DNA of 64,000 bases, taken from contig CALCYQ010000001.1 of assembly GCA_937906385.1 (NCBI GenBank), forward strand, positions 81,632-145,631. The letters are read 5' to 3'. Below are positions 1-64,000 of this stretch, one piece after another (positions within the stretch are counted from its first letter, which is position 1; every line of letters begins with the position of its first letter). This stretch comes from an uncultured Candidatus Saccharibacteria bacterium (GTDB lineage Bacteria > Patescibacteriota > Saccharimonadia > Saccharimonadales > Saccharimonadaceae). The position numbers were made by a program, and so were the translations under genes. The notes beneath the pieces were generated by a model. The model searched no databases and was not told where the DNA came from. It was given only the letters and a program-made list of their open reading frames with translations.

Positions 1-1
1 C

Positions 2-388
2 CGTTACTATAGCAAAAAGGACATCTTTACGGTCCATAACATTGTTTTTGTCATCGCAATTTTTATGTGTGGCTTTTTCATTATCGGCACCGTCAATGCT
101 ACCGCCCGCAACTGGACTTTGGAGCAAAAGCTCAAAGGCCGCCAACTCGAGCTGACTAAAATGAAAATCGAAGTCGACACGCTCAAACTCGAACAGGAAT
201 ATTACAAGACCGACGAATATCAAGAGCTTACTGCTCGCGCCAAAGCAGGGAAGATGTTGCCTGGCGAAACCATGGTAATTTTACCAGCAAATTCTGATGA
301 AGCTCTTGAAAAATATAATGAAACACCCGAAGAAATCCCAAGCTATCGCAGCAACTTCTCTGAATGGCTTGACTTTTTGTTCGGTTAA
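2..388 (+). CDS. FtsB/DivIC-like septum formation initiator, 5' end off-window
   Basis: Frame is open from base 2, with no stop upstream of the listed ATG at 65. One TM helix (IVFVIAIFMCGFFIIGTV) is followed by a coiled coil (LELTKMKIEVDTLKLEQEYYK). Size and layout match FtsB/DivIC. Confidence 0.5.
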   Translation, partial: RYYSKKDIFTVHNIVFVIAIFMCGFFIIGTVNATARNWTLEQKLKGRQLELTKMKIEVDTLKLEQEYYKTDEYQELTARAKAGKMLPGETMVILPANSDEALEKYNETPEEIPSYRSNFSEWLDFLFG

Positions 389-409
389 GCGTACAATACA
401 ACGTATCGT

Positions 410-486
410 CGCGGGGTAGAGCAGCCTGGTAGCTCGTCTGGCCCATAACCAGAAGGTCGTTGGTTCAAATCCAACCCCCGCCACCA
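410..486 (+). tRNA. Initiator tRNA-fMet (anticodon CAT), CCA encoded
   Basis: Hand-folded cloverleaf. Acceptor CGCGGGG/CCCCGCC has a C1xC72 mismatch and A11:U24 is present. Anticodon arm is TCTGG-CCCATAA-CCAGA and T arm is GTTGG-TTCAAAT-CCAAC. Layout is very close to E. coli tRNA-fMet. Confidence 0.9.
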
Positions 487-526
487 AGTTTTTATCTCGG
501 CCTAGCGGCCTTATTTTTTTTCCATC

Positions 527-552
527 AAAAATCCCCTCGCATGGAGGGGATT
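527..552 (-). terminator. Intrinsic terminator of the SLH-protein gene
   Basis: Stem atcccctc (531-538) pairs with gaggggat (544-551). On the minus strand it is followed by a T-run (complement of A-run 527-531), just downstream of the stop at 556. Confidence 0.6.
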
Positions 553-555
553 TCG

Positions 556-2772
556 TTAGTTATCTTGTGTCTTTTTAATTACATCTATAGCATCATTAAC
601 GCTACATGAGCCATCATAACGGCAGAGCATCGATATTAATTGCTCGCGCGTGCATTCCGCATCTGGCATAAATTTATTACCGCCCGCGCCATTTGTAATT
701 CCGGCACTCACTGCCCAGCGCACCGCATCGTAATACCAGGACTTATTCCCGTTATCTAAAGTTGGTTTGACATCAGAAAAGTCGCGCGTATCGTCCGGCG
801 CTTTCGGACGGCCATCCATACGCCAAAGCATGGTAATAAACTCAGCGCGCGTGATGCTTTTGTTTGGCATAAAAGTGCCGCCGCTATCCGCAGTACAGCC
901 TTTTGTTCCTTCGGTGATTTTTAGCGCTTCCGCCCATTTCACGGCCGGAGAATAATATGCGCCAGCCGGAACGTCGGTAAAGCAACTAACCTCGTTTTGG
1001 CTGTTTTGGGCGCCTGCGCCGTTTGGCGTATAAATGACGTTGCCGCTTTTGTCGGTAACGGTATTGCCAGCGCGGTTCTTATAACGCCATAAGAATGTCA
1101 CGGCTTGAGCGCGAGATGTAATTTGGCCTACGCCAAACAGTAATTGGTTGGCTTGCCCACCTTTAAGAGCGCCCGTGCTGGTGGCGTGAATTAATCCGCG
1201 ATTCACGGCCCAGTTTACGGCAGTGTAATAATATGCACTTTCCGATACGTCTTCAAAATACAATGTACGACTATCGGCCGACTTCATACTAGTGCTAACA
1301 CCGGCGGCTGAAACATTTCTTGAATCGTCGTCGATATATACACTCTCTTTGGTGCAAGCTCTGTTTTTTAGATAATCATCGCGACCACCAGGTAGGCTTC
1401 TATCTAGAGTCTTACACGAAACAATACTTTTGTTATTATCGCCATAAACTAAATCGTTTGCGCGGTATCCGCCATAGTTATACCAGTTCGCTTCCGATGT
1501 ATTCCCGGTAACCTTAAATGAGCCCTTTGTGGCGTTGTAATTATCTTTGTTGCTTTCCTGACTAATAAAGCGGTTTTGATGTTCAAAGAATATACCAAAC
1601 AAGCGGTTTCCGATTGCTTGGCTATTAATTATCTCCATACTTTCGTTGTCTGCCACGCCAGTTCCGATACCAAAACCGGAAGCGCCGCTACTCTTCGTCG
1701 GATCGGAAAGTCCTTTGCCGCATCCTTGCGCTTTGCTACGGTTGATGACGGAGTTAATTGGCGCGTCGACGCCAAAACCGGTGCCATCGGTATTCATGAC
1801 AGTAATATTATTCCAGTCGGTATTTTCGAATAAGTTGTACATGAAGCCTTTGCCAGCCGAAGTATAATTTGTGCCGATTGCTTTTTCGCCGTTTATTATA
1901 AAATCTTGGTAGCGATTATTCTTCAGATAATCTTTGACGGTAAAATTCGAGGCACTCCAGCCATTAAAGAAGAACATATCTGGCGCTGCCGACGCCGTAT
2001 AATTAGCATCCGTGAATGGTTTCAGGGTGGTGTTATAGCCGCCCTCAGAGGTATCGTGGCCTTTTATAAACATATTATCTTGCGGTTTAATAATATGCTG
2101 TTCTTTCTTGTAGTTTTCAGGATGATTCGTATCATTCCTATTTAGAAATTTTTGCTTCGTTGCATCGTTGCCCGTAGCAAGAACAGTCTGATAATATTCG
2201 GCCCGTTCTTTTTCGGTCAGCATATTATTGTGGCCATTAATAAAATAAAATGTGCCAGAAGGAAGGGTTATTTCACCACCTCTTTGACCATAATTAGTAG
2301 AACAGTTAATTGCGTGTTGTAAAACGTAAGTGTTATAAAGCATCGCGGTTTGGGCCTGATAATAGGCATCGCTGCCGTTGGATTTGTTATAGCCGTCTGT
2401 CGCCATGTTGCCATCGTCGCTAATGAGGTATAAGTCTACGTTATTCGATTCGCAGTCTTCGCGGACTGCGCCCACTTCGCCAAGATATGATTTGCGCGAA
2501 TCTTTTATTTGCGGATAATACGTTTTACCATCGCCTAATGAGCTCGAGCCACTCACGAATTCAGAATAGGTTATTGCCGGAAGCGGAACTTTTTTGCTGT
2601 AATTATTAGTAGATCTATAAATATAACTACCGCCCGCTGCCGTAACGCTCTGGTTGAACTTCGATTGTGTCACCAAAACTAAACCGCCAGCAATTAAAGC
2701 ATTTAAGGCCAAAATACATATTATTTGAGAAAGGCTAATTGTTTTTCTAATCTTCATATTTTTTCCTCTCAC
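556..2772 (-). CDS. Secreted parallel beta-helix protein with three C-terminal SLH (S-layer homology) repeats
   Basis: N-terminal signal anchor. Central G/N/T-rich beta-helix-like repeats (NITVMNTDGTGFGVD.., GASGFGIGTGVADNESMEIINS..). Three SLH-type repeats (AYYYTAVNWAVNRGL.., AYYSPAVKWAEALKI..FMPNKSITRAEFITMLWR, WYYDAVRWAVSAGI..FMPDAECTREQLISMLCR). Confidence 0.75.
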   Translation of the reverse strand: MRGKNMKIRKTISLSQIICILALNALIAGGLVLVTQSKFNQSVTAAGGSYIYRSTNNYSKKVPLPAITYSEFVSGSSSLGDGKTYYPQIKDSRKSYLGEVGAVREDCESNNVDLYLISDDGNMATDGYNKSNGSDAYYQAQTAMLYNTYVLQHAINCSTNYGQRGGEITLPSGTFYFINGHNNMLTEKERAEYYQTVLATGNDATKQKFLNRNDTNHPENYKKEQHIIKPQDNMFIKGHDTSEGGYNTTLKPFTDANYTASAAPDMFFFNGWSASNFTVKDYLKNNRYQDFIINGEKAIGTNYTSAGKGFMYNLFENTDWNNITVMNTDGTGFGVDAPINSVINRSKAQGCGKGLSDPTKSSGASGFGIGTGVADNESMEIINSQAIGNRLFGIFFEHQNRFISQESNKDNYNATKGSFKVTGNTSEANWYNYGGYRANDLVYGDNNKSIVSCKTLDRSLPGGRDDYLKNRACTKESVYIDDDSRNVSAAGVSTSMKSADSRTLYFEDVSESAYYYTAVNWAVNRGLIHATSTGALKGGQANQLLFGVGQITSRAQAVTFLWRYKNRAGNTVTDKSGNVIYTPNGAGAQNSQNEVSCFTDVPAGAYYSPAVKWAEALKITEGTKGCTADSGGTFMPNKSITRAEFITMLWRMDGRPKAPDDTRDFSDVKPTLDNGNKSWYYDAVRWAVSAGITNGAGGNKFMPDAECTREQLISMLCRYDGSCSVNDAIDVIKKTQDN

Positions 2773-3251
2773 ATTATCTTAAAGGCTATAAAGCTAATGG
2801 CGAATATAAATAAAGCACCGATAAAGAAATACAACGCGCCCGTTCCTCTCAGGCTCTTGTCGGCCTCCGTCTCCGCTAGTACATTGCGGGATTTTTCTAG
2901 TTCGATTTGCTGATCCTCTTTTTGAGATACTAATTCCGTTTGGGCAAAGTAATTATCGCTCATGCCTTCCGAGTGATATATTTCTAATTGCTTGCTATAC
3001 ATTGGCGCAAGCTCATCTTTAATAGACGTAATCTCCTTATCTAAATCGGCAATTGAACGTCCATTCTCGTCGCGCACTTCGCTAGTGAATTGTACGAAAA
3101 TGCCAGCCACAATTAGTGCAATCGCGAGCGTAACGCCGCCAAATAATATCAATTTCCGTTTTGGCGAATGTGTTTTTTCACGTGCCGGCTCTGATGGCTG
3201 TAGCCTATCCCGATAGACTGTTGGCCTCATAGATATATTATTATCTTGCAT
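2769..3251 (-). CDS. Hypothetical bitopic membrane protein with coiled coil
   Basis: TM helices near residue 40 and at the C-terminus flank a charged helical segment. The stop overlaps the downstream gene start by 4 nt, which implies operon coupling. No family recognised. Confidence 0.45.
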   Translation of the reverse strand: MQDNNISMRPTVYRDRLQPSEPAREKTHSPKRKLILFGGVTLAIALIVAGIFVQFTSEVRDENGRSIADLDKEITSIKDELAPMYSKQLEIYHSEGMSDNYFAQTELVSQKEDQQIELEKSRNVLAETEADKSLRGTGALYFFIGALFIFAISFIAFKIM

Positions 3252-3259
3252 AGCCCTCC

Positions 3260-3781
3260 TTATACTGGCTGAGTTAACATGCTTGTTTTGCCCGGTTTTA
3301 CTATTTCACTAGCAGGGCGTTCCGGATCGTCGGTTGCGTTACCGCCACTAGGCGTTGACGGCGTTGATGTTGTCGTTGGCGTAACGGTTATATCCGTGTC
3401 CACCTCGCTAGGCGTGTCGCCTGGCAATACAAAGTTAATAATTGCGGGGAATATCACCAATGCCAATAGTCCAATAACAATTTCCCACAGACGCTTCTTG
3501 GCTTTTTCAATTTTTGAGACATCATCGCGCGCCGTTAAAACGGTGTAGCCACAGATAATGATGCCAATCGTACCAGCTACTAACAGCCCGCCAGCTAAAA
3601 CGCCAAGAAATACATTTACGACTCCCCAAATATTGCTTTCGTCCATATCTTTGCAGTCGCCAACATTGATTAAATTCGTACAGTTGTCGGCATAGCTAGC
3701 TTTTGGCACTAAGCTAAGCATGATGGCACTACAAACTAACACCAATATAGCAATCAGTATAGCGGAGCTCCTTTTGTGCAT
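3260..3781 (-). CDS. T4SS-type (VirB2/TrbC-like) pilin family protein with Thr/Pro-rich tail
   Basis: Signal peptide ends ..SYA. Two TM helices are separated by a short charged loop (GVLAGGLLVAGTIGIIICGYTVLTARDDVSKIEKAKKRLWEIVIGLLALVIF), the hallmark layout of the Gram-positive/CPR T4SS pilin family. C-terminal TPTTTSTPSTPS linker. Confidence 0.5.
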   Translation of the reverse strand: MHKRSSAILIAILVLVCSAIMLSLVPKASYADNCTNLINVGDCKDMDESNIWGVVNVFLGVLAGGLLVAGTIGIIICGYTVLTARDDVSKIEKAKKRLWEIVIGLLALVIFPAIINFVLPGDTPSEVDTDITVTPTTTSTPSTPSGGNATDDPERPASEIVKPGKTSMLTQPV

Positions 3782-3782
3782 T

Positions 3783-5147
3783 TTACATCCTTTCGCAGGC
3801 CGTGCGCACTAGCTCGCTCCAATCATTTGCGAGATGTGGCATCCGGGCCAAATCATACACGGTGAGATCTAGCATTAAAGCCATAGCGAGCTCTTGTGCG
3901 AGTAAACCGGCGTGCGGCGCCATAATCGTTGCGCCGAGCAGTTTTCCGCCTTTCTTTGTGCAAATCAACTTAATGAAGCCGCGGTCTTCGTCGGTAATAT
4001 TCGATTTTTGCACCACATCAAGCGGCAGCACAAGCTTCGAAATTTTGCGGTCCGCGCGGATGCAATCGTCTTCCGTCACACCTACTTTGGCCACTTCTGG
4101 CACAATGTTAGTCATCCGAATCACGCCGCGGTAATCTACCACCGCTTTGCTGCGCCCGATGATATGCGACACCGCTACGCGCGCATCGATGAGCGCCTTC
4201 TCGGTAGAGCTATGCCCGCCTACGACGTCACCAGCCGCATAGATATGCTTCTGCGAGGTCTTCATCGTGTCGTCAACTTGAATGCCATTGCGCGTAAATT
4301 TGACGCCGGCATTTTCGAGGCCGAGGTCGATATTTGGCGCGCTGCCGGTGCAGAGCAAAACTTGATCCACGCGCACTGATTTTTCTTGGCCACCACGGAG
4401 GAAAATCACGCGTTTGGCCACGCTGTCTTTTTCGAGCGCAATCACGCGCGACTGCGTCAAAACTTTGATGCCTTGCTTGTTAAAAACGTCATCCAAAACT
4501 TGGCCAACTTCTTCATCTTCGCGTGGCAGTAAGCGACCAGCGATATCGGCAATAATTACTTCTGTGCCGAGCGTGGCAAAGAATTGCGCCAGTTCACAGC
4601 CGGTTGGTCCAGCGCCCACGATGAAAATCGTCTTTGGCGGGCGAATCATCTCAAGCACGTTTTCTGGGAGCCAAAAATCAAAATCTTCCGGAATCGTGAT
4701 ACCCGTATCGAGCATGCTCGCGCCGGTTGCCAGCAAGATGTTTTTTGCCTTGATGGTCTTTTGTTCACCAACGCTAATTCCGTGCGCCGAAAGCAAACGG
4801 CCGAGTCCATGAATGCAATCGATGCCAGCTTCTTCGAAATCTTTTTTACTGTTGGCATGCGCGCGTTTCATCGCGACATTCTTCCAGTTATTTAGCGTTG
4901 GGTAGTTATAACGCAAACTTGCGCTCGACAAGCCAAATTTAGCGCCTTCCGTCGCAGCCCGGAATAGTTGGGTGGCATGGAATAACGCGCCCAAAGGCAC
5001 GTTTGTGTAATTCAGGCTCGAGCCGCCCCACTTCTGCGATTCGATTAAGGCGACCTTGAGTCCTGATTTCGCAGCGATTAACGCCGCTTCGCCTCCGGCA
5101 TCTCCGCTGCCAAGGATAGCCAGATCATAATCAAAACGTTTCTTCAT
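3783..5147 (-). CDS. Dihydrolipoyl dehydrogenase-like flavoprotein (class I pyridine nucleotide-disulfide oxidoreductase fold) lacking the redox-active CxxxxC
   Basis: FAD GxGxxG motif (DLAILGSGDAGG), NAD GxGxxG motif (IVGAGPTGCE), AAGD motif and a C-terminal dimerisation domain with His/Glu. The canonical GGTCLNVGCIP reads GGSSLNYTNVP here. Confidence 0.8.
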   Translation of the reverse strand: MKKRFDYDLAILGSGDAGGEAALIAAKSGLKVALIESQKWGGSSLNYTNVPLGALFHATQLFRAATEGAKFGLSSASLRYNYPTLNNWKNVAMKRAHANSKKDFEEAGIDCIHGLGRLLSAHGISVGEQKTIKAKNILLATGASMLDTGITIPEDFDFWLPENVLEMIRPPKTIFIVGAGPTGCELAQFFATLGTEVIIADIAGRLLPREDEEVGQVLDDVFNKQGIKVLTQSRVIALEKDSVAKRVIFLRGGQEKSVRVDQVLLCTGSAPNIDLGLENAGVKFTRNGIQVDDTMKTSQKHIYAAGDVVGGHSSTEKALIDARVAVSHIIGRSKAVVDYRGVIRMTNIVPEVAKVGVTEDDCIRADRKISKLVLPLDVVQKSNITDEDRGFIKLICTKKGGKLLGATIMAPHAGLLAQELAMALMLDLTVYDLARMPHLANDWSELVRTACERM

Positions 5148-5148
5148 C

Positions 5149-5409
5149 TTATATTATTTTATCATGATTCCGATAAGCAAAAGCGACATCCTCATTCAAT
5201 CGCTCGAGCTCTGCGATAATCACTTCGCGTAGGTCGTCTTCGGTCACAAGATCTTTGTCAGCAATCCATTTATCGGTGACTTTTGCTACGCGTTCGGCCA
5301 TTTGTTCGGCCCAGCCTTCTGGTTGACGGACGCCCTTCGCATAGCGCAAAACGCTCTGCTTAACACCATCATGTGAATATTCATAAGTAATCTTTTTGCG
5401 CCGCGCCAT
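5149..5409 (-). CDS. Small ATP-cone-like domain protein
   Basis: 86 aa. The pattern ..VKQSVLRYAKG..MAERVAKVTDKW..VTEDDLREVIIAELERLNEDVAFAYRNH resembles the ATP-cone consensus ending in AyaYr. Confidence 0.35.
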   Translation of the reverse strand: MARRKKITYEYSHDGVKQSVLRYAKGVRQPEGWAEQMAERVAKVTDKWIADKDLVTEDDLREVIIAELERLNEDVAFAYRNHDKII

Positions 5410-6096
5410 TTAGAGTCCCCAATAGGTTAGGATGAATGCGGCTAGTACGGCAAAGCCGGTTCCAGATATAATACGCACAAATGCCTTGTTGCGAATGCGC
5501 CAGCGCTGAATTTCGGCCACGTTACGTCCAGTTTTGATGCGCAGCTTTAGTGTCACCATCGGAATCGCAACCACTGCTAAATATACGCCCAGCGCGATAA
5601 ACGGTTGCGTGGTTGTAACGAGGCAGTTTGCCACTACGGCATAAATCGCAATCGTTAGCGGCAATTCTACAAATGCGCTTAACATCCCTAGCGAGAACGC
5701 CTCAATATTGTCGCTCGTGCCGTTCGCCCGTCGCGTAATGTAACGCGTCAAGCTCTTTGGCAGCCAAGTCTGCGTCGTCTGTCGGCCGCGACGATAATAT
5801 AACAGCCACATCACTACTGCCGACGCGAGCAAGATGCCAGAAATAACGAACACCGCCTCGCGCGCAACTGCGCCTTTAAAGAGGCGCTCAATCAAGAAAG
5901 CACCCGCACAGGCGGCCAAAAAACTAATTGTCAGTGCGCCCCAGATGTAACTCTTTGCTAAATAGCGCGTTTTGCGGCGACGATGCCGCCCCATACTAGA
6001 ATGGTATAGCAAAACAAGACCACCCAGACTTAGTTGCAGGGAAGCTTGAACTATACCGGCCAAAGCGATTGTCGCAATACTCAGTAAATCGCTCAT
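5410..6096 (-). CDS. Polytopic membrane protein (about 6 TM), family not recognised
   Basis: Hydrophobic helices throughout with Arg-rich loops. The start abuts the upstream gene. Confidence 0.5.
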   Translation of the reverse strand: MSDLLSIATIALAGIVQASLQLSLGGLVLLYHSSMGRHRRRKTRYLAKSYIWGALTISFLAACAGAFLIERLFKGAVAREAVFVISGILLASAVVMWLLYYRRGRQTTQTWLPKSLTRYITRRANGTSDNIEAFSLGMLSAFVELPLTIAIYAVVANCLVTTTQPFIALGVYLAVVAIPMVTLKLRIKTGRNVAEIQRWRIRNKAFVRIISGTGFAVLAAFILTYWGL

Positions 6097-6172
6097 GTTT
6101 TAAGTGTAGCACGCTTGGGCAATTATTGCACTTACGCTTGTTGGTTTTCTAGTTGACTGTCAGGCTAGGGGA

Positions 6173-7618
6173 ATGAAACGATTTTTATTGCTAGTTTCGG
6201 TAATTATTACTGCGTTCGTTGGCGCTCCGGTTTTTGCGGCCGACGCGCCGCCGATTTATATTTCGGCCTTTAATGCCGGCTTTAAGGATGATTTTTCCGC
6301 GCAAAATTACGATTTTATTGAGCTGGCGCATACTGGCGAGGGCGATGTTCCGCTCGCCGGTCTTGAGCTGCGTTATTTTAATAGCTCGGGCAAGCTTGCC
6401 GGCACGCTCAGCTTTTCAGATTATTGGTCGCTTGCGGCCGATCGGGTAGTTTTCGGCTTCAAAAATAGCCCGCAATTTGCCGATTTTGCCGACACTCCTT
6501 ATCAATATTACTTTTCCAGTAGCGGCATGGCGGCGACGGCTGGCATGCTCCAGCTTTGGCAAGACGAAGAGAAGCTCGACGAAGTTTGTTGGGGGAAGCT
6601 CGAATGTGATTTGAATGTGTCCAAATTTTCCACCGCCGCCGCAACAAATTTTAGCTACCTACGCCAGTCTGATGGCACTTTCGCGCCAGAAATATATCGC
6701 CCAGAGATTAATCCCGAGGCGATTATTGATGCTGCTCCGCCCGAAATTCCGTCGCACTGCGGCGATATTGTAGTCACCGAAATCTATAGTTATTATGCCG
6801 ATTCAGCCGACGAGCAGTTCATTGAGCTATATAACCCTACCGAGGAGACTATCACACTCGACCTCTGTAAAATTCGCTACAAAACCGACTCATTTACACT
6901 TAGTGGCGAGCTTGATTCGAAGCAGTATTTCGCCTTCAAAGATTCCACACTATCGCTTACAAAGAATCCTTCCACCTTCAACACGGTCAACATTCAAGAT
7001 ACTTCCGGTGATATATTCATCGATTTCGTTTATCCTCACGGTCAGAAAAAGGGCACGTCGTACGCCGTTTTTAATCTCGGCGCGGCTGATGAAACTTGGC
7101 TGCAAACCTACATGCCTACTCCGGGCGCAGAGAATAGTTATCAACAATTTCAAACTTGCCCAGAAGACAAAATCATCAATCCCGAGACCGGCAACTGTAT
7201 CAAAAGCCAAGAAACGGTCGGCGCCACGATTTGCCCAGAGGGGAAGTACTTAAACCCACTCACTGGCCGTTGTAAGAAAATCGAGGTCGCCACCACAAAA
7301 ATCTGCAAAGATGGCTATTATCTTAATATTTTGACCGGTCGCTGCAATAAGATTAAAACCACAACTGAAGCCTCCGCTTGTAAAGATGGTTACGAGCGCA
7401 ATCCTGACACCGGCCGCTGTCGCAAAGTTCGCACCAACACTGCTCAAGAATATCCCGTCGCGCCTTCGTCCGACGAAGAATACGACAGTCCGCAAATTTT
7501 CACCGCCGGCATCGTTATTGCAGTTCTTATCGTCGGCGGCGCAGCTTTCGCTATCTTCCAGTTCCGCAAAGAGATAAAAACCGCTATACTTAAGATATGT
7601 CGACGAAAAGAGTCTTAG
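6173..7618 (+). CDS. Secreted lamin-tail-domain (LTD) protein with four Cys-pair repeats and a C-terminal TM anchor
   Basis: Signal peptide. Two LTD-like segments (ISAFNAG..NYDFIELAHTG.., VVTEIYSYYADSADEQFIELYNPTEETITL). Four repeats of C-x(3)-Y/I-x-N-P-x-T-G-x-C-x-K. C-terminal TM helix (IVIAVLIVGGAAFAIF). Confidence 0.65.
   Translation: MKRFLLLVSVIITAFVGAPVFAADAPPIYISAFNAGFKDDFSAQNYDFIELAHTGEGDVPLAGLELRYFNSSGKLAGTLSFSDYWSLAADRVVFGFKNSPQFADFADTPYQYYFSSSGMAATAGMLQLWQDEEKLDEVCWGKLECDLNVSKFSTAAATNFSYLRQSDGTFAPEIYRPEINPEAIIDAAPPEIPSHCGDIVVTEIYSYYADSADEQFIELYNPTEETITLDLCKIRYKTDSFTLSGELDSKQYFAFKDSTLSLTKNPSTFNTVNIQDTSGDIFIDFVYPHGQKKGTSYAVFNLGAADETWLQTYMPTPGAENSYQQFQTCPEDKIINPETGNCIKSQETVGATICPEGKYLNPLTGRCKKIEVATTKICKDGYYLNILTGRCNKIKTTTEASACKDGYERNPDTGRCRKVRTNTAQEYPVAPSSDEEYDSPQIFTAGIVIAVLIVGGAAFAIFQFRKEIKTAILKICRRKES
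7157..7426 (+). repeat. Four tandem ~72-nt coding repeats (24-aa Cys-pair module)
   Basis: CPEDKIINPETGNCIK / CPEGKYLNPLTGRCKK / CKDGYYLNILTGRCNK / CKDGYERNPDTGRCRK. Confidence 0.7.
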
Positions 7619-8091
7619 GTATCGATCCGGGCACCGGCATTTGCGGCTTTGGCGTGGTGCAATATGTCACGCATAAGCAGCCGCGCATGGTTACGGCCGG
7701 CGTGATTACTACGCCTGCACATACGCCCGTGGAAGATCGCCTACTGGACATTTATGAATCTCTAAACCAGATTATCGACGAGACGCATCCCGACGAAGTT
7801 TCCATCGAAAAACTCTATTTCAACCAAAATATCACCACTGGTATCACCGTCGCTGAAGCGCGTGGCGTCTGTATTTTAGTCGCCCGTCAGCATAATCTGC
7901 CAATTGCCGAATATACGCCACTCCAAATCAAACAAACTCTTACCGGCTACGGTCGCGCCAATAAAAAACAGATGCAGGAAGCCGTGCGCGAATATCTGCG
8001 CATGCAAGAGGTTGTGAAGCCAGACGACGCCGCTGACGCGCTCGCAGCCGCCATCACCCACGCTCTCATGACGCGCCTAGCCTATCAATAG
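7597..8091 (+). CDS. ruvC: Crossover junction endodeoxyribonuclease RuvC
   Basis: VLGIDPGTGICGFGVV N-terminal motif, catalytic acidic residues, 164 aa. Overlaps the previous gene by 22 nt. Confidence 0.9.
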   Translation: MSTKRVLGIDPGTGICGFGVVQYVTHKQPRMVTAGVITTPAHTPVEDRLLDIYESLNQIIDETHPDEVSIEKLYFNQNITTGITVAEARGVCILVARQHNLPIAEYTPLQIKQTLTGYGRANKKQMQEAVREYLRMQEVVKPDDAADALAAAITHALMTRLAYQ

Positions 8092-8100
8092 CGCTTATTC

Positions 8101-8129
8101 TTGACAAAAAAGCAAATCTGTGATAAAAT
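8101..8129 (+). promoter_or_regulatory. Sigma70-type promoter for the SleB-like gene
   Basis: TTGACA (8101-8106), 17-nt spacer, TGaTAAAAT (-10 at 8124-8129). Confidence 0.5.
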
Positions 8130-8217
8130 AATAAGATGCGAGCGTTTTTAAGGCTCGCGATCTTTAAGAGAGTACGCATAAATAGTTCCAAAAGTATTAA
8201 GGAGGGGATTATACCTT

Positions 8218-9051
8218 ATGGAAAATTATGTCAGAAAATGTACGATGTTTGCTGTCGCTTGGCTAATTATCGGCATTATCATCTGCCTAAGCGGCTATTT
8301 TCGCGGCAACAAGCTCGTGGCAGCAGCTGACAATCTTGATTCGACGCAACCCGAACTCACTACGGAGAACGTAGCTGCCAGCATCATCCGTCTAGCGGCG
8401 AAAGATGTAACTACAACATTACCGGACGAAGGACGTCCGACTCACGCCAACGCGGTCGAGCCGCCCACCATGGTAACCATCGACAGTTCCACCAAAGTCG
8501 TCGACTTTCCCGGCGAGTCTACAAAGATGGCTCAGTCAAAAGAAGCGGTTTCTGAGAAATCCGAACCGGACGCAGTCGCCGAAGAAATTGTTGAAACCAC
8601 TATTGTCGAAATGCCCGCCTACGGGGTAGAGCCTGAAGTGATGGCTGCGGTCGCAATCGGTAAAGGCCGTTATGCATCAATCACCTTGACTGACGAACAA
8701 AACGAGCTGATGGCCCGCCTTATCTACCACGAATGTCGTGGCATAGGTGGCGCCGCAGTCGCCGAAACGGTTTTTAATCGCATGCTAAGCGGCGAATTCC
8801 CGAACACAATCGAGGACGTAATCTATATGAAAAACGCGTTCTCGCCCTCGGGAATTCTCTGGACGGCCAAAATCGACGAGCCGGATGCGCTGGAGCGTTG
8901 TCGCGAGATTCCGCGAGAGGTGTTAAATTCGGACACCTATCTGCTTCCGTCAACCGACTACTGCTATTTCCATGCCGGCCATGCCACGTTGCAAGGCGAT
9001 TATGAATACGGCGGAAATGTTTTCTACGCCGACTATGCTGCTCATCACTAA
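8218..9051 (+). CDS. Cell wall hydrolase, SleB/Hydrolase_2 family, membrane anchored
   Basis: SD AAGGAGGGG at 8201-8209. N-terminal TM helix. C-terminal LMARLIYHECRGIGGAAVAETVFNRMLSGEFPNTIEDVIY..AFSP matches the SleB-type hydrolase core. Confidence 0.7.
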   Translation: MENYVRKCTMFAVAWLIIGIIICLSGYFRGNKLVAAADNLDSTQPELTTENVAASIIRLAAKDVTTTLPDEGRPTHANAVEPPTMVTIDSSTKVVDFPGESTKMAQSKEAVSEKSEPDAVAEEIVETTIVEMPAYGVEPEVMAAVAIGKGRYASITLTDEQNELMARLIYHECRGIGGAAVAETVFNRMLSGEFPNTIEDVIYMKNAFSPSGILWTAKIDEPDALERCREIPREVLNSDTYLLPSTDYCYFHAGHATLQGDYEYGGNVFYADYAAHH

Positions 9052-9059
9052 GAAAGATA

Positions 9060-9085
9060 CCCGCCACTAATGGCGGGCCTTTTTT
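9060..9085 (+). terminator. Intrinsic terminator
   Basis: cccgcca/tggcggg stem, ctaa loop, then a T6 run. Confidence 0.7.
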
Positions 9086-9111
9086 CATGCGTCAGATGAT
9101 ATAATAAAGCC

Positions 9112-9690
9112 ATGATTGCACACGTCCGTGGCCAAGTGGCCGAAAAATTTGCCAACTCTGTCATTATTGACGTCCAAGGTGTCGGCTACGAGGTGACTCT
9201 TACGGCCATCGATTTCGACACGCTTAGTCTTGAAGATACCGTCAAGCTTTACACTTATCACCACATTCGCGAGCAGGCCGAAGAATTATTCGGCTTCACT
9301 AGCCTCGCCGCCAAAAAACTCTTTGAACTTTTAATTTCCGTGCAGGGTATTGGCCCAAAGGCCGCCATGGCCATCCTGAGCCTCGCGCCAGTCGAAGAAG
9401 TGCGTAACGCCATCGCGAACGCCGACGCGGGCTACGTTTCCAAAGCCGCCGGTGTGGGCAAAAAATCCGCCGAGCGCGTGATTGTTGACTTGCGCGACAA
9501 AGTCGGCTTGCCAACTTATTATGGCCGCAAAACTGAGCCAGAGCGAGGCGCCATCCCAATGAACGACGAAGCGCTCGATGCGCTGATGGCCCTCGGATTT
9601 ACGCTCGTCGACGCCACAAAGGCCCTGGAAGGCGTCAATAATCAACTTTCGGTCGAGGAACGCATTAGAGAAGCTCTCAAGAGTCGCTAG
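9112..9690 (+). CDS. ruvA: Holliday junction DNA helicase subunit RuvA
   Basis: MIAHVRGQV..VIIDVQGVGYEV start, HhH motifs (GIGPKAAMAIL, GVGKKSAERV), C-terminal domain III. Leaderless geometry: TATAAT 9100-9105, ATG 9112. Confidence 0.9.
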   Translation: MIAHVRGQVAEKFANSVIIDVQGVGYEVTLTAIDFDTLSLEDTVKLYTYHHIREQAEELFGFTSLAAKKLFELLISVQGIGPKAAMAILSLAPVEEVRNAIANADAGYVSKAAGVGKKSAERVIVDLRDKVGLPTYYGRKTEPERGAIPMNDEALDALMALGFTLVDATKALEGVNNQLSVEERIREALKSR

Positions 9691-9709
9691 GGGTAGAAAA
9701 AGTTTATGC

Positions 9710-9738
9710 TTGTCTTAGACAGCATTCTTTGCTAAAAT
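9710..9738 (+). promoter_or_regulatory. Sigma70-type promoter of an orphan small transcript
   Basis: TTGTCT (9710-9715), 17 nt, TGcTAAAAT (-10 at 9733-9738). Confidence 0.5.
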
Positions 9739-9744
9739 CTTAAT

Positions 9745-9923
9745 CACTGTGTTCGGATCCGCATATCGGATTTTGGGGAAAATGTCGTAAGAACACAGGT
9801 CATTACTAAGCAGGAGAACACCATGAAAAAGCGTACTCGCAAGGGGACGCTCCGAGTGGATACACTTCGGTGGAATGAATACATCGAAATGTAAGCAAAA
9901 ATCCCGATTTCTCGGGATTTTTT
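9745..9923 (+). ncRNA. Candidate small structured transcript (nested hairpins plus 23-codon ORF plus terminator)
   Basis: Outer stem ctgtgttc (9747-9754) pairs with gaacacag (9791-9798). Inner hairpin ggatccg-catat-cggattt. The transcript ends at terminator atcccga/tcgggat (9901-9918) plus T5. No listed ORF explains the region. Confidence 0.4.
9823..9894 (+). CDS. Possible 23-aa small protein or leader peptide (MKKRTRKGTLRVDTLRWNEYIEM)
   Basis: AGGAGA at 9812-9817 lies 5 nt upstream of the ATG. The stop lies 3 nt before the terminator A-run. Not recognised as any ribosomal or other known small protein. Confidence 0.3.
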   Translation: MKKRTRKGTLRVDTLRWNEYIEM

Positions 9924-9937
9924 GATGCTCTTGCGAA

Positions 9938-10681
9938 TTACTCCTCGGATTCTTCTTCGGTTTCGAGCGGGCCGGTCTTTTCGCCAACCTTTTCAAGCTC
10001 CGCATCGAGCTTGTCGGAGATGCGTTTCATCACGTCGTCGAACGAACCCTCGGAAATATCAATCGCCTCGCCGTTAATATAAATCGCTGGCGTCGCGTTG
10101 ACTTTATCTACATTGCGGCCAATGCCGTAATCAAAATTCACTTTTTTCTCAATGTTGCCGTCGCTCATGTCGCCACGGAATTTCATCTCGTCGCCTTCCG
10201 GTGCGACTTCCTTAAATAATCGCGCGAAAATATCCGTGCGCGTGTTGCCGGAAGCCTCAATCCAATCGTTGCGGTTGCTATATAGCGTCTCGAGCATTTC
10301 CCAGTAATAGCCCTGGAAACCGGCGCTTTCGCAAGCCGCCGCTGCTGCGCGGGCGTTTTGGTGGCCGTTAATCGGGAAGTTGCGGAATACAAATGCGACG
10401 CGGTCGCCATATTGCGTGTAGAGCTTGGTCATGCGTGGCATCATCGTCGCGCAGCCCGGGCATTGCACATCGGCGTATTCCACGACGATTACTTTCGAGT
10501 CGGCCTTGCCGCGCACATGCTCGTCGATGCCGCCGTTATCTTCGTTGCCGTTAATAATTTCTGCGGAATTATATTTGCTATAGTCTGTGGTTGAGTCAGA
10601 AGATCTGAGTGTGGACCAGGCTACTAATCCACCAAAACAGGCCACGATGAAAACGATAGCCACTACTGTAAACTTATTCAT
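9938..10681 (-). CDS. DsbA-family thiol:disulfide oxidoreductase, membrane anchored
   Basis: N-terminal TM helix and thioredoxin fold with a CPGC active site (VVEYADVQCPGCATMMP). Confidence 0.8.
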   Translation of the reverse strand: MNKFTVVAIVFIVACFGGLVAWSTLRSSDSTTDYSKYNSAEIINGNEDNGGIDEHVRGKADSKVIVVEYADVQCPGCATMMPRMTKLYTQYGDRVAFVFRNFPINGHQNARAAAAACESAGFQGYYWEMLETLYSNRNDWIEASGNTRTDIFARLFKEVAPEGDEMKFRGDMSDGNIEKKVNFDYGIGRNVDKVNATPAIYINGEAIDISEGSFDDVMKRISDKLDAELEKVGEKTGPLETEEESEE

Positions 10682-10695
10682 GCTAAAATTATAGC

Positions 10696-11340
10696 ATGAC
10701 GAAGAACTTCTTTCAGAAGCTCATGACCAAGATGGTGGTGGCTCTTGATCCGAAGCTTGAAAAATATCGCCCACCGAAAAAGGTGAAACCTTTTCGGCCG
10801 GAAACCGAACAAGAACTTGTGGCCGTCCTAAAACGCACGCCCAAAGATGTCTTGCCAGATGATAAACGTAATCTCATTGCTGGTGCGATGTCTTTTGATA
10901 AAATTCCCGTTTCTAGTGTAATGGTGCCGAAAAAAGACATGATGTTCCTGCACGAAGGCGATTTTCTTGGCCCGCTATTGCTCGATAAGCTCTACAAAAC
11001 CGGTGCTGATTGTTTCCCAGTACTCGGCGCAGACAAGCAAGTCTGCGGCCTTGTCTATACGGATGAAATCGATCCGCTCAAAATCGAGGAAGACCAGCCG
11101 ATTGATAAATTCATTCAGCGCAAGGTGGCTTTTGTGCGCGGCGATTATTCGCTCGAAATGGTCATATCCACGTTTCTACGTATGCATACGGATTATTGCA
11201 TCGTCCTCGACAAGGAAATGGAAATTCAAGGCTGCCTCACGCTCGGCGACGTCACGACGCTGCTATTTAATCGCGAAATTACCGACTCTTTCGACTCTGA
11301 CGCCAGTCCATTTGCGGTCGCACACCGCACCCAAAAATAA
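10696..11340 (+). CDS. CBS-pair domain protein (CorC/TlyC-like core without membrane domain)
   Basis: Motifs ..IAGAMSFDKIPVSSVMVPKKDMMFL.. and a second CBS-like segment. Leaderless geometry: TGcTAAAAT 10681-10689, ATG 10696. Confidence 0.55.
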   Translation: MTKNFFQKLMTKMVVALDPKLEKYRPPKKVKPFRPETEQELVAVLKRTPKDVLPDDKRNLIAGAMSFDKIPVSSVMVPKKDMMFLHEGDFLGPLLLDKLYKTGADCFPVLGADKQVCGLVYTDEIDPLKIEEDQPIDKFIQRKVAFVRGDYSLEMVISTFLRMHTDYCIVLDKEMEIQGCLTLGDVTTLLFNREITDSFDSDASPFAVAHRTQK

Positions 11341-11363
11341 TCCGCTTATGCTAAAATAAAGAT

Positions 11364-12311
11364 ATGATGTGGGCCATCTTTCCGATTTTTGCATCGATTT
11401 TCTACTGCGTAGGCAGCTACATTCAAAATTATTTGACCGACACCGCCTTGCCAAAAAAGCGTGCCGGCTCGCTTGCAGTGATGCATATCATCAGCTTTGC
11501 GGTGTCGCTGCTGATTTTGTTCGCAGTTTTCGGCCGTGCCGTCATGGTGATTCCGCTCGACCACGCGCTCGGCTTGATTTTAGCCGGCATAATCAACGTA
11601 ATTGGCGCTGTTTATTATTACAAGGCCATTCAAAAAGGTGACAACATCGATATTGTGGTGTTTGGCCAAGTGGCGCCACTTATTTCCATCGGCCTCGGCG
11701 TATTCTTGCTCGGCGAAATTATTACCGTCAATCAGGCGCTCGGTTTTCTGTTCATGATTGGCGCATCAGCGCTCGTAGTTTTTGGTAATCAAACCAAAAG
11801 CGAAAAGCAAAAGCCAAACTTCGGCGTCGCCATTATTACAATTATTTATTGTTTCTTCTCAGTTTTGTCGGACATCGTTTATGCGATGTTTATTTCCGAA
11901 GGTCCGGCTACTATTATTAGCTTCGCGCAGGGCTTTTTCTATTTCCAGCTTGGCTCGCTGCTAGCGGCTTTGCTTGGTTTTATTATGTTTCCAACTTGGC
12001 GTCATGCCGTCCGCACCACCTTCTTTACGGGCAAAAAACACAAATTACATTTTGCAGCTGAACTTGCCGACAATTTAATGCTTCTTGGCGGGGAAATCCT
12101 CTATAAATTTGGCCTCGTCATTGCGCCAGTCGTATCGCTAGTGTCGCCAATTGGTCGCGTCGCCAGCTTGTTCTCCAACTTTATTATCACGTTGTGTTTT
12201 GGTCGCGTCTTCCCGAAGTTTATCCGCGCCAAACGTTTTACCAGGCGTATGATTCTCAATTATATCGTTGCCGCCATCTTGATTGTGGTCGGTATCGTCA
12301 TGATGAATTAG
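11364..12311 (+). CDS. EamA/DMT-superfamily transporter
   Basis: About 10 TM helices in two similar halves, 315 aa. Leaderless geometry: TAAAAT 11352-11357. Confidence 0.55.
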   Translation: MMWAIFPIFASIFYCVGSYIQNYLTDTALPKKRAGSLAVMHIISFAVSLLILFAVFGRAVMVIPLDHALGLILAGIINVIGAVYYYKAIQKGDNIDIVVFGQVAPLISIGLGVFLLGEIITVNQALGFLFMIGASALVVFGNQTKSEKQKPNFGVAIITIIYCFFSVLSDIVYAMFISEGPATIISFAQGFFYFQLGSLLAALLGFIMFPTWRHAVRTTFFTGKKHKLHFAAELADNLMLLGGEILYKFGLVIAPVVSLVSPIGRVASLFSNFIITLCFGRVFPKFIRAKRFTRRMILNYIVAAILIVVGIVMMN

Positions 12312-12352
12312 CACTCTTGACCCCACGACTGCTAAACGCTATACTATAATGC

Positions 12353-13249
12353 ATGAGTAAAAGAGACTATTATGAAGTTCTCGGCGTCAAAAAAGACGCA
12401 TCTGATGATGAGATTAAAAAGGCTTTTCGTAAGCTTGCAATCAAATATCATCCGGACAAAAATCCGGGCAACAAGGAAGCTGAAGAGAAGTTCAAGGAAG
12501 CCAATGAAGCCTATTCGGTTTTGAGCGACAAGACCAAGCGCCAGCGCTACGACCAATTCGGTCATGCCGGCGTAGGTAGCAGTGCGGCGGGTGGCCCTGG
12601 CGGCAATCCGTTTGGCGGCGGCTTCGATTTCAACGGTCAATCTTTCAATTTCGATTTTGGTGGCGCTGGCTTTGGTGGCCTCGACGATATTCTTGGCGCA
12701 ATGTTTGGTGGCGGTTTCCGCGGCGTGCGCCGTGGTCGTGATTTGCGCACCTCGGTCACGATTGATTTTAAAGAAGCAATTTTTGGTACCACTAAAAACA
12801 TCTCCGTTGACGGTGAAAGTATTAAGCTTAAAATCCCAGCCGGCATTTGGGACGGCCAGCAGATTCGTTTAAGCGGCAAAGGCGGTCCGGCGCCAGAGGG
12901 TGGCCAACGTGGCGATCTTTATGTTGAAGTCCGCGTGCGCGCTCACAAGACCCTCACGCGCGAAGGTGACCTTATTCTTTCGGAGGTTACAATTCCGATG
13001 GTTGACGCCGTGCTCGGCACGGAGGTTGACGTTGAAACCGTAGATGGCGTCGTCACGATGAAAGTCCCTGCCGGCACTCAGCCAGGCACAAACTTCAAGC
13101 TTTCCGGCCATGGCGCGCCAACCCTCCGCAACTCCGAGCGCGGCCCGCATATCGTCACGGTGAATGTAGAAATTCCGCGCAATCTCAGTCGCAAACAAAA
13201 GGAAATCATCGAGGAATTCGCCCGCACCAAGCGCGGCATCTTCGGCTAA
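12353..13249 (+). CDS. J-domain co-chaperone, class II (DnaJ/CbpA-like, no zinc-finger domain)
   Basis: J domain with HPD ([17 protein letters not shown]), G/F-rich linker, two C-terminal beta domains. The protein contains no Cys at all, so the CxxCxGxG repeats are absent. Confidence 0.85.
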
Positions 13250-13279
13250 AATTTCTCATCGTGCTATAGTTTAAATAGT

Positions 13280-13897
13280 ATGAATGAGCATAGTGCATCG
13301 CCGACTTTAGAGCAAAGCCAACAACAACTAGAATATCCCCCAGTCAAGGAAGAGAAACCCGGTTATCACATCAAAAAGGGCGCCCTAATTGCGGCGGCGA
13401 TTTTTGCCATCGTTGGTATCTGTCTCTATTTTGTTTTCAATACGCAAATAGGCGGCGGTATCGACAGAAATAAATATTCCGCCCAAACGCGTGCTAAATA
13501 TACCGGTATCCCACAATGTGCGTCTGGCGAAGGCGGCACTTGTACTATCACTTACGAATATGAAGTCGACGGCAAAACCTATACTAAAACTTTTTATAAT
13601 CTCGATGGCTATGATTTGCTGAATTCGAACGACGCCAAGATTTATTACAACCCAAATGATCCAAACGATGCTTCTTTAGCACCAAATACCCTCAATCCGG
13701 ACAATGCCATCAAAAACTATTATGGCGGCCAATTTAAATCCATCGGAATCGCGCTAATCGGTTTTGGCGTTTTGTTGCTCATTGACGCTTTTGTCGGCTA
13801 CTACATTGACACTTTCCACAAGAATATTAATAAAAAGCTGCAAGAAGCCGCCGACAAATCCGTCGAATCGAAAAAAGGCCAAAATGGAACAGCGTGA
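13280..13897 (+). CDS. DUF3592-like membrane protein
   Basis: TM helix, small beta domain (TITYEYEVDGKTYTKTFYNL..IYYNPNDPNDA), then TM helices, as in DUF3592. Confidence 0.45.
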   Translation: MNEHSASPTLEQSQQQLEYPPVKEEKPGYHIKKGALIAAAIFAIVGICLYFVFNTQIGGGIDRNKYSAQTRAKYTGIPQCASGEGGTCTITYEYEVDGKTYTKTFYNLDGYDLLNSNDAKIYYNPNDPNDASLAPNTLNPDNAIKNYYGGQFKSIGIALIGFGVLLLIDAFVGYYIDTFHKNINKKLQEAADKSVESKKGQNGTA

Positions 13898-14405
13898 TTT
13901 ATTCGACAAAAATCGTCAGCCGCTCGGCAAAACCATTACGGCCGGCGAGCGCATTCCGCCAGATAGTTACATCGTTGTCGTGATGATTATTATCCAGAAT
14001 TCGCAGGGCGATTTTCTGATTCAAAAACGCGCCAAAAACAAATCTTTCGGGAATATGTATGGCCTAACTGGCGGCCATCCTAAAGCTGGCGAGACTAGCC
14101 CAGAAGGCGCCGCTACTGAACTTACCGAAGAGCTCGGCATCAAAATTGCACCAGAAAAACTGAAACTAATTTGCGCGCGTCGTATCGATGCAGAACGCGT
14201 TTTTTCGGACATTTATTATCTTCAAATTGACGTCGCGCTAGATGGGCTCAAACTCCAGCCCGAAGAAGTCGATTCCGCCTATTGGTTTAATCTTTATCGC
14301 ATTCGCGAGGAATATAACGAAGGGCATTTCGTGCCGCCGCACTACGAAGAACTTACGAATGCCTTGCGTTACGGCGTTATTGATGTGAGCAAAGTTGCAA
14401 AATAA
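13884..14405 (+). CDS. NUDIX hydrolase
   Basis: Nudix box GGHPKAGETSPEGAATELTEELGI. Start moved to the in-frame ATG at 13884 (MEQRDLF), giving a 14-nt overlap with the upstream gene. Confidence 0.8.
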   Translation: MEQRDLFDKNRQPLGKTITAGERIPPDSYIVVVMIIIQNSQGDFLIQKRAKNKSFGNMYGLTGGHPKAGETSPEGAATELTEELGIKIAPEKLKLICARRIDAERVFSDIYYLQIDVALDGLKLQPEEVDSAYWFNLYRIREEYNEGHFVPPHYEELTNALRYGVIDVSKVAK

Positions 14406-14449
14406 CATACTATGGTATAATAAACATAAGCAAAACAAGGAAAACTAAT

Positions 14450-15211
14450 ATGGAAAATCAAACCGATTTTACTCAGGGCCAGCAACAAGGTCAAATGGGC
14501 CGCGAGCAACAAGCCTTCCAACAACAAGCACAGCAAGGTCAACAGCAACAACAGGGTCGCGGTCGCGGTGCGCTCGTGGCACTCGCAGTGATCGGCTTAC
14601 TCGTGGGCATCGGTGGCGCCGGTTTTGGCGTTTATGCGATGACGCAAAAAGATGCAAAGCCAGCCAATCTCGCCGTTAAAATCGAAAAATCCGACGGTAG
14701 CATCGTTGAGCTCGAAACGGACCAAATCAAGAAATCTGACGATGGTGCTACGATTACTATTTCCGACTCAATAGGCACATCCGAGAAATATATTTATCTT
14801 GATGGCTATGATCTCGGTCTCAAAATTCCGAGTGACACCAAGATGGACTACGTCCAGTACGAATATCGCCAATTCGCTGGTGGCCCGAACTATTCTTATC
14901 TCAGCATTGGCGGCGCTACTAAGAAGGAGGGCGCTCAAGCCGTCCCTAGCTTTGTCGCGCAAGGTGACGACACGGATAATAAGCCACTTGCTTTCATTGA
15001 AATCTGCCGCAACGGCGTTGATTATTCCGAAGACGGCGCAAATTGGGTTTGCGCGGGCGATCCCGTCTATTCCAACGATACAATTTCAATTTACTATGTC
15101 AGTCCACAGTCCGTTTCTTCAGTAGATAAGGACACAGCAGATTGGGAAGTAGAGACCGCGAACGCCATCAAAGAATGGGTTTCCAACAAAGACAACTACA
15201 TCGCTTTATAA
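14450..15211 (+). CDS. Hypothetical membrane-anchored protein with Gln-rich N-terminus
   Basis: Q-rich cytoplasmic head (QQQGQMGREQQAFQQQAQQGQQQQQ), one TM helix, extracytoplasmic domain. SD AAGGAAAA upstream. Confidence 0.5.
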   Translation: MENQTDFTQGQQQGQMGREQQAFQQQAQQGQQQQQGRGRGALVALAVIGLLVGIGGAGFGVYAMTQKDAKPANLAVKIEKSDGSIVELETDQIKKSDDGATITISDSIGTSEKYIYLDGYDLGLKIPSDTKMDYVQYEYRQFAGGPNYSYLSIGGATKKEGAQAVPSFVAQGDDTDNKPLAFIEICRNGVDYSEDGANWVCAGDPVYSNDTISIYYVSPQSVSSVDKDTADWEVETANAIKEWVSNKDNYIAL

Positions 15212-15222
15212 AATTACAAAAA

Positions 15223-15248
15223 TACCCCCGCTGAGGGGGTATTTTTTT
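15223..15248. terminator. Bidirectional intrinsic terminator
   Basis: taccccc/gggggta stem with gctga loop, A-run on the left and T7 on the right. Lies between convergent genes. Confidence 0.75.
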
Positions 15249-16248
15249 ATTCCAAACCTAAGTGTTTTTTCGCAAGGTCTGTCACGACGCGTCCGCGTGG
15301 CGTGCGCTGCAACATGCCAAGCTGAATCAAAAACGGCTCTAAATAATCTTCAATCGTCGAGGCTTCGTCGCCGGTTAGTGCTGCAATTGTATTTAGGCCG
15401 ACTGGTTTATCGCCGTATTTCTCAATCATCAATGTGAGCATGTTGCGGTCGGCCGGATCCAGGCCGAGCTCGTCAATCTCCAGCATGTCGAGCGCCTTTT
15501 TGGCGGTCGGCACATCTACGATACCATCACCATTCACGTCGGCGTAATCGCGCACACGCTTCAAAAGCCTGTTCGCGATGCGCGGCGTCAGGCGTGAGCG
15601 GGTGGCTAGCAACCTTGCGGCATCCGCGTCAATTTTAGTATCCAAAATCTTGGCCGAGCGCTCGATGATTTGCTGTATATCGCCATCGGCATAATACTCC
15701 AAGCGGTACGAATGACCAAAGCGATCGCGTAGCGGCCCAGCCAAATTGCCGGCTTGTGTGGTGGCGCCAATCAAAGTAAAGCGGGGAAGGTCGAGCTTCA
15801 CGCTGCGCGCGGCCGGTCCTTTACCAATCACGATATCAAGCTTGTAATCTTCCATCGCGGAGTAAAGAATCTCCTCCACGGCGCGGCGCAAACGATGAAT
15901 CTCGTCAATAAATAAAATGTCGCCATCGGTCAAGTTTGTCAGGATACTAGCAAGGTCGCCAGCTTTCTCAATCGACGGGGCAGAAGTAGCACGAAAATTT
16001 GCATTCATCTCGTGCGCAATCACGCCGGCCATAGTAGTCTTGCCAAGGCCTGGCGGACCATACAGAAGCACGTGATCCATTACATCGCCGCGTTTTTTCG
16101 CGGCATCAATCGCGAGCTTCAAATTAGTCTTCAAACGACGCTGGCCAATATATTCGTCAAAATTAGTCGGGCGCAGAGAAAACTCAACGGCACGTTCTTC
16201 GTTGTCGTCTTCGTGTAGACTGGTATCAATCACCCTCTCGATAGCCAT
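15247..16248 (-). CDS. ruvB: Holliday junction DNA helicase RuvB
   Basis: AAA+ Walker A (GPPGLGKTT), Walker B ([10 protein letters not shown]), RuvB C-terminal winged helix. Leaderless geometry on the minus strand: TGcTATAAT is the complement of 16255-16263, ATG at 16248. Confidence 0.95.
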
Positions 16249-16282
16249 ATCTGTATTATAGCACCTATGGTATAATAACTTA

Positions 16283-16349
16283 CAGAGGGATAGCTCTAGA
16301 AACTATCCCGATGGTTTGGATGAGTTAGCCTTTAGCTAACTCATTTTTT
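16283..16349 (+). ncRNA. sRNA unit 1 of a four-copy family (candidate antisense/antitoxin RNA)
   Basis: TGgTATAAT 16268-16276. Hairpin gggatag-CTCTAGAAA-ctatccc 16287-16309. Linker GATGGTTTGG. Terminator atgagttagc/gctaactcat plus T6 ending at 16349. The 5' end is predicted, not mapped. Confidence 0.55.
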
Positions 16350-16415
16350 CTAAACAAACCGGATACGGATTCGTAACTCCACTATCCACACTCGAATAGT
16401 AATCGTCACGTTCAT
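16350..16415 (-). CDS. Mini-ORF 1, 21 aa (MNVTITIRVWIVELRIRIRFV), candidate type I toxin-like peptide
   Basis: SD GAGGAAGG immediately upstream. The stop abuts the sRNA-1 terminator. Homologous to mini-ORFs 2 and 4, with synonymous codon differences. Confidence 0.45.
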   Translation of the reverse strand: MNVTITIRVWIVELRIRIRFV

Positions 16416-16587
16416 CCTTCCTCAGAGCGTCTAGTTATCTAGAATCCTGTTCATTGAAGCTCTGCGAGCTCAACAACAACTTCAATGCCAGCCCAAACCA
16501 TTAAGACACCATGCGGTGCGTTTCTGACTATATAGTCAATTACAAAACCGACAAGCATAAGTGCAATGGTTTTGGTATAATAGCATT

Positions 16588-16658
16588 AATGAGCGCAACT
16601 CTAGAAATTACGCTCGATGGTTTGGTTCGTCGCTATTTAATTAGCGACGAATTTTTTT
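16588..16658 (+). ncRNA. sRNA unit 2
   Basis: TGgTATAAT 16573-16581. Hairpin gagcgcaa-CTCTAGAAA-ttacgctc 16591-16615. Linker GATGGTTTGG. Terminator ttcgtcgcta/tagcgacgaa plus T7. Confidence 0.55.
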
Positions 16659-16721
16659 GAATTTCGGAAATCGAATTCCAAACTCCACACTGACGCCTAG
16701 GATAATTATCCGTACGCTCAT
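16641..16721 (-). CDS. Mini-ORF 2, 26 aa (MSVRIIILGVSVEFGIRFPKFKKIRR)
   Basis: SD GGAGGAA (complement of 16731-16737). The last 6 codons run through the sRNA-2 terminator hairpin. Confidence 0.45.
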   Translation of the reverse strand: MSVRIIILGVSVEFGIRFPKFKKIRR

Positions 16722-16898
16722 GTAAAGCACTTCCTCCGAGACCTCTAGCTATCTAGAATTACCGTTCAATGAAGCCTCAGCGAGCCGGGTTTCATTTGCG
16801 AATCGCAGGAACATTCAAACGGAGCAAACCTCAACCCCGAGCGAAAAGCTACCGTCAATCAATCGACAGCACAAGCATAAATACGATATAATATTATC

Positions 16899-16963
16899 AT
16901 TGAGAATAGCTCTAGAAACTATCCTCGGGTTGTTTTAGTTAGCCGTTACCGGCTAACTTTTTT
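16899..16963 (+). ncRNA. sRNA unit 3 (partner ORF deleted)
   Basis: TATAAT 16887-16892. Hairpin gagaatag-CTCTAGAAA-ctatcctc 16902-16926. Linker GGGTTGTTTT. Terminator agttagccg/cggctaact plus T5. Confidence 0.5.
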
Positions 16964-17031
16964 CGGCTTACGCACGAATCGAATTTCGGATTTCAACTAA
17001 GCATAAGTTCAAGATTTGGTATAATAACATT

Positions 17032-17102
17032 ATGGGCGCGTAACTAGGATTACGCCCAAAGTTTTGGTTTAAGTGACTCTCCTAACGGCGAGCCACTTTT
17101 TT
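17032..17102 (+). ncRNA. sRNA unit 4 (diverged copy)
   Basis: TGgTATAAT 17017-17025. Bulged hairpin gggcg(cg)taa-CTAGGA-ttacgccc 17034-17057. Linker AAAGTTTTGGTTTA. Imperfect terminator 17073-17096 plus T6. Confidence 0.5.
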
Positions 17103-17165
17103 ACGCTTCGTCACATCGATACTTAGCGTAACTCTCACGATCCACAACTTAATGCAGACACTCAA
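17082..17165 (-). CDS. Mini-ORF 4, 27 aa, TTG start (MSVCIKLWIVRVTLSIDVTKRKKVARR)
   Basis: SD GAAAGGAG with a 5-nt spacer to TTG. The 3' 21 nt lie inside the sRNA-4 terminator. Aligns with mini-ORF 2 (MSV.I....V.V...I...K.KK..RR). Confidence 0.4.
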   Translation of the reverse strand: MSVCIKLWIVRVTLSIDVTKRKKVARR

Positions 17166-17330
17166 ATCACTCCTTTCCCATGGACTCTAGCGAGGCCTAG
17201 TATGCTGTTTATTGAGTCCATGCGAGATGAACTTAATATTTGCGTAAGGGATAAACCAAGATTCCCGACTCAAAATAGCGTCAATAAAAATCGATTAAAA
17301 GCATAAGTTCAAGATTTTTCGCACAAACCC

Positions 17331-17564
17331 TATAAAAACAGATATAATAAAGGTGGAACTTACAATTTAACAATATATCGCGTTTTAGCTGACGCATTTT
17401 CGCGTTGCAAAAACTTTGATTGCAGCTCCCATAGGAGTCGGTCTTATAGTTTTTGCCTAAAACGCGAAATTGTAGGTTCCAGCCGGCGACTTGGGGGCTG
17501 CAATTTTTATTAAATTGCTGTGCCAAAAAATTATCAAACATAAGAGTAATTGGAACCTACGATT
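17331..17564 (+). promoter_or_regulatory. Promoter(s) and about 220-nt structured 5' leader of the Type III mod gene
   Basis: TTCAAG-17-TATAAA (17308-17336) and gaTATAAT (17343-17348). Helices: 17355-17366 with 17469-17480; 17379-17387 with 17458-17466; 17420-17430 with 17493-17503 followed by T5. Box GGAACCTAC is repeated at 17552-17560, directly before the ATG. Confidence 0.5.
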
Positions 17565-19478
17565 ATGAGCAGCCTCATTGAACTGCTACCAAAGGTAGTC
17601 AGTGAGGGGCGCAGAGAAGCAAATAGAATTTTGGACGGACTTTCTGCTGCGTCCCGTATTACTTTACAAACTAATGAACTTATTCAGCCGCACAAGGACC
17701 GCAGTCAGGCAGAAATCCTCAACGACGATATTGAATATGTTGACGATTGGAAGAATCGCCTAGTCTATGGCGATAATCTACTAGTCATGCAGGCACTTTT
17801 GGCTGGCGACCCGGCTTCGGGCCTACCTAGCATGCGCGGCAAAATTGACTTGATTTATATTGATCCGCCATATGATAGCAAGGCAGATTATCGTACGAAA
17901 ATAGAACTTCCGGGTGCGAATATTGACAGTAAACCGACCGTGCTTGAGCAGTTTGCTTACGCTGACACTTGGAGTGCGAACATTGATGGCGAAGACGTGA
18001 AGGGTACAGCTGCTTATTTAAAATATATGTATCCGCGGTTGGTAGTTATGAGAGAGCTCTTAAGTGAGCGGGGCAATATATGTGTTCATCTAGATTATCA
18101 TGTCGGCGCGTATATGCGCGTAATACTTGATGATATATTTGGTAAGGAAAATTTAAAAAATGAAATAATATGGGGCTATTCTGGCGGAGGAGTTTCAAAG
18201 AATAAATTTGCCCAGAAGCACGATACACTTTATTGTTACGCGAAAAGTAATGATTCGATTTTTAATGCTCAATATGCGCCATATTCTGAAAAATCCCAAG
18301 CTCTCATTAACTCAAGAGGAGGAACTAGTATTGATGGAAAAGAAAGAGATTTGGGCCGCGGAAAACATATGGAGGACTGGTGGGGCGATATACAATCACT
18401 TCAAACGTTTGATACGGAACGAGTTAATTATGGAACTCAGAAGCCAGAAAAACTATTGGAAAGAATAGAAAAGGCTTTTTCGAATAATGGCTCTATCGTC
18501 GCCGATTTCTTTGGCGGCTCCGGCACTACTGCTGCGGTAGCGGAAAAACTTGGCCGTAAATGGATTACTTCGGACATCGGCAAACCTGCCACTATGATTA
18601 TGCGCAAACGTTTCATCGATAACGACGCTGGTGAATTTCTATATCAATCCGTTGGCGATTATCAGCGCGAGCAAATGAGTACAAACTTTGGTACACGTTT
18701 CCGCGTTGGTGATTTAAATCAAATCGTCATTAACTTGTATGGTGCTGTTCCGTTCCGCGAAGAAGATAATCCGCGTCGCAACTTAGGCAAAATTCCGCGC
18801 ACGAAACGTCTCGTTTATGTCGCTTCGCCGTCGGAATTAGTTTCGGCAAATACCATCAAACGCGCGCTTGATGAAATGAATACTTTTCAGGGCGGATGGG
18901 ATAAAGTTGCATTGCTCGGCTGGAATTTCCGTAGCGACCTTGGCGCATATTTGGAAACGCTCGAAGAATACAAGAATGGTACGCTGACGATTGAAATTAT
19001 CCCGCCAGATCTTCTCGACCAATTGAAGAGCAAAACTACGTTTAAGAAACTTAGCGACCAAGTTGCGGTCGATCCAGACGGTACAATTCGTACACCAGTT
19101 CGCTTCTCATCACTCCAGTATCTCACCATTAAAGACCCAATCGTGAACGGCAACGAAATTACTGTAGAGCTAGATAACTATGTAATTTTATCTTCGGATT
19201 CTTTGCCACTCGATTCCAAGAATAAAGAAAAAATGAATGAAGTTATTGCGCGTGACCCGCTTGCACTAATTGAATATTGGTCTATCGATACCGACTTTGA
19301 CGGCAACGTCTTCCGCAGTACTTGGCAGGATTATCGCCAAAATACCGATAACGATAGTGACGCACTGCATGTCGTAAACAAAGTTACGCTCCCGCTTAAC
19401 AATACAACTGGCCTTATTGCTATCAGGGCAGTAGACGTCTTTGGCTTTGAAAGTGAAGTAATTGCAAGGATTGATTGA
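17565..19478 (+). CDS. mod: Type III restriction-modification DNA methyltransferase (Mod), N6-adenine/N4-cytosine beta class
   Basis: Motif [12 protein letters not shown] precedes motif [24 protein letters not shown]. About 640 aa and immediately followed by res. Start taken at ATG 17565 rather than TTG 17550. Confidence 0.9.
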
Positions 19479-19481
19479 TAT

Positions 19482-22382
19482 ATGGAAATTGACGAACAAA
19501 AACGCTACAAATATCCTCCACTAGCCTTTGCGAAGGCCGTAACTGAACGCGCCAAAGCAGCCTGGGAAGACGGCAGCTTTATGGAATCTGTCACACCAAC
19601 TACGCGCGCATTGTTAACTTACTGGTTCGACGATGCTTATGTAGATATGCGCGACCTGAACTTCCATATTGGGCAGCGTAATGCCATCATGAATATTATT
19701 TATATTCATGAAGTGCTCAAAAAAGATAAAGTTGTTGATGTTTATAATGAAATCGCTCCGCAGCTCCTATTGGAACGTGGCGGTACAAAGTTGAGTGAAC
19801 TTGGCGACGATATTTATTCCTTCCCAAAATACTGCGTAAAAATGGCAACCGGTACCGGTAAAACTTGGGTGCTTGAAGCCTTAATGATTTGGCAATACTT
19901 AAATGCCAAACATAACGAAGAAGGAAACTATACTAAGAATTTCCTCGTTGTTGCGCCTGGCTTAATCGTCTATGAACGTTTGCTCGATGCGTTCCTCGGC
20001 AAAATGAACGACGATGGCCAAACTCGCAATTTCGAAACGTGTGATATTAAGAAATTCGAGAATCTATTTTTGCCAGAAGAATACCGTAATGAATTTTACG
20101 GTTTTTTGCAGAGTAGCGTAGCCGCCAAAACCGAAATTGGTAGTAAAGTTACCGGTGATGGTTTAATTGCTATTACAAACTTTCATTTACTCATGGGGGC
20201 AGATGAGCAAGAAGACGAACCGGGCATTGACGACGGTTGGCGCTTGCCGGTTGCTCCGGGTATTACGGCGGGAAATAGCCTAGATTCGTTAGATAATTCG
20301 CTCCGCGGTAAAAAGGAGCTCGAATTCCTACACAATCTTCCGGACCTTATGATGATTAACGACGAGGCCCATCACATTCACGACAATATAAAGGGTGGTG
20401 AAAAGGAAGAAGTTGAATGGCAAAAATCTTTGCGCTACATCGCCGAAGGCAAAGCTAATCGTGCTATGCAGTTAGATTTTTCCGCCACGCCATACAACCA
20501 AAAGGGCAAAGAAAAAGTTTATTTTCCACACATTGTTGTAGATTTCGATTTAACTGACGCGATTCGTCGTGGTTTAGTGAAAACTTTGATGCTTTCCGAG
20601 CGTAAAGAATTAGCAACTGAGGCTCTAGTTTTTAAAGCTGTGCGCAATGATCGCGGCGAGGTGGTGGATTTGTCTGATGGTCAACGCCAAATGCTTCGCG
20701 CCGGTCTTTCGAAACTAGCAAAACTCGAAGAAGAGTTTAGGGATGTCGATTCGACCAAACGACCAAAGATGATGGTAGTTTGTGAAGATACAAACGTAGT
20801 ACCGTTAGTTGCAAATTTTCTAAAGCTCGAAGGTTTAAGTCAAGAAGAATTTATAGAAATTCACAGCAATAAGAAAGGCGAAGTTGGCGAAGAAGAGTGG
20901 AATAATCTTCGCAACAAATTATTCGCGCTCGATCGTCACGAGAACCCACGCGTGGTTATTTCTGTTTTAATGCTTCGCGAAGGTTTTGACGTTAATAATA
21001 TCTGCGTTATCGTTCCGCTACGTAGTACAACTTCCGGAATTCTTCTAGAACAAACAATCGGTCGCGGTCTGCGCTTGATGTGGCGTGGCAATAAAGAAAT
21101 CGACGAGCTCAAAAATGAGAACCGTCGCGCGATTATGGTCGAGCATAAGGCGGCAACTAATTATTTCGACGTCTTATCGATCGTAGAACATCCGGCATTT
21201 CGCGATTTCTACGACGAGTTAGTAAACGGCGGCTTAATGGGTGTCGAGGATGGCGATGAAGAACTTGGAGACGATGGTAGGAAAGTTAAAGGCGACTTAA
21301 TTCCAGTCGGATTAAAAGACGATTATATGGATTACGATTTTCGCCTTCCGTTAATTATTAATGAGGCGGAGTCTGTCATGAAAACTCCATCGTTAGATGT
21401 TACGAAATTGAAACCATTCGGGATGAGCTATGACGCGCTTATCAAAATGATTCCAGAACGCGAGCAGTGGATTGATCAAGAAGTACTCAGCGGTGTTAAT
21501 GCTGGCTATTTCGAGGTGACATCCGGAGTATTTCGCTCTACTAGCTATAACGATTATCTAAGCCGTATTACGAATCATATCGTCGAAAAACTAAATACCG
21601 CCGACAGTCTTGGCCGTAGCCGTAAGGCATTAGATTTTCCTATTCTGTCTATTAATAATGTTCAAATTGCCGCATTAATAGATAAATATATTCGCAAGCA
21701 ATTATTTGGGCGCGAAATTAATCCAGCCGAAGGGAAGAACTGGAAGGCATTATTAATTACGGAAGTAATGAATCATATTATTGGGCAAATAGCTTCCGCT
21801 ATCATCGCCTCGCAAGAAGAGGCGGAGAATGTGGGCGAGACGAATGTAGTCTTTACGCCATTCTCAAGCGTAAATAAAATCACTGTTCGCGAAAACTATA
21901 GCCTAGATTTAGCAAAGTGCATCTACGAAAAGTGTCCATTCCCGAGCAATAAGGGCCAATATGAGCGCGATTTTATGGAATTTTGCGACAAAGATGGCGA
22001 GGTGGACGCTCTGTGCAAAGTGATAGAAAACCGCCATACTTTTGCTCGTTTTCGCTACGTGCGCGAAGATGGTATGCCGGCAGAATATATTCCTGATTTT
22101 GTAGTGCGTATTGGTAGCGATAATTATCTAGTAGAGACTAAATCTCAAGATCAAATATCGCACCAAAACGTCATCCGCAAAAAACGCGCAGCACTTCGTT
22201 GGGTTGAAAGAATTAATGACTTACCGCTCGGTAAGCGTGAAGATATTACCTGGCATTACGTACTCCTCGGCGACGCCACATTTTATGAATGGAAACGTAA
22301 AAATATGACAATTCGCGAGTTGCTAGAGTTCGCCGAAATTCGTAACAACGATGAGTTAAACTTCACTGGAAAATTATTCTAA
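19482..22382 (+). CDS. res: Type III restriction enzyme Res subunit (SF2 helicase plus PD-(D/E)xK nuclease)
   Basis: Walker A MATGTGKTW, DEAH box (MMINDEAHH), helicase motif VI (QTIGRGLR), C-terminal nuclease motif YIPDF..LVETK. Confidence 0.9.
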   Translation: MEIDEQKRYKYPPLAFAKAVTERAKAAWEDGSFMESVTPTTRALLTYWFDDAYVDMRDLNFHIGQRNAIMNIIYIHEVLKKDKVVDVYNEIAPQLLLERGGTKLSELGDDIYSFPKYCVKMATGTGKTWVLEALMIWQYLNAKHNEEGNYTKNFLVVAPGLIVYERLLDAFLGKMNDDGQTRNFETCDIKKFENLFLPEEYRNEFYGFLQSSVAAKTEIGSKVTGDGLIAITNFHLLMGADEQEDEPGIDDGWRLPVAPGITAGNSLDSLDNSLRGKKELEFLHNLPDLMMINDEAHHIHDNIKGGEKEEVEWQKSLRYIAEGKANRAMQLDFSATPYNQKGKEKVYFPHIVVDFDLTDAIRRGLVKTLMLSERKELATEALVFKAVRNDRGEVVDLSDGQRQMLRAGLSKLAKLEEEFRDVDSTKRPKMMVVCEDTNVVPLVANFLKLEGLSQEEFIEIHSNKKGEVGEEEWNNLRNKLFALDRHENPRVVISVLMLREGFDVNNICVIVPLRSTTSGILLEQTIGRGLRLMWRGNKEIDELKNENRRAIMVEHKAATNYFDVLSIVEHPAFRDFYDELVNGGLMGVEDGDEELGDDGRKVKGDLIPVGLKDDYMDYDFRLPLIINEAESVMKTPSLDVTKLKPFGMSYDALIKMIPEREQWIDQEVLSGVNAGYFEVTSGVFRSTSYNDYLSRITNHIVEKLNTADSLGRSRKALDFPILSINNVQIAALIDKYIRKQLFGREINPAEGKNWKALLITEVMNHIIGQIASAIIASQEEAENVGETNVVFTPFSSVNKITVRENYSLDLAKCIYEKCPFPSNKGQYERDFMEFCDKDGEVDALCKVIENRHTFARFRYVREDGMPAEYIPDFVVRIGSDNYLVETKSQDQISHQNVIRKKRAALRWVERINDLPLGKREDITWHYVLLGDATFYEWKRKNMTIRELLEFAEIRNNDELNFTGKLF

Positions 22383-22417
22383 ACTACCGCCTAATCGATA
22401 TAGGCTAAAATATAACC

Positions 22418-22945
22418 ATGGACCCAAGTTTATTAGCATTTATATTGGCTATTCTAATCGCGGCGCCAGTTTTAGCGCTAATGATTCAGAAAAGTAGTTT
22501 TAAGGCCACCAACAATCAAAAAACTATCAAAAAATCGACCTATCACTATTTTGCAAAAAACTACATCATGACTCAGCGCGAGTCCGAATTCTTTAAGCAG
22601 CTCAACGAAATGCTCGGCAGTAAATGGTATATCATTCCGCAGGTTCATTTATCGGCATTGCTAAACCATAAAGTAAAAGGGCAAAACTGGAACGCCGCCT
22701 TCAAGCATATTAATGGCAAATCTGTTGATTACGTCTTACTTAGTAAGGAAAATATGAAGCCAGTTTGCGCTATCGAATTAGACGATTCTACGCACGACCG
22801 CACGGATCGTACGGAACGCGATGCAGAAGTTGAACGCATTTTTGCTTCTGCAAAAATCCCTCTTGCTCGTTTACGCAAGCCCGAAGAAATGTCTCGCCAG
22901 GAAATTGTGAATATTATAGCTGAAGCAATCAAAAGAGTTAAATAA
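22418..22945 (+). CDS. DUF2726-domain protein (restriction-endonuclease-like fold), membrane anchored
   Basis: N-terminal TM helix. ESEFFKQL..IIPQVHLSALL..KSVDYVLLSKENMKPVCAIELDDSTHD matches the DUF2726 core. Leaderless geometry: TAAAAT 22406-22411. Confidence 0.65.
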   Translation: MDPSLLAFILAILIAAPVLALMIQKSSFKATNNQKTIKKSTYHYFAKNYIMTQRESEFFKQLNEMLGSKWYIIPQVHLSALLNHKVKGQNWNAAFKHINGKSVDYVLLSKENMKPVCAIELDDSTHDRTDRTERDAEVERIFASAKIPLARLRKPEEMSRQEIVNIIAEAIKRVK

Positions 22946-22984
22946 TTTTTGACAAACCTCATCCACTAGTTGTACCATTGCATT

Positions 22985-23356
22985 ATGCAAGTAATACAAT
23001 TTAAATTCGATAACGAACGGCCAATCTATTTGCAGTTGGTCGAACAGCTTCGGGTGGCCATTGTATCTGGGGCGTATGCGGCGGGCAGTCGACTCCCGTC
23101 CGTACGCGAGCTTGCCGTGATGGCAAAAGTGAACCCCAATACCATGCAAAAGGCCCTGACCGAACTCGAATCAGACCGGCTGATTTTTACCGAACGCACA
23201 AACGGTAAATTCGTTACGAACGACCAGCGCTTGCTCGACAAAATTAAAACCGAGCTAGCAAGCGACCTGGTGCAAAAATACACCAGCGACATGGCCAAAA
23301 TTGGCATTACTTACGCGGATTCTATCAAATATCTAAAACAACTAGGAGGGCAGTAG
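22985..23356 (+). CDS. GntR-family (YtrA-subfamily) transcriptional regulator
   Basis: Winged-helix motif PIYLQLVEQLRVAIVSG..GSRLPSVRELAVMAKVNPNTMQKALTELE, short C-terminus. Start set at ATG 22985, behind TTGACA 22949-22954 and TGtACCAT. Confidence 0.8.
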   Translation: MQVIQFKFDNERPIYLQLVEQLRVAIVSGAYAAGSRLPSVRELAVMAKVNPNTMQKALTELESDRLIFTERTNGKFVTNDQRLLDKIKTELASDLVQKYTSDMAKIGITYADSIKYLKQLGGQ

Positions 23357-24067
23357 ATGGCAGCATTGCTTGAATGTAAACATCTATGCAAAAGCTTCGA
23401 CCGGCGTGTCGTGCTAGACGATGTCAATCTCAAAATTGACAAAGGCAAAATTATTGGCCTATTGGGCAAAAATGGTGCAGGGAAGTCGACATTAATCAAA
23501 CTTGTGAATGATTTATTGACGATAGATTCCGGCCAAATTCTCTTTAAAGGCAAACCGATTGGCGTAAATTCCAAGGCGCACATTTCGTATTTGCCAGAGC
23601 GCACTTATCTCGACAAAACGATGACCATTAAGCAGGCATTCAAAATGTTTAGTGAGTTTTATGCGGACTTCGACCTTGAACGCGCGCACGCTCTACTTGC
23701 GGATCTCGACCTCGACGAGGGTATGAAAATCGCCAAAATGAGCAAAGGTATGCAGGAAAAATTGCAGCTGATTCTCGTCATGTCGCGCGACGCAGATTTG
23801 TATATTTTAGACGAGCCGCTCGGCGGTGTCGATCCAGCCACGCGCGACCATATCCTCGACACAATTTTGTCCAACTTCAAAGAAGGTTCGAGCGTAATAA
23901 TTTCCACGCATCTCATTTCCGACGTGGAACGCATTTTGGACGACGTGATTTTTATCGACAAAGGCCAAATCGTTTTAACTGGTTCGGCTGACAAACTGCG
24001 CGCTAAACACAAAGCATCCATTAATGATATTTTTAGGAGTATGTTCTATGCTAAGAAAACTCATTAA
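23357..24067 (+). CDS. ABC transporter ATP-binding protein
   Basis: Walker A GKNGAGKST, signature MSKGMQEKL, Walker B LYILDEP. Confidence 0.9.
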   Translation: MAALLECKHLCKSFDRRVVLDDVNLKIDKGKIIGLLGKNGAGKSTLIKLVNDLLTIDSGQILFKGKPIGVNSKAHISYLPERTYLDKTMTIKQAFKMFSEFYADFDLERAHALLADLDLDEGMKIAKMSKGMQEKLQLILVMSRDADLYILDEPLGGVDPATRDHILDTILSNFKEGSSVIISTHLISDVERILDDVIFIDKGQIVLTGSADKLRAKHKASINDIFRSMFYAKKTH

Positions 24068-24827
24068 ATACGACCTCTTATGGATGAATCGTACACTTAT
24101 TATCTTTTATATCATTACGTTTGTCTTTGCGATTCTTATGCGTCTCGGCGAGAATCTTACCGATTCCGTCATTGGTAGTCTTCTGCGTCACATCTTGCCA
24201 GGTTTCGTAATTGGTGCCATGATTAACGTTATTATAAATGCCGCTATTCGTATTTGGGTGCGTTTCCGTCAAAATTGCTACAAAGATGAAGCATATCTCA
24301 CTCATACGCTGCCAATTACTCGCGCTCAACTTTATGATAGCAAGGTTATTGCTGCGCTCATTTCAACTGTCATTGCGGTTGCTGTTGTTATTACGTGTTT
24401 CTTTATTGCCTTCTGGAATAATGATATGTATGAATATTTTTGCTCTCTTGTTGAAAATGCTGATATGGGCTTCATCATTGGCGGCATTCTCGTTACGGCT
24501 TTGCTCGAAATAATTTACGTTATTGCGGTTGGTCTTTTCGGTCTAGTTGTCGGCCATCGTCGTAATAATAATCGAGTATTATATTCCGTCGTCATTGGCA
24601 TGATTCTTTACTTCACCTTACAAGCAATTCTGCTTGCCGTCATTTATTGCATCGGGTTCTTCGATGATGGCATCAAAGCTATGTTTGAGAGTAGCCCAGA
24701 AAATGCCATCAGCCTCGATAACTATCGCACGCTCATTGTTTCGGCTGATACTGCCTATCTTGTTCTTAATGTTTGCCTCTATGCGCTCGGTAAACATTAC
24801 TTCGAAAAAGGCGTCAACGTCGATTAA
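24048..24827 (+). CDS. ABC-2-type permease partner (about 6 TM)
   Basis: AGGAG at 24035-24039 lies 8 nt before ATG 24048. Polytopic membrane protein. Position matches ytrA-like GntR/ATPase/permease operons. Confidence 0.6.
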   Translation: MLRKLIKYDLLWMNRTLIIFYIITFVFAILMRLGENLTDSVIGSLLRHILPGFVIGAMINVIINAAIRIWVRFRQNCYKDEAYLTHTLPITRAQLYDSKVIAALISTVIAVAVVITCFFIAFWNNDMYEYFCSLVENADMGFIIGGILVTALLEIIYVIAVGLFGLVVGHRRNNNRVLYSVVIGMILYFTLQAILLAVIYCIGFFDDGIKAMFESSPENAISLDNYRTLIVSADTAYLVLNVCLYALGKHYFEKGVNVD

Positions 24828-24888
24828 CGATTTGCCACCCACTCCACTTAGCTGTTAAAATATATCTAACAACTAAGTGGAGTATTTA

Positions 24889-25437
24889 ATGTCTAAGAAT
24901 TTATCCGGCACCAAAACCGAAGCCAATTTGAACGCCGCTTTTTCTGGCGAATCTCAGGCTCGTGTCAAATACCAGTTCTTTGCCAGCAAAGCTAAGAAAG
25001 AGGGCTACGAGCAAATCGCTGAAATCTTCCAAGAGACCAGCGACAACGAAAAAGAGCATGCCAAAATGTGGTATAAGGCTCTTCATGAAGACAACTCCGT
25101 GCCTGATACTATTTCCAATTTGAAAGAGGCCATCGCCGGCGAGGAATACGAAGAGACTGAAATGTACGTTAAATTCGCCGCTGAAGCTCGCGAAGAAGGC
25201 TTCGAAGAAATCGCCAGGCTCTTTGAAGAAGTTGGCAAGATTGAAGCCGAGCATGAAAAGCGCTATCGCAAGCTCCTCGAAAATATCGAGAAGGGCATGG
25301 TCTTCAAGTCCGACGGTGTCACTGTCTGGAAATGTCGCAACTGTGGCTATATCCACATCGGCGAAAAGGCACCAGAGAAGTGCCCAGTCTGCTTCCATCC
25401 ACAGAGCTACTTTGAAATTCGCGCCGAGAATTATTAA
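24889..25437 (+). CDS. rbr: Rubrerythrin
   Basis: Ferritin-like diiron ExxH motifs (EKEHAKMW, AEHEKRY) plus a C-terminal rubredoxin-type CxxC..CPVC. Start at ATG 24889 after GGAG. Confidence 0.9.
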   Translation: MSKNLSGTKTEANLNAAFSGESQARVKYQFFASKAKKEGYEQIAEIFQETSDNEKEHAKMWYKALHEDNSVPDTISNLKEAIAGEEYEETEMYVKFAAEAREEGFEEIARLFEEVGKIEAEHEKRYRKLLENIEKGMVFKSDGVTVWKCRNCGYIHIGEKAPEKCPVCFHPQSYFEIRAENY

Positions 25438-25442
25438 TTATC

Positions 25443-26192
25443 ATGGCCGGTTTGTCTCAGTACAAGCGGCGCCGCGTCACGGCCGTCATTGTGGCGGCCG
25501 GACTTTTTGCTCTTTTCCTAATTTTCAATCCGGCCGCCTATCAATACATTTCGCCGGACGGTGGCGCCCTCATCGACAACGTCGCAAATGTCCAAAGCAA
25601 AGACCAAACCAAGCCCGACTCCATGAAGGCCTATGATGTTCTAAACGCCCTCGCCGTCCGCGCAAAAGACACCAGCCAAAAATACTATCGCAAGCAATTT
25701 TACGACAGCTGGGGCCTCACCGCTTCTGGCTGCAACACCCGCGAAGCCATCCTTACCCGCGATCTTACCGACAAAGTCATGAAGGGTTGCAAAGTGCAAT
25801 CCGGTACGTTGAGCGACCCGTATACTGGTAAAACTATCAACTTCGTGCGCGGAGAAGACACCTCCGGCGCCGTCCAAATCGATCATGTCGTCGCGCTCAG
25901 TAACGCTTGGGCCACTGGCGCTTACGCTTTTGATGCCGATACGCGTTATCAAATCAGCCAAGATCCACTCAATCTTCTCGCCGTAGACGGCCCAGCCAAT
26001 CAAGAAAAACTCGACCAAGATGCCTCCACCTGGTTACCCAGTAATCAAGCTTTCCGCTGCCAATACGTCGCCCGCCAAATCTCCGTTAAATATAAATATC
26101 AGCTTTGGGTGACGCCGGCCGAAAAAGTCGCCATGCAAAAAGTTCTCACTTTCTGCCCTAACGAGCCTACTGTAGGACTAGAAAATCCGTAA
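25443..26192 (+). CDS. Membrane-anchored/secreted HNH-type nuclease, DUF1524 family
   Basis: N-terminal TM helix. CNTREAIL.., VQIDHVVALSNAW, NLLAVDGPANQEK and WLP.. motifs are typical of the DUF1524 extracellular nuclease-like family. Confidence 0.65.
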   Translation: MAGLSQYKRRRVTAVIVAAGLFALFLIFNPAAYQYISPDGGALIDNVANVQSKDQTKPDSMKAYDVLNALAVRAKDTSQKYYRKQFYDSWGLTASGCNTREAILTRDLTDKVMKGCKVQSGTLSDPYTGKTINFVRGEDTSGAVQIDHVVALSNAWATGAYAFDADTRYQISQDPLNLLAVDGPANQEKLDQDASTWLPSNQAFRCQYVARQISVKYKYQLWVTPAEKVAMQKVLTFCPNEPTVGLENP

Positions 26193-27057
26193 CCTGGTAA
26201 TTGTCGCCGGACACTTCCGCCGCCGCCAGAATCGCCGCGCCGCCCCCATTTTTGGCAAGGTACATTTCCGCCGCAAAGCGCATTTTTTCGAGCTTTTTCT
26301 TATCAATCGCGTCTAGGCCACCGCCAGCGCGGCGGTATTTTACTTCCGTAAAACACAGCACACCATTAAACCGCGAAATTACATCGATTTCGCAATACTT
26401 ATTCTTCCAATTGCGCGCCACAATCTCGTGGCCCGATTCGCGTAGATAATCGCACACCGCGCTCTCGCCGCGGTCGCCCTTCTCACGTGTGCTACCCACG
26501 TAAGCCGCAATCGGTTTGAAACTTTTGCGGTGCTCCGGACACGGTCCCAACTTTTCTAGCGCCGCCTTGTGTGCTGCCGTGCCGTAGCCGACATGTTTTT
26601 CGAAACCATAGCCCGGATATTTCTCGGCCAATTTATACATATATTCATCCCGCGCCACCTTCGCCACAATCGAGGCCGCCGACACTTCCGGCACCAGTAA
26701 ATCTGCCTTCTTCAGCACCTGCACATGGCCGGCCAGCGGGGTATCGCGCAAAAAATTCATCGTGCCATCAATCACAATTTCATGAAATGGCACTTTTATT
26801 TGTTTCGCGGCCGCGCGCGCTGCTTTACAGAGCGCTTTCGAGAGACCAATCCGGTCTAATTCTTCAGCTGAAACCCAGCCCAAGCCCACCGCGGCCTTTT
26901 CGCGAATCACCGGCGCCAACGCTTCGCGCTTTTTCGGCGTCAATTTCTTTGAATCAGTTAATCCTTCAATCTGCGCATCGCCCAGCACGCACGCGCCCAC
27001 AACAAGAGGCCCCGCCCAGGGGCCTCTGCCAACTTCATCTATTCCTAAGATTGCCAA
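26167..27057 (-). CDS. rnhB: RNase HII fused to a YraN (UPF0102) endonuclease-like domain
   Basis: N-terminus ILGIDEVGRGPWAGPLVVGA (RNase HII). C-terminus GDRGESAVCDYLRESGHEIVARNW..CEIDVIS..LCFTEVKYR (YraN). Start placed at in-frame TTG 27057, 2 nt after the rplS stop; the listed ORF start at 27144 would overlap rplS by 86 nt. Confidence 0.8.
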   Translation of the reverse strand: MAILGIDEVGRGPWAGPLVVGACVLGDAQIEGLTDSKKLTPKKREALAPVIREKAAVGLGWVSAEELDRIGLSKALCKAARAAAKQIKVPFHEIVIDGTMNFLRDTPLAGHVQVLKKADLLVPEVSAASIVAKVARDEYMYKLAEKYPGYGFEKHVGYGTAAHKAALEKLGPCPEHRKSFKPIAAYVGSTREKGDRGESAVCDYLRESGHEIVARNWKNKYCEIDVISRFNGVLCFTEVKYRRAGGGLDAIDKKKLEKMRFAAEMYLAKNGGGAAILAAAEVSGDNYQVTDFLVLQ

Positions 27058-27058
27058 A

Positions 27059-27535
27059 TTAGGCTTCTGCCTTTTCTTCGGCGGCAGCTTCTTCGGCTGG
27101 GGCCTCTTCGGCTTCTTCCTCTTCTGGAAGCGCGTTGACGGCATGGCGATCGAAATCTTTTTGCGTCAAACGAGCGGACTTACCAGAGCGTTCGCGGAGG
27201 TAGCGCAAATTATTGCGACGAACCTTACCGCGGCGGACAATCTCAACTTTTTCTACGAGTGGGCTATGCATAAGGAAGCTCTTCTCCACGCCAACGCCAG
27301 AGGTGACCTTGCGGACAACGATGCGCTCAGTATGGGAATTTTTGCGGTCAACGCGAATCACGGTACCTTCAAAAACCTGAATACGGAACTTATCACCTTC
27401 CTTAATCTTTTGCGAAACACGCACGGTGTCGCCCGAACGCACGTCGATGACGGCTTTCTTCTTTTGGGCATCTCCCACCTTCTTCAATAACTCAAACGAC
27501 ATATTTTTACCTTTTATATTTAAAACTTGACTCAT
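27059..27535 (-). CDS. rplS: 50S ribosomal protein L19 with acidic Ala/Glu C-terminal tail
   Basis: Core GDTVRV..KIKEGDKFRIQVFEGTVI..VRKV..GVGVEK.F..HSP.VEK. Tail is EEEEAEEAPAEEAAAEEKAEA. The start could be the internal Met at 27502. Confidence 0.9.
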   Translation of the reverse strand: MSQVLNIKGKNMSFELLKKVGDAQKKKAVIDVRSGDTVRVSQKIKEGDKFRIQVFEGTVIRVDRKNSHTERIVVRKVTSGVGVEKSFLMHSPLVEKVEIVRRGKVRRNNLRYLRERSGKSARLTQKDFDRHAVNALPEEEEAEEAPAEEAAAEEKAEA

Positions 27536-27669
27536 TTTAGCATATTTTTGTCCCTTTGAAAAGGGGTATAAGGTTTAAAAACCGCGGATAAACTCAAAAA
27601 TTTCCCGCGATTACACCCGGTCATGTCTAAAATATAGCATAAGCGCGTTAAAAAGTCGAGGGAAGGGCG

Positions 27670-29280
27670 CTAAATTACGCGGCCAATTTCTTCAATTACC
27701 GTCTCGCCGCGCAGCGCCGCGAGAATACCTTTTTGTTCCAAAGTAATCAAACCTTCCGCCTTCGCGGTCTTCTCGATCTCGTTCGTATTTGCGTCAGCCA
27801 CATCGCCGCGGATGAACTTCTGAATCGGCTCCGTGACGGTCAATTGCTCCATAATTCCCATACGGCCAGAGAAACCAAACGGATATTCTTCGGACGGCAC
27901 CGCCTTGTAGAGTGTAATGTCATCCAAATTGAAATCATGCTTTACACCTTCGAGCGCCTTCTTGATGTAGCGCACGGTGGCATCGTCCGGTTTATACGGC
28001 TCCTTATTGTCTGCCAAGCGGCGCACCAAGCGCTGTGCAATCAAAAGGCGAATTGAGGACGAGAAAATCGGATTCACGCCGATGAGGTCAATCATACGCG
28101 AGAACGCTGCCGAAGTGGAGTTGGCGTGGAAGGACGACAACACCAAGTGGCCGGTAATCGAGGCCTGAATCGCCGTACGAGCGGTATCTTGGTCGCGAAT
28201 CTCACCCACCATCACGACGTCTGGGTCGAGACGCAAAACAGAACGCAAACCTTCCGCGAACGAGCCACCTTCGCCAGTCGCAATCGGAATCTGCGAAATG
28301 CCCGTGAGACCATACTCAATTGGATCCTCAAGGGTAATAATCTTGCGATCGGTCGTGTTCAAAGCATTAATAATCGAATACAGAGTGGTAGATTTACCAG
28401 AACCCGTCGGACCAACCATCAATAGAAGGCCACGCGGGTGGGAAATCATCTCGTCAATCGTGGCGCGTTCTTCCTTGGTAATGCCGAGCAGATCGAGGTT
28501 CAACAAACTTTCATCGAAGTTAAAGAGACGAAGCACAGCGTCTTGGCCATACATGGTTGGCACCATCTCGACACGGATGTTTAGTAGGTGCGTTGCGCCG
28601 TCGCGGGTGATGTCTTTCTGCATGTGGCCAGACTGCGGCTTGGTGCTCGCAATGGACACACTGGCGCGGGAGCTGAGCTCGCCCATGAAAATACGGTAGC
28701 GATCGCGGCTAATTTCGGCCACTGGGTGCAGAATACCATCCACGCGCATGCGGATGCGAATCGCGCTGCGCAAGTTCTCGATGTGAATATCCGATGCGCC
28801 GAGCTTATCTGCCTGGTCGAGCAAGTAGTCGAACACTTTTTCGGTCGAAACCGAATCCAAAGTCTGCGACACCGACGCCAGCGTCTCGCTATCGCCTTCT
28901 TTTGCGATTTCGATATCGTCATAATGCACTTGTTGTGGTGGATCATGGCGCAACATGAACACCTGGTAAGCAGAATTAGAAATCAAATAAAACTCAATGC
29001 GCAAACCCGCATCGTTGTACTCCTGCGTCATCTTTTCGATGGTGTGGCGCGGCGTCTGGCTGGTGACCATAAACTGATACGGTATGCCTTCCTCGCCTTT
29101 TTGGAGCGGAATGATAAATTCTTTGTGCATCTGGTCCTTTTCGAGGACGTTGCGCACCAGCGGGATATCTTTTTCGAAATCACGCGTATCGAGATAGATT
29201 AAGCCCAAAATCCGGGCGCGGCGAGCGGTCGCTTCCTCTTCATTCTGCCTACGCTTGTTCTGGACCTCATTCTCATTCAT
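27670..29280 (-). CDS. pilB: Type IV pilus assembly ATPase PilB (GspE family)
   Basis: Walker A GPTGSGKST, Asp box, Walker B, His box (SSFHANS), N-terminal T2SSE_N-like region. Confidence 0.85.
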   Translation of the reverse strand: MNENEVQNKRRQNEEEATARRARILGLIYLDTRDFEKDIPLVRNVLEKDQMHKEFIIPLQKGEEGIPYQFMVTSQTPRHTIEKMTQEYNDAGLRIEFYLISNSAYQVFMLRHDPPQQVHYDDIEIAKEGDSETLASVSQTLDSVSTEKVFDYLLDQADKLGASDIHIENLRSAIRIRMRVDGILHPVAEISRDRYRIFMGELSSRASVSIASTKPQSGHMQKDITRDGATHLLNIRVEMVPTMYGQDAVLRLFNFDESLLNLDLLGITKEERATIDEMISHPRGLLLMVGPTGSGKSTTLYSIINALNTTDRKIITLEDPIEYGLTGISQIPIATGEGGSFAEGLRSVLRLDPDVVMVGEIRDQDTARTAIQASITGHLVLSSFHANSTSAAFSRMIDLIGVNPIFSSSIRLLIAQRLVRRLADNKEPYKPDDATVRYIKKALEGVKHDFNLDDITLYKAVPSEEYPFGFSGRMGIMEQLTVTEPIQKFIRGDVADANTNEIEKTAKAEGLITLEQKGILAALRGETVIEEIGRVI

Positions 29281-29294
29281 AATTGTATTGTATC

Positions 29295-29819
29295 ATGAAA
29301 ACGCTCGTGGTTATTCTAGATAATATTCGCTCCACCTATAATGTGGGCGCGATTTTTCGTACTTGCGAAGGTCTCGGCGTAAATGAGGTGATTATCACCG
29401 GCTACACGCCATTTTATGACAAAGGCCTTCCACACGAGCAGGCCAAACTCCGTAAGCAAATCCACAAAACCGCCCTCGGCGCCGAAGATATCGTGCCGTG
29501 GCGCCGAATCAACAACTTAGAAGATGCCATCGCCGAGTGCCGCGCGAATAATCTGACCATCACCGCGCTCGAGCAGGGCGACGACTCGCTTAACCTCGCT
29601 GAGCCGCAAACACTTACTGAAGATACCGCCTTGATTTTGGGCGAGGAGGTGCACGGCATTCAGCCTGAGATTTTGCAAACTTGCGACCGCCTTCTCGAGA
29701 TCCCGATGTGCGGCCAAAAAGAATCCTTCAACGTTTCCGTTGCGGGCGCCATCGCCATCTGGGAACTTAGGAAGAATGACCTGAACGAAACAACATCACG
29801 TCTACGTAGGCAAAGATAA
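29295..29819 (+). CDS. SpoU/TrmH-family RNA 2'-O-methyltransferase
   Basis: LDNIRSTYNVGAIFRTCEGLGV, ..ALILGEEVHGI.., LEIPMCGQKESFNVSVAGAIAIWEL (SPOUT motifs 1-3). Confidence 0.8.
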   Translation: MKTLVVILDNIRSTYNVGAIFRTCEGLGVNEVIITGYTPFYDKGLPHEQAKLRKQIHKTALGAEDIVPWRRINNLEDAIAECRANNLTITALEQGDDSLNLAEPQTLTEDTALILGEEVHGIQPEILQTCDRLLEIPMCGQKESFNVSVAGAIAIWELRKNDLNETTSRLRRQR

Positions 29820-30225
29820 CACCTACCACCATTAGAATTCCGCGAATTCCTTCAATCCAGTTTGCTACGTCGCGCGCGGTATTGTCGAAGCTAAAGAGAT
29901 TTGCTAGTGGATCGGCCACGAGGACGGTCAAGAGCAGGGCAAACACAATCGCCTCAATCACGCGCAGTGCACCAAACAGGCCGCTTTTGCCGGCGCGAAT
30001 GTAAATTATTAGTGGCATCACAAATACAAAAAATATATAAAGTCCAAGCTGTGCCCACCACTCGTCAATCGCCGGAATCCATTGGTGGATGGCACCGGCA
30101 AATTGCAAGCCGAAGGCTTCGTAGACCGAAACGCCAGCAATCATCGCCAAAAACGGCACGCCCACATGATGGCGCACGAGCAAGAACAGTAACAATAATG
30201 CCGCGAGCACGACTGCTAAAATCAT
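29767..30225 (-). CDS. Hypothetical polytopic membrane protein
   Basis: Four or five TM helices. TGcTAAAAT-aggaggt-ATG upstream on the minus strand. Its 3' end overlaps the convergent trmH-like gene by 53 nt. Confidence 0.45.
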   Translation of the reverse strand: MILAVVLAALLLLFLLVRHHVGVPFLAMIAGVSVYEAFGLQFAGAIHQWIPAIDEWWAQLGLYIFFVFVMPLIIYIRAGKSGLFGALRVIEAIVFALLLTVLVADPLANLFSFDNTARDVANWIEGIRGILMVVGVIFAYVDVMLFRSGHSS

Positions 30226-30242
30226 ACCTCCTATTTTAGCAC

Positions 30243-30271
30243 AAAAAGGTAGTGCTTTTTACGGCACTACC
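30243..30271 (-). terminator. Intrinsic terminator after rimK
   Basis: ggtagtgc/gcactacc stem. On the minus strand it is followed by T5 (complement of 30243-30247). Confidence 0.6.
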
Positions 30272-30286
30272 TTCGGAATTTCTTTT

Positions 30287-31198
30287 TTAGGCGCCTACGC
30301 GGTCTTTGCGAATGGTGCGTTTGGCATTCATCTCAACGTATTCGATGATTTTACCGGCCACGTTGCGACCAGTCACGCGTTCGATGCCGAAGCCCGGGGA
30401 AGCGTTCACTTCGAGCACAAGTGGACCGCGACTCGAGCGCATAATGTCGACACCAGCCACCGAAAGGCCCATCATCTTGGCGGCTTTTACGGCTACCTTT
30501 TCTTCTTCGGCGGTCAATTTGATTGGCGTGCCGAGGCCGCCCTTATGTAAGTTGGAGCGGAAATCGTCGTCCAAGCTCTGGCGTTGCATGCTGGCAACCA
30601 CTTTGCTACCGACCACGAAAGCGCGGATATCGGTACCAGCCGATTCCTTGATGAATTCCTGCAAGAGAATGTTTGTGCCGCTGTCGTCATTCAGATAGAA
30701 GGCCTGCATAACAGACTTGGCGGCTTTCTTGGTTTCCGCCAAGACCACGCCATTGCCGTGAGTGCCGCTTGCGAGCTTAATAATCACTGGCATCTCGCCA
30801 AGTTGCGCTAATAACTCATCGATATCCGCGGTGTTGCGCGAAATCATGGTTTTTGGCACATCAATATCGTTCTTGGCCAAGAGTTGCATTGAGCGAAGTT
30901 TATCGCGGGCGCGCACAATCGCAAGCGACTTCGACAATACATATTCGCCCTGCATTTCGAGTTGGCGCACAATCGTGGTGCCATATTTAGTCATATTCGA
31001 AGAAATGCGTGGAATAATCGCGTCAAATTTCTCGAGCGGTTTACCCTTGTAATAAACGCGGTTGTCATGACGCTCAATCGAAATGTAACAGTTCTTGTAT
31101 TTAATTATCTTAACTTCGTGGCCACGCTTTTCCGCCTCTTCTTTTAGACGGCGAGTGGAATAGTTGGCATTTCCGTTAGAAAGGATTGCAATTTTCAT
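30287..31198 (-). CDS. rimK: RimK-family alpha-L-glutamate ligase (ATP-grasp)
   Basis: MKIAILS.., ATP-grasp motifs (PVIIKLASGTHGNGV, LLQEFI, GVDIM..GPLVLEVNASPG). Confidence 0.85.
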   Translation of the reverse strand: MKIAILSNGNANYSTRRLKEEAEKRGHEVKIIKYKNCYISIERHDNRVYYKGKPLEKFDAIIPRISSNMTKYGTTIVRQLEMQGEYVLSKSLAIVRARDKLRSMQLLAKNDIDVPKTMISRNTADIDELLAQLGEMPVIIKLASGTHGNGVVLAETKKAAKSVMQAFYLNDDSGTNILLQEFIKESAGTDIRAFVVGSKVVASMQRQSLDDDFRSNLHKGGLGTPIKLTAEEEKVAVKAAKMMGLSVAGVDIMRSSRGPLVLEVNASPGFGIERVTGRNVAGKIIEYVEMNAKRTIRKDRVGA

Positions 31199-31746
31199 TC
31201 CTCAGCTCCTTTTAGATAATACTTTTGATAAAATTCTTGTGGATTTTTGGCGAGCTTTTTGTTGAAAGCTGCCGTTTTGGTCTTTTCGAGTGTTGGGTAA
31301 ATCCCCTCATGTTGCGTGACGTCTACGATGAATTTACCGCTTAAGGTCCGACGGCCAATTAAGACTGGGTATGTATGCGATGACCGGTCGCAGAGCCCAA
31401 ATAGCACTTTAATGCGTCTTCCTTTGATTCGAATACTGATGTGAGTTCGGAATTTTAGAACGACGTCGCCCGAGGCACTTTTTACGTTGGCAACCGAATA
31501 GCGCGTCCGCGTAAGAGTGCGACCGGTATAATATGGCGAGCCTTCCCCAAAGAGCTTAAAATAGAGACGATTATCGCCGTCGATATGAATATCGCTGGCC
31601 CAGATAGCAGATCCGTCTGCTCCGGTATCAATCTTTGCTGGTACTCCCTGGATATTGCGGCCAATATCAATTCTAGTTTCGCGTCCAATAATATCTTTTT
31701 GTGACATAACCGAACTTCCTATTGCTAGCCTATTATACAATATCAA
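31195..31746 (-). CDS. Retropepsin-like protease (putative ATP-dependent zinc protease family, RimK partner)
   Basis: VPAKIDTGADGSAIWA aspartic-protease-like motif. 4-nt overlap with rimK. The start may be the internal Met at 31707. Confidence 0.6.
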   Translation of the reverse strand: MILYNRLAIGSSVMSQKDIIGRETRIDIGRNIQGVPAKIDTGADGSAIWASDIHIDGDNRLYFKLFGEGSPYYTGRTLTRTRYSVANVKSASGDVVLKFRTHISIRIKGRRIKVLFGLCDRSSHTYPVLIGRRTLSGKFIVDVTQHEGIYPTLEKTKTAAFNKKLAKNPQEFYQKYYLKGAEE

Positions 31747-31803
31747 AGCGTATATGTCAAAGAAAAACCTTTAAATAAGATGAAAGAATGTTATAATCAA
31801 GTT

Positions 31804-32403
31804 ATGAAGAAAGAGCTCAAAAAACTCAAACATGCTCGCAGTGCTATGTCGCACCCGGACATCGACCTCGAACCGGATGAGTATGTGGTGCTCCATATCA
31901 AGCGCGCCCAGGTTGGCGTGATTGGCATTTGGGCCACCGTGGGTATATTAATATTCGCACTTTGCATCGTGCTAATTGTTTTCTCACAAAACAACAATCT
32001 CGATCAAACCATGTTTAAGATTAACGATCAAGCGATGGGCTTTTTGCGTCTAGCAGTCTTTGCTGTCTTTGCGTTAATTATCTTTGGCGGTTTTGTAGCG
32101 GCCAGCATTTATAAGTCCAACCAACTCTATATCACTAACCATCGCGCCATCCAAAAATCCCGCACTTCGCTGTTTGCAAATTCTACGAATATCATCAAAT
32201 TGAGTCGTATTGAGGACGTCTCTTTCCGTCAAAAGACTCTCTTTGACCACATCTTTAGCATTGGCACCCTGCGTATGTCTACCGTTGGCGACGAGACCAC
32301 CTATACTTTCAACTGGCTCTCTACGCCACAAGATGAAGTGAATACCATCTCGCATTTGGTCTACGAAAATAAGCACGGCCATCCAAAAGAAGAGACCGAA
32401 TAA
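31804..32403 (+). CDS. Bacterial PH-domain (bPH_2/YdbT-like) membrane protein
   Basis: Two TM helices then LYITNHRAIQK..IIKLSRIEDVSFRQKTLFDHIFSIGTLRM. Start set at ATG 31804 behind TGtTATAAT (31789-31797). Confidence 0.6.
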   Translation: MKKELKKLKHARSAMSHPDIDLEPDEYVVLHIKRAQVGVIGIWATVGILIFALCIVLIVFSQNNNLDQTMFKINDQAMGFLRLAVFAVFALIIFGGFVAASIYKSNQLYITNHRAIQKSRTSLFANSTNIIKLSRIEDVSFRQKTLFDHIFSIGTLRMSTVGDETTYTFNWLSTPQDEVNTISHLVYENKHGHPKEETE

Positions 32404-32407
32404 AAAA

Positions 32408-32430
32408 ACTCCCCGAAAGGGGAGTTTTTT
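32408..32430. terminator. Bidirectional intrinsic terminator
   Basis: actcccc-gaaa-ggggagt flanked by A7 and T5. Confidence 0.8.
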
Positions 32431-32437
32431 GTTGGTT

Positions 32438-32830
32438 TTAATTTCTAGATGTTTTGACGTATTCGGCCTCTTTTTCCATCTTGGCGCGTAGCGTATAGGA
32501 TTTACACTTGCCATCTTCGCATTCGGACGATTCGTAAGTGTAATCACTATCTTCCTGCCATAACGTAAAACCGGATGGGTCCGTAAAGAGGTTCGGCTCA
32601 ATCCAGCGCAAAGTCTCGGCTTCTTCGATATTCTCCGGATAGGCGCCATTCTCGGCGTAATAACCTTCCTCAAGCGCATAATACATCGCATTGATAGCAG
32701 TTTTGCGCTGTTCGTCGCGCGCCATCGCCTCAGTGTTGACCTTTTGCAAGAAGAAGAGCACCACAAAAATCCCCACAAACACAATACACAAGATTAATTC
32801 CAGAACTGTAAAACCATTTTTCTTATTCAT
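32438..32830 (-). CDS. Type IV pilin (prepilin with class III signal)
   Basis: MNKKNG/FTVLELILCIVFVGIFVVLFF gives a G-F-T-x-x-E cleavage/methylation motif. 130 aa, with Cys pair near the C-terminus. Confidence 0.8.
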   Translation of the reverse strand: MNKKNGFTVLELILCIVFVGIFVVLFFLQKVNTEAMARDEQRKTAINAMYYALEEGYYAENGAYPENIEEAETLRWIEPNLFTDPSGFTLWQEDSDYTYESSECEDGKCKSYTLRAKMEKEAEYVKTSRN

Positions 32831-32867
32831 ATCCCAATTTTACCACAAAAAATAATTGCCCTTACAA

Positions 32868-32944
32868 TGGTAGCACCGACTGGGATCGAACCAGTGACCT
32901 TAGGCTTATGAGTCCTACGCTCTAACCAGCTGAGCTACGGTGCC
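32868..32944 (-). tRNA. tRNA with CAT anticodon (elongator Met or lysidine-modified Ile2), CCA encoded
   Basis: Reverse complement folds: acceptor GGCACCG/CGGTGCT (G1-U72), D arm GCTC..GAGC, anticodon arm TAGGA-CTCATAA-GCCTA, T arm ACTGG-TTCGATC-CCAGT. Confidence 0.85.
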
Positions 32945-33002
32945 ACTATTGCAAAAGCAATTACTCTTCAAAATATAGCATAAATCCCCCTATCGGGCAA
33001 GG

Positions 33003-35009
33003 CTACTTCTGCTTCTTGAATACTACCGCCGTGCGGCAAGGCAGATAGATTTCAAAGCCCAGTCCGCGCTTTTTGTCGTCTTGGGTGAAATATTCGTATT
33101 CTTCGCTAATTCGCCCCTGACCACCAAAATCTACTTCGTCAGTAGAGAAGATGGCTTTATATTTGCCTTCGCCAGTGATATGTGCTGGCAGCCAGAAATT
33201 CGTCTGCGATTGGCTTGGGTGGAAATTGAATGCGAAGAGTAGGCCGCTACGCTCGAACGCAATAATCTTCTTACGTTCATCGATCCAGAGATTTTCGGCA
33301 TCTTTTTGGCTGTCGAGCTTGTACTTTTTAGCGAGTTCAATCATGCCGTTGTCAAAATTATTCAGCCATTCATACTTCAAAAAGCCATTGTCGACCAGTG
33401 ACCACTGGCGGCGCGCGTAATGAAAATTCCAACCATTACCTTCGCGCGGGAAATCAATCCATTCTGGATGGCCAAATTCGTTGCCCATAAAATTCAGGTA
33501 GCCACCATAAGCCGTCGCTAGCGTAATAAACCGAATCATCTTGTGTAGCGCAATTGCGCGGTCGATGACGGGAGAGTGGAACGCTTTATCCATGCCAGTA
33601 TACATTTCGGCGTCGGCCAGCTGGAAAATAATCGTTTTGTCGCCCACTAGCGCTTGGTCGTGCGACTCGCTGTAACCAATGTTCTTTTCACCCGGACGGT
33701 GCGCCGTCAGCTCATACCACATCTTGCGCATGTCCCAGTTCTCGTCCTTGACCTTCAGCGTTTTAATCCAGAAATCCGGATCGCCCATCGCGAGGCGGTA
33801 ATCAAAGCCAATTCCGCCTTCGCTAACTGGCAGGCACATGCCTGGCATGCCACTCATTTCCTCGGCAATTGTGATGGCGTTTGGATTAATTCCATGAATT
33901 AGCTTGTTCGCGAGCATCAGGTAAGTGATAGCGTCGGTATTGGTTGTCACGTCAAAATACTGCTTGTAATTAGTGAAATCTACGCCCAGACCGTGATGGT
34001 GATAAATTATGCTCGTCACGCCATCGAAACGGAAGCCATCGAAGTGATATTCTTCCATCCAAAACTTTAGGTTCGACAGCAAGAAATGGATCACCTCGTG
34101 CTTGCCGTAATTAAATAGCTTCGTCCCCCAAGCTGGATGATTGCCGGCTTCGCCCGACATAAAGAACTGCGTGCGTGTGCCGTCAAACATATTGATGCCT
34201 TCGGAAGTGTTTGGCACGGCATGTGAATGCACGATGTCGAGCAAAACGCGTAGACCTGCTTTATGCGCCTTATTTACGAGATATTTCAAATCATCCGGTT
34301 CGCCGTACCAGCTCGATGCGGCAAAGAAATTCGATACTTGGTAGCCAAACGAGGCATAATATGGATGCTCTTGAATCGCCATCAACTGCACGGCGGTGTA
34401 GCCGTCTTTGACGATGCGCGGAATTACATTGTCGGCAAATTCGCGATAAGTGCCCACGCGACCTTCTTCTTGTGCCATGCCGACGTGCGCCTCATAAATC
34501 ATCAATTGTTCGGACTTTTTCGGCTTAAAATCTTTGTCGGTCCAACGGAAGGCTTTTTCTGGCGCCCAAATCTCGCCCACAAACCCACGCGTTTCTTTAT
34601 CTTGTACTACGCGCGTCATATAGAGCGGGATTCGGTCAAAGCTGCGCCCGTTGCGCGTCACTTGTACTTTAATCTTTTGCCCGTGCTTCAGCGCGTCACG
34701 GCCTTCAAGCTTGATCTCCCACGCGCCATTTTCGATGCGTATCATCGGATGGGAAGTGCGATTCCAGCCGTTAAAGTCGCCAATCAAATGCATCGCATCG
34801 GCGCCTGGCGCCCATTCGCGGTATACCCAGCCGGTCTTGGTACGCGAAAAGCCAAAAAACATGTAGCCGTTCGCAAAAGCTGACAAATCCGTCTTGTAAT
34901 CGAGCAGGGCAAAGCGCGTCTCGTTGAAATGCCACATTCGCAACATAATATCGTCCGCGTATTTTTCTAGCCAAGGATCCAGCTCGGTTATCTTGTATCG
35001 CATAAACAC
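33003..35009 (-). CDS. glgB: 1,4-alpha-glucan branching enzyme (GH13)
   Basis: GH13 conserved regions (VLLDIVHSH, GFRFDGVTS, IAEEMSG, YSESHD), N-terminal CBM48-like domain. Confidence 0.85.
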   Translation of the reverse strand: MFMRYKITELDPWLEKYADDIMLRMWHFNETRFALLDYKTDLSAFANGYMFFGFSRTKTGWVYREWAPGADAMHLIGDFNGWNRTSHPMIRIENGAWEIKLEGRDALKHGQKIKVQVTRNGRSFDRIPLYMTRVVQDKETRGFVGEIWAPEKAFRWTDKDFKPKKSEQLMIYEAHVGMAQEEGRVGTYREFADNVIPRIVKDGYTAVQLMAIQEHPYYASFGYQVSNFFAASSWYGEPDDLKYLVNKAHKAGLRVLLDIVHSHAVPNTSEGINMFDGTRTQFFMSGEAGNHPAWGTKLFNYGKHEVIHFLLSNLKFWMEEYHFDGFRFDGVTSIIYHHHGLGVDFTNYKQYFDVTTNTDAITYLMLANKLIHGINPNAITIAEEMSGMPGMCLPVSEGGIGFDYRLAMGDPDFWIKTLKVKDENWDMRKMWYELTAHRPGEKNIGYSESHDQALVGDKTIIFQLADAEMYTGMDKAFHSPVIDRAIALHKMIRFITLATAYGGYLNFMGNEFGHPEWIDFPREGNGWNFHYARRQWSLVDNGFLKYEWLNNFDNGMIELAKKYKLDSQKDAENLWIDERKKIIAFERSGLLFAFNFHPSQSQTNFWLPAHITGEGKYKAIFSTDEVDFGGQGRISEEYEYFTQDDKKRGLGFEIYLPCRTAVVFKKQK

Positions 35010-35051
35010 CCTAATTAAATCAACGTAGGTCGCTATCGGAAATACAGAAAA

Positions 35052-35140
35052 TGGCGGAAGGAGTGAGATTCGAACTCACGGTGGTTATTCGCCACGCCGG
35101 TTTTCAAGACCGGTGCCTTAAACCGCTCGGCCATCCTTCC
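35052..35140 (-). tRNA. tRNA-Ser (anticodon TGA), long variable arm, CCA encoded
   Basis: Reverse complement GGAAGGATGGCCGAGCGG...CCGGT-CTTGAAA-ACCGG...GAGTTCGAATCTC...CCTTCCGCCA. Confidence 0.9.
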
Positions 35141-35183
35141 ACTAGGGAAAATTATACCATAGAATGCTACAATATCTTTAGTT

Positions 35184-35621
35184 ATGAAGGTGAAAATTAT
35201 CAAGTTTTACGACGACGCAATCATTCCGCAATATCAGACCAAAGGTGCGGCGGGTTTTGACTTTTGCGCGCACATTTCTGAGCCAGTCACGCTGAAGCCG
35301 GGCGAAATTCAAGCTTTCGGCACTGGCGTGGGCGTGGAATTGCCGGCCGGTTACGAGTTGCAGATTCGCAGCCGCAGCGGCCTCGCATATAAGCACCATG
35401 TCTCATTACTTAACGGCATCGGCACGATTGATTCCGACTACCGCGGAGAGATGAGTGTTTTACTCAAAAATTCTGGCGACACAGATTTCGTGGTTGAGCC
35501 AGGCATGCGTATCGCGCAGGGTGTAGTCGCCAAATATACACACGTCGATTGGGAGGAAGTTTTAGAACTCACCGAGACCGACCGCTCTAAAGGCGGTTTT
35601 GGTTCTACTGGCCTCAAATAA
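35184..35621 (+). CDS. dut: dUTP diphosphatase
   Basis: Motifs GAAGFDF, RSRSGLA, GTIDSDYRGE, RIAQ, GGFGSTG. Confidence 0.9.
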   Translation: MKVKIIKFYDDAIIPQYQTKGAAGFDFCAHISEPVTLKPGEIQAFGTGVGVELPAGYELQIRSRSGLAYKHHVSLLNGIGTIDSDYRGEMSVLLKNSGDTDFVVEPGMRIAQGVVAKYTHVDWEEVLELTETDRSKGGFGSTGLK

Positions 35622-35687
35622 CCAGAAAATCCCCCTTTCGGGGGACCATCTTTCTATTATAGCACACTTTGGCTAAAAAGTCAATGA

Positions 35688-36389
35688 TTATTCCGCATTC
35701 GTGTGAACCGCGACGACGTCATCGAGATCATCAATTGCGTCGAGAATCTTTTCGACTTTCGCTGAAGTTTCTTCATCGGTCGGGACGGTATTGTTTGGCA
35801 CGTATTGCAACTCAGCCGAGTCGATTTCGATGCCAGCCTCAATTAATGCACCGCGTACTTTGGCGAGATTGCCAGCCACGGTATAAATCGTGGTGCCATC
35901 TTCTTCGTCAGCCACATCTTCGGCGCCAGCGTCAAGCGCGGCCATCATTAGCTCGTCGCCCTTTGCTTTCGTGAAAATCACGCCTTTACGCGTAAACTGG
36001 AACATCACCGAACCTGGATCAGCCATGCGACCACCGTTCTTTTCGAGCGTGTGGCGTACTTCTGGCATGGTGCGGTTCTTATTATCAGTCGCGACTTCAA
36101 TAATGATACCGACGCCACCTGGGCCGTAAGCTTCGTAGGTCTCTTCGATAAGGGCTGCGGCGCTTTTATCAGCTACGCGTGCAATTGCGCGCTCAATATT
36201 GGCCTTTGGCATGTTTGCCAGGCGTGCCTTCTCAAGTACCATCGCGAGGGAAGGGTTCATCGCGGGGTCGGTACCACTACGTGCCGCAATGGCAATTTGG
36301 TTCCCGATCTTTGTAAACAACGCACCGCGCTTCGCGTCTACGACGGCTTTCTGGCGCTTGGTGGTTGCCCATTTGCTGTGTCCGCTCAT
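35688..36389 (-). CDS. yebC: YebC/PmpR-family DNA-binding regulator
   Basis: MSGHSKWATTKRQKAVVDAKRGALFTK N-terminus and overall length. Confidence 0.9.
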   Translation of the reverse strand: MSGHSKWATTKRQKAVVDAKRGALFTKIGNQIAIAARSGTDPAMNPSLAMVLEKARLANMPKANIERAIARVADKSAAALIEETYEAYGPGGVGIIIEVATDNKNRTMPEVRHTLEKNGGRMADPGSVMFQFTRKGVIFTKAKGDELMMAALDAGAEDVADEEDGTTIYTVAGNLAKVRGALIEAGIEIDSAELQYVPNNTVPTDEETSAKVEKILDAIDDLDDVVAVHTNAE

Positions 36390-36548
36390 GATTGCTTCCT
36401 TGTAATTTAGTTAATTTATTATATCGTATCATTTTTTCCTCTATTTGACCACTACTAGCTAAAAAACATTGAAATTATGCTTTTAAGATGGCTTGGTTGA
36501 GAGTATTTTAAAATTCCAATTTAACAAAATTAAGGAGATCATCATCGC

Positions 36549-36914
36549 ATGCTATGCGTTAAAAAATTAAAATTCACACAAAAAGAGTTGCAAAAACTTA
36601 AAGAAGATTTTGACGGCTATTTATGGCTTGCGATTGATACTCACCGCAGCGCCATCGCCGCTGGCGACGAATATATGGCCGATTTGCGCGACATTTTGCT
36701 TTCTCGGCGCAGCCGCACCGAAGATATTGTGACCGCCGGTATCGATTTAAATACTGGCGAGCTCTACATCCCTTATGGCATTAATCGGCTCAATCCCGCC
36801 ATTCGTCACGGTGGCTTGTCCGACCAGATGGTGCACGATGTCGAAGATAAGATTCATTATTTCTTTGAAGATATTCCGGCCTATAAGGCACCGTCTGACC
36901 TTGCATATAACTAG
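36549..36914 (+). CDS. Hypothetical protein
   Basis: 121 aa, SD AAGGAGA upstream. No motif confidently recognised; possibly a CPR DUF. Confidence 0.4.
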   Translation: MLCVKKLKFTQKELQKLKEDFDGYLWLAIDTHRSAIAAGDEYMADLRDILLSRRSRTEDIVTAGIDLNTGELYIPYGINRLNPAIRHGGLSDQMVHDVEDKIHYFFEDIPAYKAPSDLAYN

Positions 36915-36965
36915 TTTTTCAGCGGTCAATCAGATATAATAAAGATATAACAAGGAGGTTCTTAA

Positions 36966-38024
36966 GTGGCTAAGAAAAGTCAGGAAGCGGTGGATCCAGC
37001 AGATAAAACCAAAAAAGCAAAAGGCACTGAACAAGATGATAGTAAAAAACAGGCGCTAAACTTAGCGCTCTCGCAGATTACGAAGCAATTCGGCGACGGC
37101 TCCATCATGAAACTTGGCGAACAGTCCAAGATTGATGTTGAGCTATTTTCGTCCGGCTCGTTGGCGCTCGATTTAGCGCTCGGCGGCGGCTATCCAAAGG
37201 GTCGCATTATCGAAATTTACGGCCCAGAATCATCTGGTAAAACTACGCTTGCTTTGCATGCAATTTCTGAGATTCAAAAGCAAGGCGGCCAAGCAGCCTT
37301 TATCGATGCCGAGCATGCACTCGATCCGGCCTACGCTCGCAAAATTGGCGTCGATACCGCCAATTTGTTGATTTCGCAGCCAGATAATGGCGAGCAGGCT
37401 CTCGAGATTTGCGAAACGCTCGTTCGTTCCGGCGCCGTTGACCTTATCGTGGTCGACTCCGTGGCCGCACTCGTGCCGCAAGCCGAAATCGACGGCGATA
37501 TGGGCGATGCGCAGATGGGTCTTCAGGCTCGCTTAATGTCTCAGGCTATGCGCAAACTCACCGGTGTCATTAGTAAGACCAAAGCTACTGTCATCTTCAT
37601 CAACCAGATTCGTATGAAGATTGGCGTCATGTTTGGCAACCCAGAAACTACCACCGGCGGCAACGCGCTTAAGTTCTATGCGTCCGTTCGCGTCGATATT
37701 CGTCGCATCGGTCAAATTAAAGACGGCGAGAATATTTCCGGCAACCGCACCAAGATTAAAGTAGTCAAGAACAAGATTGCCGCGCCATTCCGTACCGCCG
37801 AATTCGACATTATGTACAACGAAGGCATTTCCAGGACTGGCGACGTACTCGATCTTGGCGTTCAATATGGCATCGTTGAGAAATCTGGCGCCTTCTTCAA
37901 ATACAACGGTGAGACTATCGGCCAAGGCCGCGAAGCCGTCAAGCGTCTCTTCAAAGAGAAACCAGAATTAATGAACGAAATCGAAGTCAAGGTTCGCGAA
38001 GCCGCTAAAACCGACGAAGATTAA
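36966..38024 (+). CDS. recA: Recombinase RecA (GTG start)
   Basis: SD AAGGAGG 7 nt upstream. Walker [11 protein letters not shown]1/L2 loops, typical RecA core. Confidence 0.95.
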
Positions 38025-38752
38025 TGCTCGAAACGATTACGATTTTTGACGATGAACAGACTGCGCAGGGGCGGGCGCGGTCGCATCGCGTCACTGATAT
38101 TAAGCCGGCCGTCCGCGACCAAAATCGCGTCAATATTTATCTGGACGACAAGTTTTTTTGTTCGCTCGACATTTCGCAAGTTGTTGACTTGAAGCTAAAG
38201 ATCGGCAAAGAACTCACCGTCGACGAACGCACTGAGCTAAAGCGTGCCTCGGAATTTGGTAAGTTTTATCAGCGCGCGCTCGAATACGCCTTAATGCGTC
38301 CGCGTTCGCAAAAAGAAATTCGCGATTATTTGAATCGCAAGACGCTTAGTCGCAAAGTGTGCATCAAAAATCGCAAAACTGGCGAATATCAAACCCGCGA
38401 AAAACAAGGCTACGACAAATCACTCGTGCCGCTCGTGCTCGCACGCCTCGACGAGCGTGGCTATATCAATGATCGTCATTTCGCTGAGCTTTGGGTGGAA
38501 AATCGTAACGTTTCAAAGGGCACTAGTACCAAAAAACTCCGTAATGAATTGATGCAAAAAGGCATTTCTGCGCAGATTATCGACGAAGTGCTCGAGCAAG
38601 GTACGCGTAGCGACGCAGACGAACTGTGCAAAATCATCGCCCGCAAAGCCAACCGCTATCCGGACCAACAAAAACTCATTCAATATCTAGTGCGGCAAGG
38701 CTTTAATTATTCAGACGTCATCGACGCGCTGTCGTCGTCGGACGGATCATAA
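38024..38752 (+). CDS. recX: RecX regulatory protein
   Basis: Position directly after recA (ATG overlaps the TAA). Three-helix repeats with ..RALEYALMRPRSQKEIRDYL.. and ..ERGYINDRHFAELWVE... Confidence 0.75.
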   Translation: MLETITIFDDEQTAQGRARSHRVTDIKPAVRDQNRVNIYLDDKFFCSLDISQVVDLKLKIGKELTVDERTELKRASEFGKFYQRALEYALMRPRSQKEIRDYLNRKTLSRKVCIKNRKTGEYQTREKQGYDKSLVPLVLARLDERGYINDRHFAELWVENRNVSKGTSTKKLRNELMQKGISAQIIDEVLEQGTRSDADELCKIIARKANRYPDQQKLIQYLVRQGFNYSDVIDALSSSDGS

Positions 38753-39324
38753 GCCGGCTTGCGGAATGGATTTACGAAATCCGGCTTAAATTCCTCCTCT
38801 TCGGAGGCTTCTTTTTTCTTAACTTTAACTTCTTCGCTATCGTGTTTAATCGTGACTTTATAATCGTCAATTTCAATAATTTGCGAGCGATTAATCGTGA
38901 GTTGCGGATCATTAAACGAGGCGAACATCGGACGTTGCACGATCAGCTGGTAAACCATAAAGCTTTGGGAGTCGAAAGTATAATCAACGATTTTGCCGAT
39001 TTTTTTGCCATTTTGCGAGACAACCTTCAGGCCAATCAAATTGAAATTTAGTTTCATAACTTCGTCGAGGCGAATAATATCCTCGCGATTCACTAAGCGA
39101 TCAATCGAATCGATAATCAAGCCATTCGGACTTAATTCGCGCACGTCATCGGTTATCAAAATATCGCCAACTTCTGGGTCATTCAACATCGGTCCAGTTA
39201 GTGTGTAGGCAATTACGCGCAAATCCTCCGGGTCAATAATCGCCCGCTGCGTCATAGCGATTTGATCGCCTATATGTAGGCTCAAGATTGGGCTATTAAT
39301 CATTTTTGAGCCAATCACTAGCAT
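38707..39324 (-). CDS. Tandem PRC-barrel domain protein
   Basis: Two PRC-barrel-like segments (KMINSPILSLHIGDQIAMTQRAIIDPEDLRVIAYTL; LIGLKVVSQNGKKIGKIVDYTFDSQSFMVYQLIV). Start set at Met 39324 behind AAGGAG. Confidence 0.45.
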   Translation of the reverse strand: MLVIGSKMINSPILSLHIGDQIAMTQRAIIDPEDLRVIAYTLTGPMLNDPEVGDILITDDVRELSPNGLIIDSIDRLVNREDIIRLDEVMKLNFNLIGLKVVSQNGKKIGKIVDYTFDSQSFMVYQLIVQRPMFASFNDPQLTINRSQIIEIDDYKVTIKHDSEEVKVKKKEASEEEEFKPDFVNPFRKPAYDPSDDDSASMTSE

Positions 39325-39361
39325 TTTCTTTCCACTCCTTTTACTAGTATAATTGTACCAC

Positions 39362-40180
39362 ATGAAAAAGATCCTTGCGGTATCTGGCGGCATCGACTCT
39401 GTTGTGATGTTGCATATGTTCCGCGCCGACCAAGACGCGGTAGTTGCGCATTTTGATCACGGCATTCGGCCAAATTCGGCCGAGGATTGTCTTTTTGTGG
39501 CGCGTCTTGCGAAAGAATACGGGCTACCATTTTATAGCCAGCGCGCCGAGCTTGGCGCCGAGTGCTCTGAAGACACCGCTCGGGTGGCTCGCTACGCTTT
39601 TTTGCGTGATTTAGCGAAAAAACACGACGGCCAAATCTACACTGCCCATCATCGCGACGACGTTGTCGAGACGATGGCAATCAATATCCTCCGCGGCACC
39701 GGCTGGCGCGGTATCGCGCCATTTTGGGGGAAAGAAATCGCGCGGCCACTGATCGAAATGACTAAAGCGGATATTTGTCGCTATGCTACGGCACACGGCT
39801 TAAGTTTTCGCCAAGACCAAACCAACACCGAAGATGCCTATTTGCGCAACCGCGTTCGTCTCGCTTTAAGTCCGGCTGAACGGGAAGCGCTCTATGCGAT
39901 TTATCTCAAACAATTGCCGCTTCGCGACGAGATTGAGTTTATTCTTGGGCAGATTTCGCCAAGTAATCAATATTCGAAGGAACTCGTCGCTCAAGCCGGC
40001 ATTGAGATTTTGCGCCAAATTCTGCAAAACCATCAAATTTACCTGACGCGCCCGCAGCTCGACCGTGCGCTCGAGGCTATCCAGACTTTTACTCCCGGCA
40101 AACGTTTTTCGCTTGATAAAAATCATTTCCTAAATATCAAGCGTTATTACTTCCAAATTGAAGGCTCCGCCTCTGTTTAA
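39362..40180 (+). CDS. tilS: tRNA(Ile)-lysidine synthase
   Basis: PP-loop ILAVSGGIDSVVMLHM. About 270 aa short form. TATAAT 39348-39353 upstream. Confidence 0.8.
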   Translation: MKKILAVSGGIDSVVMLHMFRADQDAVVAHFDHGIRPNSAEDCLFVARLAKEYGLPFYSQRAELGAECSEDTARVARYAFLRDLAKKHDGQIYTAHHRDDVVETMAINILRGTGWRGIAPFWGKEIARPLIEMTKADICRYATAHGLSFRQDQTNTEDAYLRNRVRLALSPAEREALYAIYLKQLPLRDEIEFILGQISPSNQYSKELVAQAGIEILRQILQNHQIYLTRPQLDRALEAIQTFTPGKRFSLDKNHFLNIKRYYFQIEGSASV

Positions 40181-40218
40181 ATTGTCCAAACTTATCTGAT
40201 ATGCTAAAATAAAAGAGC

Positions 40219-41430
40219 ATGAAATTTCGCGAGACGAAAGATAATCTTCCGATCATTATTTTGGCTCTTACCATTATCTGTCTTGTTTTTGGTATCGTCT
40301 CGAAACAAACCGGCATTTTCGCGAGCGCGACTTCGAGCGACGGGGAAGGCGGCGCGGTCGTCTCATCTGAGCATTATATTACGATTTACGACGGCGATAA
40401 TAAAATCACCGTGCGTAGTAACGCTAATACTATTCGCGAGGCCCTCGAGCGCGCCGACGTCAAGGTCAGTGAGTCCGACACGGTCGAACCAGCGCTCGAT
40501 GAAACGATTAACGAAGAAAACTTCAATATCAACATTTACCGCGCACGCGAAGTGGTCGTACTTGATGGCCAAACCAAGAAATATATCAAAACCGCCGCGA
40601 CGGACCCTATTAAAGTTGCTGAAGCTGCCGGTGTCGAAATCCTTGAAGCCGATCTTGTTAAAGTCGAATCATTTAATAATTTGCTCGAAAGCGGCATGTC
40701 CGCCGCCTACCGCGTATATCATGCCAAAACTGTTAAATTGAATTTCTTTGGTAAAAATGTCGAGCTGCGCACCCAAGCCAAAACCGTGCGCGAGTTTTTG
40801 GCGGAGCGCGAAATAGATATGAATCCAGAAATCAACTGGATTTCCGTGCCAGAAAACACCAAAATTACCGACGGTATTGCGTTTAGTATTTTCCGCCAAG
40901 GCAAACAAACCGTCGTCGTTGACGAAGTTATTAAGTTTAATGAAAAAACGACTTACGATTTCTCGCTCGATTATGGCAAACGCGAAATTACCAAAGCTGG
41001 TCAAAACGGTTCGCGCACCGTTACTTATGAAATCGACATGAAAGATGGCAAAGAACTCTCGCGCAAAGTTATCTCTAGCATCGTCACTAAAGAACCGGTT
41101 ACGCAAGAAGTAAAAGTCGGCATGAATATTGACTTGCCGGCCGGCACGCACGAGGATTGGATGGCCGCCGTCGGCATTTCGCCGAGCGACTACGGCTACG
41201 TTAATTACATCATCACTCGCGAATCACATTGGAACCCGCTTTCGCGCAACGTTTCAAGCGGTGCCACCGGACTCTGTCAAGCACTCCCAGGTAGCAAGAT
41301 GGCCATCGCCGGCGCCGACTGGGAAACCAATCCGATTACGCAGTTGCGTTGGTGTAATGGCTACGCCGTTGGCCGTTATGGTAGCTGGCAAAAGGCTTAC
41401 GAATTCTGGATCAAGAACCATTGGTGGTAA
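40219..41430 (+). CDS. DUF348/G5-domain cell-wall hydrolase (RpfB/YabE-like architecture, lysozyme-like C-terminal domain)
   Basis: N-terminal TM helix, repeated DUF348-like units (..ITVRSNANTIREALERADVKV.., ..TQAKTVREFLAEREI..), G5-like segment (KAGQNGSRTVTYE), C-terminal YVNYIITRESHWNPLSRNVSSGATGLCQALPGSKM. Confidence 0.6.
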   Translation: MKFRETKDNLPIIILALTIICLVFGIVSKQTGIFASATSSDGEGGAVVSSEHYITIYDGDNKITVRSNANTIREALERADVKVSESDTVEPALDETINEENFNINIYRAREVVVLDGQTKKYIKTAATDPIKVAEAAGVEILEADLVKVESFNNLLESGMSAAYRVYHAKTVKLNFFGKNVELRTQAKTVREFLAEREIDMNPEINWISVPENTKITDGIAFSIFRQGKQTVVVDEVIKFNEKTTYDFSLDYGKREITKAGQNGSRTVTYEIDMKDGKELSRKVISSIVTKEPVTQEVKVGMNIDLPAGTHEDWMAAVGISPSDYGYVNYIITRESHWNPLSRNVSSGATGLCQALPGSKMAIAGADWETNPITQLRWCNGYAVGRYGSWQKAYEFWIKNHWW

Positions 41431-41433
41431 AAT

Positions 41434-42210
41434 ATGGCATTGCAGAACAGAAAATCTCTTGGTCAAAACTGGCTCAAAGATCGCGACACTCTCATCGATA
41501 TCGCCGACATGGCAAGCACGGGTGGTGTTTCGGAAGTGCTCGAAATCGGTCCAGGCCTTGGCACGCTCACCTCGGCGCTTTTTAAATTCTTTGATAAAGT
41601 CACTGCCGTTGAGCTCGACGACCGGCTCGCTGCGAACCTGCCAAAGTCTTTCCCGGGTAAAAATCTTGAAGTTATCCATGGCGATGTCCTCGACCTCGAC
41701 CTAGATTCGCTCGGTCTGCCCGAAAAATATGTCGTAGCGGGGAATATCCCATACTACATCACCTCGCCAATTATCCAAAAATTCCTTCACGCCGAGCATC
41801 GTCCAGAAAAAATCGTACTTCTCATGCAAAAAGAAGTTGCCGAGCGTCTTGCCGCCCAGCCTGGCGACTATTCTATTCTCGGTCTTTCGGCACAAATCTA
41901 TGCTAAGGTCACACTTGGTCAAGTTGTAAAGCGCGAATTTTTCACCCCGCCGCCAAAAGTCGACAGCCAAGTCGTCATGCTCGAGCCGCTTGGTGTGCCA
42001 CTTGCATCGGAATCCACCATGTCACTCGTCAAACTCGGCTTTATTGCACCTCGTAAAAAACTTCTTTCCAACCTTATGGTTGGCCTACAACTACCAAAAG
42101 AGGAAATTCGATCTTATTTCGCTACGCTCAATCTTTCCGAGAATGCGCGCCCAGCCGATTTGTCTATTGACAATTGGTGCGCCCTTGAAAAACTGATTCA
42201 TAAGCATTAA
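41434..42210 (+). CDS. rsmA: 16S rRNA (adenine1518/1519-N6)-dimethyltransferase
   Basis: KSLGQNWL, SAM motif LEIGPGLGTLT, GNIPYYITSPI. Confidence 0.9.
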   Translation: MALQNRKSLGQNWLKDRDTLIDIADMASTGGVSEVLEIGPGLGTLTSALFKFFDKVTAVELDDRLAANLPKSFPGKNLEVIHGDVLDLDLDSLGLPEKYVVAGNIPYYITSPIIQKFLHAEHRPEKIVLLMQKEVAERLAAQPGDYSILGLSAQIYAKVTLGQVVKREFFTPPPKVDSQVVMLEPLGVPLASESTMSLVKLGFIAPRKKLLSNLMVGLQLPKEEIRSYFATLNLSENARPADLSIDNWCALEKLIHKH

Positions 42211-42254
42211 AATAAGCTTAAGCTATATCGATATAATACAAGGGAGAATTTTTA

Positions 42255-43142
42255 ATGGACGGAACCGCACAACCTACGGGTTCGAATAAACCACAATTAG
42301 ATATGGATGCAATCAATGCAGCCGTAAATGCATCTGCGGGCAACGATCCGAATCTCCAGAATACTTTTGATGTGAACGACATCAGTCTCGACGACACTCC
42401 TACTACTGCCGCCGAGCTCGAGCAACAGATGAAGAAAAATCCAGAAATGAGCCTTGCCGGCTCCGTTATTGATAATTCCGTCTCCACTGAGGATGCCGTT
42501 AAAGCTCCGCAAGTTAAGCTTGCTGCCGATGTAGCTACTACCACCCCTCAAGACCCTTCAATTATCGCCGATAAGCCAGAAGATGAGCCTACTACTGCAA
42601 TTAACGACGAGGATGTGTCCGCGGCGGATACTCCCGCACCTGTGAGCGACGCCACTGCTCCAGCTGCTCCAGCCGAAGAGTCGAAGGCGGAAGCTTCCTT
42701 CGTTGGCGGTGATCTAGAAGATGAAAAATCTGCCGAAGATGACGCGGCCGAAGAGCCAAAGGAAGACACTACTACCTTGAACTATGCCGATCCAGTCGAC
42801 AATTTCGAAAAAGAAGATGCTGCTCCAGCCGAAGATAAGGAAAAAGCTCCTGCTGAAGAACCTACTTCTACTAATGAAGCTAATCCGGCCGAAGCACCAG
42901 CCGACGATTCCGCCGTTCCAACTCCTGCCGCTGCTCCAGAAGAACCAAAGAAAAAAGACAAGAAAAAATCTAAAGACGCCACGCCGAGCGACATGCCATC
43001 AAACGGTGTCTTGCCGAAAGAAAAAGTCAGCCCATTTGCAGAAGGTGGCCTGTTCCGCAGCAACGGCTTCATCGCCTTTGCGGTCATTCTTGGCGTTCTC
43101 GTTATTCTTGGCGTTGTGATTGCGATTGCGATTTTTAGCTAG
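42255..43142 (+). CDS. Acidic Ala/Pro/Glu-rich low-complexity protein with C-terminal TM anchor
   Basis: SD GGGAGA upstream. Disordered composition. Terminal helix FIAFAVILGVLVILGVVIAIAIF. Confidence 0.5.
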   Translation: MDGTAQPTGSNKPQLDMDAINAAVNASAGNDPNLQNTFDVNDISLDDTPTTAAELEQQMKKNPEMSLAGSVIDNSVSTEDAVKAPQVKLAADVATTTPQDPSIIADKPEDEPTTAINDEDVSAADTPAPVSDATAPAAPAEESKAEASFVGGDLEDEKSAEDDAAEEPKEDTTTLNYADPVDNFEKEDAAPAEDKEKAPAEEPTSTNEANPAEAPADDSAVPTPAAAPEEPKKKDKKKSKDATPSDMPSNGVLPKEKVSPFAEGGLFRSNGFIAFAVILGVLVILGVVIAIAIFS

Positions 43143-43179
43143 TTCGCCTTTATCTGTAAAAGATGTTAAAATATGATTC

Positions 43180-44589
43180 ATGAAAGAATCATATATCACT
43201 ACAGCTATCCCATATGTCAACGGTAATCCGCACCTCGGACATGTGATGGACTATCTTCTTGCGGACACGCTGCGCCGATATATGATGTCGAAGGGCGCTA
43301 AAGTTCGCTTCCAGGTCGGCACCGATGAGCATGGTAATAAGATTTATAAAAAAGCCGCCGAGGCCGGTATTGACACGCAAGAATTTGTCGACCAAAATGC
43401 CGCCCAGTTCGAGAAATTTATTCAATCGCTCGGCGTAGAATATACCGATTTTATTCGCACGACCAATCCGGACCATGAACGCCGCTGCCAAGAAATTTGG
43501 AAGCGGCTCGGCGACCATATTTACAAAGACAAATATGAGGGCTGGTATTGCGAAGGTTGCGAAAACTTCGTCACCGACACTGAGCACGACGAAAATGACG
43601 GCATTTGCCCAGACCACAAAAAGCCATATATTAAGCTCAGCGAGGAGAACTATTATCTCCGCATTGCTGATTTTAAGGATGAGATTCGCGCTAAAATCGA
43701 ATCCGACGAAATGAAAATTACGCCGGCCTTCCGCAAGAAAGAGTTTCTCAACTTGCTCAAAAATATGCCAGACGTTTCTATTTCGCGTCCAAAGAGCCAA
43801 GTGGCTTGGGGCATCCCGGTGCCGGGCGACGAAGAGCAGGTCATGTATGTCTGGATCGATGCGCTCGCAAATTACATTACCGTGCTCGGCTATCCGGATA
43901 ATGACATTTCTGCCTATTGGCCAGCCAATACGCAGATTGTTGGCAAAGACATCCTGCGCTTTCATGCTGGTATTTGGCCGGCTATCCTGCTTGGTCTCGG
44001 CTTGCCGCTGCCAAAGAATCTGCTCGCGCATGGTTTTATTACCGTAAACGGCGAGAAGATGTCTAAGTCTATCGGCAACGTGGTTGATCCGATTGAGATT
44101 CTCAACAAGCATGGTCTCGTGCCGCTGCGTTATTACTTCTTACGCCACGCCTCGACCACTGATGATTCCGACTTTACTTGGGACAAGTACGAAGCCGCCT
44201 ATAACGAGCTTGCCAACGACCTTGGCAACCTTGTCCAACGCCTCGCTACGCTTTGCAAGAAGAATGGCATCTCTGGTCGCTCAGTTATTCGTCGTGACGA
44301 ACCGGAATTTGACGCCAAGATGGAAGCTTACGAATTTAATTTTGCCTTTGATCTGCTCTGGAAGCAAATCGGCGATTTAAACAAGCGCATCGATTCCGAA
44401 AAGCCGTGGGCGCTTGCCAAGACTGAGCCGGAAAAGGCCAAAGCGGTGCTTGAAAGTCTCGTGGACGAATTACTGACGATTAACGAACGTTTAGCGCTCT
44501 TTATTCCAGGCACCGCCACGCAGATTGCGGACATCTTTACGGCCACGGAAATTCTGCCACCGGCCACGCCGCTATTTCCAAAGAATTAA
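43180..44589 (+). CDS. metG: Methionyl-tRNA synthetase (short form)
   Basis: HIGH-type motif NGNPHLGH, KMSKS present, zinc knuckle CEGCENF..CPDH. Leaderless geometry: TGtTAAAAT 43164-43172. Confidence 0.95.
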   Translation: MKESYITTAIPYVNGNPHLGHVMDYLLADTLRRYMMSKGAKVRFQVGTDEHGNKIYKKAAEAGIDTQEFVDQNAAQFEKFIQSLGVEYTDFIRTTNPDHERRCQEIWKRLGDHIYKDKYEGWYCEGCENFVTDTEHDENDGICPDHKKPYIKLSEENYYLRIADFKDEIRAKIESDEMKITPAFRKKEFLNLLKNMPDVSISRPKSQVAWGIPVPGDEEQVMYVWIDALANYITVLGYPDNDISAYWPANTQIVGKDILRFHAGIWPAILLGLGLPLPKNLLAHGFITVNGEKMSKSIGNVVDPIEILNKHGLVPLRYYFLRHASTTDDSDFTWDKYEAAYNELANDLGNLVQRLATLCKKNGISGRSVIRRDEPEFDAKMEAYEFNFAFDLLWKQIGDLNKRIDSEKPWALAKTEPEKAKAVLESLVDELLTINERLALFIPGTATQIADIFTATEILPPATPLFPKN

Positions 44590-44592
44590 AAA

Positions 44593-44617
44593 AGTAGGCC
44601 TCTGGGCCTACTTTTTG
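44593..44617. terminator. Bidirectional intrinsic terminator
   Basis: agtaggcc-tctg-ggcctact flanked by A and T runs. Confidence 0.8.
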
Positions 44618-44621
44618 TTGG

Positions 44622-46529
44622 CTATTTCATCCAATATTGTTTGCCACTCAGAATGTCGTAGGTTAATAGCTCATAATCGTGCATTAATTCGGAATTTTTT
44701 AATTCGCGATCTTGCAGATAGTTTTTCGTCAAAATCGGCTCCGCTGCACAAACCTCGTCCACTAGATAATAAAGGGAAGACTTCTGCCAGTTTAGGATGT
44801 TTTGCATCGTATTTGCCATGCAGTTTGGCGTGGTGGTTGGTAATTTTTTCGTCGTAAAATTGGCGTCGTAGTTTGCATAGACAAAGTATGGCGTCACACG
44901 TGCCAAATCGCGCTCTTCTTTGACAGGGCTGTCGTTTAGCAAGTCAAATAAACCAGCCGAATGGTCGCCAAACCACAATACAACTACTTTTTTATCGAGC
45001 TGATCGAGCCCATCGATAAATTCGCCTAAGTATTCGTCGGAACTATGCAACATCTGGAAGTAAGACGGAATTTCCCAGGCTCGCGATTCGCGGTCGATCG
45101 TCGGTTCGAATTCGACTTCAAATTCATTTTTTTCGTAAATATCACCCCAATATGGTGTGTGGTTCTGCATCGTAATCAAGCCAACTACTTGATTGTCGTC
45201 GCTCTCTTGCAGGACCTTTAGTGTCTGCTGATAGGCGGAGCGGTCGTTGATGTAATCCGACTTGCCGTCATGCTCGGTATAATCCATCTCGAGCTCAGTA
45301 ATGAACGTGTCGAAGCCCTCGTTTTTGAGTGCGATATTGCGCTTGTACATACCGCCGTTAAATGGGTGAATTGCTGTCGTGGCATAATTGCGCGCTTTCA
45401 GCTCCTGTATGAGCGACGGAATTTCGCCAGTTTTTGGCAGCAGCGCTGTATATGGCACGGAATCAATCCAATAATTCGTCATGCTCGTAAACGCCTCGAA
45501 CTCGATATTCGCGGTGCCACCACCATAATCGAGCGAATACATGTAGCCGCTCGGATATTTTTGCATGATGCGGTGTAGATTTGGCGTTACGTCGCCGCTG
45601 TACTTGTAGAAGTCGCGGAAATTCACGCCCTGGAACGATACGTTCGGATCGTAAAATGATTCATTCAAAATAATTACTACGCTCACGTTTTCTTCGGCCG
45701 GATCTTTGCGCTTAGCATTTTCCGTTTCAGCAATGTCTACATATTCGGCTTTGAGCTCGGCAATTTTGCTCTCGCTATATTTATCCGGTTCGGCGATACG
45801 CAGCTTTTGCAAGTTGTACAAAAAGCCCAGCACAAAGCCATTATCGTTGTAATTGCGGTTTTGGTTCCAAGCCGTAAAATGCGTGCCGAGAAAAGTGTCT
45901 TCATAGCGGCTGCCATCGTTGTGGCGCACGAAATCTGTACTAAAGAAGAATGAGAGCGCTGCAATTGCTACAATCATCACGCGCGTGCCGAGCATGTTTC
46001 GCTTAGACCAGCTCGGACTTGGCGTTTCGTAATGGAGGCGCATTTTGCGCGCCAAAAACTTCTCGAATAGAATCGTCAAGGCGGCAATCATTACGCAAGC
46101 CACCACCATTCGCACAATCGACCAAACGTCAACGAATTTCGTCAACGTAGCTGCCTCGGATGCGAGCTGAAAATCTTCAGGTAGCAGCGGAAAACCGCGC
46201 GAGCGATATTTATTGATGTGAATATAAGTAATAATTACAATCAAAATCCATGAGCTACCTACAGCCACGCCTGGCCGGCCAGTAATCCCCCACAAAATTG
46301 CGACAATAAAGAAGAGCAGCAGCGCATTAAAGAAAAACGGCGCCGCATTCTTAAAAATAAAATCCCAAGTGCTTCCGAAATCGTTGATGAAATACCGGTA
46401 TTCCAAGAACCAGGTCAGCAAAATTGCCCCCACTATCAAAAATAGCAATGACGACAGCCAATATTTCTGACGCGCCGACAGTTTTGGCGATTTAATCTTG
46501 GATTTCGGCTGATTTTTTCGCTTCTTCAT
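44622..46529 (-). CDS. LTA synthase/phosphoglycerol-transferase family sulfatase-fold membrane protein
   Basis: Five N-terminal TM helices then a sulfatase-type domain (VVIILNESF.., ..GGTANIEFE.., ..WFGDHS..). Confidence 0.7.
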   Translation of the reverse strand: MKKRKNQPKSKIKSPKLSARQKYWLSSLLFLIVGAILLTWFLEYRYFINDFGSTWDFIFKNAAPFFFNALLLFFIVAILWGITGRPGVAVGSSWILIVIITYIHINKYRSRGFPLLPEDFQLASEAATLTKFVDVWSIVRMVVACVMIAALTILFEKFLARKMRLHYETPSPSWSKRNMLGTRVMIVAIAALSFFFSTDFVRHNDGSRYEDTFLGTHFTAWNQNRNYNDNGFVLGFLYNLQKLRIAEPDKYSESKIAELKAEYVDIAETENAKRKDPAEENVSVVIILNESFYDPNVSFQGVNFRDFYKYSGDVTPNLHRIMQKYPSGYMYSLDYGGGTANIEFEAFTSMTNYWIDSVPYTALLPKTGEIPSLIQELKARNYATTAIHPFNGGMYKRNIALKNEGFDTFITELEMDYTEHDGKSDYINDRSAYQQTLKVLQESDDNQVVGLITMQNHTPYWGDIYEKNEFEVEFEPTIDRESRAWEIPSYFQMLHSSDEYLGEFIDGLDQLDKKVVVLWFGDHSAGLFDLLNDSPVKEERDLARVTPYFVYANYDANFTTKKLPTTTPNCMANTMQNILNWQKSSLYYLVDEVCAAEPILTKNYLQDRELKNSELMHDYELLTYDILSGKQYWMK

Positions 46530-46605
46530 CCTTCAATTATAGCATGGCTTAACAGAGATTAAACTTATGCTTTGCTACGCGTGAATTGACTGTTAATGTG
46601 GGCGC

Positions 46606-46728
46606 ATGATTAAGTATCGCGAAATTAGCCGGAAGAAAATTCATATTTCTTTTTTGCCGCTCGGGCTTTGTGTCGGGTTTTTGGCAGGCGTTTTGTTATC
46701 TATGACTCTAGCCTGGTTTCTCGATTGA
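46606..46728 (+). CDS. N-terminal TM1 fragment of ComEC, ended by an in-frame TGA
   Basis: ATG 46606 gives MIKYREISRKKIHISFLPLGLCVGFLAGVLLSMTLAWFLD then TGA at 46726-46728. It is in the same frame as the ComEC body starting at 46735. Confidence 0.4.
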   Translation: MIKYREISRKKIHISFLPLGLCVGFLAGVLLSMTLAWFLD

Positions 46729-46734
46729 CCATGG

Positions 46735-48072
46735 TTGTTTGCCGCGCTCGCAGCTATTATTATCGCTGCCGTTCTGAAGGGAATTGGTCGGATTGCGTTT
46801 GCGTTAGCGGCCGGCGTGCTTTGCGGCATTTGCCGTTTTCCGTGGCAAAATGCCGATTTGCTCCAAGCGCAGTATTATTACGGTCAAAATGTCGTAATTT
46901 CCGGCACTGTGGCGACCGCACCGGAGACCAAAGAAAAAGACCTCCGAGTAGTGATTGAGGCCATATCTTTTAATTATAGCACAACCGCTTTAAAAAGTCA
47001 AGTTTATCTGATGATTCCAGCGAGTCAAACAGTGGTAATCGGGCGCTCAGATCGAATTACTGTTCGCGGTGGATTCCAGGAAGGTTTCGGCAATTACGCC
47101 GGCTTTCTATACCGCCCAGAGTTAATTTCAGTGCAGAAACCGCGCCCGCCAGATTGGTCGTGGCAAATTCGGGAGTGGTTCGGCGAAACTATCCATGCGC
47201 GGCTCGCTCGCGATGAGGCTGGGCTGGCTTTGGGTTACCTTTATGGCGACAAGGCCTCGCTTTCTGATGAACTAAATGAAGAGATTCGCACCGTCGGCTT
47301 ATCGCACCTTATCGTCACTTCCGGTTTTCATCTCGGCCTCATCGTGTCTTTTGCGCGTAAAGTTTTTGGCAAAATCTCGCGCCATTTTTCGCTTTTTGGC
47401 TCGTTCGTGTTAATCTTGGGCTTTATTGCCATTACAGGCTTCAGCGCCAGTATGGCGCGCGCCGGCATCATGTCGATGATTACGCTTTCTGCTTGGTTGG
47501 TTGGTCGCAAACTCCATCCTGCGCGCAGTATTTTCTACGCCGCAGCGATTATGGTTTTTGTGCGTCCGGATTTTCTCACAAATCTCGGCAGTTTACTTTC
47601 GTTTAGCGCATATAGTGGCATTATTTTTGTCGTCCCACTCCTCAATAAATATTTTTACGGCTCAGCTCCGGTTTCGAAAATCGCAGTCGCCTTTTTCCCG
47701 TCGATTGCCGCTCAGCTGATTTGCCTTCCGCTTAATATTTATTACTTCGGTCGCATTCCAATCACGGGGATTCTCGCCAGCATGATTATCTCTCCATTAA
47801 TTGCGCCGACTATGCTCTTAACGGTTTTGGCGGCTTTTTCGCCTTTCTGCGCTAGTGCTACGCAGTTATTTTTGAGCTTACATCTAAAAATAATCCATTT
47901 CTTTGCTGGCATTCCGTGGGGTTCCGTTGAGACTGACGCTGGAAACTTGCAAGCTTTCTTATTATATCTGCCCATCGTCGCCGTGTTACTGTACCTTTTT
48001 TGGTGCACCGGTCACCGCTATCGTCCACGATTCTCACCCCTAGAAAAATCGCCAGATTATGGTAAAATATAG
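46735..48072 (+). CDS. comEC: ComEC/Rec2 DNA internalisation channel (DUF4131 plus competence domain, no metallo-beta-lactamase domain)
   Basis: OB-like DUF4131 region (VVISGTVATAPE..RVVIEA), polytopic competence domain (GLSHLIVTSGFHLG.., ..SASMARAGIMS..). The listed start is a TTG just after an in-frame TGA. Confidence 0.75.
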   Translation: MFAALAAIIIAAVLKGIGRIAFALAAGVLCGICRFPWQNADLLQAQYYYGQNVVISGTVATAPETKEKDLRVVIEAISFNYSTTALKSQVYLMIPASQTVVIGRSDRITVRGGFQEGFGNYAGFLYRPELISVQKPRPPDWSWQIREWFGETIHARLARDEAGLALGYLYGDKASLSDELNEEIRTVGLSHLIVTSGFHLGLIVSFARKVFGKISRHFSLFGSFVLILGFIAITGFSASMARAGIMSMITLSAWLVGRKLHPARSIFYAAAIMVFVRPDFLTNLGSLLSFSAYSGIIFVVPLLNKYFYGSAPVSKIAVAFFPSIAAQLICLPLNIYYFGRIPITGILASMIISPLIAPTMLLTVLAAFSPFCASATQLFLSLHLKIIHFFAGIPWGSVETDAGNLQAFLLYLPIVAVLLYLFWCTGHRYRPRFSPLEKSPDYGKI

Positions 48073-48074
48073 AT

Positions 48075-48479
48075 ATGTTAATCCATTCCGAACAGGAAAT
48101 GCTTGATTTTGGTCAAAAATATGGCGAGACGCACCCGGCGCCTCTAGTTTTGGAGCTGATTGGCGACGTCGGTGCCGGCAAAACCACTTTCGTGCGCGGC
48201 CTCGCGCAGGGCATTGGCATCAAAGAATCTGTCACTTCGCCGTCCTTCACGATTTCTAAGGTCTATCAAGGCAAAGATGCGTTACTCGTGCATTACGATT
48301 TTTACCGTCTGGCCGATCCAGGCATTATGGAAGAGGATCTTGCCGAATCTATCTCCGACCCGCACGCCATCACGATAGTCGAGTGGGGCGAAAGCATTCA
48401 AAATATCTTGCCGAAAGATCGCAAAATCATCGAAATTAAATACATCGACGAAACCACAAGGGAGCTTATCGAAAAATGA
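48075..48479 (+). CDS. tsaE: tRNA t6A biosynthesis ATPase TsaE
   Basis: P-loop LIGDVGAGKTTFVRGLA, ..SPSFT.., HYDFYRL. Leaderless geometry: TGgTAAAAT 48060-48068. Confidence 0.85.
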   Translation: MLIHSEQEMLDFGQKYGETHPAPLVLELIGDVGAGKTTFVRGLAQGIGIKESVTSPSFTISKVYQGKDALLVHYDFYRLADPGIMEEDLAESISDPHAITIVEWGESIQNILPKDRKIIEIKYIDETTRELIEK

Positions 48480-48808
48480 AACTCTATCTCGATACCTCGA
48501 CGCCAAAGACTATCCTCAAACTCGACGGTCAGACTTACGAATGGGATTCTGGCCGCAATTTAGCGCGCGACTTGCTTAAATATATTCATGATCGCCTGCA
48601 AGAGCAGGGCGCTGATTGGCAAGATTTGACCGAAATAACTTTCATGTCTGGTCCGGGTAGCTTTACCGGCCTTCGCATCGGCGCAACTGTCGTAAATACC
48701 CTCGCGAGCGAGCTAAAAATTCCGCTCTATAACCATCGTGGCGAACGGGTCGAGCTCATTATGCCAGAATATGGCCGTGAAGCAAATATTTCTACTCCAA
48801 AGAAATAA
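48476..48808 (+). CDS. tsaB: TsaB/YeaZ-like protein, N-terminal half only (110 aa)
   Basis: MKLYLDTST.., GPGSFTGLRIGATVVNTLA. 4-nt overlap with tsaE. About half the usual length. Confidence 0.65.
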   Translation: MKLYLDTSTPKTILKLDGQTYEWDSGRNLARDLLKYIHDRLQEQGADWQDLTEITFMSGPGSFTGLRIGATVVNTLASELKIPLYNHRGERVELIMPEYGREANISTPKK

Positions 48809-48922
48809 TCTCTGTGCTAGAATAGATATAGGGGGATTTCAATTAATTATTAACTTTTGATAATCACTTTATATTCGCGTGTACGGCAGTTGTGCGCGCA
48901 GCATAAATGAGAGAGGGAGAGT

Positions 48923-50443
48923 ATGGAATTTCTAGTTCCAGTTATTATTGTGCTGATTGCAGGCGCAGGCGCTGGCGTTGGTGGTTTTTATATCTACAAC
49001 AAGCGCAATGAAAACGGTGGCAAAAACAAGGCTGACGAGCTTATTCGTAAGGCTAAGCACGAAGCTTCCGAGATTGTTTTGAGTGCCAAAAAAGAGGCCT
49101 CCGAAATCAACGATAAGGCCCTTCGCGAAGAGGCTGAACGTCGCAGGGAATGGAAAAAGACCGAGAACCGTCTCGCCGATCGTGAGACCTTGCTCGATAC
49201 TAAGCTTGACCAGATCGACAAAAAGTCTGAAAACTTGCGCAAGCAAGAGGGCGAAATCGAAGAGCTCAAAGATGAGGTCCGTGCTATTCGTACGAAAGCT
49301 CAGGAAAAGCTCGAAAAGATTGCTGGCCTCAGCAAGGCTGACGCTAAAGACAAGCTCATGGCGATGACTGAGCGCGACATTAAAGAAGACCTTAAGAACC
49401 TCATTATTAAAGAGCAAAAAGCCTACAACGATCATATCGACGATACGGCGGAAGCGATGCTCTTAACTGCTATGGAGCGCATGTCCTCTGAGGTTACGGC
49501 CGATCGTACCGTCACCAGCCTCAAGCTTCCAGATGACGATATGAAGGGCCGTATTATTGGTAAGGAAGGTCGCAACATCCAGGCTCTCCAGCACGCTACT
49601 GGTGTTGATGTGCTTGTTGATGATACTCCAGGCATGGTTGTCTTGAGCAGCTTCGATCCAATTCGCCGCCAAGTTGCCCGTTATGCGCTTGAGCGCCTCA
49701 TGAAAGATGGCCGCATTAACCCATCTAGTATCGAAGATGCTGTCGCTAAAGCCGAACGCGAAATCGAAAAAGAGGTCGTTCGCGCCGGCGAAGATGCCGC
49801 TCGCGAAGTTGGCGTCATCGGCATCCCATCCGAGATTTTGCATTTACTCGGCGAACTTAAATTCCGCACTAGCTATGGTCAAAACGTGCTCTTGCATTCT
49901 ATTGAAATGGCACACATCGCCGGCATGATTGCCGAAGAAATCGGTGCCGACGTCAACACTGCCAAGACCGCTACGCTTTTGCACGATATGGGCAAGGCCG
50001 TCACGCACAAAATTGAAGGCAAGCATGCCGAAATCGGCGCCGAACTTGCCAAGAAATTCGGCATGAAAGATGAAGTCGTCCACGCCATCGCTGCGCACCA
50101 TGACGACGTCGAACCAACCACGCCAGAAGCTATTATCGTTAAAATTGTAGACGCTATTTCCGCCGCTCGCCCCGGCGCCCGCAACATTTCCGCTGAAAAC
50201 TTTGCCGAGCGCATGAAAGCCCTCGAGAATGTTGCCACTAGCTTCCCAGGCATCGACAAGGCTTATGCCATCTCTGCCGGTCGCGAGATTCGCGTTATTG
50301 TTGAGCCGAAGCAGATTGATGATCTTTCCGCCCTTAAGCTTGCTCGCGACATTGCCGACAAAATTGAGGCCACCATGCAATATCCTGGCGTGATTAAAGT
50401 TAACGTGATTCGTGAGACTCGCGCTATCGAATACGCTAAATAA
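48923..50443 (+). CDS. rny: Ribonuclease Y
   Basis: N-terminal TM helix, long coiled coil, KH domain (IIGKEGRNIQAL), HD domain (LLHDMGK..HH). Confidence 0.95.
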   Translation: MEFLVPVIIVLIAGAGAGVGGFYIYNKRNENGGKNKADELIRKAKHEASEIVLSAKKEASEINDKALREEAERRREWKKTENRLADRETLLDTKLDQIDKKSENLRKQEGEIEELKDEVRAIRTKAQEKLEKIAGLSKADAKDKLMAMTERDIKEDLKNLIIKEQKAYNDHIDDTAEAMLLTAMERMSSEVTADRTVTSLKLPDDDMKGRIIGKEGRNIQALQHATGVDVLVDDTPGMVVLSSFDPIRRQVARYALERLMKDGRINPSSIEDAVAKAEREIEKEVVRAGEDAAREVGVIGIPSEILHLLGELKFRTSYGQNVLLHSIEMAHIAGMIAEEIGADVNTAKTATLLHDMGKAVTHKIEGKHAEIGAELAKKFGMKDEVVHAIAAHHDDVEPTTPEAIIVKIVDAISAARPGARNISAENFAERMKALENVATSFPGIDKAYAISAGREIRVIVEPKQIDDLSALKLARDIADKIEATMQYPGVIKVNVIRETRAIEYAK

Positions 50444-51237
50444 TGAAAATCTTCAAAAAGAAATTCAGCAAAAAAGCTAAAATCCAAATCGCGGTCGGTT
50501 CGGCCGTGATTTTGGCGCTTATTATCGCAATAATTGTCGATATTAATTTGCGCGGCCCACTCTATAACTTCGGCGTTTTCTTAGCTGACCGCGAACGCGT
50601 TAGCGAATTCATCTCTTCGGCGGGTATTTGGGCGCCAATCGTTTATATTTTGATGCAAATCGCTCAGACCGTGCTCGCGCCAATTCCGGGCGGGGTAGTC
50701 GGGCTCGTTGGCGGCTTCCTCTTTGGCTGGTGGGGTATCCTCTGGACGCTCATTGGCTCGACTATCGGCTACTGGATTGTGCTTTGGCTTTCGCGCCGGC
50801 TTGGCCGCCCATTCGTCGAAAAGGTCGTCTCGAAAGAATTGATGGCGAAATTTGACTATCTTGCCAATGATCGTGGCCCGCTCGTTTTCTTTTTGATTTT
50901 CCTTATTCCGGGCTTGCCAGACGATATCGTGATGTATATCGCTGGCTTGTCGCAAATTTCACTCCGCAAGCTGCTCGCGATGGCTACGGTCGGCCGTCTG
51001 CCTTCTATGATTGGTACTAATATGATTGGACACTCTGTTGGTAACGCAGATATTAGAAGCACAATCATCATTACGACTATCTGTGTGTTAATTTTGGTTT
51101 TTGTCGCTATGAAGCGCAACGCTATCATGAAATGGCTCGACCCAAAAAATCCTAAGGCTGATGAGGATATGGATCTTCCGCACGAAAAACTCGAAAAAGA
51201 AATCGAGAAACAAAAAAACGAAAAGAAATCAGCCTAA
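50443..51237 (+). CDS. TVP38/TMEM64 (DedA-related, VTT domain) membrane protein
   Basis: Polytopic, with ..PIPGGVVGLVGGFLFG.. and WLSRRLGRPFVEKV motifs. Confidence 0.6.
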   Translation: MKIFKKKFSKKAKIQIAVGSAVILALIIAIIVDINLRGPLYNFGVFLADRERVSEFISSAGIWAPIVYILMQIAQTVLAPIPGGVVGLVGGFLFGWWGILWTLIGSTIGYWIVLWLSRRLGRPFVEKVVSKELMAKFDYLANDRGPLVFFLIFLIPGLPDDIVMYIAGLSQISLRKLLAMATVGRLPSMIGTNMIGHSVGNADIRSTIIITTICVLILVFVAMKRNAIMKWLDPKNPKADEDMDLPHEKLEKEIEKQKNEKKSA

Positions 51238-51287
51238 TTTTATAGAATTTTATTCTGCTCGTGTCTAAAATATGGTAAAATTTAAGC

Positions 51288-52232
51288 ATGAGCGCTAACG
51301 ACGCAATTCCTACAGGTGAGGTGGGAAAAGAACAAGAGAACAAAAAGGGCGTTAATTTTGACTCCCCGAACATTACTCACGCATCTGCAGACGTTTCGGA
51401 ACCGGTTGTGGATGCTAAAGAAGAGGCTCGCAAGGCTGCCCAAAAGAAGGCCGAAACGGTCGCTATCGATGGAGTTCCGATCGACGAAAAGGATGTTAAG
51501 TATAAATCTGACGATATCGCGAAGGACGGAGGGAAGGATTACTTCGTTAATATCGATCAAAAAGAGGTGCAGCGCCTTGAGCGTCGTCGCCTAAAGAAGG
51601 TGCGCCATCAAGAGCATGTCGCTAAGGCGAAAGAAGACGCAAAAGCGCGCCGAAACAGCATTGACCGCCTTAAATATATTGCAAAATGGCCATTTGCAAA
51701 TGTCAAGCGCGGGACTATTACGTGTGCTATTGTCGCATTATTAATCTGTGGCGCTATTGCCGCTTTTATCATTTCTATTCAGCCAAAAGTTGCCCAAACT
51801 CCACCAAACGAGGTACAAGACTTCCTATTTGATGATGCCGACCACGCGAAGAGTATTAGTTCATTCCTAAGCCTTACTGCCGACTATAATCCTGACGATG
51901 TTAATTCCTATGCCGCTACTTGCCTAAAAATCGAAGAAGAAATCGCAAAGATTGATGAGTCTGACGTTGACACTCTCATTTCGTATAAGACGCAATATAC
52001 GGCATTTATTCTTAGAGGCAGCGACGATATTGAATCGGCGCTAAAGAATTTGGAAGGCTTAGAAGAAATTGCTGAGACCGATTATCAAAAATCGCTAATC
52101 TACAACATGTACATAATAATCGGTATGAAAAAGGGTGATGTGACTATGCAAAATACGTACAACGAAAAGATGCAAAAACTTAACCTTCCTAGCCAGGAGG
52201 AGATAGATGAAGAAATATATGCTCAAGAATAA
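51288..52232 (+). CDS. Hypothetical bitopic membrane protein, first gene of the pilin-like operon
   Basis: Lys/Glu-rich cytoplasmic half, one TM helix (ITCAIVALLICGAIAAFIISI), helical extracytoplasmic half. Leaderless geometry: TGgTAAAAT 51273-51281. Confidence 0.5.
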   Translation: MSANDAIPTGEVGKEQENKKGVNFDSPNITHASADVSEPVVDAKEEARKAAQKKAETVAIDGVPIDEKDVKYKSDDIAKDGGKDYFVNIDQKEVQRLERRRLKKVRHQEHVAKAKEDAKARRNSIDRLKYIAKWPFANVKRGTITCAIVALLICGAIAAFIISIQPKVAQTPPNEVQDFLFDDADHAKSISSFLSLTADYNPDDVNSYAATCLKIEEEIAKIDESDVDTLISYKTQYTAFILRGSDDIESALKNLEGLEEIAETDYQKSLIYNMYIIIGMKKGDVTMQNTYNEKMQKLNLPSQEEIDEEIYAQE

Positions 52233-55200
52233 AATATCAAATACAATATGCGCACTCTGCCTTTCCTTTTTCTGCGCACTAGTATTTATGGTCGGAAATA
52301 CTTACGCTGGCGCCTGGACTGGCGGCAACGTGGCGAGAGACTGTAGTGCTGTCATTAATTCATATGGCGTAGCCGGTATTGGGTATTCTCGCCTTGTCTA
52401 CACCACTGGCACGGGCGCTTGCGCCTGGTCTGGCCTAGGCTGGATCTACTTTGTATACGACAATAATTATACTGGCGATTTAACTATGGTGCCATCAAGT
52501 TCTGGCCAGGGTGGCTACACTACGGTTACGTCTGTTTGTACTAATGCCGAAGAAGGCGAAGGCGGCTTTTGGCATTATGGATATTTACAATGGAAATCGG
52601 GCATATCTGGTTCTTATAACGGTTATTCATATTCCATTAATGGCATGGCGGCAGTCGGTAATCCTGGGCACGGCTGGGGCGAGGACACTAACTATAAAAG
52701 CACAGAGCGTGATCGTTGGATTGACGGCGCAACGTATAACAATAACTGGGTGCCTGGGTATAGAGGAAGCGCCGTAAATGGAACGCACGTAATTTCTAAA
52801 AATGGAGTGCAGATTGCTCACTCAGTCGAGGGTGCCGACCAAGATTTCGTTTATCAGCGCTACTTAAAATTCCTAGAAAGGCACACGAACTACAGCAATA
52901 AATGGGACAATGGCTTAAGCGCATTCTGCGACAATAAAGATCACACGGATAGCTATCCTAAAACCGCTAATTACGATGCTGAAATCTCTGCATCCGTGGG
53001 TAGCCGTAGCGGCAACTATGTGGCCGTCAACTTAACTGCTAAAGTTAAGCGTCCATCCGGAGCCGATTTTTATGTAGTTAACGACTACTCGTTAAGAAAT
53101 AATTATAATTCTAGTGAAAATAATGGCACTACGGATATCAATGTAGGATACAGCACTGGCAATATCACGCAGACGGTCTGGGTGGAGGCTCCTGAAGACA
53201 CGAATACTAGAAGCGTTCAAGTCTGTGGCTACATTTATTATTATTCAACTATCACGAAAGCGAGCGAAAACGCCACGCCGTCAAAAAGTGGTTGGACCTA
53301 CAAGCAAGCTTGTACTACAGTAACTATTACTCCATCATCTGGACCAGAACAAAACTGCCCAGAAATGGGTATTACAAATACGCGTTACGTCGGTACGACT
53401 GATGCTTGGATGGAATTTAAGAACAATACCAGCACAAATACGCTCAAGCGCGGCAATACGTCTGGCACCTATTGGGCAAAGCCGGGCGACAACTTCCAAT
53501 TCTCTTATAAGATGTGTGGCGGTTCAGAATTTTCGCGCACATACTCAAATAAAGAACCCGCTAAAGGTTTTAGTGGCAGCGACATTAACCCGAAGTTTAA
53601 TATTTACGGCCAGAACGACGGCAGTAACGATGCCGCATATCTATTTGGCTTGTCAAGCAGTAATCCAAAAACCTATACCGCCGGCACAGACGTGAATATG
53701 TACAAGTCGGTCACTTCTCCGACGTCAGATAATTACAAATGTGAATATACTGACGGACAAAGACACGCGGCCGGCTACTATCAAGTGCCTGCCGAAAGTG
53801 GCAATAGCTGTCAATCGGCCGCTGTCGCAAAATATTCCGACGTTGGTGGCACCTTTGGTCAAAAAATGACCTTCCGCTATGTCAAAACTAAGCGTTATGA
53901 TGTCTATCATCCTCGTACGTGCGGTAACGCCAGGACTGGTTATTACGACTGCTCGTACTATACTTACGGCACGGAGCTAGACTCCTCTAGTGATCAAACC
54001 CTTACCGGTACTGTCAAAGTTCCGTACAACTATGCACTTGCGCCATACGTAAAGCATTCAAACAACAATGGCATCACCTACGCTGGCGCGTCTTTGAGCA
54101 CGCAAGCATATATCGCCACTATTCCGCGCGTGAATAAGCAAGTTCAAGACGGGGCATACGCCACAAGGACGAAAGAGACTAGGATTATTATTGCGTCATT
54201 TACCATGACGGGCAGCAGTTTGCCAATTAATAATGGCGTATCTAGCACCAGCGGCTCACTTAGCGCCAACACTGTATGTAGCGTAGCAAGCGACAGAAGC
54301 TACGGAAACTGTAAGTCGCTTCAAGATTCTAAAGCAGTTCTTAATCAAACGAACGACATGTTGAATGGGTCGTCAGATGAAGATAAGACCCTTACTAATG
54401 GCGGATCAAACGTGAACGGCGCCGTGTCGGCAGAAGTTCCATATGTAGTTCCTGGCACTAAATTCTGCGTAGCCGTAGGCGTTTCCCCGGCTGATAGCCA
54501 CAATACCGGCGACAACCGCCAAATTAACGATACGACTCAAAGTGCGGCACTTTCGAACAATGGCAGCGGTTATCGCGTCGGCCCGCCGGCTTGTGTTACT
54601 GTTGCAAAGAAGCCGACCTTCAGCGTCGAGTCCTCGCAGCTGGTAACTAATGGCAACGTTAAGACCTCAATAACGAATGCTAATAGTAATACGTATGGCT
54701 CTTGGTCAGAGTACGGCATAGTCGCAAATGGCTCTGTAACTGGCATGGCTTCTGGTGCAGCCTACGCTTACACTAGCCCATATTATGGTATTGGCAGCTT
54801 CAATATGAACAGCCGGTCTACTAACGCCGGTTTGAGCTCCGCATCGTCTGCATGTATCTATTCTCAGCAGACTTTCGGAAACAGCAGTTGTGCGCTCGGC
54901 TCGGCTACAATAATTAAAAATTCCGTCAATGCTAACGCGGTTCCTGAAAAGGTATATGATCTCTACCACATGACAAGCGCCGAGATGAACGAAGGCTATC
55001 AACTTAAATTCGGTATCCGTGATATCGCCAAAGCGACACGCTATTTTGGCCAAGGCAATAACCGTGTTAGCATTAGCGGCAAACAATACGTCAACTTCTA
55101 CGCCGGTGGTGAAAGCGCTTGTAAATACGATTCCGATCTCGGCCGCTACGTTGCGCCAGACCCGACTTCGTCTGCATATGCCTATGACGAAAATCATAAC

Positions 55201-55860
55201 CGCGTTTCTACGGTCTACTGTACGACTGACGGTAACAAATATATGAAGGTTGTCGGCGATGCCTACTATGGCGGTTCGTCCGGCATCGATTATGGTGGCT
55301 CGGGCACGTCTGACCTCGACCATACTTATGGTTCACCGCGCACTACCTATCGCAACCCGGTCTTCATCCTTGACGTTGAGGGCACGATTATTATCGACTC
55401 TGATATCCGTATTAATAACGGCGGAAGCGATAAATTCCAAGCTATCGATCAGCTGCCGACTATTATCATCTTCGCAAAGGATGTTATCATTAGCGATACT
55501 GTCACTCGTTTGGATGCCTGGATTATTGCCGGCTTAAAGAGTGGAAGCGGAGAAGTGAATACGTGCGGATATAGCCACACGGGGAAGTCGCTAATTAAGA
55601 CGGAAGACTTAACCTCTGACAAGTGTACCTCGGCGCTTACAATTAATGGCGCAGTTTATGCAAAGAAAATGATACTTAACCGCACGTTTGGTGGCGGCGG
55701 CCAAAGTGGCGATAATGCCGATACGATCAAGAGCCGCTTCGTTCAGCGCGGTGAGGTCTTCAATCTTCGTAGTGATATCTACTACTGGGCTTACTACCAG
55801 TCGCAACGTAATCGCATCTTGACAACTGTTTACTCGCGCGAGTTGCCGACGAGATACTAA
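52207..55860 (+). CDS. 1217-aa secreted protein, candidate pilus-associated adhesin
   Basis: SD AGGAGG 6 nt upstream. Signal peptide ..NTYAGA. G/S/T/N/Y-rich beta-type composition with many Cys. No recognised domain. Translationally linked to the flanking pilin-like genes. Confidence 0.6.
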   Translation: MKKYMLKNKISNTICALCLSFFCALVFMVGNTYAGAWTGGNVARDCSAVINSYGVAGIGYSRLVYTTGTGACAWSGLGWIYFVYDNNYTGDLTMVPSSSGQGGYTTVTSVCTNAEEGEGGFWHYGYLQWKSGISGSYNGYSYSINGMAAVGNPGHGWGEDTNYKSTERDRWIDGATYNNNWVPGYRGSAVNGTHVISKNGVQIAHSVEGADQDFVYQRYLKFLERHTNYSNKWDNGLSAFCDNKDHTDSYPKTANYDAEISASVGSRSGNYVAVNLTAKVKRPSGADFYVVNDYSLRNNYNSSENNGTTDINVGYSTGNITQTVWVEAPEDTNTRSVQVCGYIYYYSTITKASENATPSKSGWTYKQACTTVTITPSSGPEQNCPEMGITNTRYVGTTDAWMEFKNNTSTNTLKRGNTSGTYWAKPGDNFQFSYKMCGGSEFSRTYSNKEPAKGFSGSDINPKFNIYGQNDGSNDAAYLFGLSSSNPKTYTAGTDVNMYKSVTSPTSDNYKCEYTDGQRHAAGYYQVPAESGNSCQSAAVAKYSDVGGTFGQKMTFRYVKTKRYDVYHPRTCGNARTGYYDCSYYTYGTELDSSSDQTLTGTVKVPYNYALAPYVKHSNNNGITYAGASLSTQAYIATIPRVNKQVQDGAYATRTKETRIIIASFTMTGSSLPINNGVSSTSGSLSANTVCSVASDRSYGNCKSLQDSKAVLNQTNDMLNGSSDEDKTLTNGGSNVNGAVSAEVPYVVPGTKFCVAVGVSPADSHNTGDNRQINDTTQSAALSNNGSGYRVGPPACVTVAKKPTFSVESSQLVTNGNVKTSITNANSNTYGSWSEYGIVANGSVTGMASGAAYAYTSPYYGIGSFNMNSRSTNAGLSSASSACIYSQQTFGNSSCALGSATIIKNSVNANAVPEKVYDLYHMTSAEMNEGYQLKFGIRDIAKATRYFGQGNNRVSISGKQYVNFYAGGESACKYDSDLGRYVAPDPTSSAYAYDENHNRVSTVYCTTDGNKYMKVVGDAYYGGSSGIDYGGSGTSDLDHTYGSPRTTYRNPVFILDVEGTIIIDSDIRINNGGSDKFQAIDQLPTIIIFAKDVIISDTVTRLDAWIIAGLKSGSGEVNTCGYSHTGKSLIKTEDLTSDKCTSALTINGAVYAKKMILNRTFGGGGQSGDNADTIKSRFVQRGEVFNLRSDIYYWAYYQSQRNRILTTVYSRELPTRY

Positions 55861-55899
55861 AAACAAGCAAAAAACATAACGCTAATGTATAATAAAGAT

Positions 55900-56823
55900 A
55901 TGAAAATGGTGAGGCAAAGCAAAAAACAAGGTTTTACAGTTATAGAGGTAATGCTCGTGTTGGCTCTTACTGGCTTGCTATTTGTTGGTTTAGTCGCCGG
56001 TTTTAGCGGCAACTTGTCTCGCCAGCGTTATAAAGACGCCACTCAAGATCTTGCTTCCCAGCTTCGCCGCCTCTACTCGCTCGTAGCCGACACGCAAGTG
56101 CAGACTCGCGCGAATGACTCGGCTTGCTACGGCCTAAAGGACTCTAGCGGTAGTGTAGTAAATGGGCGTATAAATGCAAATCGCGGCCGCAGTGAATGTG
56201 TTGTTTATGGCGTGGCGGCTAGCATCTATAAAGATAGAATTGAAACTACTCAGATCCTAGGAAAAGATATCAAGGCTATCTCTTCGGCGATTGATACTAC
56301 TTCGTTGTCTGATTTAGATCTACTAATTGCCGCCGACGCAAATAATCTAGTCGCTATGAAAGAAAATGGCGTCGGGGCCAATTGTCGCATTCAACTTGCG
56401 GGTGATATGGAGAACTATACCTTAAAATGGGGTTCGAAACTTAAGAAACCAGGCGTTGCCGAAAAAGAAAAAGACGTTAAGGCGACAATTCTAATTTTCC
56501 GCTCGCCACGCGATGGTGGCATCCGCACCTATATTTGGGAAAATGTCGTGCATGATGGCGTAGGCAACCCTCTCAGCTACGAGGAATTTGCAAAGGGCAC
56601 TTACACTTGTTCGTCCAGCGCTGGCCTACTCAATAGTTATGGCATAAATAGCTATCTCAATAGTTTCGCAGAAAAAGAGCTAAAACTTTGCATTGAAGCC
56701 GGTGACGGCATGGCTTACGGCAATAGCCGTCGCATGGTTCGTATTAAAAAGGGTGGCCATAGCTCGTCGGCCGTCGAATTGGTTAATGCAGACTCGGATG
56801 ATCCGGAGGATAGATGCTTATGA
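55900..56823 (+). CDS. Prepilin-type (class III signal) minor pilin-like protein
   Basis: MKMVRQSKKQG/FTVIEVMLVLALTGLLF. Start set at ATG 55900, since the listed ATG 55885 lies inside the TGTATAAT -10 box (55886-55893). Confidence 0.7.
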   Translation: MKMVRQSKKQGFTVIEVMLVLALTGLLFVGLVAGFSGNLSRQRYKDATQDLASQLRRLYSLVADTQVQTRANDSACYGLKDSSGSVVNGRINANRGRSECVVYGVAASIYKDRIETTQILGKDIKAISSAIDTTSLSDLDLLIAADANNLVAMKENGVGANCRIQLAGDMENYTLKWGSKLKKPGVAEKEKDVKATILIFRSPRDGGIRTYIWENVVHDGVGNPLSYEEFAKGTYTCSSSAGLLNSYGINSYLNSFAEKELKLCIEAGDGMAYGNSRRMVRIKKGGHSSSAVELVNADSDDPEDRCL

Positions 56824-57614
56824 AAAAGATAAAACACGGCGACACGATTATTGAAGTTTGCATTTGTGTATCGATTTTTGCATTAGTCTGTATCTTTACG
56901 GTCGGCCTCATGAACAATGGCTTAAATACCGCTCAGCGCACGCTTGAGGTTACTATGGCGCGTACCGCCATTGACTCTCAGGCTGAATCTCTGCGCTTTA
57001 TCCACAACAATTACCTTTCCGAGCGCAACAGTAATAGCACGGCTCAGTTTAAGAAAATCTGGCAACGCATTAAAGATTACTCGCGCGACCCGAGCAAAAT
57101 AAAAACGAGCGAGTATGCCAGTGTTAGGTTTGACGTAAATAGTTATAACAACTGCGACGAGGTATATAGCGATCAGATTTCTTATTTTAGTGCTTTTGCG
57201 GTTAACCCACGCCTAATCTTGCCGGACCTTAACGCTTCCTATCGTGGTATTAGCTATACTGATGTTGGTAAAAACGGCATTATTGACAATATGATTATTA
57301 GTAACAAATCTGGCGTCGGCACTAACAAATTAAGAGCAGCTAGTCTCTACCCGCGTATAATTTATCAGACTGGTCGAGGATCAGGCGATACGGATGCGGA
57401 AAGCTTAAAAGGGGACAGTTCCAACTTATACCAATTTGTGAATGCAGTCGAAGGTGTTTGGGTAATTGCCGTCCACGAGAACGAGGATGATTTAAACCGC
57501 TCAGAATTCTTCGATTTTTATATTCGCACTTGTTGGATGTCGGTAGGAAATACTACTCCATCTACCATTACGACGATAGTTCGTCTATATAATCCGGAGA
57601 CGATTCAAGAATGA
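56820..57614 (+). CDS. Pilin-like protein with atypical G-D-T-I-I-E signal
   Basis: MKKIKHG/DTIIEVCICVSIFALVCIF. GGAGGA lies 9 nt upstream. ATGA overlap with the previous gene. Confidence 0.55.
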   Translation: MKKIKHGDTIIEVCICVSIFALVCIFTVGLMNNGLNTAQRTLEVTMARTAIDSQAESLRFIHNNYLSERNSNSTAQFKKIWQRIKDYSRDPSKIKTSEYASVRFDVNSYNNCDEVYSDQISYFSAFAVNPRLILPDLNASYRGISYTDVGKNGIIDNMIISNKSGVGTNKLRAASLYPRIIYQTGRGSGDTDAESLKGDSSNLYQFVNAVEGVWVIAVHENEDDLNRSEFFDFYIRTCWMSVGNTTPSTITTIVRLYNPETIQE

Positions 57615-58444
57615 AAAATAATATGCACAAAACACATAAAAAAGGCTTTACGATTATTGAGTTCACCTTGGCTATGGCCTTTATCGGCATTATTCTAGTT
57701 GCCGTTTGTTTGATTACGATTCAGATTACTAACATCTATCAAAAGGGACTTTCGCTTCGCGCTATAAATTCAGTCGGACGCGAAATTATGGATGATATGA
57801 CGAAGACGATTGGCGGCTCGGCTATTGTCCCGAATATTAACCCAGAGCCTGCTTTCAATAATATTACCGATTCGCAGATTAATACTGCGCGCGCTAAGTA
57901 TTTTGTCACTAATAATATCAGCTCGACACGTCAGGCTAGTGGCGTCTTTTGCACCGGTAGCTTTGATTATGTCTGGAATACCGCCGATACACTTAAAGGC
58001 GAGACTGGTGCGACTGCAATTAGGATTACTACAGATGAACGTATCTTTACGCCAAAGCTAGTTCGTATTCCAGATACTACTCGACAATTTTGTACGGCTG
58101 GCATTACTAGCATTAGCGGTGTTAGTGAAAGTAGCCTCGTGGAGCTTATTAATGACGATGAGTCAGATCTCGCGCTGTATGATCTCACAGTCTATCCGGC
58201 TATGCAAAGCTCATCTACGCGACATATTATTTATAGCATTAGTTTCATTATCGCCACGAAGAAGGGTGGTATTAATATCAATTCCAACGGTGATTTTTGT
58301 ACCGGCAAGCCGCGTCCTTACAATCCGGAAGCCGTTGGTAACGAATTCAATGATATGGACTTCAACTATTGCGCAGTAAACCGTTTCGACTTTGTCGCAC
58401 GGCAAACTGGTGAATCAAGTGAGGTAAGCGGATATGGTAACTAA
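57611..58444 (+). CDS. Prepilin-type minor pilin-like protein
   Basis: ..HKKG/FTIIEFTLAMAFIGIILVAV. ATGA overlap with the previous gene. Confidence 0.7.
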   Translation: MKNNMHKTHKKGFTIIEFTLAMAFIGIILVAVCLITIQITNIYQKGLSLRAINSVGREIMDDMTKTIGGSAIVPNINPEPAFNNITDSQINTARAKYFVTNNISSTRQASGVFCTGSFDYVWNTADTLKGETGATAIRITTDERIFTPKLVRIPDTTRQFCTAGITSISGVSESSLVELINDDESDLALYDLTVYPAMQSSSTRHIIYSISFIIATKKGGININSNGDFCTGKPRPYNPEAVGNEFNDMDFNYCAVNRFDFVARQTGESSEVSGYGN

Positions 58445-58454
58445 AGGGAGGAAT

Positions 58455-59846
58455 ATGAAAACCCAAACAAAAGACAGGGAAGGTGCTGCAGCAATTTATA
58501 TCGTCATCTTCACTACGATGCTGTTTAGCATCATCGCATTAAGCTTCGTGCGTATTATGGTCTCCGAAGCGAACCAAACTGTAAACTATAGCCTTTCTCA
58601 GTCGGCTTATAACTCCGCTCAGGCTGGTATCGAAGATGCAAAAATCGCATTGCTCAAATATCAGAACTGCGTCAGTACTGGCGACGCCATTAATAAGACG
58701 GAATGTGAAAACATTCGAAAATACATGACCGCCGGCGCCTCTGATACGGCGAATAATGATTGCGATGCTGTCGCGAAGGCTCTTGGTCGCGCAACTAGCG
58801 GCGAGACGATGATTTCCTCCACTACGTCTCATAACAGCCAAGTTGACGCCGCCAGCAAGGCTATCGATCAAGCCTACACTTGTGTGATGGTTCAAGTTGA
58901 CACTGACGACTATATCTCCAAACTCAACAGCAATAGCTATTCCAAATTCGTTCCTCTCCGCGCGGAAGATATTACTAAACTCGACAAAATCAAGATTCTT
59001 TGGTTTAGCCAAGACGATGCGCGTAAAATTTCCGACGGTGCTGGCTTTTCGGCCTATACCAGCAGAAGCACCACCGCTAGTAAGACAACTCGCGTTACGT
59101 CCGGCTTCGACACGTATTCTTATGGTACATTTTCTGGCACGAAACAATCCGCTCCGCCAGTTCTTCGTGTTGACTTAATTCAAACCGCAAAAAACTTCGG
59201 CATTAGCGAATTCTACACAGCAATGAGCGGTACTAGGACTAATCGTGGTACGCTAACGCTCCGCCCGTCCTCCAATTCTGGCGCCATTAATGATATCGGA
59301 AGTAGTGACACGGTCGGTTTTGCTGCTTCGGCTATGAAGGGCTACAACGTCCCGATGGATATCAAATGTAACGATCCTACCGGTACTTTCACTGCTAATG
59401 GTTATGCTTGTGCTACGACCATTAAGATCCCGGCACCAAACAATACTTACTCGAACACCCGTAGCGAAGGTAACACGCTTTTGCGCATAACTTTGCCATA
59501 CGGTGGCCCAGAAACTACCTTCCAAGTTGTCATGTATGACGCAAGCGGCAATATTATTCAATTCTCCGGCGTTCAGTCGATTGTTGATTCCACCGGTCGT
59601 GCGAATGACCTCTTCCGCCGCGTCGAGGCTCGCCTTGAGATGATTGATACCTACTTCCCGATGCCAGACGCTGCCCTTACGCTTTCTGGCGACGGCGACA
59701 CCGTGAAAAAGAACTTCTACGTCACGAAAGATTGTTTCTCGCAGACTGTCGAATCGTATGACCCATCTACGAATACATTTGTTATTAAACGCAAAACAGC
59801 TTCTGGTACAGACGATACGAAGTGCTACAACTATCACGAACTATAA
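58455..59846 (+). CDS. PilX-N/TadG-like pilus assembly protein
   Basis: REGAAAIYIVIFTTMLFSIIALSFVRIMVSEANQTVNYSLSQSAYNSAQAGIEDA resembles the PilX N-terminal module. Start at ATG 58455 after GGGAGG. Confidence 0.55.
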   Translation: MKTQTKDREGAAAIYIVIFTTMLFSIIALSFVRIMVSEANQTVNYSLSQSAYNSAQAGIEDAKIALLKYQNCVSTGDAINKTECENIRKYMTAGASDTANNDCDAVAKALGRATSGETMISSTTSHNSQVDAASKAIDQAYTCVMVQVDTDDYISKLNSNSYSKFVPLRAEDITKLDKIKILWFSQDDARKISDGAGFSAYTSRSTTASKTTRVTSGFDTYSYGTFSGTKQSAPPVLRVDLIQTAKNFGISEFYTAMSGTRTNRGTLTLRPSSNSGAINDIGSSDTVGFAASAMKGYNVPMDIKCNDPTGTFTANGYACATTIKIPAPNNTYSNTRSEGNTLLRITLPYGGPETTFQVVMYDASGNIIQFSGVQSIVDSTGRANDLFRRVEARLEMIDTYFPMPDAALTLSGDGDTVKKNFYVTKDCFSQTVESYDPSTNTFVIKRKTASGTDDTKCYNYHEL

Positions 59847-59854
59847 GTTAAATT

Positions 59855-59878
59855 CCAGCCCTTCGGGGCTGGTTTTTT
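59855..59878 (+). terminator. Intrinsic terminator of the pilin-like operon
   Basis: ccagccc-ttcg-gggctgg plus T6. Confidence 0.8.
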
Positions 59879-59912
59879 GTGCAAGAAAAAACGGCCACTC
59901 GGTCGTCATATA

Positions 59913-59999
59913 TGGTGCCCGCGACTGGAGTTGAACCAGCACGCCCGTGAAGGCACTAGCACCTGAAGCTAGCGCGTCTGCCAATTCCGCCACGCGGGC
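59913..59999 (-). tRNA. tRNA-Leu (anticodon CAG), CCA encoded
   Basis: Reverse complement GCCCGCGTGGCGGAATTGGCAGACGCG-CTAGC-TTCAGGT-GCTAG-long variable arm-..GGTTCAACTCC..CGCGGGCACCA. Confidence 0.9.
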
Positions 60000-60036
60000 A
60001 TGCCATTATTCTAGCATAAAATGATACAATAGGGGT

Positions 60037-60465
60037 ATGTCGTATTACTTTACCGATGGTAGCGCAAGTCCAAATCCTGGCCCGGGTGGCTATGCCGTGA
60101 TTCTCGATGGCGCTCCAGTTGCTTTAGGGCGGGAAAAAGATTCCACTAATATTCGTATGGAGGCGCAAGCTTTAATCGCGGCTTATAAACTCGCTCAGCC
60201 TGGCGACACTATCTATACTGACAGCGAATTTTGGGTGAATGTCGCCACGAGATGGGCTGCTGGCTGGCAGAGAAATGGCTGGAAGAAGAAAACTGGCGCA
60301 ATTAAGAATCTTGAACTAGTTCAAGAATTATATGAATTATATTGCGCGCACCCAGACATAAAACTCGAATGGACGCGTGGCCATGTTGGTACGGATGGCA
60401 ATGAAGCGGCGGACGAATGGGCAAATAAGGCCCGTGAAGGCGCTACGCTAGAAGGAGGAGCATGA
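60037..60465 (+). CDS. rnhA: Ribonuclease HI
   Basis: DGSASPNPGPGGYA, NIRMEAQALI, YTDSEF, GHVGTDGNEAADEWA (DEDD catalytic set). Leaderless geometry: TGaTACAAT 60022-60030. Confidence 0.85.
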   Translation: MSYYFTDGSASPNPGPGGYAVILDGAPVALGREKDSTNIRMEAQALIAAYKLAQPGDTIYTDSEFWVNVATRWAAGWQRNGWKKKTGAIKNLELVQELYELYCAHPDIKLEWTRGHVGTDGNEAADEWANKAREGATLEGGA

Positions 60466-61031
60466 AAAAATCCATCGTTAAAATGAAATTAAATAGTCGC
60501 GTAGATTTCGTCGATACGCTAGCAGAAATCGATTTTAAGTTTAGCGAGCCATACTGGCAACACGATCGTATTTTTGTGCCACGTGGTTTTAACCGCGAGA
60601 AATCTCAGCCACGCCTCTCGCTTCGCACTATTGTGAAAGACCCAAATAAAGATGCTATTTATGCACTCGTTTTGCGCCGCCACTTCGAGGACAAGAAGTT
60701 CGATGTCGTCAATTCGATTGTCGTTAAAGATTACACCGAAGCCGCGCATATCGTCTACCAGCTCGGCTACGAGCTTAAATACGAGGTTGCTCGCAAACGT
60801 GAAGAGTTAAGCATGGGCGACACTATTAAGATTTACATCGACAAAATCGACAATCTGCCAGGCTATTATGCCAAAATCGAATCCGACTTAAGCGATAACG
60901 ATGATACCCTTGAAGCTTACAATGATTTACTTGAAACCTTCAAGGTCCTAAATGTCAAAAATACCAAGCCGGTCGACCGCACCTATGGCGAGCTGTTAGA
61001 TTCTTCACTCCACGACACTGTTGCTGGATAA
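60462..61031 (+). CDS. CYTH-like (class IV adenylate cyclase/triphosphatase fold) protein
   Basis: The C-terminal pattern IKIYIDKIDNLPGYYAKIES resembles the CYTH v-lD-v-gLG-fvEIE strand. The N-terminal EIDFK-like strand is weak. Confidence 0.4.
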   Translation: MKKSIVKMKLNSRVDFVDTLAEIDFKFSEPYWQHDRIFVPRGFNREKSQPRLSLRTIVKDPNKDAIYALVLRRHFEDKKFDVVNSIVVKDYTEAAHIVYQLGYELKYEVARKREELSMGDTIKIYIDKIDNLPGYYAKIESDLSDNDDTLEAYNDLLETFKVLNVKNTKPVDRTYGELLDSSLHDTVAG

Positions 61032-61036
61032 CAAAA

Positions 61037-61061
61037 ATCCCACCAGTTAGGTGGGATTTTT
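61037..61061. terminator. Bidirectional intrinsic terminator
   Basis: atcccacc-agtta-ggtgggat flanked by A5 and T4. Confidence 0.75.
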
Positions 61062-61074
61062 AAAAGCTAGATTT

Positions 61075-61476
61075 TTATTTCTCAGCGGCCTTTTTGGTAG
61101 TAGTTTTCTTTGCGGCTGGCTTCTTTGCGGCGGTTTTAGTTGTAGTCTTTTTGGCCGGAGCTTTCTTTTCGGCAGCCGGCTTCGCAACCTTAGCGGCAGC
61201 CTTTGGCGTGGCTTTCTTCGTGGCGGCCATCTTGACGTTGTTTGCTTTTGCAAAAGCTACAAGTTTAGCTTTGCGGCGGCTTGCGGTATTCTTCTTCATT
61301 AAGCCTTTTTTAACGGCCTTGTCGTATTCAGATTGAACAGTAGCCATTTTTTCGGCAGTTGGGTTAGCGCGGAAATCTTTCAAAGCACCACGAATAACCT
61401 TTTTGATCGCTTGATTGTTGCTGCGACGTTTTTCTGCTTGGCGCGCAGCCTTCTTTGCGGATTTAATAATCGGCAT
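61075..61476 (-). CDS. rpsT: 30S ribosomal protein S20 with Lys/Ala/Thr-rich histone-H1-like C-terminal extension
   Basis: MPIIKSAKKAARQAEKRRSNN.. S20 core of about 85 aa, then ..KKATPKAAAKVAKPAAEKKAPAKKTTTKTAAKKPAAKKTTTKKAAEK. Confidence 0.9.
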   Translation of the reverse strand: MPIIKSAKKAARQAEKRRSNNQAIKKVIRGALKDFRANPTAEKMATVQSEYDKAVKKGLMKKNTASRRKAKLVAFAKANNVKMAATKKATPKAAAKVAKPAAEKKAPAKKTTTKTAAKKPAAKKTTTKKAAEK

Positions 61477-61636
61477 TTAAATACTTTTCCTTAAATTATA
61501 TTTTCAATTGAGTCATATTATATTCTAAAATTGGCTAAAAGTAAAGAGTAGAGATGAAAAGGGCTTGCATTTTAAAAAAGATTATGCTAAAGTGAATTCA
61601 TAAATAGGTCAAAAATAAACAGAAAACATAAAAAAT

Positions 61637-63874
61637 ATGGCAGATAAGAAAGCCGCTTCACAGGCCGCCGCAGTTCCAGCACCGGCACCTGCGCCGGTTA
61701 AAACTAGCGTAATTGATCAAGTCGCCGAAAAGATTCGCACGAGCGACAACGTTTTGGTTGCGCTCTCTAAAGATCCTTCCGTCGATGAGCTTTCGGCTGC
61801 CCTTGGTTTGACTTTTATTCTCGATAAGATGGGCAAGCATGCCACTGCTATTTTCTCTGGCGCTGTGCCAAATGCCATCGAATTCCTCGAGCCAGAAAAG
61901 ACCTTTGAAGTTAATACAAATAGCCTTCAAGATTTCATTATCGCCCTCGATAAAGAGAAGGCCGACCACCTCCGTTACAAGATTGAGGGCGACTTCGTTA
62001 AAGTTTTCATTACACCTTATCGCACTACTATTGAAGAAAGCGACCTTGAGTTTAGCCATGGCGACTTCAACGTCGATTTGATCATCTCTCTCAACGTCCA
62101 AAGCGCCGACGAACTCGATGGTGCTTTGAGCGAATATGGTCGAATTAAGCATGACGCAAGCTCAATCAACATTTCTGCACATGAGCCAGGGAAGTTTGGC
62201 GACATTGAATGGGGTAATCCAAAAGCCTCTTCTGTCTCGGAAATGATTGCCTTACTTACGGATCGCTTCGATAATACCGAAGAAAATATTGTCGACAAGA
62301 CCGTTGCTACCGCTTTAATGGCCGGCATCGTCGCCGCAACGAATCGCTTCTCAAACGAGCGTACCTCTGCTAACACGATGAGCGTCGCTAGCATGCTAAT
62401 GACGGCGGGCGCCGATCAACAGCTGATTTCCTCAAGTATCCCAGTAGATGTTATTGGTGGTCCAACTACGGACGTATCTGGCGAAGTCGAGATAGAGACC
62501 CCGGCACCAAAGGATACTCCAGCTCCAGCGGAAAAGCCAGTCGAACCGGCTCCAGCGTCAGAACCAGCTCCAGCTCCAGCTCCAGAGTCAGAACCTGAAA
62601 CCGAACAAATGTCCGGTGAAGTAGACATGGACGCCCTTGAAGCCGAATCCGCCCCTGCTGAATCGACCCCAACGTCAGAACCAGCTCCAGCTCCAGCCCC
62701 GACCCCAGCGCCCGAACCAATCCCAGCTCCAGCTCCAGCCCCGACCCCAGCACCAGTAAACGATGAATCTTCAATCGATTTACGTCACGGCGCAATAGAT
62801 TTCGACCCAGACGAGGAAGAAAAAGTCCAAGCCGCCGCGGACCCAGCCGCATCGGTTGTAGTCGCCCCAGACGTCTCGCCGGAAGATCAAAAGCCTGAAC
62901 GCGAAGGTCCAGTCGTCCCAGGTGCCGCTATGGATGCTGTCGAAGAGCCAGAAAATGAAGCTGAAGACGCCATCGATATTGCACTTCAACGTGCCGCCGC
63001 TGCAGCCGCCGCTCAACAGGCCGGCAATGGCGCGGCTCAAAATGATGTTCAAGCCGAGCTCGAGCGTATCGTAAATGGCGAAAATAATCCTAGCACGGTT
63101 GCCACTAATCAGGTCATGGAAGAGCTACGCCAAGCGTCCGAAGCTCCAGCGCCAGCTTCTTCTGTTAGCGGATTAAAGAATATTCAGCCAATTGGCGATG
63201 GCATCCATGCGCCAACTCCGCCACATGATTATGCCGCGATGATGTCCGCTGAGCTTGCCGCCGCAAACGCTCCGACCACCCAAGCGCCACAGATGCAACA
63301 AGTTCCGCAAATGCCACAAATGCAACAGATGCCACAGATGCAACAAGTCCCGCAAATGCCGCAAATGCAACAGATGCCACAGATGCAACAAGTTCCGCAA
63401 ATGCCACAGATGCCACAAGCGCCTGCCGCCGCCCAAGCTCCACAAATAGCCCAAGCGCCAGTGATGCAAGCTCCAGCGATGCCGATGCCAGAAGCTAATG
63501 CTGAATATGTTGCGCCATTGCCGATGCCAGACGCCAGTTCGATTTTACCGCCACCACCAGCACCGTTTGATCCGGCAAATGCGCCAGCTAGCGTAGCGGC
63601 CGCTCCGGCCGAGGCGCCTACCGCGCAGGCTTTCGCTGAGCAAATTCAAGCCGCTAATCCAGTAATGGCACCGCAAGCTCCACAAATGGCCCAAGCGCCA
63701 GCGATGCAAGCTCCAGCCATGCCAGCTCCAGTTGCTCAACCAATGACTCAAGCACCAGCTGCGCCACTCATGTCTGAGCCAGCCCCAGTTGGCTCCGGCT
63801 ATATGCAGAATCCTGTCATGCAAGACCAAGTCTATCCGGACGATCCGTCCGCCTTCCAAATTCCTGGAATGTAG
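61637..63874 (+). CDS. Degenerate DHH (NrnA-like) domain fused to about 480 aa of Pro/Ala/Gln-rich low-complexity sequence
   Basis: ASSVSEMI and AGIVAATNRF match NrnA blocks, but the catalytic motifs read SKDPSVDE and ISAH in place of H..DPD.. and DHH. The rest is PAPAP and PQMQQ repeats. Confidence 0.55.
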   Translation: MADKKAASQAAAVPAPAPAPVKTSVIDQVAEKIRTSDNVLVALSKDPSVDELSAALGLTFILDKMGKHATAIFSGAVPNAIEFLEPEKTFEVNTNSLQDFIIALDKEKADHLRYKIEGDFVKVFITPYRTTIEESDLEFSHGDFNVDLIISLNVQSADELDGALSEYGRIKHDASSINISAHEPGKFGDIEWGNPKASSVSEMIALLTDRFDNTEENIVDKTVATALMAGIVAATNRFSNERTSANTMSVASMLMTAGADQQLISSSIPVDVIGGPTTDVSGEVEIETPAPKDTPAPAEKPVEPAPASEPAPAPAPESEPETEQMSGEVDMDALEAESAPAESTPTSEPAPAPAPTPAPEPIPAPAPAPTPAPVNDESSIDLRHGAIDFDPDEEEKVQAAADPAASVVVAPDVSPEDQKPEREGPVVPGAAMDAVEEPENEAEDAIDIALQRAAAAAAAQQAGNGAAQNDVQAELERIVNGENNPSTVATNQVMEELRQASEAPAPASSVSGLKNIQPIGDGIHAPTPPHDYAAMMSAELAAANAPTTQAPQMQQVPQMPQMQQMPQMQQVPQMPQMQQMPQMQQVPQMPQMPQAPAAAQAPQIAQAPVMQAPAMPMPEANAEYVAPLPMPDASSILPPPPAPFDPANAPASVAAAPAEAPTAQAFAEQIQAANPVMAPQAPQMAQAPAMQAPAMPAPVAQPMTQAPAAPLMSEPAPVGSGYMQNPVMQDQVYPDDPSAFQIPGM
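63287..63421 (+). repeat. Tandem 45-nt coding repeat, about 3 copies (PQMQQVPQMPQMQQM)
   Basis: ccacagatgcaacaagttccgcaaatgccacaaatgcaacagatg is repeated at 63287, 63332 and 63377 with a few synonymous differences. Confidence 0.85.
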
Positions 63875-63907
63875 TCTCTTAGATTCGCATTGATGTAAAA
63901 TTAGAAT

Positions 63908-64000
63908 ATGCATAAAATCCTCAGTATTTTGTTGGCGATTGCTATCAGTTGCATTTTGGCTTGTCCGACAAGCGCCATTTCGCTCGATGCTGCGCAAATG
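63908..64000 (+). CDS. Start of a secreted/lipoprotein-like protein, 3' end off-window
   Basis: MHKILSILLAIAISCILACPTSA.. signal peptide with a possible lipobox (ILAC). Only 31 codons are visible. Confidence 0.35.
   Translation, partial: MHKILSILLAIAISCILACPTSAISLDAAQM

Follow-up and report, generated by a model that had tools for sequence, protein, structure and literature searches.

Probable tandem modules of a convergent antisense RNA and a small cationic peptide, resembling type I toxin-antitoxin systems, between ruvB and a Type III restriction-modification cassette in Saccharibacteria

[quoted passage not shown] Units 1, 2 and 4 are ~310-bp modules, each with a convergent minus-strand small ORF that has its own SD and a weak promoter; unit 3 is a truncated module. 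The original prediction of four + strand units was borne out position for position: in each, an extended -10 box is followed by a hairpin with a CTAG loop, a G/U linker and, at the end, an intrinsic terminator. The repeat unit, taken to be ~70 nt, was corrected to ~310 bp, conserved blocks being found downstream of every terminator, and the supposedly ORF-free gap lacks long ORFs only: conserved ORFs of 19-27 codons lie on its minus strand. Each full unit, predicted as a stand-alone sRNA gene in an empty gap, is the 3' part of a module that encodes a peptide on the opposite strand, with an SD and its own promoter. Because the opposite strand of each full unit encodes a conserved small peptide, the sRNA is read as a convergent cis-antisense RNA, and because each unit belongs to a module that also encodes this peptide, cationic and 19-27 residues long, the units are best read as a type I TA-like family. 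We consider it probable that the array consists of tandem cis-antisense sRNA and small-peptide modules of this kind. Module architecture, coding signature and covariation are all evident in the copies described below. CM R1 and nhmmer searches of the 64-kb window yielded no further module copies.

The + strand units contain the following features.

16268-16276, + strand: extended -10 promoter of sRNA-1 (module 1), TGGTATAAT, 10 bp from the -10 box of leaderless ruvB on the other strand
16283-16350, + strand: sRNA-1 (~67 nt), fold -26.5 kcal/mol, z -5.2, CM R1 57.5 bits
16287-16309, + strand: hairpin 1 of sRNA-1, GGGATAG/CTATCCC, loop CTCTAGAAA
16310-16319, + strand: G/U linker of sRNA-1; terminator hairpin 16320-16343, then T6
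16573-16581, + strand: extended -10 promoter of sRNA-2 (module 2), TGGTATAAT
16588-16658, + strand: sRNA-2 (~71 nt), with fold, CM R1 64.4 bits
16591-16615, + strand: hairpin 1 of sRNA-2, GAGCGCAA/TTACGCTC, one C.A mismatch
16624-16653, + strand: terminator of sRNA-2, then T7; preceded by linker GATGGTTTGG
16884-16964, + strand: module 3 (truncated), -10 TATAAT 16887-16892, sRNA-3 16899-16964, CM R1 62.3 bits
16937-16958, + strand: terminator of sRNA-3, then T6; hairpin GAGAATAG/CTATCCTC
17017-17025, + strand: extended -10 promoter of sRNA-4 (module 4), TGGTATAAT
17032-17102, + strand: sRNA-4 (~71 nt), z only -1.45, CM R1 49.9 bits
17034-17057, + strand: hairpin 1 of sRNA-4, GGGCG[CG]TAA/TTACGCCC, loop CTAGGA
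17071-17096, + strand: terminator of sRNA-4, then T6; preceded by linker AAAGTTTTGGTTTA

Chance would give 0.39 occurrences of the -10 box TGGTATAAT in the 64-kb window; there are five, three of them in this array, and the same box drives a tRNA gene in the window. All three occurrences of the loop sequence CTCTAGAAA in the window (0.44 expected) lie in the array, each exactly 17 nt after the -10 box. The predicted RNAs, 66-71 nt long, all fold into a 5' hairpin and a terminator hairpin, with z-scores of -5.2, -3.9, -3.9 and -1.45 for units 1-4; the fourth unit is the weakest. A terminator scan detected the hairpin and T-run of units 2 and 3, and those of units 1 and 4 were seen in the folds. 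The predicted ruvB promoter was likewise found, as a minus-strand TATAAT (16260-16255) that precedes the ATG of ruvB (16248) by 6 nt and lies 10 bp away from the -10 box of unit 1; the junction sequence between the sRNA-1 and ruvB promoters, tagcacctatggTATAAT, is also present in L090, L091, L092 and L099. Near-identical copies of sRNA-4 exist in L091 and L092. 

From related Saccharibacteria genomes and metagenomes we recovered 31 sRNA copies and 23 full modules, many of which are not independent since all come from one clade (rumen, gut and oral Saccharibacteria). The promoter-hairpin-terminator architecture that had been predicted recurs in the 31 copies: every copy has TAnAAT and 27 of 31 also the TGn extension, with the spacing to the loop fixed at 17±1 nt; the CUAGRA motif of the loop is conserved; and all but a few have a T-run after the second hairpin, that of the L001 copy being weak. 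A distant copy, L077, has an additional perfect TTGACA -35 box. The second hairpin has the form of a Rho-independent terminator, a GC-rich stem running straight into a T-run on the transcribed strand. This holds for at least 10 unrelated stems, which differ in sequence between groups, and A-type modules, in which the complement of the T-run is non-coding, have kept it too. By geometry and conserved signals, with a + strand promoter and terminator, convergent on the ORF, each unit is a predicted antisense RNA gene.

The peptide ORFs on the opposite strand are as follows.

16350-16409, - strand: peptide ORF-1, A type, GTG start 16409 (alternative ATG 16415), MTITIRVWIVELRIRIRFV
16423-16416, - strand: SD of ORF-1, GAGGAAGG; the ORF-1 stop codon adjoins the sRNA-1 T-run
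16641-16721, - strand: peptide ORF-2, B type, MSVRIIILGVSVEFGIRFPKFKKIRR; SD GGAGGAAG 16737-16730
16946-17008, - strand: remnant of a D-type peptide gene, last 16 codons only (LKSEIRFVRKPKKVSR*), fused directly to the boundary motif 16999-17008
17082-17165, - strand: peptide ORF-4, C type, TTG start, MSVCIKLWIVRVTLSIDVTKRKKVARR; SD GGAAAGGAG 17178-17170

An ORF of 19-29 codons with an SD is present in 22 of the 23 modules. Its variable sites are distributed 20/10/42 over codon positions 1/2/3, and Arg codons interchange CGN and AGR forms. Six A-type orthologues of ORF-1 differ mostly by synonymous or conservative changes, and ORF-2 differs from its L088 orthologue at seven third-codon positions versus one each at positions 1 and 2. 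This clear coding signature indicates that the ORF is protein-coding and under purifying selection. The last 6 codons of ORF-2 overlap the sRNA-2 terminator, and the last 7 of ORF-4 the sRNA-4 terminator; overlap amounts to 18-22 nt in B, C and D types, whereas the A type abuts the sRNA with barely any overlap. The D-type remnant has no SD, start codon or 5' UTR, and sRNA-3 is therefore an orphan; L092 and L094 carry intact D modules.

A gap-free alignment of the peptides spans 21 residues, with the consensus MxxTIRIWIVExxxxIRFV and frequently a K/R tail. They carry a net charge of +3 to +7, their longest stretch free of charged residues measures 4-8 residues, and in most groups the amphipathic moment is 0.7-1.2 as a beta-strand versus 0.3-0.5 as an alpha-helix. 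They are not hydrophobic single-pass membrane peptides, as the toxins of most, not all, type I families are. A 35-aa hydrophobic ORF (16451-16558, - strand) was rejected as the toxin: its start is the boundary ATG, upstream of the inferred -10 box, its equivalents in modules 2 and 4 have only 7 codons, and the ATG is GTG or ACG in other modules.

Three of 80 fetched ruvB loci of related genomes (1.37 Mb) carry the family (L001, L003 and L077), and relatives have 1-4 tandem copies per array. Mosaic, truncated and frameshifted modules are present among them, and orphan sRNAs are retained. This multicopy, patchy and decaying distribution is the population behaviour of TA-like modules. Modules lie at both edges of the variable R-M island; the A-type module always adjoins ruvB on the same strand, and a GntR-ABC-membrane operon always lies at the far end of the island, with the R-M cassette between it and the array. 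A scan of viral contigs for the 5' UTR block gave no matches.

The peptide might be under antisense control without being an addiction or abortive toxin, and could instead be a small regulatory protein, or an antimicrobial that is host-directed or resembles leaderless bacteriocins. As epibionts, Saccharibacteria act at the surface of a host cell, the constant presence of the GntR-ABC-membrane operon would suit such a role, and these cationic, amphipathic, W/R/K-rich peptides resemble antimicrobial peptides more than transmembrane toxins. However, individual modules have no linked gene dedicated to export, immunity or maturation, the ABC operon lying beyond the R-M cassette, and the much stronger antisense promoter, the tandem diversification, the decay to orphan sRNAs and the island-edge site are typical of type I TA. 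We therefore regard this explanation as unlikely.

The peptide mRNAs have the following predicted features.

16430-16519, - strand: 5' UTR of mRNA-1, with a CTAG/CTAG hairpin (16430-16443) and a 5' terminal hairpin (16506-16519)
16452-16459 and 16480-16487, - strand: arms of the CUCGC-loop hairpin of mRNA-1, loop core 16464-16468
16502-16492, - strand: 5' box of mRNA-1, AAUGGUUUGGG, identical to the sRNA-1 linker
16527-16562, - strand: promoter of mRNA-1 (promoter scan), -10 TATAGT 16532-16527, -35 TTGTCG 16554-16549
16553-16562: conserved boundary motif CTTATGCTT beside the mRNA-1 promoter, + strand form AAGCATAAGT
16744-16882, - strand: 5' UTR and promoter of mRNA-2, CTAG hairpin 16744-16757, CUCGC-loop hairpin 16769-16795
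16830-16825, - strand: G/U box of mRNA-2; -10 TAGCTT 16851-16846; boundary motif 16873-16882
17187-17308, - strand: 5' UTR and promoter of mRNA-4, CTAG...CTAG 17187-17200, CUCGC-loop hairpin 17216-17234
17259-17252, - strand: 5' box of mRNA-4, UUGGUUUA, identical to part of the sRNA-4 linker
17277-17272, - strand: -10 TATTTT of mRNA-4; boundary motif 17299-17308

In the peptide promoter, A2 and T6 of the -10 box are invariant in six modules, and TAnnnT lies 17 nt from the hexamer adjacent to the boundary motif in 22 of 23. As the sRNA genes have TGnTATAAT and the peptide genes a poor -35 with TAnnnT, the sRNA promoter is predicted to be the stronger. As a -35 box for the sRNA promoters, AAGCATAAGT was rejected: it lies anywhere from 14 to 23 nt from the -10, and it fits the minus-strand peptide promoter instead. 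The 5' UTR is ~100 nt long and contains the apparently covarying CUCGC hairpin. RNAalifold on MAFFT alignments missed this long hairpin and the terminator because their arms were unaligned, and per-sequence folds were therefore used for these two helices.

The duplex of 5' box and linker had an energy of -13.2 kcal/mol within a module versus -10.0 kcal/mol between modules (permutation p<5e-5, likewise with 16 representatives). As judged by these energies, 5' box and linker co-vary within each module. The match between an mRNA 5' box and the linker of its own module's sRNA predicts a 5'-3' fold-back of the mRNA, with the sRNA as a competitor. Both the MFE and the centroid folds of mRNA-1 and mRNA-4 contain this 5'-3' helix, the whole-mRNA z-scores being -6.7 and -3.4. 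Transitions between 5' box and linker had no strand preference (18 versus 22). Pairing in trans between the sRNA 5' half and the peptide mRNA 5' UTR, as in par DRa/DRb, was rejected: RNAduplex energies did not surpass those of shuffles, and the sRNA 5' part paired with the 5' UTR no better than chance.

The predicted stem covariation around a conserved loop was confirmed, with compensatory changes at all eight hairpin 1 pairs. The covariation score was 0.65 on the + strand and 0.78 on the - strand, versus 0.25 and 0.32 in shuffles, none of 500 shuffles reaching the observed values, and RNAalifold independently recovered hairpin 1. The original caveat that the pairing might matter on the opposite strand proved apt: 92.9% of hairpin 1 cells are paired on the minus strand versus 84.8% on the plus strand, and the minus-strand form is 5.6 kcal/mol more stable in 28 of 31 copies. 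Because of this better minus-strand pairing, hairpin 1 is also read as the 3' stem-loop of the peptide mRNA. The terminator hairpin has a slight pairing advantage on the + strand. The minus-strand hairpin is not followed by any canonical terminator, and neither minus-strand hairpin has a following U-run.

Taken further, the first reading of the units would be a cluster of paralogous trans-acting sRNAs, with the loop or linker as seed for distant mRNA targets and the ORFs incidental, in the manner of LhrC1-5 (Listeria) and Qrr1-4 (Vibrio), which are tandem sRNA genes of ~70-110 nt. As in those clusters, promoter and terminator are individual to each unit and the loop motif, here CUAGRA, is conserved; moreover, orphan sRNAs persist after loss of the peptide gene. 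Unlike in LhrC and Qrr, each complete unit is coupled to an opposite-strand ORF, a physical coupling to an ORF under purifying selection in 23 modules; the linker is variable and follows the 5' box in its module's mRNA, rather than forming a fixed seed; and hairpin 1 is selected at least equally on the other strand. A trans-acting role of this kind seems distinctly improbable.

We give a similarly low probability to the reading that there is no sRNA, the hairpins being a 3' UTR stabiliser or terminator of the peptide mRNA and the + strand -10 boxes non-functional look-alikes; TATAATA read on the opposite strand is nearly unchanged. Such a reading would accommodate the greater stability and better pairing of hairpin 1 on the minus strand, and the mRNA fold prediction uses both elements. 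It is opposed by the strand-specific TGnTATAAT, which 27 of 31 copies keep at a fixed distance, by the T-run that follows the second hairpin on the + strand only and persists where its minus-strand complement is non-coding, by the perfect TTGACA -35 box of L077 and by the use of the same -10 box for a tRNA gene. That the small ORFs are attenuator leader peptides of a downstream co-directional gene (ruvB in the window) is extremely unlikely: the A-type module is always next to ruvB on the same strand and two hairpins follow the ORF, but most tandem modules are followed by another module and not by a gene, modules also precede unrelated genes such as a 768-aa ORF in L001, ruvB has its own leaderless promoter, and a U-run is absent after either minus-strand hairpin.

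The predicted antisense RNA-peptide module had no counterpart in Rfam, Pfam or NCBIfam. In keeping with the original prediction, no Rfam family covers the units: Rfam at gathering score identified only four tRNAs in the window, and Rfam 15 (E<=10; 16200-17600, both strands) gave no relevant match. Pfam-A and NCBIfam searches with eight representative peptides (E<=10) found no family, only one chance-level OEP match. In a literature search, type I toxin-antitoxin was never mentioned together with Saccharibacteria or Candidate Phyla Radiation.

Convergent type I TA systems of Firmicutes with 3' overlap include txpA/RatA, bsrG/SR4 and yonT/SR6 of B. subtilis, fst/RNA II of pAD1 par, and modules of C. 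difficile. Their peptide and RNA genes face each other with overlapping 3' ends (PMC5848175). The modules described here share this gene arrangement, an RNA with a strong promoter and terminator, and a highly structured mRNA. They differ in host phylum, have no sequence or profile similarity in RNA or peptide, and encode shorter peptides (19-27 aa) without a transmembrane segment and an sRNA of ~70 nt, compared with 100-220 nt. The C. difficile type I TA modules adjoin CRISPR arrays (PMC5961336), and the present modules likewise lie beside a defence locus, at R-M island edges. In Helicobacter pylori aapA1/IsoA1, the toxin mRNA is closed via its 3' end and the antisense RNA kisses its stem-loops (PMC5416894). 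An inert mRNA fold involving the 3' end and a loop-loop antisense contact, as in that system and in hok/Sok of plasmid R1, are proposed here too, and AapA1 shares peptides of ~30 aa with a basic C-terminus and several chromosomal copies. Whereas Sok and IsoA1 are complementary to the 5' portion of their mRNAs, the RNA here covers the 3' end; and since the mRNA 5' box is duplicated in it, it would be a direct competitor for the 3' partner, a mode not described for hok/Sok or aapA1/IsoA1. Diverged paralogous modules arranged head-to-tail in intergenic regions, with strain-variable copy number, are also a feature of E. coli ldr/rdl, ibs/sib and zor/orz. In these families, which are not related to the present module, the antitoxins overlap the 5' UTR or the whole ORF and the toxins are highly hydrophobic.

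We infer from the sequence features that both RNAs would be made and pair with each other and that the peptide would be toxic. On the minus strand, a weak sigma-70 promoter (CTYATGC, poor -35, 17 nt, TAnnnT) would produce a ~240-nt peptide mRNA comprising a structured 5' UTR (CUCGC and CTAG/CTAG hairpins), SD, ORF and 3' UTR. On the plus strand, the strong TGnTATAAT promoter would produce an sRNA of ~65-70 nt ending at the intrinsic terminator. With the genes convergent, full complementarity links the sRNA to the mRNA 3' UTR and, for B, C and D types, also to the final 6-7 codons. The full-length mRNA would be clamped by pairing of its G/U-rich 5' box with the C/A-rich 3' linker, with the stable 3' stem-loop (the complement of hairpin 1) adjoining the clamp. 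Abundant sRNA may then dock by loop-loop contact, since the palindrome CUAG, present in both loops, conforms to the YUNR motif. The weaker, C.A-mismatched stem of the sRNA would open, and its linker, a copy of the 5' box, would displace the latter. A duplex of ~70 bp would form, and peptide expression would be blocked or mRNA decay triggered.

To our knowledge, almost nothing is known of RNA-based regulation in Saccharibacteria, whose genomes are ~1 Mb. The locus yields an sRNA family with strong comparative support and a testable regulatory model, together with a family of very small proteins overlooked by gene callers, and the ruvB-mod gap of these genomes should not be annotated as non-coding. 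Tentatively, this may be the first RNA-regulated, type I TA-like toxin family in the Candidate Phyla Radiation, with a cationic beta-amphipathic effector, a linker-mimicry antisense RNA and arrays bracketing an R-M hot spot. If so, a cationic beta-amphipathic peptide of 19-27 residues would take the place of a membrane helix as effector, the antisense RNA would partly mimic the mRNA 5' box and compete for the 3' partner of the 5'-3' clamp, and the arrays may stabilise or gate the exchange hot spot of the Type III R-M cassette. A strongly reduced genome retains up to four copies of the module at the edge of a defence island; if confirmed, its non-transmembrane peptide, 3'-end antisense RNA and possible 5'-box mimicry would widen the range of type I TA mechanisms.

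The original prediction placed four plus-strand small RNA units between ruvB and the Type III mod gene, and all four were found there. Every unit has a TATAAT box (in three units as the extended form TGGTATAAT), a CTAG within the hairpin loop, and a G/U-rich linker followed by a GC hairpin and T5-T7. The window contains five occurrences of TGGTATAAT (0.39 expected by chance) and three of CTCTAGAAA (0.44 expected); all three CTCTAGAAA copies lie inside these units, each exactly 17 nt downstream of the -10 box. As proposed, the predicted RNAs (66-71 nt) fold into two hairpins (z = -5.2, -3.9, -3.9 and -1.45). Rfam gave no match for the units, neither at the gathering score nor at E<=10, in agreement with a fold outside the described RNA families. 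The ruvB promoter, 10 bp from unit 1, is apparently leaderless, with TATAAT 6 nt before the ATG (16249-16262). In the related locus L001, the ruvB promoter and the adjoining divergent -10 box are conserved, and the divergent promoter drives a 199-aa ORF, not an sRNA.

The promoter-hairpin-terminator part of the unit thus stood, but its size of about 70 nt did not: repeat finding and alignment indicated a repeat of ~310 bp, with conserved blocks 3' of each terminator. Nor is the gap free of ORFs, since the minus strand of each long unit carries a Shine-Dalgarno (SD) sequence (GAGGAAGG, GGAGGAAG or GGAAAGGAG) and a short ORF.

Features of the ruvB-mod region (ruvB and mod/res from Pfam)
15247-16248, minus strand, ruvB
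16263-16572, repeat 1
16409-16350, minus strand, peptide ORF of unit 1, MTITIRVWIVELRIRIRFV
16573-16886, repeat 2
16721-16641, minus strand, peptide ORF of unit 2, MSVRIIILGVSVEFGIRFPKFKKIRR
16887-17016, repeat 3 (short)
17017-17320, repeat 4
17165-17082, minus strand, peptide ORF of unit 4, MSVCIKLWIVRVTLSIDVTKRKKVARR
17550-22382, Type III mod/res pair

The peptide ORFs are directed toward the sRNA genes; those of units 2 and 4 stop within the sRNA terminator, and that of unit 1 directly at it.

A RuvB scan with one genome per species yielded 80 loci and put the window among Saccharibacteria of rumen, gut and oral samples. L003 carries two homologous modules and L001 one plus a remnant, and L077 has a distant family copy. 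One metagenome scan with the most conserved 5' UTR block added 20 loci, giving a total of 23 distinct full modules and 31 sRNA copies (nhmmer and pattern scan). A covariance model, R1, comprising the -10 box, hairpin 1 (the CTAG-loop hairpin) and the linker, was run over the window and the 80 ruvB loci (1.43 Mb) and returned only already-known copies; therefore, the family is patchy, with no further copies in the window. The distant member (L077 7747-8000) comes from a Saccharibacteria genome with just 74% RuvB identity. The sRNA promoter there is TTGACA-17-TACAAT, in which a perfect TTGACA replaces the TGn extension; the sRNA includes loop CTCTAGGAA and a terminator, and the ORF on the other strand, MHITIEITIFSFGNRRHRHRSAKTQSKEN, has SD GAGGAAGGAGGG.

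TAnAAT was found in all 31 sRNA copies and the TGn extension in 27, at a fixed distance from the loop. Across the copies, the terminator hairpin has at least 10 unrelated stem sequences, with a T-run after the hairpin in nearly every copy. In A-type modules (the group of module 1), the ORF stop precedes the T-run complement and the T-run is nonetheless kept, so Lys-Lys coding cannot account for it. These signals of the sRNA genes are conserved, and they are specific to one strand.

SD and an intact ORF were found in 22 of the 23 modules; the L090 copy (13817-14131), a decayed A-type copy, has lost 1 nt after the start codon. The peptides form six groups whose first 21 residues align gap-free (consensus MxxTIRIWIVExxxxIRFV). 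Within groups, variable sites at codon positions 1, 2 and 3 number 20, 10 and 42, and Arg codons alternate between CGN and AGR, a signature of coding rather than of RNA structure. These patterns indicate that the peptide gene is real. Pfam and NCBIfam gave no match to the peptides. Their net charge is +3 to +7, uncharged runs do not exceed 8 residues, and the amphipathic moment is higher for a beta-strand than for a helix; compared with reference toxin sequences, they thus do not resemble classical membrane-helix type I toxins.

The boundary motif AAGCATAAGT, whose minus-strand sequence is CTYATGCTT, is located immediately upstream of a poor -35 hexamer, with which it overlaps; TAnnnT follows the hexamer 17 nt (in some modules 16) later in 22 of 23 modules. 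This arrangement is that of a weak sigma-70 promoter, predicted to give a peptide mRNA with a ~100-nt 5' UTR. Another exact AAGCATAAGT copy, at 46520-46580 on the minus strand, precedes a TATAAT box and an ORF start by ~25 nt. By nhmmer it was unrelated to the modules, and it may reflect chance or a motif that promoter-proximal regions share. The 5' UTR contains a hairpin with invariant CUCGC in its loop, whose arms differ wholly between groups and are left unaligned by MAFFT, yet remain paired in predicted folds (CATTGAAG/CTTCAATG, ATGAGGCTC/GAGCCTCAT, AGTTCAT/ATGGACT and AAGACTC/GAGTCTT, among others). About 90-109 nt upstream of the start codon, a G/U-rich 5' box repeats the linker of its own module's sRNA (ATGGTTTGG in unit 1, TTGGTTTA in unit 4, GTTGGTTTAG in L003 and CGGGTTGA in D types); therefore, it is complementary to the linker in the mRNA's own 3' UTR. 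The predicted duplex has -13.2 kcal/mol within a module versus -10.0 between modules (permutation p<5e-5, likewise with 16 representatives). For units 1 and 4, both the MFE and the centroid fold of the predicted full-length mRNA contain the 5'-3' helix (z = -6.7 and -3.4); transition types favoured neither strand for this helix.

The ungapped alignment of 23 distinct hairpin 1 copies bore out the proposed stem covariation, with compensatory double changes at 8/8 pairs. The covariation score was 0.65 on the plus strand (sRNA) and 0.78 on the minus strand (peptide mRNA), against 0.25 and 0.32 in shuffles, and 0/500 shuffles attained it on either strand. RNAalifold independently found the helix, and partner-slid controls reduced pairing to 21-46%. 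Standard pairs filled 84.8% of cells on the plus strand and 92.9% on the minus strand, which justified the earlier caveat that the pairing could matter as 3' UTR structure of an opposite mRNA. Where the sRNA has recurrent C.A mismatches, the minus strand has U.G pairs; one pair is unpaired in 11/23 copies on the plus strand and U.G on the minus. By RNAfold, the minus-strand hairpin was more stable in 28/31 copies (mean 5.6 kcal/mol), and the terminator hairpin was slightly better on the plus strand. Because the minus strand pairs better and more stably, hairpin 1 is also the 3' stem-loop of the peptide mRNA, perhaps mainly so, and the sRNA copy is deliberately weaker. The original interpretation is supported in part: its sRNAs are likely real, not as stand-alone RNAs but as cis-antisense partners of overlooked peptide genes.

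The layout probably corresponds to a type I toxin-antitoxin (TA) module of the convergent kind, with overlapping 3' ends. The very small peptide would be encoded by a tightly folded mRNA with weak transcription; opposing this mRNA would be an antisense RNA of ~70 nt, strongly transcribed, that is complementary to the mRNA 3' end. The palindrome CUAG, present in both loops, could allow loop-loop docking; CUAG conforms to YUNR, a motif of the recognition loops of antisense RNAs. Next, the mismatched stem of the sRNA would open, the identical sRNA linker would displace the 5' box, and a ~70-bp duplex would silence or destabilise the mRNA. Par-like pairing between the 5' half of the sRNA and the 5' UTR of the mRNA was unsupported. 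The closest systems in layout are txpA/RatA, bsrG/SR4, yonT/SR6 and fst/RNA II, whereas hok/Sok and aapA1/IsoA1 come nearest in mRNA logic. Translation of aapA1 is impeded by the folding of its full-length mRNA, and the IsoA1 antitoxin binds two stem-loops by kissing contacts (PMC5416894). We found no homology to described RNA or peptide families, and none of the papers searched connects type I TA systems to Saccharibacteria or the CPR.

In close relatives, ruvB is followed by 1-4 modules in an array, a structured leader that is highly conserved, the Type III mod/res cassette, sometimes an F-type module or orphan sRNA, and a GntR-ABC-membrane operon. The cassette is variable (Mod 85% or only 27% identical). 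In the window, 17340-17564 contains a promoter (GATATAAT) and, downstream of it, the ~200-nt leader of the Type III mod gene, which is highly structured (MFE -80 kcal/mol, z -6.2). Its arm 17467-81 has alternative partners, 17354-68 or 17551-64; the latter pairing covers the start region (TTG 17550 / ATG 17565), so the leader resembles a switch acting on translation. Seven related loci share it at 92-98% identity, yet the mod alleles behind it are of three different kinds, which diverge immediately past the start codon.

Unit 3 is a truncated D-type module, of which only LKSEIRFVRKPKKVSR* is left, joined to the boundary motif; L092 and L094 keep the intact D module. Orphan sRNAs like sRNA-3 occur in five other loci, and near ruvB in L001 (9309-9356) only hairpin 1, linker and boundary motif survive. 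A mosaic in L091 (614-908), with promoter and 5' UTR like the B-type window module 2 and a C-like peptide (MSIHIKLWKVRVTLSIVFAKRKKKAR), suggests recombination between paralogous modules.

At the far edge of the restriction-modification island, adjoining the GntR-ABC operon, three relatives carry a diverged F-type module (peptide MSIQLRVWRVKVILTLKFGR) or its orphan sRNA (L001 4165-4475, L092 5149-5434, L100 6342-6485); the window has only a 24-nt gap there (22946-22969). GC falls from 0.47-0.52 in the flanks to ~0.43 across 16-24 kb, and the low-GC stretch as a whole (~0.42-0.43) covers 16000-26200. This stretch encodes Type III mod/res, a DUF2726 protein, GntR-ABC and a GmrSD_C-domain protein, and by this gene content the modules sit in a defence island. 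The island-edge position recalls the Clostridioides difficile type I modules beside CRISPR arrays (PMC5961336). Tandem diversification, decay with the RNA retained and position at the edges of a defence island all fit TA modules. The hydrophobic peptide usual for type I toxins is absent here; membership in the type I TA systems is supported by the predicted architecture, with toxicity putative.

Follow-up and report, generated by a model that had tools for sequence, protein, structure and literature searches.

The short repeats in a 1.3-kb intergenic gap of the window, i.e. the whole 64,000-nt stretch of Saccharibacteria DNA analysed here, are genuine conserved parts of a cassette of gut Saccharibacteria that combines a peptide gene with an antisense RNA. 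Comparison of related modules suggests that the 3' UTR of the peptide mRNA itself is a better-supported partner of both motifs in its 5' UTR than docking of the small RNA (sRNA) near the Shine-Dalgarno sequence (SD). Most likely, the cassette is a type I toxin-antitoxin (TA)-like pair limited to one Saccharibacteria genus.

Results

Modules in the window

The intergenic gap contains three complete modules consisting of an sRNA and a peptide gene (modules 1, 2 and 4) as well as one orphan module. The 7-mer TCTAGAA is present in 34 copies on the same strand of the 962-kb genome, five of which are in the 1.3-kb gap, where ~0.05 were expected; no module context was found around the other copies elsewhere in the genome. 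An initial annotation had described the gap as an array of sRNA and mini-ORF modules with the architecture of type I TA systems, and we recovered this array with every repeat at the coordinates given for it. TCTAGAA is located at 16295-16301, 16600-16606, 16438-16444 and 16752-16758, and module 4 has CTAGGA at 17044-17049 and CTAG at 17187-17190 and 17197-17200. ATGGTTTGG (16311-16319) and CCAAACCAT (16493-16501) form a perfect 9-nt inverted repeat (I22 in the repeat search), which by itself is not significant; similarly, TTGGTTTA (17064-17071) pairs with TAAACCAA (17252-17259) and GGTTTG (16619-16624) with CAAACC (16825-16830). Finally, the two local hairpins, cattgaag (16452-16459)/cttcaatg (16480-16487) and catggactc (17179-17187)/gagtccatg (17214-17222), are present in the sequence.

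In module 1, sRNA 1 (16268-16349, plus strand) has the extended -10 element TGGTATAAT (16268-16276) with a predicted start near 16283, followed by hairpin 1 (GGGATAG/CTATCCC with the loop CTCTAGAAA, 16294-16302), the linker GATGGTTTGG (16310-16319) and a terminator with a T-run (16320-16349). The TGnTATAAT promoter, hairpin 1 with its loop and the intrinsic terminator are conserved in 47 aligned sRNAs (alignment A1). Mini-ORF 1 (16350-16415, minus strand) encodes M(NV)TITIRVWIVELRIRIRFV, and the start of its relatives aligns with the GTG at 16409. The SD (16417-16424, minus strand) adjoins the 3' strand of a helix, here referred to as P_x (16423-16464, minus strand; GCUCUG 16423-16428/CAGAGC 16459-16464), and the P_x loop contains two CUAG sites, i.e. 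site 2 (CUAG, 16431-16434) and site 1 (UUCUAGA, 16438-16444). Further upstream in the mRNA, the 5'-leader motif AUGGUUUGG (16493-16501, minus strand) repeats the sRNA 1 linker in the same sense; it complements the mRNA 3' UTR and is paired with 16311-16319 in the MFE structure. A promoter for toxin 1 is predicted at 16527-16554 (minus strand; TTGTCG, 16 nt, TATAGT), and its conserved -10 element keeps a constant distance to the 5'-terminal hairpin GCACCGCAUGGUGU.

Module 2 has the same layout. sRNA 2 (16573-16658, plus strand) contains TGGTATAAT (16573-16581), the loop CTCTAGAAA (16599-16607) and the linker GATGGTTTGG (16616-16625) ahead of its terminator. Mini-ORF 2 (16641-16721, minus strand; MSVRIIILGVSVEFGIRFPKFKKIRR) has its stop codon within the terminator stem of sRNA 2 and differs from its G178 ortholog by four synonymous and three non-synonymous codons. 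P_x (16736-16780, minus strand) is formed by 16736-16745 and 16771-16780, with site 2 (CUAG) at 16745-16748 and site 1 (UUCUAGA) at 16752-16758. The loop of the 5'-hairpin carries GGUUUG (16825-16830, minus strand), which in relatives has changed to GUGUUUUG in linker and leader alike. Orphan sRNA 3 (16885-16963, plus strand) is without a partner ORF, and its hairpin (16906-16924) is identical at 19/19 positions to that of sRNA 1 (repeat D6).

In module 4, sRNA 4 (17017-17102, plus strand) contains TGGTATAAT (17017-17025), a hairpin with the stem GCGTAA/TTACGC and CTAGGA (17044-17049) in its loop, in which the hexamer is ACTAGG (17043-17048), and a linker that includes TTGGTTTA, followed by the terminator. 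Mini-ORF 4 (17082-17165, minus strand) encodes MSVCIKLWIVRVTLSIDVTKRKKVARR. The local hairpin catggactc/gagtccatg is part of helix P_x (17179-17222, minus strand; CAUGGACUC/GAGUCCAUG), with site 2 at 17187-17190. Site 1 is ACUAGG, corresponding to CCTAGT at 17196-17201 on the plus strand, and thus, at the DNA level, repeats the loop hexamer of sRNA 4 in inverted orientation; in the close relative L027, both elements have changed together to ACUAGA. The motif in the loop of the 5'-hairpin, UUGGUUUA (17252-17259, minus strand), repeats part of the sRNA 4 linker in the same sense.

The modules in the window adjoin a restriction-modification islet. That CTAG is a recognition site tied to the neighbouring type III system was considered and rejected because modules are also present in other genomic contexts.

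The encoded peptides and the distribution of the cassette

We collected 68 + 25 module instances, i.e. ~90 modules of the same genus, in which both motifs are kept at fixed positions. These modules encode 54 unique related peptides, and an SD precedes each ORF. The in-frame pN/pS ratio of the ORF is 0.56 compared with 1.87 and 3.11 in the other two frames, as is characteristic of coding conservation. The peptides have 19-28 residues and are strongly basic with a median net charge of +6. They lack the membrane span usual for type I toxins (their longest stretch without a charge covers 6 residues in the median and 12 at most) as well as a signal peptide, and in searches of Pfam and NCBIfam at E <= 10 no peptide matched any known toxin family. 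Moreover, they are not of the Fst type, which has a hydrophobic domain with PXXXG and a charged tail: no profile match was obtained and their composition is unlike that of Fst.

A model of the sRNA (R1) matched 40 of 59 genomes of the genus and three of 151 genomes sampled across the family. R1 is a sequence-only model because RNAalifold identified no consensus pairs in the MAFFT alignment of the sRNAs, in which the register of the hairpin varies between subfamilies. For the same sRNAs, hairpins were counted per sequence instead of from the alignment, and segments anchored on CUAG were used since parsing of hairpin and linker by RNAfold was unreliable. A search with the Rfam covariance models yielded only three chance-level matches (E = 0.39-2.8), far below gathering scores. 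At the family level, weak BLAST matches (L005-L014, L018) contained no ORFs of the peptide family, and the sole matches resembling remote modules were L144 and L010 from two other genera. Scanning metagenomes with the pattern TGAACNGN{4,5}CTAGN{4,6}CTAG, which is too loose, gave 92 loci, none of which was module-like, i.e. chance matches; scanning viral contigs with a 14-mer from the loop also gave chance matches alone, and blastn against a phage collection gave no match. The cassette is found in multiple copies amplified in tandem, its distribution is patchy, and orphan sRNAs and decayed ORFs have been left behind.

Hairpin 1 of the sRNA and helix P_x of the mRNA

The sRNA has a predicted length of ~70 nt with a predicted promoter and terminator of its own, and is convergent with the 3' end of the peptide mRNA. 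The stop codon of the ORF is in or beside the terminator stem, and in all modules the sRNA is antisense to the 3' end of the mRNA. In all 76 distinct hairpin 1 sequences, CUAG is enclosed by a stem, of 7.9 bp on average; the stems are highly diverse and freely covarying, while CUAG and the A two bases later are invariant. Hairpin 1 has a mean dG of -11.5 kcal/mol in the mRNA sense vs -8.3 kcal/mol in the sRNA sense, with 96 vs 28 G-U pairs between the strand senses. It is more stable in the mRNA sense for 59 of 72 sequences (Wilcoxon p = 7e-10) and, counted by stem class, for 37 of 42, a bias partly due to conserved loop flanks and shared ancestry. The terminator hairpin, used as a control, had no strand bias (p = 0.22).

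The terminator hairpin is followed by a T-run on the sRNA strand only, while the toxin strand continues CCAAACC...; it is thus not a bidirectional terminator, a trait of par and of the Fst-Ldr type. In the toxin direction, no U-tract was found behind either hairpin and, moreover, no Rho gene was found in the genome. Therefore, the mRNA should read through the sRNA gene. The genome encodes RNase III and lacks Hfq.

In the 5' UTR, helix P_x covaries (34 distinct strand pairs) in nearly all modules, and its 3' strand adjoins the SD. Site 1 is present in every module 31-41 nt upstream of the start and is located in the apical loop of P_x, 12-15 nt upstream of the SD. The 5' UTR contains two islands, i.e. 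the hexamer NCUAGN in the apical loop of P_x and (U)GGUUU(G) in or beside the 5'-terminal hairpin. In line with the initial annotation, GGUUU and the SD-proximal CUAG behave as conserved functional islands, and both are same-sense copies of parts of the sRNA, i.e. the hairpin 1 loop and the linker. We also considered that the two CUAG sites pair as a local mini-hairpin; this was rejected because site 2 is lost in five modules and the flanks covary in type E only, and the conservation of site 1 is therefore not explained by such a mini-hairpin.

Relation between the sRNA loop and site 1

The initial annotation proposed that the sRNA loop is perfectly complementary to the 5' UTR upstream of the SD. 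Such pairing extends over 7 bp in modules 1 and 2; in module 4, it is limited to 4 bp. This contact was not supported in the form proposed: rather than as half of a complementary repeat pair, site 1 behaves as a copy of the sRNA loop in the same RNA sense, and where it is not palindromic it follows the loop letter for letter (loop/site 1 hexamers: ACUAGG/ACUAGG, CCUAGA/CCUAGA, ACUAGA/ACUAGA and UCUAGG/UCUAGG). In these variants, Watson-Crick pairing between the sRNA and site 1 shrinks to the 4-nt core, while 5-6 bp remain between site 1 and the antisense of the sRNA loop, i.e. the hairpin in the 3' UTR of the mRNA. Because UCUAGA is palindromic, direct docking of the sRNA is possible in modules 1 and 2. 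Similarly, the analogy to the DRa/DRb repeats of par, also suggested in the initial annotation, applies where the hexamer is palindromic and breaks down elsewhere, since non-palindromic site 1 copies the loop in the same sense. Moreover, no repeats complementary to the translation initiation region, as in par, were found; the repeat is 12-15 nt upstream of the SD.

Compensatory changes in orthologous modules, which the direct contact predicted, were not observed: where the loop flanks have changed, site 1 shows the identical and not the complementary change. In 66/66 modules, sRNA loop and site 1 share the base that follows CUAG. On the module tree, this base has changed four times and all of the 3-4 independent pairs co-changed, a number that is too small for a sign test to reach 0.05. 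At the base before CUAG, loop and site 1 have changed together in four lineages (type E, L029, L038 and the clade of module 4), a match in only four of ~12 changed lineages. Duplex energies, calculated for one representative per class, follow the same pattern: duplexes between site 1 and the antisense of the loop are at -7.1 kcal/mol for cognate and -6.2 kcal/mol for non-cognate combinations, while those between site 1 and the sRNA loop are at -6.1 and -7.1 kcal/mol, respectively, the cognate ones being weaker.

Pairing between the two ends of the mRNA

Because both islands are same-sense copies of the sRNA, they are complementary to the 3' UTR of their own mRNA. The second claim of the initial annotation, i.e. 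that the mRNA folds back 5' to 3' and that the sRNA carries the sequence of the 5' partner, gained support from two observations. Cognate linkers and leaders have a longest common substring of 6.1 nt on average, non-cognate ones of 5.4 nt (permutation p = 1e-4 overall and 0.026 within type). Moreover, RNAalifold predicts the 5'-3' helix of the mRNA, in two subfamilies only (types A and E). The two contacts cross (a < b < a' < b'), and a pseudoknot-like or alternating arrangement would therefore be needed. Masking the sRNA-bound region in RNAfold caused no consistent shift in mean SD accessibility (0.36-0.48 vs 0.35-0.51 unmasked).

Discussion

We propose a two-point fold-back of the mRNA with the sRNA competing for the 3' UTR, a reading for and against which we consider the chances evenly balanced. 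Both strands of the module would be transcribed: an sRNA driven by the strong TGnTATAAT promoter would run convergently into the 3' end of the mRNA for the basic peptide. The part of the 3' UTR that is antisense to the sRNA would present AAACC followed by a hairpin, H1', with the loop YCUAG, and in the full-length mRNA, the presumed extent of which includes this part, the 3' UTR would touch the 5' UTR at the GGUUU and CUAG points. The sRNA, being perfectly complementary to the 3' segment, would take the place of the 5' UTR there, and the resulting long duplex would be a substrate for the genome-encoded RNase III. The outcome would be an altered structure close to the SD and/or destruction of the mRNA. 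In modules 1 and 2, where the hexamer is UCUAGA, direct kissing between the sRNA loop and the 5' UTR could occur in addition.

Alternatively, such kissing could be the main event, i.e. the hairpin 1 loop, with a YUNR-type CUAG turn, would contact the CUAG upstream of the SD and block ribosome loading, and the 3' overlap would serve only for initial docking or decay; the mechanism would resemble that of par DRa/DRb or of SprA1AS, which acts via a 5' domain outside the overlap. There are precedents in par (PMC7472228) and SprA1/SprA1AS (PMC8167048), site 1 is in an apical loop close to the SD, and 7 Watson-Crick bp (UCUAGAA with UUCUAGA) are possible in ~24 modules of types A, B and D. Moreover, the A that invariably follows CUAGR in the sRNA can form a base pair with the likewise invariant U located two bases ahead of site 1, and, including G-U pairs, the pairing between sRNA and 5' UTR reaches 13 bp in L037 and L040 and 9 bp in L043, L052 and L058; the invariant bases and the 13-bp pairings argue against the fold-back. 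By contrast, only the 4-nt palindromic core is available in module 4 of the window, type E, L029, L038 and most of type C; the identical changes in loop flanks and site 1, the on average weaker cognate sRNA-site duplexes and a hairpin 1 optimised on the opposite strand also argue against this contact, which we regard as possible but rather doubtful.

It is improbable that CUAG and GGUUU are recognised or cleaved by a protein factor (such as an RNase, an RNA chaperone or the ribosome), with the sRNA acting via its antisense overlap alone and its loop perhaps also relating to the 3' flank of 16S rRNA (CCUCCUUUCUAGAG). As a common trans-acting factor would impose, the cores of both motifs are invariant across all subfamilies; moreover, in this genome the sRNA loop CUCUAGAAA is complementary over 9 nt to the 16S 3' flank, and the toxin SDs (AGAAAGGAG, AGAAAG) pair with the same rRNA tail. 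However, the flanks of the motifs vary by module, UCUAGA and ACUAGG coexist in the window, and the cognate-specific matches go beyond a single trans factor. The peptide, the toxicity of which is putative, could also be a non-toxic small protein or be aimed at the host bacterium of the epibiont, with the antisense RNA and the fold-back tuning its expression. The absence of a membrane span, the high net charge and the lack of matches to known toxin families fit such a function; the multi-copy, tandem and patchy occurrence, the orphan sRNAs, the decayed ORFs and the restriction-modification islet are, however, typical of selfish type I TA systems, and the peptides lack signal peptides, making this explanation highly improbable.

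If the fold-back of the mRNA and the competition by the sRNA are correct, the cassette represents a variant of type I logic in which the antitoxin mimics the mRNA 5' UTR. Tentatively, and with less confidence than in the fold-back itself, we suggest a Saccharibacteria-specific TA system in which an sRNA that mimics two 5'-UTR elements competes with them for the 3' UTR of the mRNA and so opens or replaces a two-point 5'-3' lock rather than masking the ribosome site, and in which the basic non-membrane peptide of ~27 residues acts on a non-membrane target; such peptides would represent a novel class of toxin candidates. Regulation by RNA is almost uncharted in these tiny epibionts, the genome analysed here is without Hfq and Rho, and our full-text literature searches found no RNA-controlled TA system in Saccharibacteria or other Patescibacteria. 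The ~90 natural variants, including the non-palindromic module 4, already separate the two regulatory models. For annotation, the modules mark unannotated units of ~300 bp in gut Saccharibacteria as genes.

The cassette shares features with several known systems. As in par of Enterococcus faecalis pAD1 (fst RNA I/RNA II), convergent promoters flank a terminator hairpin region common to both RNAs, the loop is of the YUNR type, short repeats relate the sRNA to the 5' part of the toxin mRNA, and a 5' hairpin or helix protects the mRNA end (PMC7472228). However, the par repeats are complementary across the start codon and the SD, while those of the cassette are upstream of the SD with same-sense flanks; moreover, the cassette has a U-tract in the sRNA direction only and its peptide is not Fst-like. 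In sprA1/SprA1AS of Staphylococcus aureus, the RNAs also overlap at their 3' ends, and a short non-overlapping complementarity to the 5' UTR could do functional work (PMC8167048), a likeness that matches the direct contact of the initial annotation. The 5' domain of SprA1AS, however, pairs across the SD and start codon, while the site in the cassette is upstream of the SD, offers 4-7 bp and is without compensatory support.

The cassette resembles bsrG/SR4 of Bacillus subtilis, as well as txpA/RatA, bsrE/SR5 and yonT/SR6, in its convergent genes and in an antitoxin antisense to the 3' end of the toxin mRNA. As a precedent for the fold-back, bsrG mRNA has a long-range 5'-3' helix, P1; binding of the 3'-overlapping antitoxin to the 3' arm of this helix alters the structure of the SD region ~100 nt away, and the duplex is a target of degradation by RNase III (PMC3834814). 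For the cassette, a corresponding fold-back is proposed, apparently with two short separate contacts, one of which is loop-loop, instead of one long helix, and the in silico analysis did not reproduce a restructured SD region. Moreover, there is no homology in sequence or peptide, BsrG being a hydrophobic membrane peptide of 38 aa in contrast to the basic peptides without a membrane helix, and SR4 has ~180 nt compared with ~70 nt for the sRNA.

Finally, the proposed fold-back is reminiscent of toxin mRNAs whose 5' and 3' ends pair and thereby lock the full-length transcript. In hok/sok of plasmid R1, such a lock is present on the full-length mRNA, and kissing loops are part of antitoxin recognition. 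Similarly, in aapA1/IsoA1 of Helicobacter pylori, a further precedent, a 5'-3' long-distance interaction locks the AapA1 mRNA, and kissing loops take part in recognition of the antitoxin (PMC8167048). In both systems, however, the 5' region is the pairing partner of the antitoxin, and the lock is released by processing at the 3' end; moreover, the cassette differs from hok/sok in having no mok-like leader ORF. The sRNA of the cassette, by contrast, is antisense to the 3' part of the presumed lock itself and would therefore compete with the lock directly.

Organization of the locus

Four tandem units lie in a 1.3-kb gap that has ruvB (15247-16248, minus strand) on one side and, on the other, a type III mod/res pair together with a DUF2726 gene. 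Each unit is a predicted sRNA gene composed, in this order, of an extended -10 promoter (TGGTATAAT; in unit 3 the variant GATATAAT), a hairpin with a CUAG loop (hairpin 1), a GGUUU-bearing linker and an intrinsic terminator. Units 1, 2 and 4 are faced by convergent mini-ORFs on the minus strand with Shine-Dalgarno (SD) sequences (MTITIRVWIVELRIRIRFV, MSVRIIILGVSVEFGIRFPKFKKIRR, MSVCIKLWIVRVTLSIDVTKRKKVARR), and the stop codons of these mini-ORFs lie inside or adjoin the sRNA terminator stem; unit 3 is an orphan sRNA without a mini-ORF.

[quoted passage not shown] All of its repeat coordinates were correct when checked against the sequence, and this extends to the two local hairpins and to the weaker pairs of modules 2 and 4. 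TCTAGAA is present on the plus strand in the sRNA hairpin loops (16295-16301 and 16600-16606) and again at 16438-16444 and 16752-16758, where 14-15 nt separate it from the complement of a mini-ORF SD. A perfect inverted repeat of 9 nt (I22) consists of ATGGTTTGG (16311-16319) and CCAAACCAT (16493-16501). Of the 34 copies of TCTAGAA that the 962-kb genome has on this strand, five are within the 1.3-kb gap; none of the copies beyond it has a module context.

Orphan sRNA 3 has a hairpin (16906-16924) that matches the hairpin of sRNA 1 (16290-16308) at 19/19 positions (direct repeat D6) and, given this identity, the 3' UTR of the putative toxin mRNA 1 could be a trans target of sRNA 3. A AAGCATAAGT box (direct repeat family D2; 16551-16567, 16871-16887, 16997-17013, 17297-17313 and 17534-17550) is found at every module border, with two copies flanking the mod leader. 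Relatives keep the box in the form TGAACTYRTGCTTTT ahead of the -10 of the toxin promoter, and it overlaps the -35 regions of both divergent promoters, toxin and sRNA. The type III mod leader (17299-17567) is strongly conserved (93%, 84% and 77% identity in genomes G178, G149 and G199, respectively) and contains nested, mutually exclusive inverted repeats (I5, I6, I7, I9 and I13), one arm of which overlaps the mod start-codon region; it resembles a regulatory leader in its own right.

Distribution and encoded peptides

The modules lie in a Candidatus Saccharibacteria assembly of 0.96 Mb, whose closest relatives are ruminant-gut MAGs. By BLAST, homologous modules were detected in 30/59 genomes of the genus; R1, a sequence-only model of the sRNA, had matches at ~97 places in 40/59 of these genomes and, in a family-wide sample, in only 3/151. 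Metagenome contigs, viral contigs and a phage collection yielded no additions. We extracted 68 + 25 module instances, 66 of which could be scored for sRNA, 5' UTR and ORF together. Many copies are decayed (L151, L161, L163, L167, L149 and the first module of L157), with internal stops in or truncation of the ORF beside an intact sRNA, or with orphan sRNAs only. Such a pattern is consistent with turnover during which the antitoxin persists longer than the toxin gene.

The peptides fall into subfamilies A to G, and their pN/pS is 0.56 in frame and 1.9 and 3.1 in the two alternative frames. They are basic, with a median net charge of +6, and analysis of charge and uncharged runs revealed no membrane-spanning stretch, the longest uncharged run having a median of 6 residues.

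Conserved elements of the two RNAs

In all 76 distinct sequences, hairpin 1 has CUAG at the centre of its fold, with 7.9 bp on average and freely varying stems, and both CUAG and the A two bases downstream are invariant in 47 aligned sRNAs. At the predicted 5' end of the mRNA, a conserved -10 box is at a fixed spacing from a 5'-terminal hairpin, and (U)GGUUU(G) is located in the loop of this hairpin (types B and C) or directly after it (type A). Further downstream, an SD-proximal helix, P_x, is supported by covariation (34 distinct strand pairs, 5-10 bp); its 3' strand abuts the SD and its 5' strand is preceded by CUCGC, which is conserved across nearly all subfamilies. The P_x apical loop contains CUAG in every module, 31-41 nt upstream of the start (site 1). 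The same loop has a second copy 8-10 nt beyond site 1 (site 2), which shares bases with the 3' strand of P_x and is missing in five modules.

The local hairpin previously noted in module 4 is the covarying P_x, whereas that in module 1 (cattgaag/cttcaatg, 16452-16487) is an adjacent helix, inside which lies the 5' strand of P_x (16423-16464). Together, this helix and P_x would form an H-type pseudoknot or act as alternative helices.

Remote modules are present in two other genera. L144 (genome G144) keeps UCUAGG in the sRNA loop and site 1. L010 (genome G011) has an sRNA hairpin without CUAG; its sRNA and 5' region have the 7-mer GCGCAAG and the 8-mer CAATATGG in common, both same-sense.

The sRNA loop and site 1 are same-sense copies

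CUAG is palindromic, so that the choice of pairing strands depends on its flanks. The site 1 hexamer is a same-sense copy of the sRNA loop hexamer (loop/site 1: UCUAGA/UCUAGA, 24 modules; UCUAGG/UCUAGG, 15; CCUAGA/CCUAGA, 4; ACUAGG/ACUAGG, 3; ACUAGA/ACUAGA, 1). The base 3' of CUAG is the same in both elements in 66/66 modules, with the loop of L144 read as UCUAGG. On a module tree for which the hexamer was masked, four changes of this base are seen in each element, giving 3-4 independent pairs that all co-change, which are too few for a significant sign test. The base 5' of CUAG underwent an identical replacement in loop and site 1 in four lineages (type E, L029, L038 and the module-4 clade) and changed in a single element in ~8 others. 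Module 4 is a direct case of the same-sense rule, in that ACTAGG (17043-17048) and CCTAGT (17196-17201) form an inverted repeat; in its close relative L027, ACUAGA is found in sRNA loop and site 1 alike.

As a consequence, the loop and site 1 can form 7 Watson-Crick bp in palindromic modules, including modules 1 and 2 of the window, but only 4 bp in module 4, type E, L029, L038 and most of type C. By contrast, the antisense of the loop forms 5-6 Watson-Crick bp with site 1 in all modules. With one representative per class, the duplex energy of the antisense loop with site 1 was better for cognate than for non-cognate pairs (-7.1 vs -6.2 kcal/mol), while that of the sRNA loop itself was worse (-6.1 vs -7.1 kcal/mol).

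In total, these comparisons do not favour a direct sRNA contact near the SD. Where the hexamer is palindromic, the loop could still kiss site 1 directly, for which par (PMC7472228) and SprA1AS (PMC8167048) provide precedents; in favour of such kissing, the invariant A of the sRNA can pair with an invariant U of the 5' UTR, and a few modules have matches of 9-13 bp when G-U pairs are counted. A common trans-acting factor that recognizes the motifs cannot explain the module-specific variation of the flanks.

Probable antisense hairpin in the peptide mRNA and a proposed fold-back

In this 99%-complete genome, no Rho gene was found, and there is no U-tract downstream of either hairpin in the toxin direction; therefore, transcription should run through the sRNA gene. 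Moreover, hairpin 1 folds better on the mRNA strand than on the sRNA strand in 59/72 sequences (Wilcoxon p = 7e-10) and 37/42 stem classes (mean -11.5 vs -8.3 kcal/mol), with 96 vs 28 G-U pairs, a bias that stems partly from conserved loop flanks and shared ancestry. Since a G-U pair on one strand is a C-A mismatch on the other, such a bias marks the strand of the selected fold. Finally, the terminator hairpin, used as a control, had no strand bias (p = 0.22). By these three lines of evidence, the peptide mRNA probably contains the antisense hairpin (H1') in its 3' UTR. The same genome encodes RNase III, and Hfq was not detected in it; with neither Rho nor Hfq, termination and sRNA action must do without both factors.

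The 3' end of the 16S rRNA with its flank (own genome, G000:C4 ~237812-237830, minus strand) reads CCUCCUUUCUAGAG, and its last 9 nt are exactly complementary to the loop CUCUAGAAA of the sRNA (16294-16302) and identical to the antisense-hairpin loop of the toxin mRNA. This rRNA tail also pairs with the toxin SDs, AGAAAGGAG and AGAAAG. Such a match may be a coincidence or a hint of anti-SD mimicry.

The predicted 5'-3' fold-back fared better than the first contact. That the sRNA linker and the mRNA leader are copies in the same sense had been recognised in the initial annotation. The longest stretch identical between sRNA linker and mRNA leader averaged 6.1 nt in cognate vs 5.4 nt in non-cognate pairs (permutation p = 1e-4 overall, 0.026 within subfamilies), and linker and leader changed jointly in L029 (AUGG to GUGG) and in a type B subgroup (GGUUUG to GUGUUUUG). 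In types E and A, the matches reach 8-10 nt and RNAalifold predicts the 5'-3' helix, which is also part of the MFE fold of module 1 of the window. These observations support the proposed fold-back of the peptide mRNA.

A proposed mechanism and its relation to known systems

Both 5'-UTR islands are complementary to the predicted 3' UTR of the same mRNA, and the AAACC stretch with the adjoining H1' (loop YCUAG) is exactly the segment antisense to the sRNA. We infer a two-point fold-back that is opened by a competing sRNA: the full-length mRNA would fold its 5' UTR on its 3' UTR at two points; the sRNA, fully complementary to the 3' segment, would outcompete this fold-back, freeing or remodelling the SD-proximal P_x region; and the resulting duplex would be a substrate for RNase III. 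A weak point is that the two contacts cross topologically; in addition, independent co-changes behind the same-sense rule are few, and masking the sRNA-bound region in silico had no consistent effect on the SD.

[quoted passage not shown] We regard the cassette as a new family within a known kind of system. Its nearest likeness is bsrG/SR4, in which the antitoxin binds a 5'-3' helix at its 3' arm and alters the SD structure (PMC3834814). Similarly, the 5'-3' locks of aapA1 (PMC8167048) and hok resemble the fold-back proposed here.

Follow-up and report, generated by a model that had tools for sequence, protein, structure and literature searches.

Organization of the locus

The 64,000-nucleotide stretch analyzed here (the window) derives from a Saccharibacterium of the ruminant gut and carries four homologous units in a 1.3-kb spacer between ruvB and a Type III restriction–modification (R-M) system. 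Each unit consists of a predicted small RNA (sRNA) gene on the plus strand and a mini-ORF on the minus strand, the latter reduced to a remnant in unit 3. Approximately 24 further units occur across 11 related MAG and metagenome contigs, and a covariance model of the sRNA recovers 25 copies at E ≤ 3e-5. The units are tandem diversified paralogues within an R-M island, patchily distributed among close relatives. Their arrays adjoin either Type III or Type II R-M genes, always immediately upstream of the conserved mod leader, and turn over quickly: close relatives differ in array content, and most RuvB-defined relatives have no array. A scan of viral contigs with the 5′UTR pattern gave zero matches and thus no sign of phage carriage. 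The word CTAG occurs 129 times in the window against 120 expected and is enriched locally in the array only; the idea that it is generally avoided was rejected on this count.

The sRNA genes

sRNA 1, a candidate antitoxin, spans 16283–16349 (plus strand). It is preceded by an extended −10 element, TGGTATAAT (16268–16276), and consists of a 5′ hairpin with the loop CUCUAGAAA, a linker (GAUGGUUUGG) and a terminator hairpin followed by a U-run; it folds at z = −4.6 and scores 49 bits with the covariance model. sRNA 2 (16588–16658, plus strand; 59 bits) has the −10 element TATAAT at 16576–16581, and sRNA 4 (17032–17102, plus strand; 47 bits) has its −10 element at 17020–17025 and the loop AACUAGGAU. 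sRNA 3 (16899–16963, plus strand; 69 bits) is an orphan, its partner ORF being 5′-truncated, and the same orphan is present in the related sequence L084. Conservation within the unit is highest in the sRNA promoter, the hairpin loop and the terminator. Compensatory changes are seen at eight of the eight pairs of the 5′ hairpin, 84% of whose cells are paired (22–44% in slid controls), the CUAG of its loop is invariant, and intrinsic terminators are predicted on the sRNAs. Rfam at the gathering threshold detects only tRNAs in the window, and at E ≤ 10 on 16150–17650 it returns only two chance snoRNA matches (E about 2); by these searches, the mini-ORFs and sRNAs belong to no curated Rfam family on either strand.

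The mini-ORFs

Three mini-ORFs described in an earlier note on this DNA are all present on the minus strand with the coordinates, translations and upstream Shine–Dalgarno (SD) strings given there. Mini-ORF 1 (subfamily a) occupies 16350–16415, where translation from the ATG at 16415 yields MNVTITIRVWIVELRIRIRFV. However, this in-frame ATG directly abuts the SD (0 nt spacing), and in three homologues the start lies two codons further on, at the equivalent of GTG 16409. The likely start is therefore GTG 16409 and the likely product the 19-residue MTITIRVWIVELRIRIRFV. This start also gives the best alignment of ORF1 with ORF4 (W8/W8), replacing the ungapped register of the earlier note. Among the homologues of mini-ORF 1 (MTITIRIWVVEFGIRIRFV, MTLTVRIWKVEFGVRIRFV and MVITIRLWIMEFRIRIRFV), pS is 0.32–0.90 versus a pN of 0.13–0.23.

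Mini-ORF 2 (subfamily b; 16641–16721, minus strand) encodes MSVRIIILGVSVEFGIRFPKFKKIRR, is nested in a longer GTG-started ORF reaching 16730, and has its last codons and stop inside the sRNA 2 terminator. Its homologue in L081, MSVRITIMGVSVEFGIRFPKFKKIRR, differs at third positions in seven of nine cases (pS 0.36, pN 0.04). Mini-ORF 4 (subfamily c; 17082–17165, minus strand) starts with TTG, encodes MSVCIKLWIVRVTLSIDVTKRKKVARR and ends inside the sRNA 4 terminator; its start and frame are retained in L084 (two copies) and L085. The remnant in unit 3 (subfamily d; 16946–16996, minus strand) is 5′-truncated, cut off by the unit 4 promoter, and its surviving end, ..KSEIRFVRKPKKVSR*, corresponds to the intact MVLAFRIWIVELKSEIRFVRKPKKVSR in L087. 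The SDs of mini-ORFs 1, 2 and 4, read on the minus strand as the reverse complement of the forward strand, are GAGGAAGG (16416–16423), GGAGGAA (16731–16737) and GAAAGGAG (17170–17177). Their strength and spacing differ between units, and subfamilies d and e carry GAGAAAGA only.

Coding evidence

ORFs of 60–87 nt fall under the usual length limits of gene callers, and 59 ORFs of at least 20 residues lie within 4 kb here, such that an ORF of this size is by itself not above chance. The three mini-ORFs are above chance because 16 more homologous units conserve them and show a coding-type substitution pattern. In every complete unit, 19 in six subfamilies, the minus-strand mini-ORF is in frame. 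The earlier note had argued for translation from silent drift at conserved residues, and the wider comparison agrees: counted pairwise, from related and non-independent pairs of very short ORFs, the ORF frame has the lowest summed pN/pS of the six, 0.29; the two remaining sense frames give 0.87 and 2.36, and the three antisense ones 0.80, 0.45 and 1.95. Second codon positions change least, indels comprise whole codons (for example, KPKKVSR versus KPNKKVSR), the start codon and SD align across all units, and peptide similarity between subfamilies persists where the DNA is barely alignable. The substitution pattern thus indicates that these small ORFs are under purifying selection.

One of the antisense frames, the mirror frame, likewise contains no stop in 16 of the 19 units. 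Plus-strand coding in this frame was rejected, as it has no start and no SD, contains stops in subfamily f and has the higher pN/pS (0.45). Two plus-strand ORFs located 3′ of the UTR element, 16769–16891 and 17202–17306, were likewise set aside, because each lacks an SD and the two do not resemble one another.

Promoter, leader and 5′UTR of the mRNAs

The SD and a structured 5′UTR element of mRNA 1 occupy 16416–16469 (minus strand). The outer stem of this element, CAGAGC (16459–16464) with GCUCUG (16423–16428), surrounds the hairpin UCUAG-AUAA-CUAGA. The equivalent stem is formed in mRNA 2 by 16736–16742 with 16774–16780, including two G-U pairs, and in mRNA 4 by CAUGGACUC/GAGUCCAUG (17214–17222 with 17179–17187). 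Across 17 units the outer stem is 100% paired, with compensatory changes at five of seven pairs, and six cells are G-U pairs that are feasible only in minus-strand RNA. Because this stem covaries on the minus strand, the minus-strand gene itself is under selection.

Farther upstream lies the region of the 5′ leader and the putative promoter of mRNA 1 (16470–16558, minus strand), with ATGCTT (16558–16553) and a −10-like TATAGT (16532–16527). From the predicted promoter, TTGTCG-16-TATAGT, transcription is predicted to start near 16519; a 5′ hairpin and, at 16501–16493, the leader motif AUGGUUUGG follow. In the leader region of mRNA 2 (16722–16878, minus strand), ATGCTT lies at 16878–16873 and a −10-like TAGCTT at 16851–16846. 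That of mRNA 4 (17166–17304, minus strand) has ATGCTT at 17304–17299, a −10-like TATTTT at 17277–17272 and a leader containing UUGGUUUA. The promoter-like arrangement ATGCTT-N20/21-TAnnnT is found in 18 of 19 units, with TAnnnT occurring at most three times at every other offset. The full-length predicted mRNAs fold at z = −6.1, −3.1 and −4.0.

Predicted overlap and pairing of the two RNAs

The stops of ORF2 (16641–16643) and ORF4 (17082–17084) fall within the terminator hairpins of sRNA 2 and sRNA 4, in agreement with the earlier note, and the ORF stop is inside the sRNA terminator throughout subfamilies b, c and d. Since the mRNA has no recognizable intrinsic terminator, we infer where it ends and, from that, how far the overlap reaches; in subfamilies a, e and f, the overlap between sRNA and mRNA as such depends on this end. 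As the mRNA would pass through the complement of the sRNA, the two could be perfectly complementary over up to ~65 nt. The type I toxin–antitoxin (TA) architecture proposed in the earlier note holds in so far as a convergent sRNA with promoter, terminator and covarying hairpin meets an ORF whose 3′ end lies in that terminator. The shared bidirectional terminator, however, was rejected: the hairpins lack a U-tract when read on the minus strand, so an arrangement like that of par is not supported.

The mRNA leader contains a copy of the sRNA linker and is able to base-pair with its own transcript at the 3′ end. In mRNA 1 the leader motif is predicted to pair with 16319–16311, and a 5′–3′ helix between the leader and the anti-linker is predicted in most of 17 units, with cognate combinations scoring above non-cognate ones (permutation p = 0.0055). 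Duplex energies between the sRNA and the 5′UTR show no cognate preference (−21.4 versus −21.3 kcal/mol). Preferential pairing of the sRNA 5′ domain with its own 5′UTR was rejected on this basis, and any specificity must come from the overlap in cis.

Asymmetric decay

Conservation of frame and of a convergent sRNA in related genomes, the check that the earlier note had put forward, was borne out: the frame is held in the 19 units, and an intact ORF is never found without its sRNA (0 of 18). The reverse situation, an sRNA opposite a deleted, truncated or degenerate ORF, occurs six times, five of them in arrays (at least three independent events) and one in L015. Frameshifts or stops in homologues, which the earlier note had named as evidence against its reading, are absent from the complete units, whereas L083 has a frameshift at the start site and truncated or degenerate ORFs occur elsewhere. 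In one further unit, L088_f, the promoter and UTR are lost. L015 belongs to a more distant genus where an sRNA homologue persists with no ORF of the family, so the sRNA may have a function of its own. Decay is asymmetric, with the ORF lost while the sRNA is kept and never the reverse.

Properties of the peptides

The peptides share the consensus M-S-x-x-I-R-I-W-x-V-E-x-x-x-x-I-R-F-V, with a KKxxR tail present or absent, and carry a net charge of +2 to +9. One sequence encoded by the mini-ORFs is MSVCIKLWIVRVTLSIDVTK. The earlier note had cautioned that they form no obvious transmembrane helix, and this is corroborated by the longest uncharged run of only 5–8 residues and by hydrophobic moments of 0.37–0.84 for β-type versus 0.02–0.41 for α-type periodicity. 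The maximum KD15 is 0.6–1.8, versus 1.8–3.2 for ten known toxins. The peptides therefore lack the transmembrane segment of almost all type I toxins and differ from the usual small hydrophobic membrane-spanning toxin, although among the accepted type I toxins a few, such as SymE and RalR, are not membrane peptides either. Six peptides gave no match at E ≤ 10 in Pfam and NCBIfam or among the anti-phage profiles of PADLOC-DB. No similarity to the Fst/Ldr superfamily was found in Pfam/NCBIfam, a charged tail alone being common to both. Judged from their sequences, the peptides look like cationic amphipathic β-strands rather than transmembrane helices, and they match no known family in these searches.

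Discussion

The sequence evidence supports well the view that these units form a new family: genes for mini-proteins under antisense control, arranged as in type I TA loci. That each unit is a pair of convergent genes organized as a type I TA module, and acts as outlined below, has in our estimate an even chance of being correct. A promoter of the form ATGCTT-N20/21-TAnnnT, with no consensus −10, would drive a minus-strand mRNA of ~220–250 nt comprising a structured 5′UTR of ~100 nt, an SD and a 19–28-codon ORF for a cationic amphipathic β-strand peptide. From the opposite side, a near-consensus extended −10 promoter would produce a plus-strand sRNA of ~65 nt. Its 5′ hairpin would present a CUAG loop of the YUNR type and be followed by a G/U-rich linker, which is single-stranded, and by an intrinsic terminator. 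The overlap would take in the last 5–8 codons in subfamilies b, c and d. Excess sRNA would pair with the 3′ part of the mRNA and lead to cleavage or decay of the duplex, and it may also block the mRNA 5′ end through the common UCUAGA elements. When the sRNA is absent, the leader, a copy of the sRNA linker, would close the mRNA by the 5′–3′ helix, and two mutually exclusive 5′UTR helices beside the SD may then gate translation. Once made, the peptide would be harmful, most plausibly by disrupting membranes in the manner of designed (hydrophobic-cationic)n β-sheet peptides. That the mini-protein is a toxin is plausible, about as probable as its opposite.

Among known systems, par of pAD1 from Enterococcus faecalis is similar in several respects. 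There, the Fst mRNA (RNAI) and RNAII are likewise a convergent mRNA and an sRNA of ~65 nt overlapping at the terminator, with additional complementarity from direct repeats near the 5′ ends (PMC8167048). The counterparts here are TCTAGAA-containing direct repeats in the sRNA hairpin and 5′UTR, and the mRNA also has a structured 5′ region beside the ribosome-binding site and encodes a peptide that may carry a charged C-terminal tail, as Fst does. In contrast, Fst has a transmembrane domain that the present peptides lack, the two systems share no sequence or Rfam similarity, the mRNA-strand hairpin here has no U-tract so that a bidirectional terminator is not evident, and the 5′ interaction shows no cognate specificity. 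A convergent antisense RNA on the 3′ end of a toxin mRNA, control chiefly by duplex decay and a location on accessory DNA are also described for txpA/RatA, bsrG/SR4 and yonT/SR6 of Bacillus subtilis (PMC8167048, PMC3834814, PMC5848175); RatA, for instance, pairs with the 3′ end of txpA mRNA to form a cleavable duplex (PMC8167048). However, TxpA, BsrG and YonT are hydrophobic membrane proteins of 38–59 residues, the antitoxins RatA, SR4 and SR6 are 100–220 nt long versus ~65 nt here, and these systems belong to another phylum and show no homology to the units.

In hok/sok of E. coli plasmid R1 and aapA1/IsoA1 of Helicobacter pylori, long-range 5′–3′ pairing silences the full-length toxin mRNA, and the leader-to-3′-end helix predicted in most units here is comparable. 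Unlike those systems, where the antisense RNA covers the 5′ part of the mRNA, the sRNA here would cover the 3′ part, and the 5′ leader and sRNA would compete for one 3′ site. As for the peptides, designed (X1Y1X2Y2)n β-sheet peptides, IRIKIRIK among them, are bactericidal and act by disrupting membranes (PMC4330034). They have the same alternation of hydrophobic and cationic residues (..LRIRIRFV in ORF1), but are synthetic, amidated 8–12-mers applied from outside the cell. We know of no natural intracellular toxin of this design.

The mini-ORFs could instead encode non-toxic small proteins tuned by a cis-antisense sRNA, for example a peptide with a regulatory role, one that binds nucleic acid or the ribosome, or one directed against the host bacterium or competitors, the TA-like layout being convergent design and not a sign of addiction or abortive defense. 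Arginine- and lysine-rich peptides with no transmembrane helix and no matching toxin family are consistent with this, purifying selection suits any functional peptide, and in L015 the sRNA family has outlived the ORF. Nevertheless, we consider it unlikely, though it deserves serious attention, given the patchy tandem paralogues in an R-M island, the one-directional decay and the strong sRNA promoter opposing an mRNA promoter with no consensus −10. The elaborate self-closing structure of the mRNA is what would be expected of a product that needs to stay off, and an extracellular role finds no signal peptide or export gene.

More improbable is that the sRNAs are the functional genes, acting in trans on targets such as the adjacent R-M mod leader or ruvB, with the ORFs as passengers. 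The strong conservation of the sRNA promoter, loop and terminator, the maintenance of orphan sRNAs and the constant position of the arrays just upstream of the mod leader would fit this arrangement, as would a 13-nt motif common to d-type UTRs and the first mod codons. Against it, purifying selection is strongest in the ORF frame and covariation of the 5′UTR stem points to selection on the minus-strand gene. Moreover, complementarity of the window sRNAs to the mod leader and start region does not rise above chance (z = +1.2 to −0.3), and the mod leader was rejected as a target because shuffled sRNAs do as well. That the ORFs are untranslated and their conservation reflects RNA- or DNA-level constraint on a repeated non-coding element is very improbable: chance ORFs of this size are common and 16 of the 19 units leave the mirror frame open, but that frame has no start codon or SD, follows the terminator, is closed by stops in subfamily f and has a pN/pS of 0.45 versus 0.29, and whole-codon indels, aligned starts and SDs, and peptide similarity across barely alignable DNA all favor translation.

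Returning to the reading as TA modules, PMC12390103 names only Proteobacteria, Firmicutes and Tenericutes as phyla where type I TA systems have been reported. The earlier note knew of no type I family in CPR bacteria, and our full-text literature search likewise returned nothing for Saccharibacteria, Patescibacteria or CPR. We put it at somewhat below an even chance that this is the first type I TA family in CPR, with a new kind of toxin, a cationic β-strand of 19–28 residues, and a leader that mimics the antitoxin linker so that both compete for one 3′ site. The units are small and well delimited, and with 19 natural variants they make the hypothesis directly testable.

The genomes of Saccharibacteria are tiny, and these organisms live on bacterial hosts. 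As the array occupies 1.3 kb of such a genome, turns over quickly and neighbors R-M genes, it likely matters for genome stability or phage defense. If the peptides are toxic, they would represent a new toxin design, β-stranded and cationic with no transmembrane helix, and searches for type I toxins based on hydrophobicity would be missing whole families.

Organization of the locus

The mini-ORF array occupies a 1.3-kb spacer with ruvB (15247-16248, minus strand) on one side and a Type III R-M operon of mod (17565-19478), res (19482-22382) and a DUF2726 gene (22418-22945) on the other. The RuvB shares 94% identity with its counterpart in a Candidatus Saccharibacteria MAG, and the 80 related loci all belong to Saccharibacteria or Nanosyncoccus, most of them from ruminant gut. 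Four homologous units lie within the spacer, each with an sRNA gene on the plus strand. There, every unit carries an AAGCAT element upstream of an extended -10 (TGGTATAAT), then a hairpin whose loop is CUCUAGAAA (in unit 4, AACUAGGAU), and a G/U-rich linker followed by a terminator hairpin with a U-run. The minus strand of units 1, 2 and 4 holds three mini-ORFs, each with a Shine-Dalgarno (SD) sequence, just as the earlier note had described; unit 3 has its sRNA, with the ORF reduced to the last 16 codons. Each SD is directly preceded by a conserved element, CUCGC-stem-UUCAAUGAAC..UCUAG-AUAA-CUAGA-stem. CTAG occurs 8.5 times per kb in the array (16249-17549) versus 1.9 elsewhere in the window, and every array copy is at a conserved position in the sRNA loop and both arms of the UTR hairpin; TCTAGA might be a recognition site for a protein or methylase.

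A profile of the window units picked up further ones in the genome MAGs L001 and L003, a 5'UTR pattern scan recovered eight loci from metagenome contigs (L081-L088), and iterated nhmmer gave 27 unit matches overall, including the window's four. At E <= 3e-5, an sRNA covariance model recovered 25 copies; a weaker syntenic one (26 bits, E 0.005) adjoins ruvB in the Nanosyncoccus MAG L015. Most other RuvB-defined relatives, including L002 (RuvB 93% identical), have no units within 6 kb of ruvB, and viral contigs gave no match. With peptide subfamilies lettered a to f, unit order differs among close relatives: a, b, d-remnant, c in the window; a, c2, d-remnant, c in L084; a, d, c in L085; d, b, a-remnant in L081; and d, e in L003. 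The diverged subfamily f (MSIQLRVWR..; L001 240-460, L085 5213-5442, L088 6339-6484) is found elsewhere, at a second conserved site flanked by a GntR-family gene and a UvrD-like helicase gene, with 5'UTR and promoter replaced in L088. The R-M genes adjoining the arrays are of different kinds.

Coding capacity and peptide properties

An intact ORF is found in the same place and frame in 19 units. Its peptides form six subfamilies, whose first 19-20 residues still align without gaps (consensus M-S-x-x-I-R-I-W-x-V-E-x-x-x-x-I-R-F-V), and ORF lengths differ by whole codons. Within subfamilies, differences are most frequent at third codon positions and least at second, with pairwise pS typically 0.3-0.9 versus pN 0.02-0.23. 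When all within-subfamily pairs are added up, the ORF frame has a pN/pS of 0.29, as against 0.87 and 2.36 in the other sense frames and 0.80, 0.45 and 1.95 in the antisense frames; the pairs are phylogenetically non-independent and the ORFs short, but the signal nonetheless recurs in five subfamilies. From these counts we conclude that purifying selection acts on the peptide sequence, in keeping with the third-position drift noted earlier. The sole competing open frame, the mirror antisense one, has neither start codon nor SD, lies downstream of a terminator and is interrupted in f. For ORF1 (subfamily a), the ATG at 16415 is probably not the start, since homologues begin at the position of GTG 16409 and the ATG would leave 0 nt to the SD.

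The peptides have a net charge of +2 to +9, uncharged runs of at most 5-8 residues and a maximum 15-residue hydropathy of 0.6-1.8; the hydrophobic moment is 0.37-0.84 at 170 degrees versus 0.02-0.41 at 100 degrees. From these values, they are predicted to be cationic amphipathic β-strands, as had been suspected from their alternating pattern. Ten known type I toxins have hydropathies of 1.8-3.2 and a low β moment. Pfam, NCBIfam and PADLOC gave no match to the peptides. Membrane-damaging activity is plausible by analogy, because designed (hydrophobic-cationic)n β-sheet peptides such as IRIKIRIK are bactericidal through membrane disruption (PMC4330034).

The sRNA and the minus-strand mRNA

The 5' hairpin of the sRNA shows compensatory changes in 8 of 8 pairs among 24 sequences, with 84% of cells paired versus 22-44% in slid controls, a covariation equalled in none of 500 shuffles. 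The loop CUAG is invariant, the window copies have fold z-scores of -4.6, -3.9, -3.9 and -1.4, and Rfam holds no match. The L015 homologue (4334-4400, minus strand; RuvB 75% identical) combines a consensus TTGACA-17-TATAAT promoter with a perfect 9-bp stem, loop CUCUAGGGA and a terminator. With no family ORF on the opposite strand, this sRNA would be either an old orphan or one with a function of its own. In the window, the -10 of sRNA1 (16271-16276, +) diverges from the putative -10 of leaderless ruvB (~16254-16259, -) about 10 nt away, a layout (16254-16276) kept in L083, L084 and L085; the two promoters may be mutually exclusive.

Three lines of sequence evidence indicate that a minus-strand mRNA exists. 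First, across 17 aligned 5'UTRs, every cell of the outer stem around the conserved element is paired (100%, versus 29-45% in slid controls), with compensatory changes in 5 of 7 pairs. In six of these cells the pair is G-U or U-G, and the plus strand would have an A-C mismatch there. Second, ATGCTT is present on the mRNA-sense strand in 19 of 19 units, followed at exactly 20-21 nt by TAnnnT in 18 (other offsets from 5 to 44, at most 3 each); the next unit's sRNA promoter shares this element in a back-to-back arrangement. Third, many of the genome's ordinary genes are leaderless (rTGCTAtAAT-N6-7-ATG) or SD-led with 5-12 nt spacers, so SD-led mini-ORFs are normal for the organism.

Leaderless-looking genes, with the extended -10 placed 6-7 nt before the ATG and no SD, include ruvB (16246-16262, -) and those at 9938-10681 (-), 10696-11340 (+), 11364-12311 (+), 40219-41430 (+) and 44622-46529 (-); other genes have AAGGAGG-type SDs. 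The motif AAGCATAAGTnCAA recurs 17 nt ahead of -10 boxes, in the array (16553, 16999 and 17299, +) as well as before ordinary genes (6126-6139, 36469-36482 and 46559-46572, all -), and may be the organism's -35 or upstream promoter element, unlike TTGACA.

Antisense overlap and predicted folding

In subfamilies b (ORF2), c (ORF4) and d, the sRNA terminator contains the end of the ORF, as the earlier note had seen for ORF2 and ORF4, and the KK codons of the basic tail are the complement of the terminator U-run. The b, c and d mRNAs must therefore overlap the sRNA gene. No intrinsic terminator was found for the mini-ORF mRNA, so we infer its 3' end. Model mRNAs that begin at the predicted TSS and end opposite the sRNA start fold far below shuffled controls (z -6.1, -3.1 and -4.0), and in most of 17 units a helix joining a leader motif to the sRNA-linker complement closes the fold. 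This motif (AUGGUUUGG in a, UUGGUUUA in c, GUUGGUUUAG in e, GUGUUUUG in L081_b) is the cognate sRNA linker sequence, and the two vary together across subfamilies; cognate duplexes average -14.7 kcal/mol and those between subfamilies -12.8 kcal/mol (permutation p = 0.0055). The tracking argues that the mRNA would run through the sRNA complement, with leader and sRNA competing for one site. By inspection, the leader could form a second helix (in a, CAUUGAAGUU/AGCUUCAAUG; in d, AUGAGGCUC/GAGCCUCAU) that would share nucleotides with the 5' arm of the covarying outer stem, which suggests a switch adjoining the SD. The sRNA 5' domain could also pair with the 5'UTR via the UCUAGA common to both, but this pairing has no cognate specificity (-21.4 versus -21.3 kcal/mol).

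The mod leader

Between the array and mod lies a structured RNA leader of ~215 nt (17352-17565, +; MFE -80 kcal/mol, z -6.2) that has no Rfam match. Some 190 nt are invariant across six loci (the others being L087 424-649, L082 207-433, L081 2672-2897, L003 645-870 (-) and L088 686-906), while the downstream mod coding sequences fall into three alleles. The leader's 3' arm (17467-17481) has two alternative pairing partners, 17354-17368 and the start-codon region (17551-17564), which suggests a translational switch. The 13-mer AGCCTCATTGAAC at mod codons 3-6 (17571-17583, +) is identical to a segment of d-type 5'UTRs (L085, L087) and matches the window b-type UTR (16764-16775) at 12 of 13 positions; a common regulator of mod and the mini-ORF 5'UTRs is possible.

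Loss pattern and relation to known systems

Every intact ORF is accompanied by its sRNA (lacking in 0 of 18). Conversely, six intact sRNAs face deleted, truncated or degenerate ORFs, five in arrays and one in L015; the array orphans represent at least three independent events (window unit 3 = L084; L081 = L086; L088_e). L083 has a 1-nt deletion at the ORF start, and the L088 f copy has lost its UTR and promoter. Recombination between repeated promoters could produce the 5' truncations, while the pattern as a whole would be expected for a harmful gene needing an RNA guardian. The main rival, a non-toxic small protein tuned by its antisense RNA, is possible, though less likely.

The hok and aapA1 mRNAs undergo 5'-3' closure, which the closure predicted for the mini-ORF mRNA resembles. 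The closest layout is par of pAD1, where RNAI and RNAII converge, overlap at the terminator and carry 5' repeats (PMC8167048); txpA/RatA and bsrG/SR4 are also close, with 3'-end pairing and duplex decay (PMC8167048; PMC3834814). Of the type I architecture proposed earlier, the convergent layout stands, as do the ORF ends within sRNA terminators; membership in the par, txpA/RatA, bsrG/SR4, hok or aapA1 families fails on homology and on the transmembrane criterion.

Type I systems are said to be known from Proteobacteria, Firmicutes and Tenericutes only (PMC12390103), and our literature searches turned up none for Saccharibacteria, Patescibacteria or CPR. The units are very probably real antisense-paired mini-protein genes of a new family, and the chances are about even that their function is that of type I toxin-antitoxin modules.
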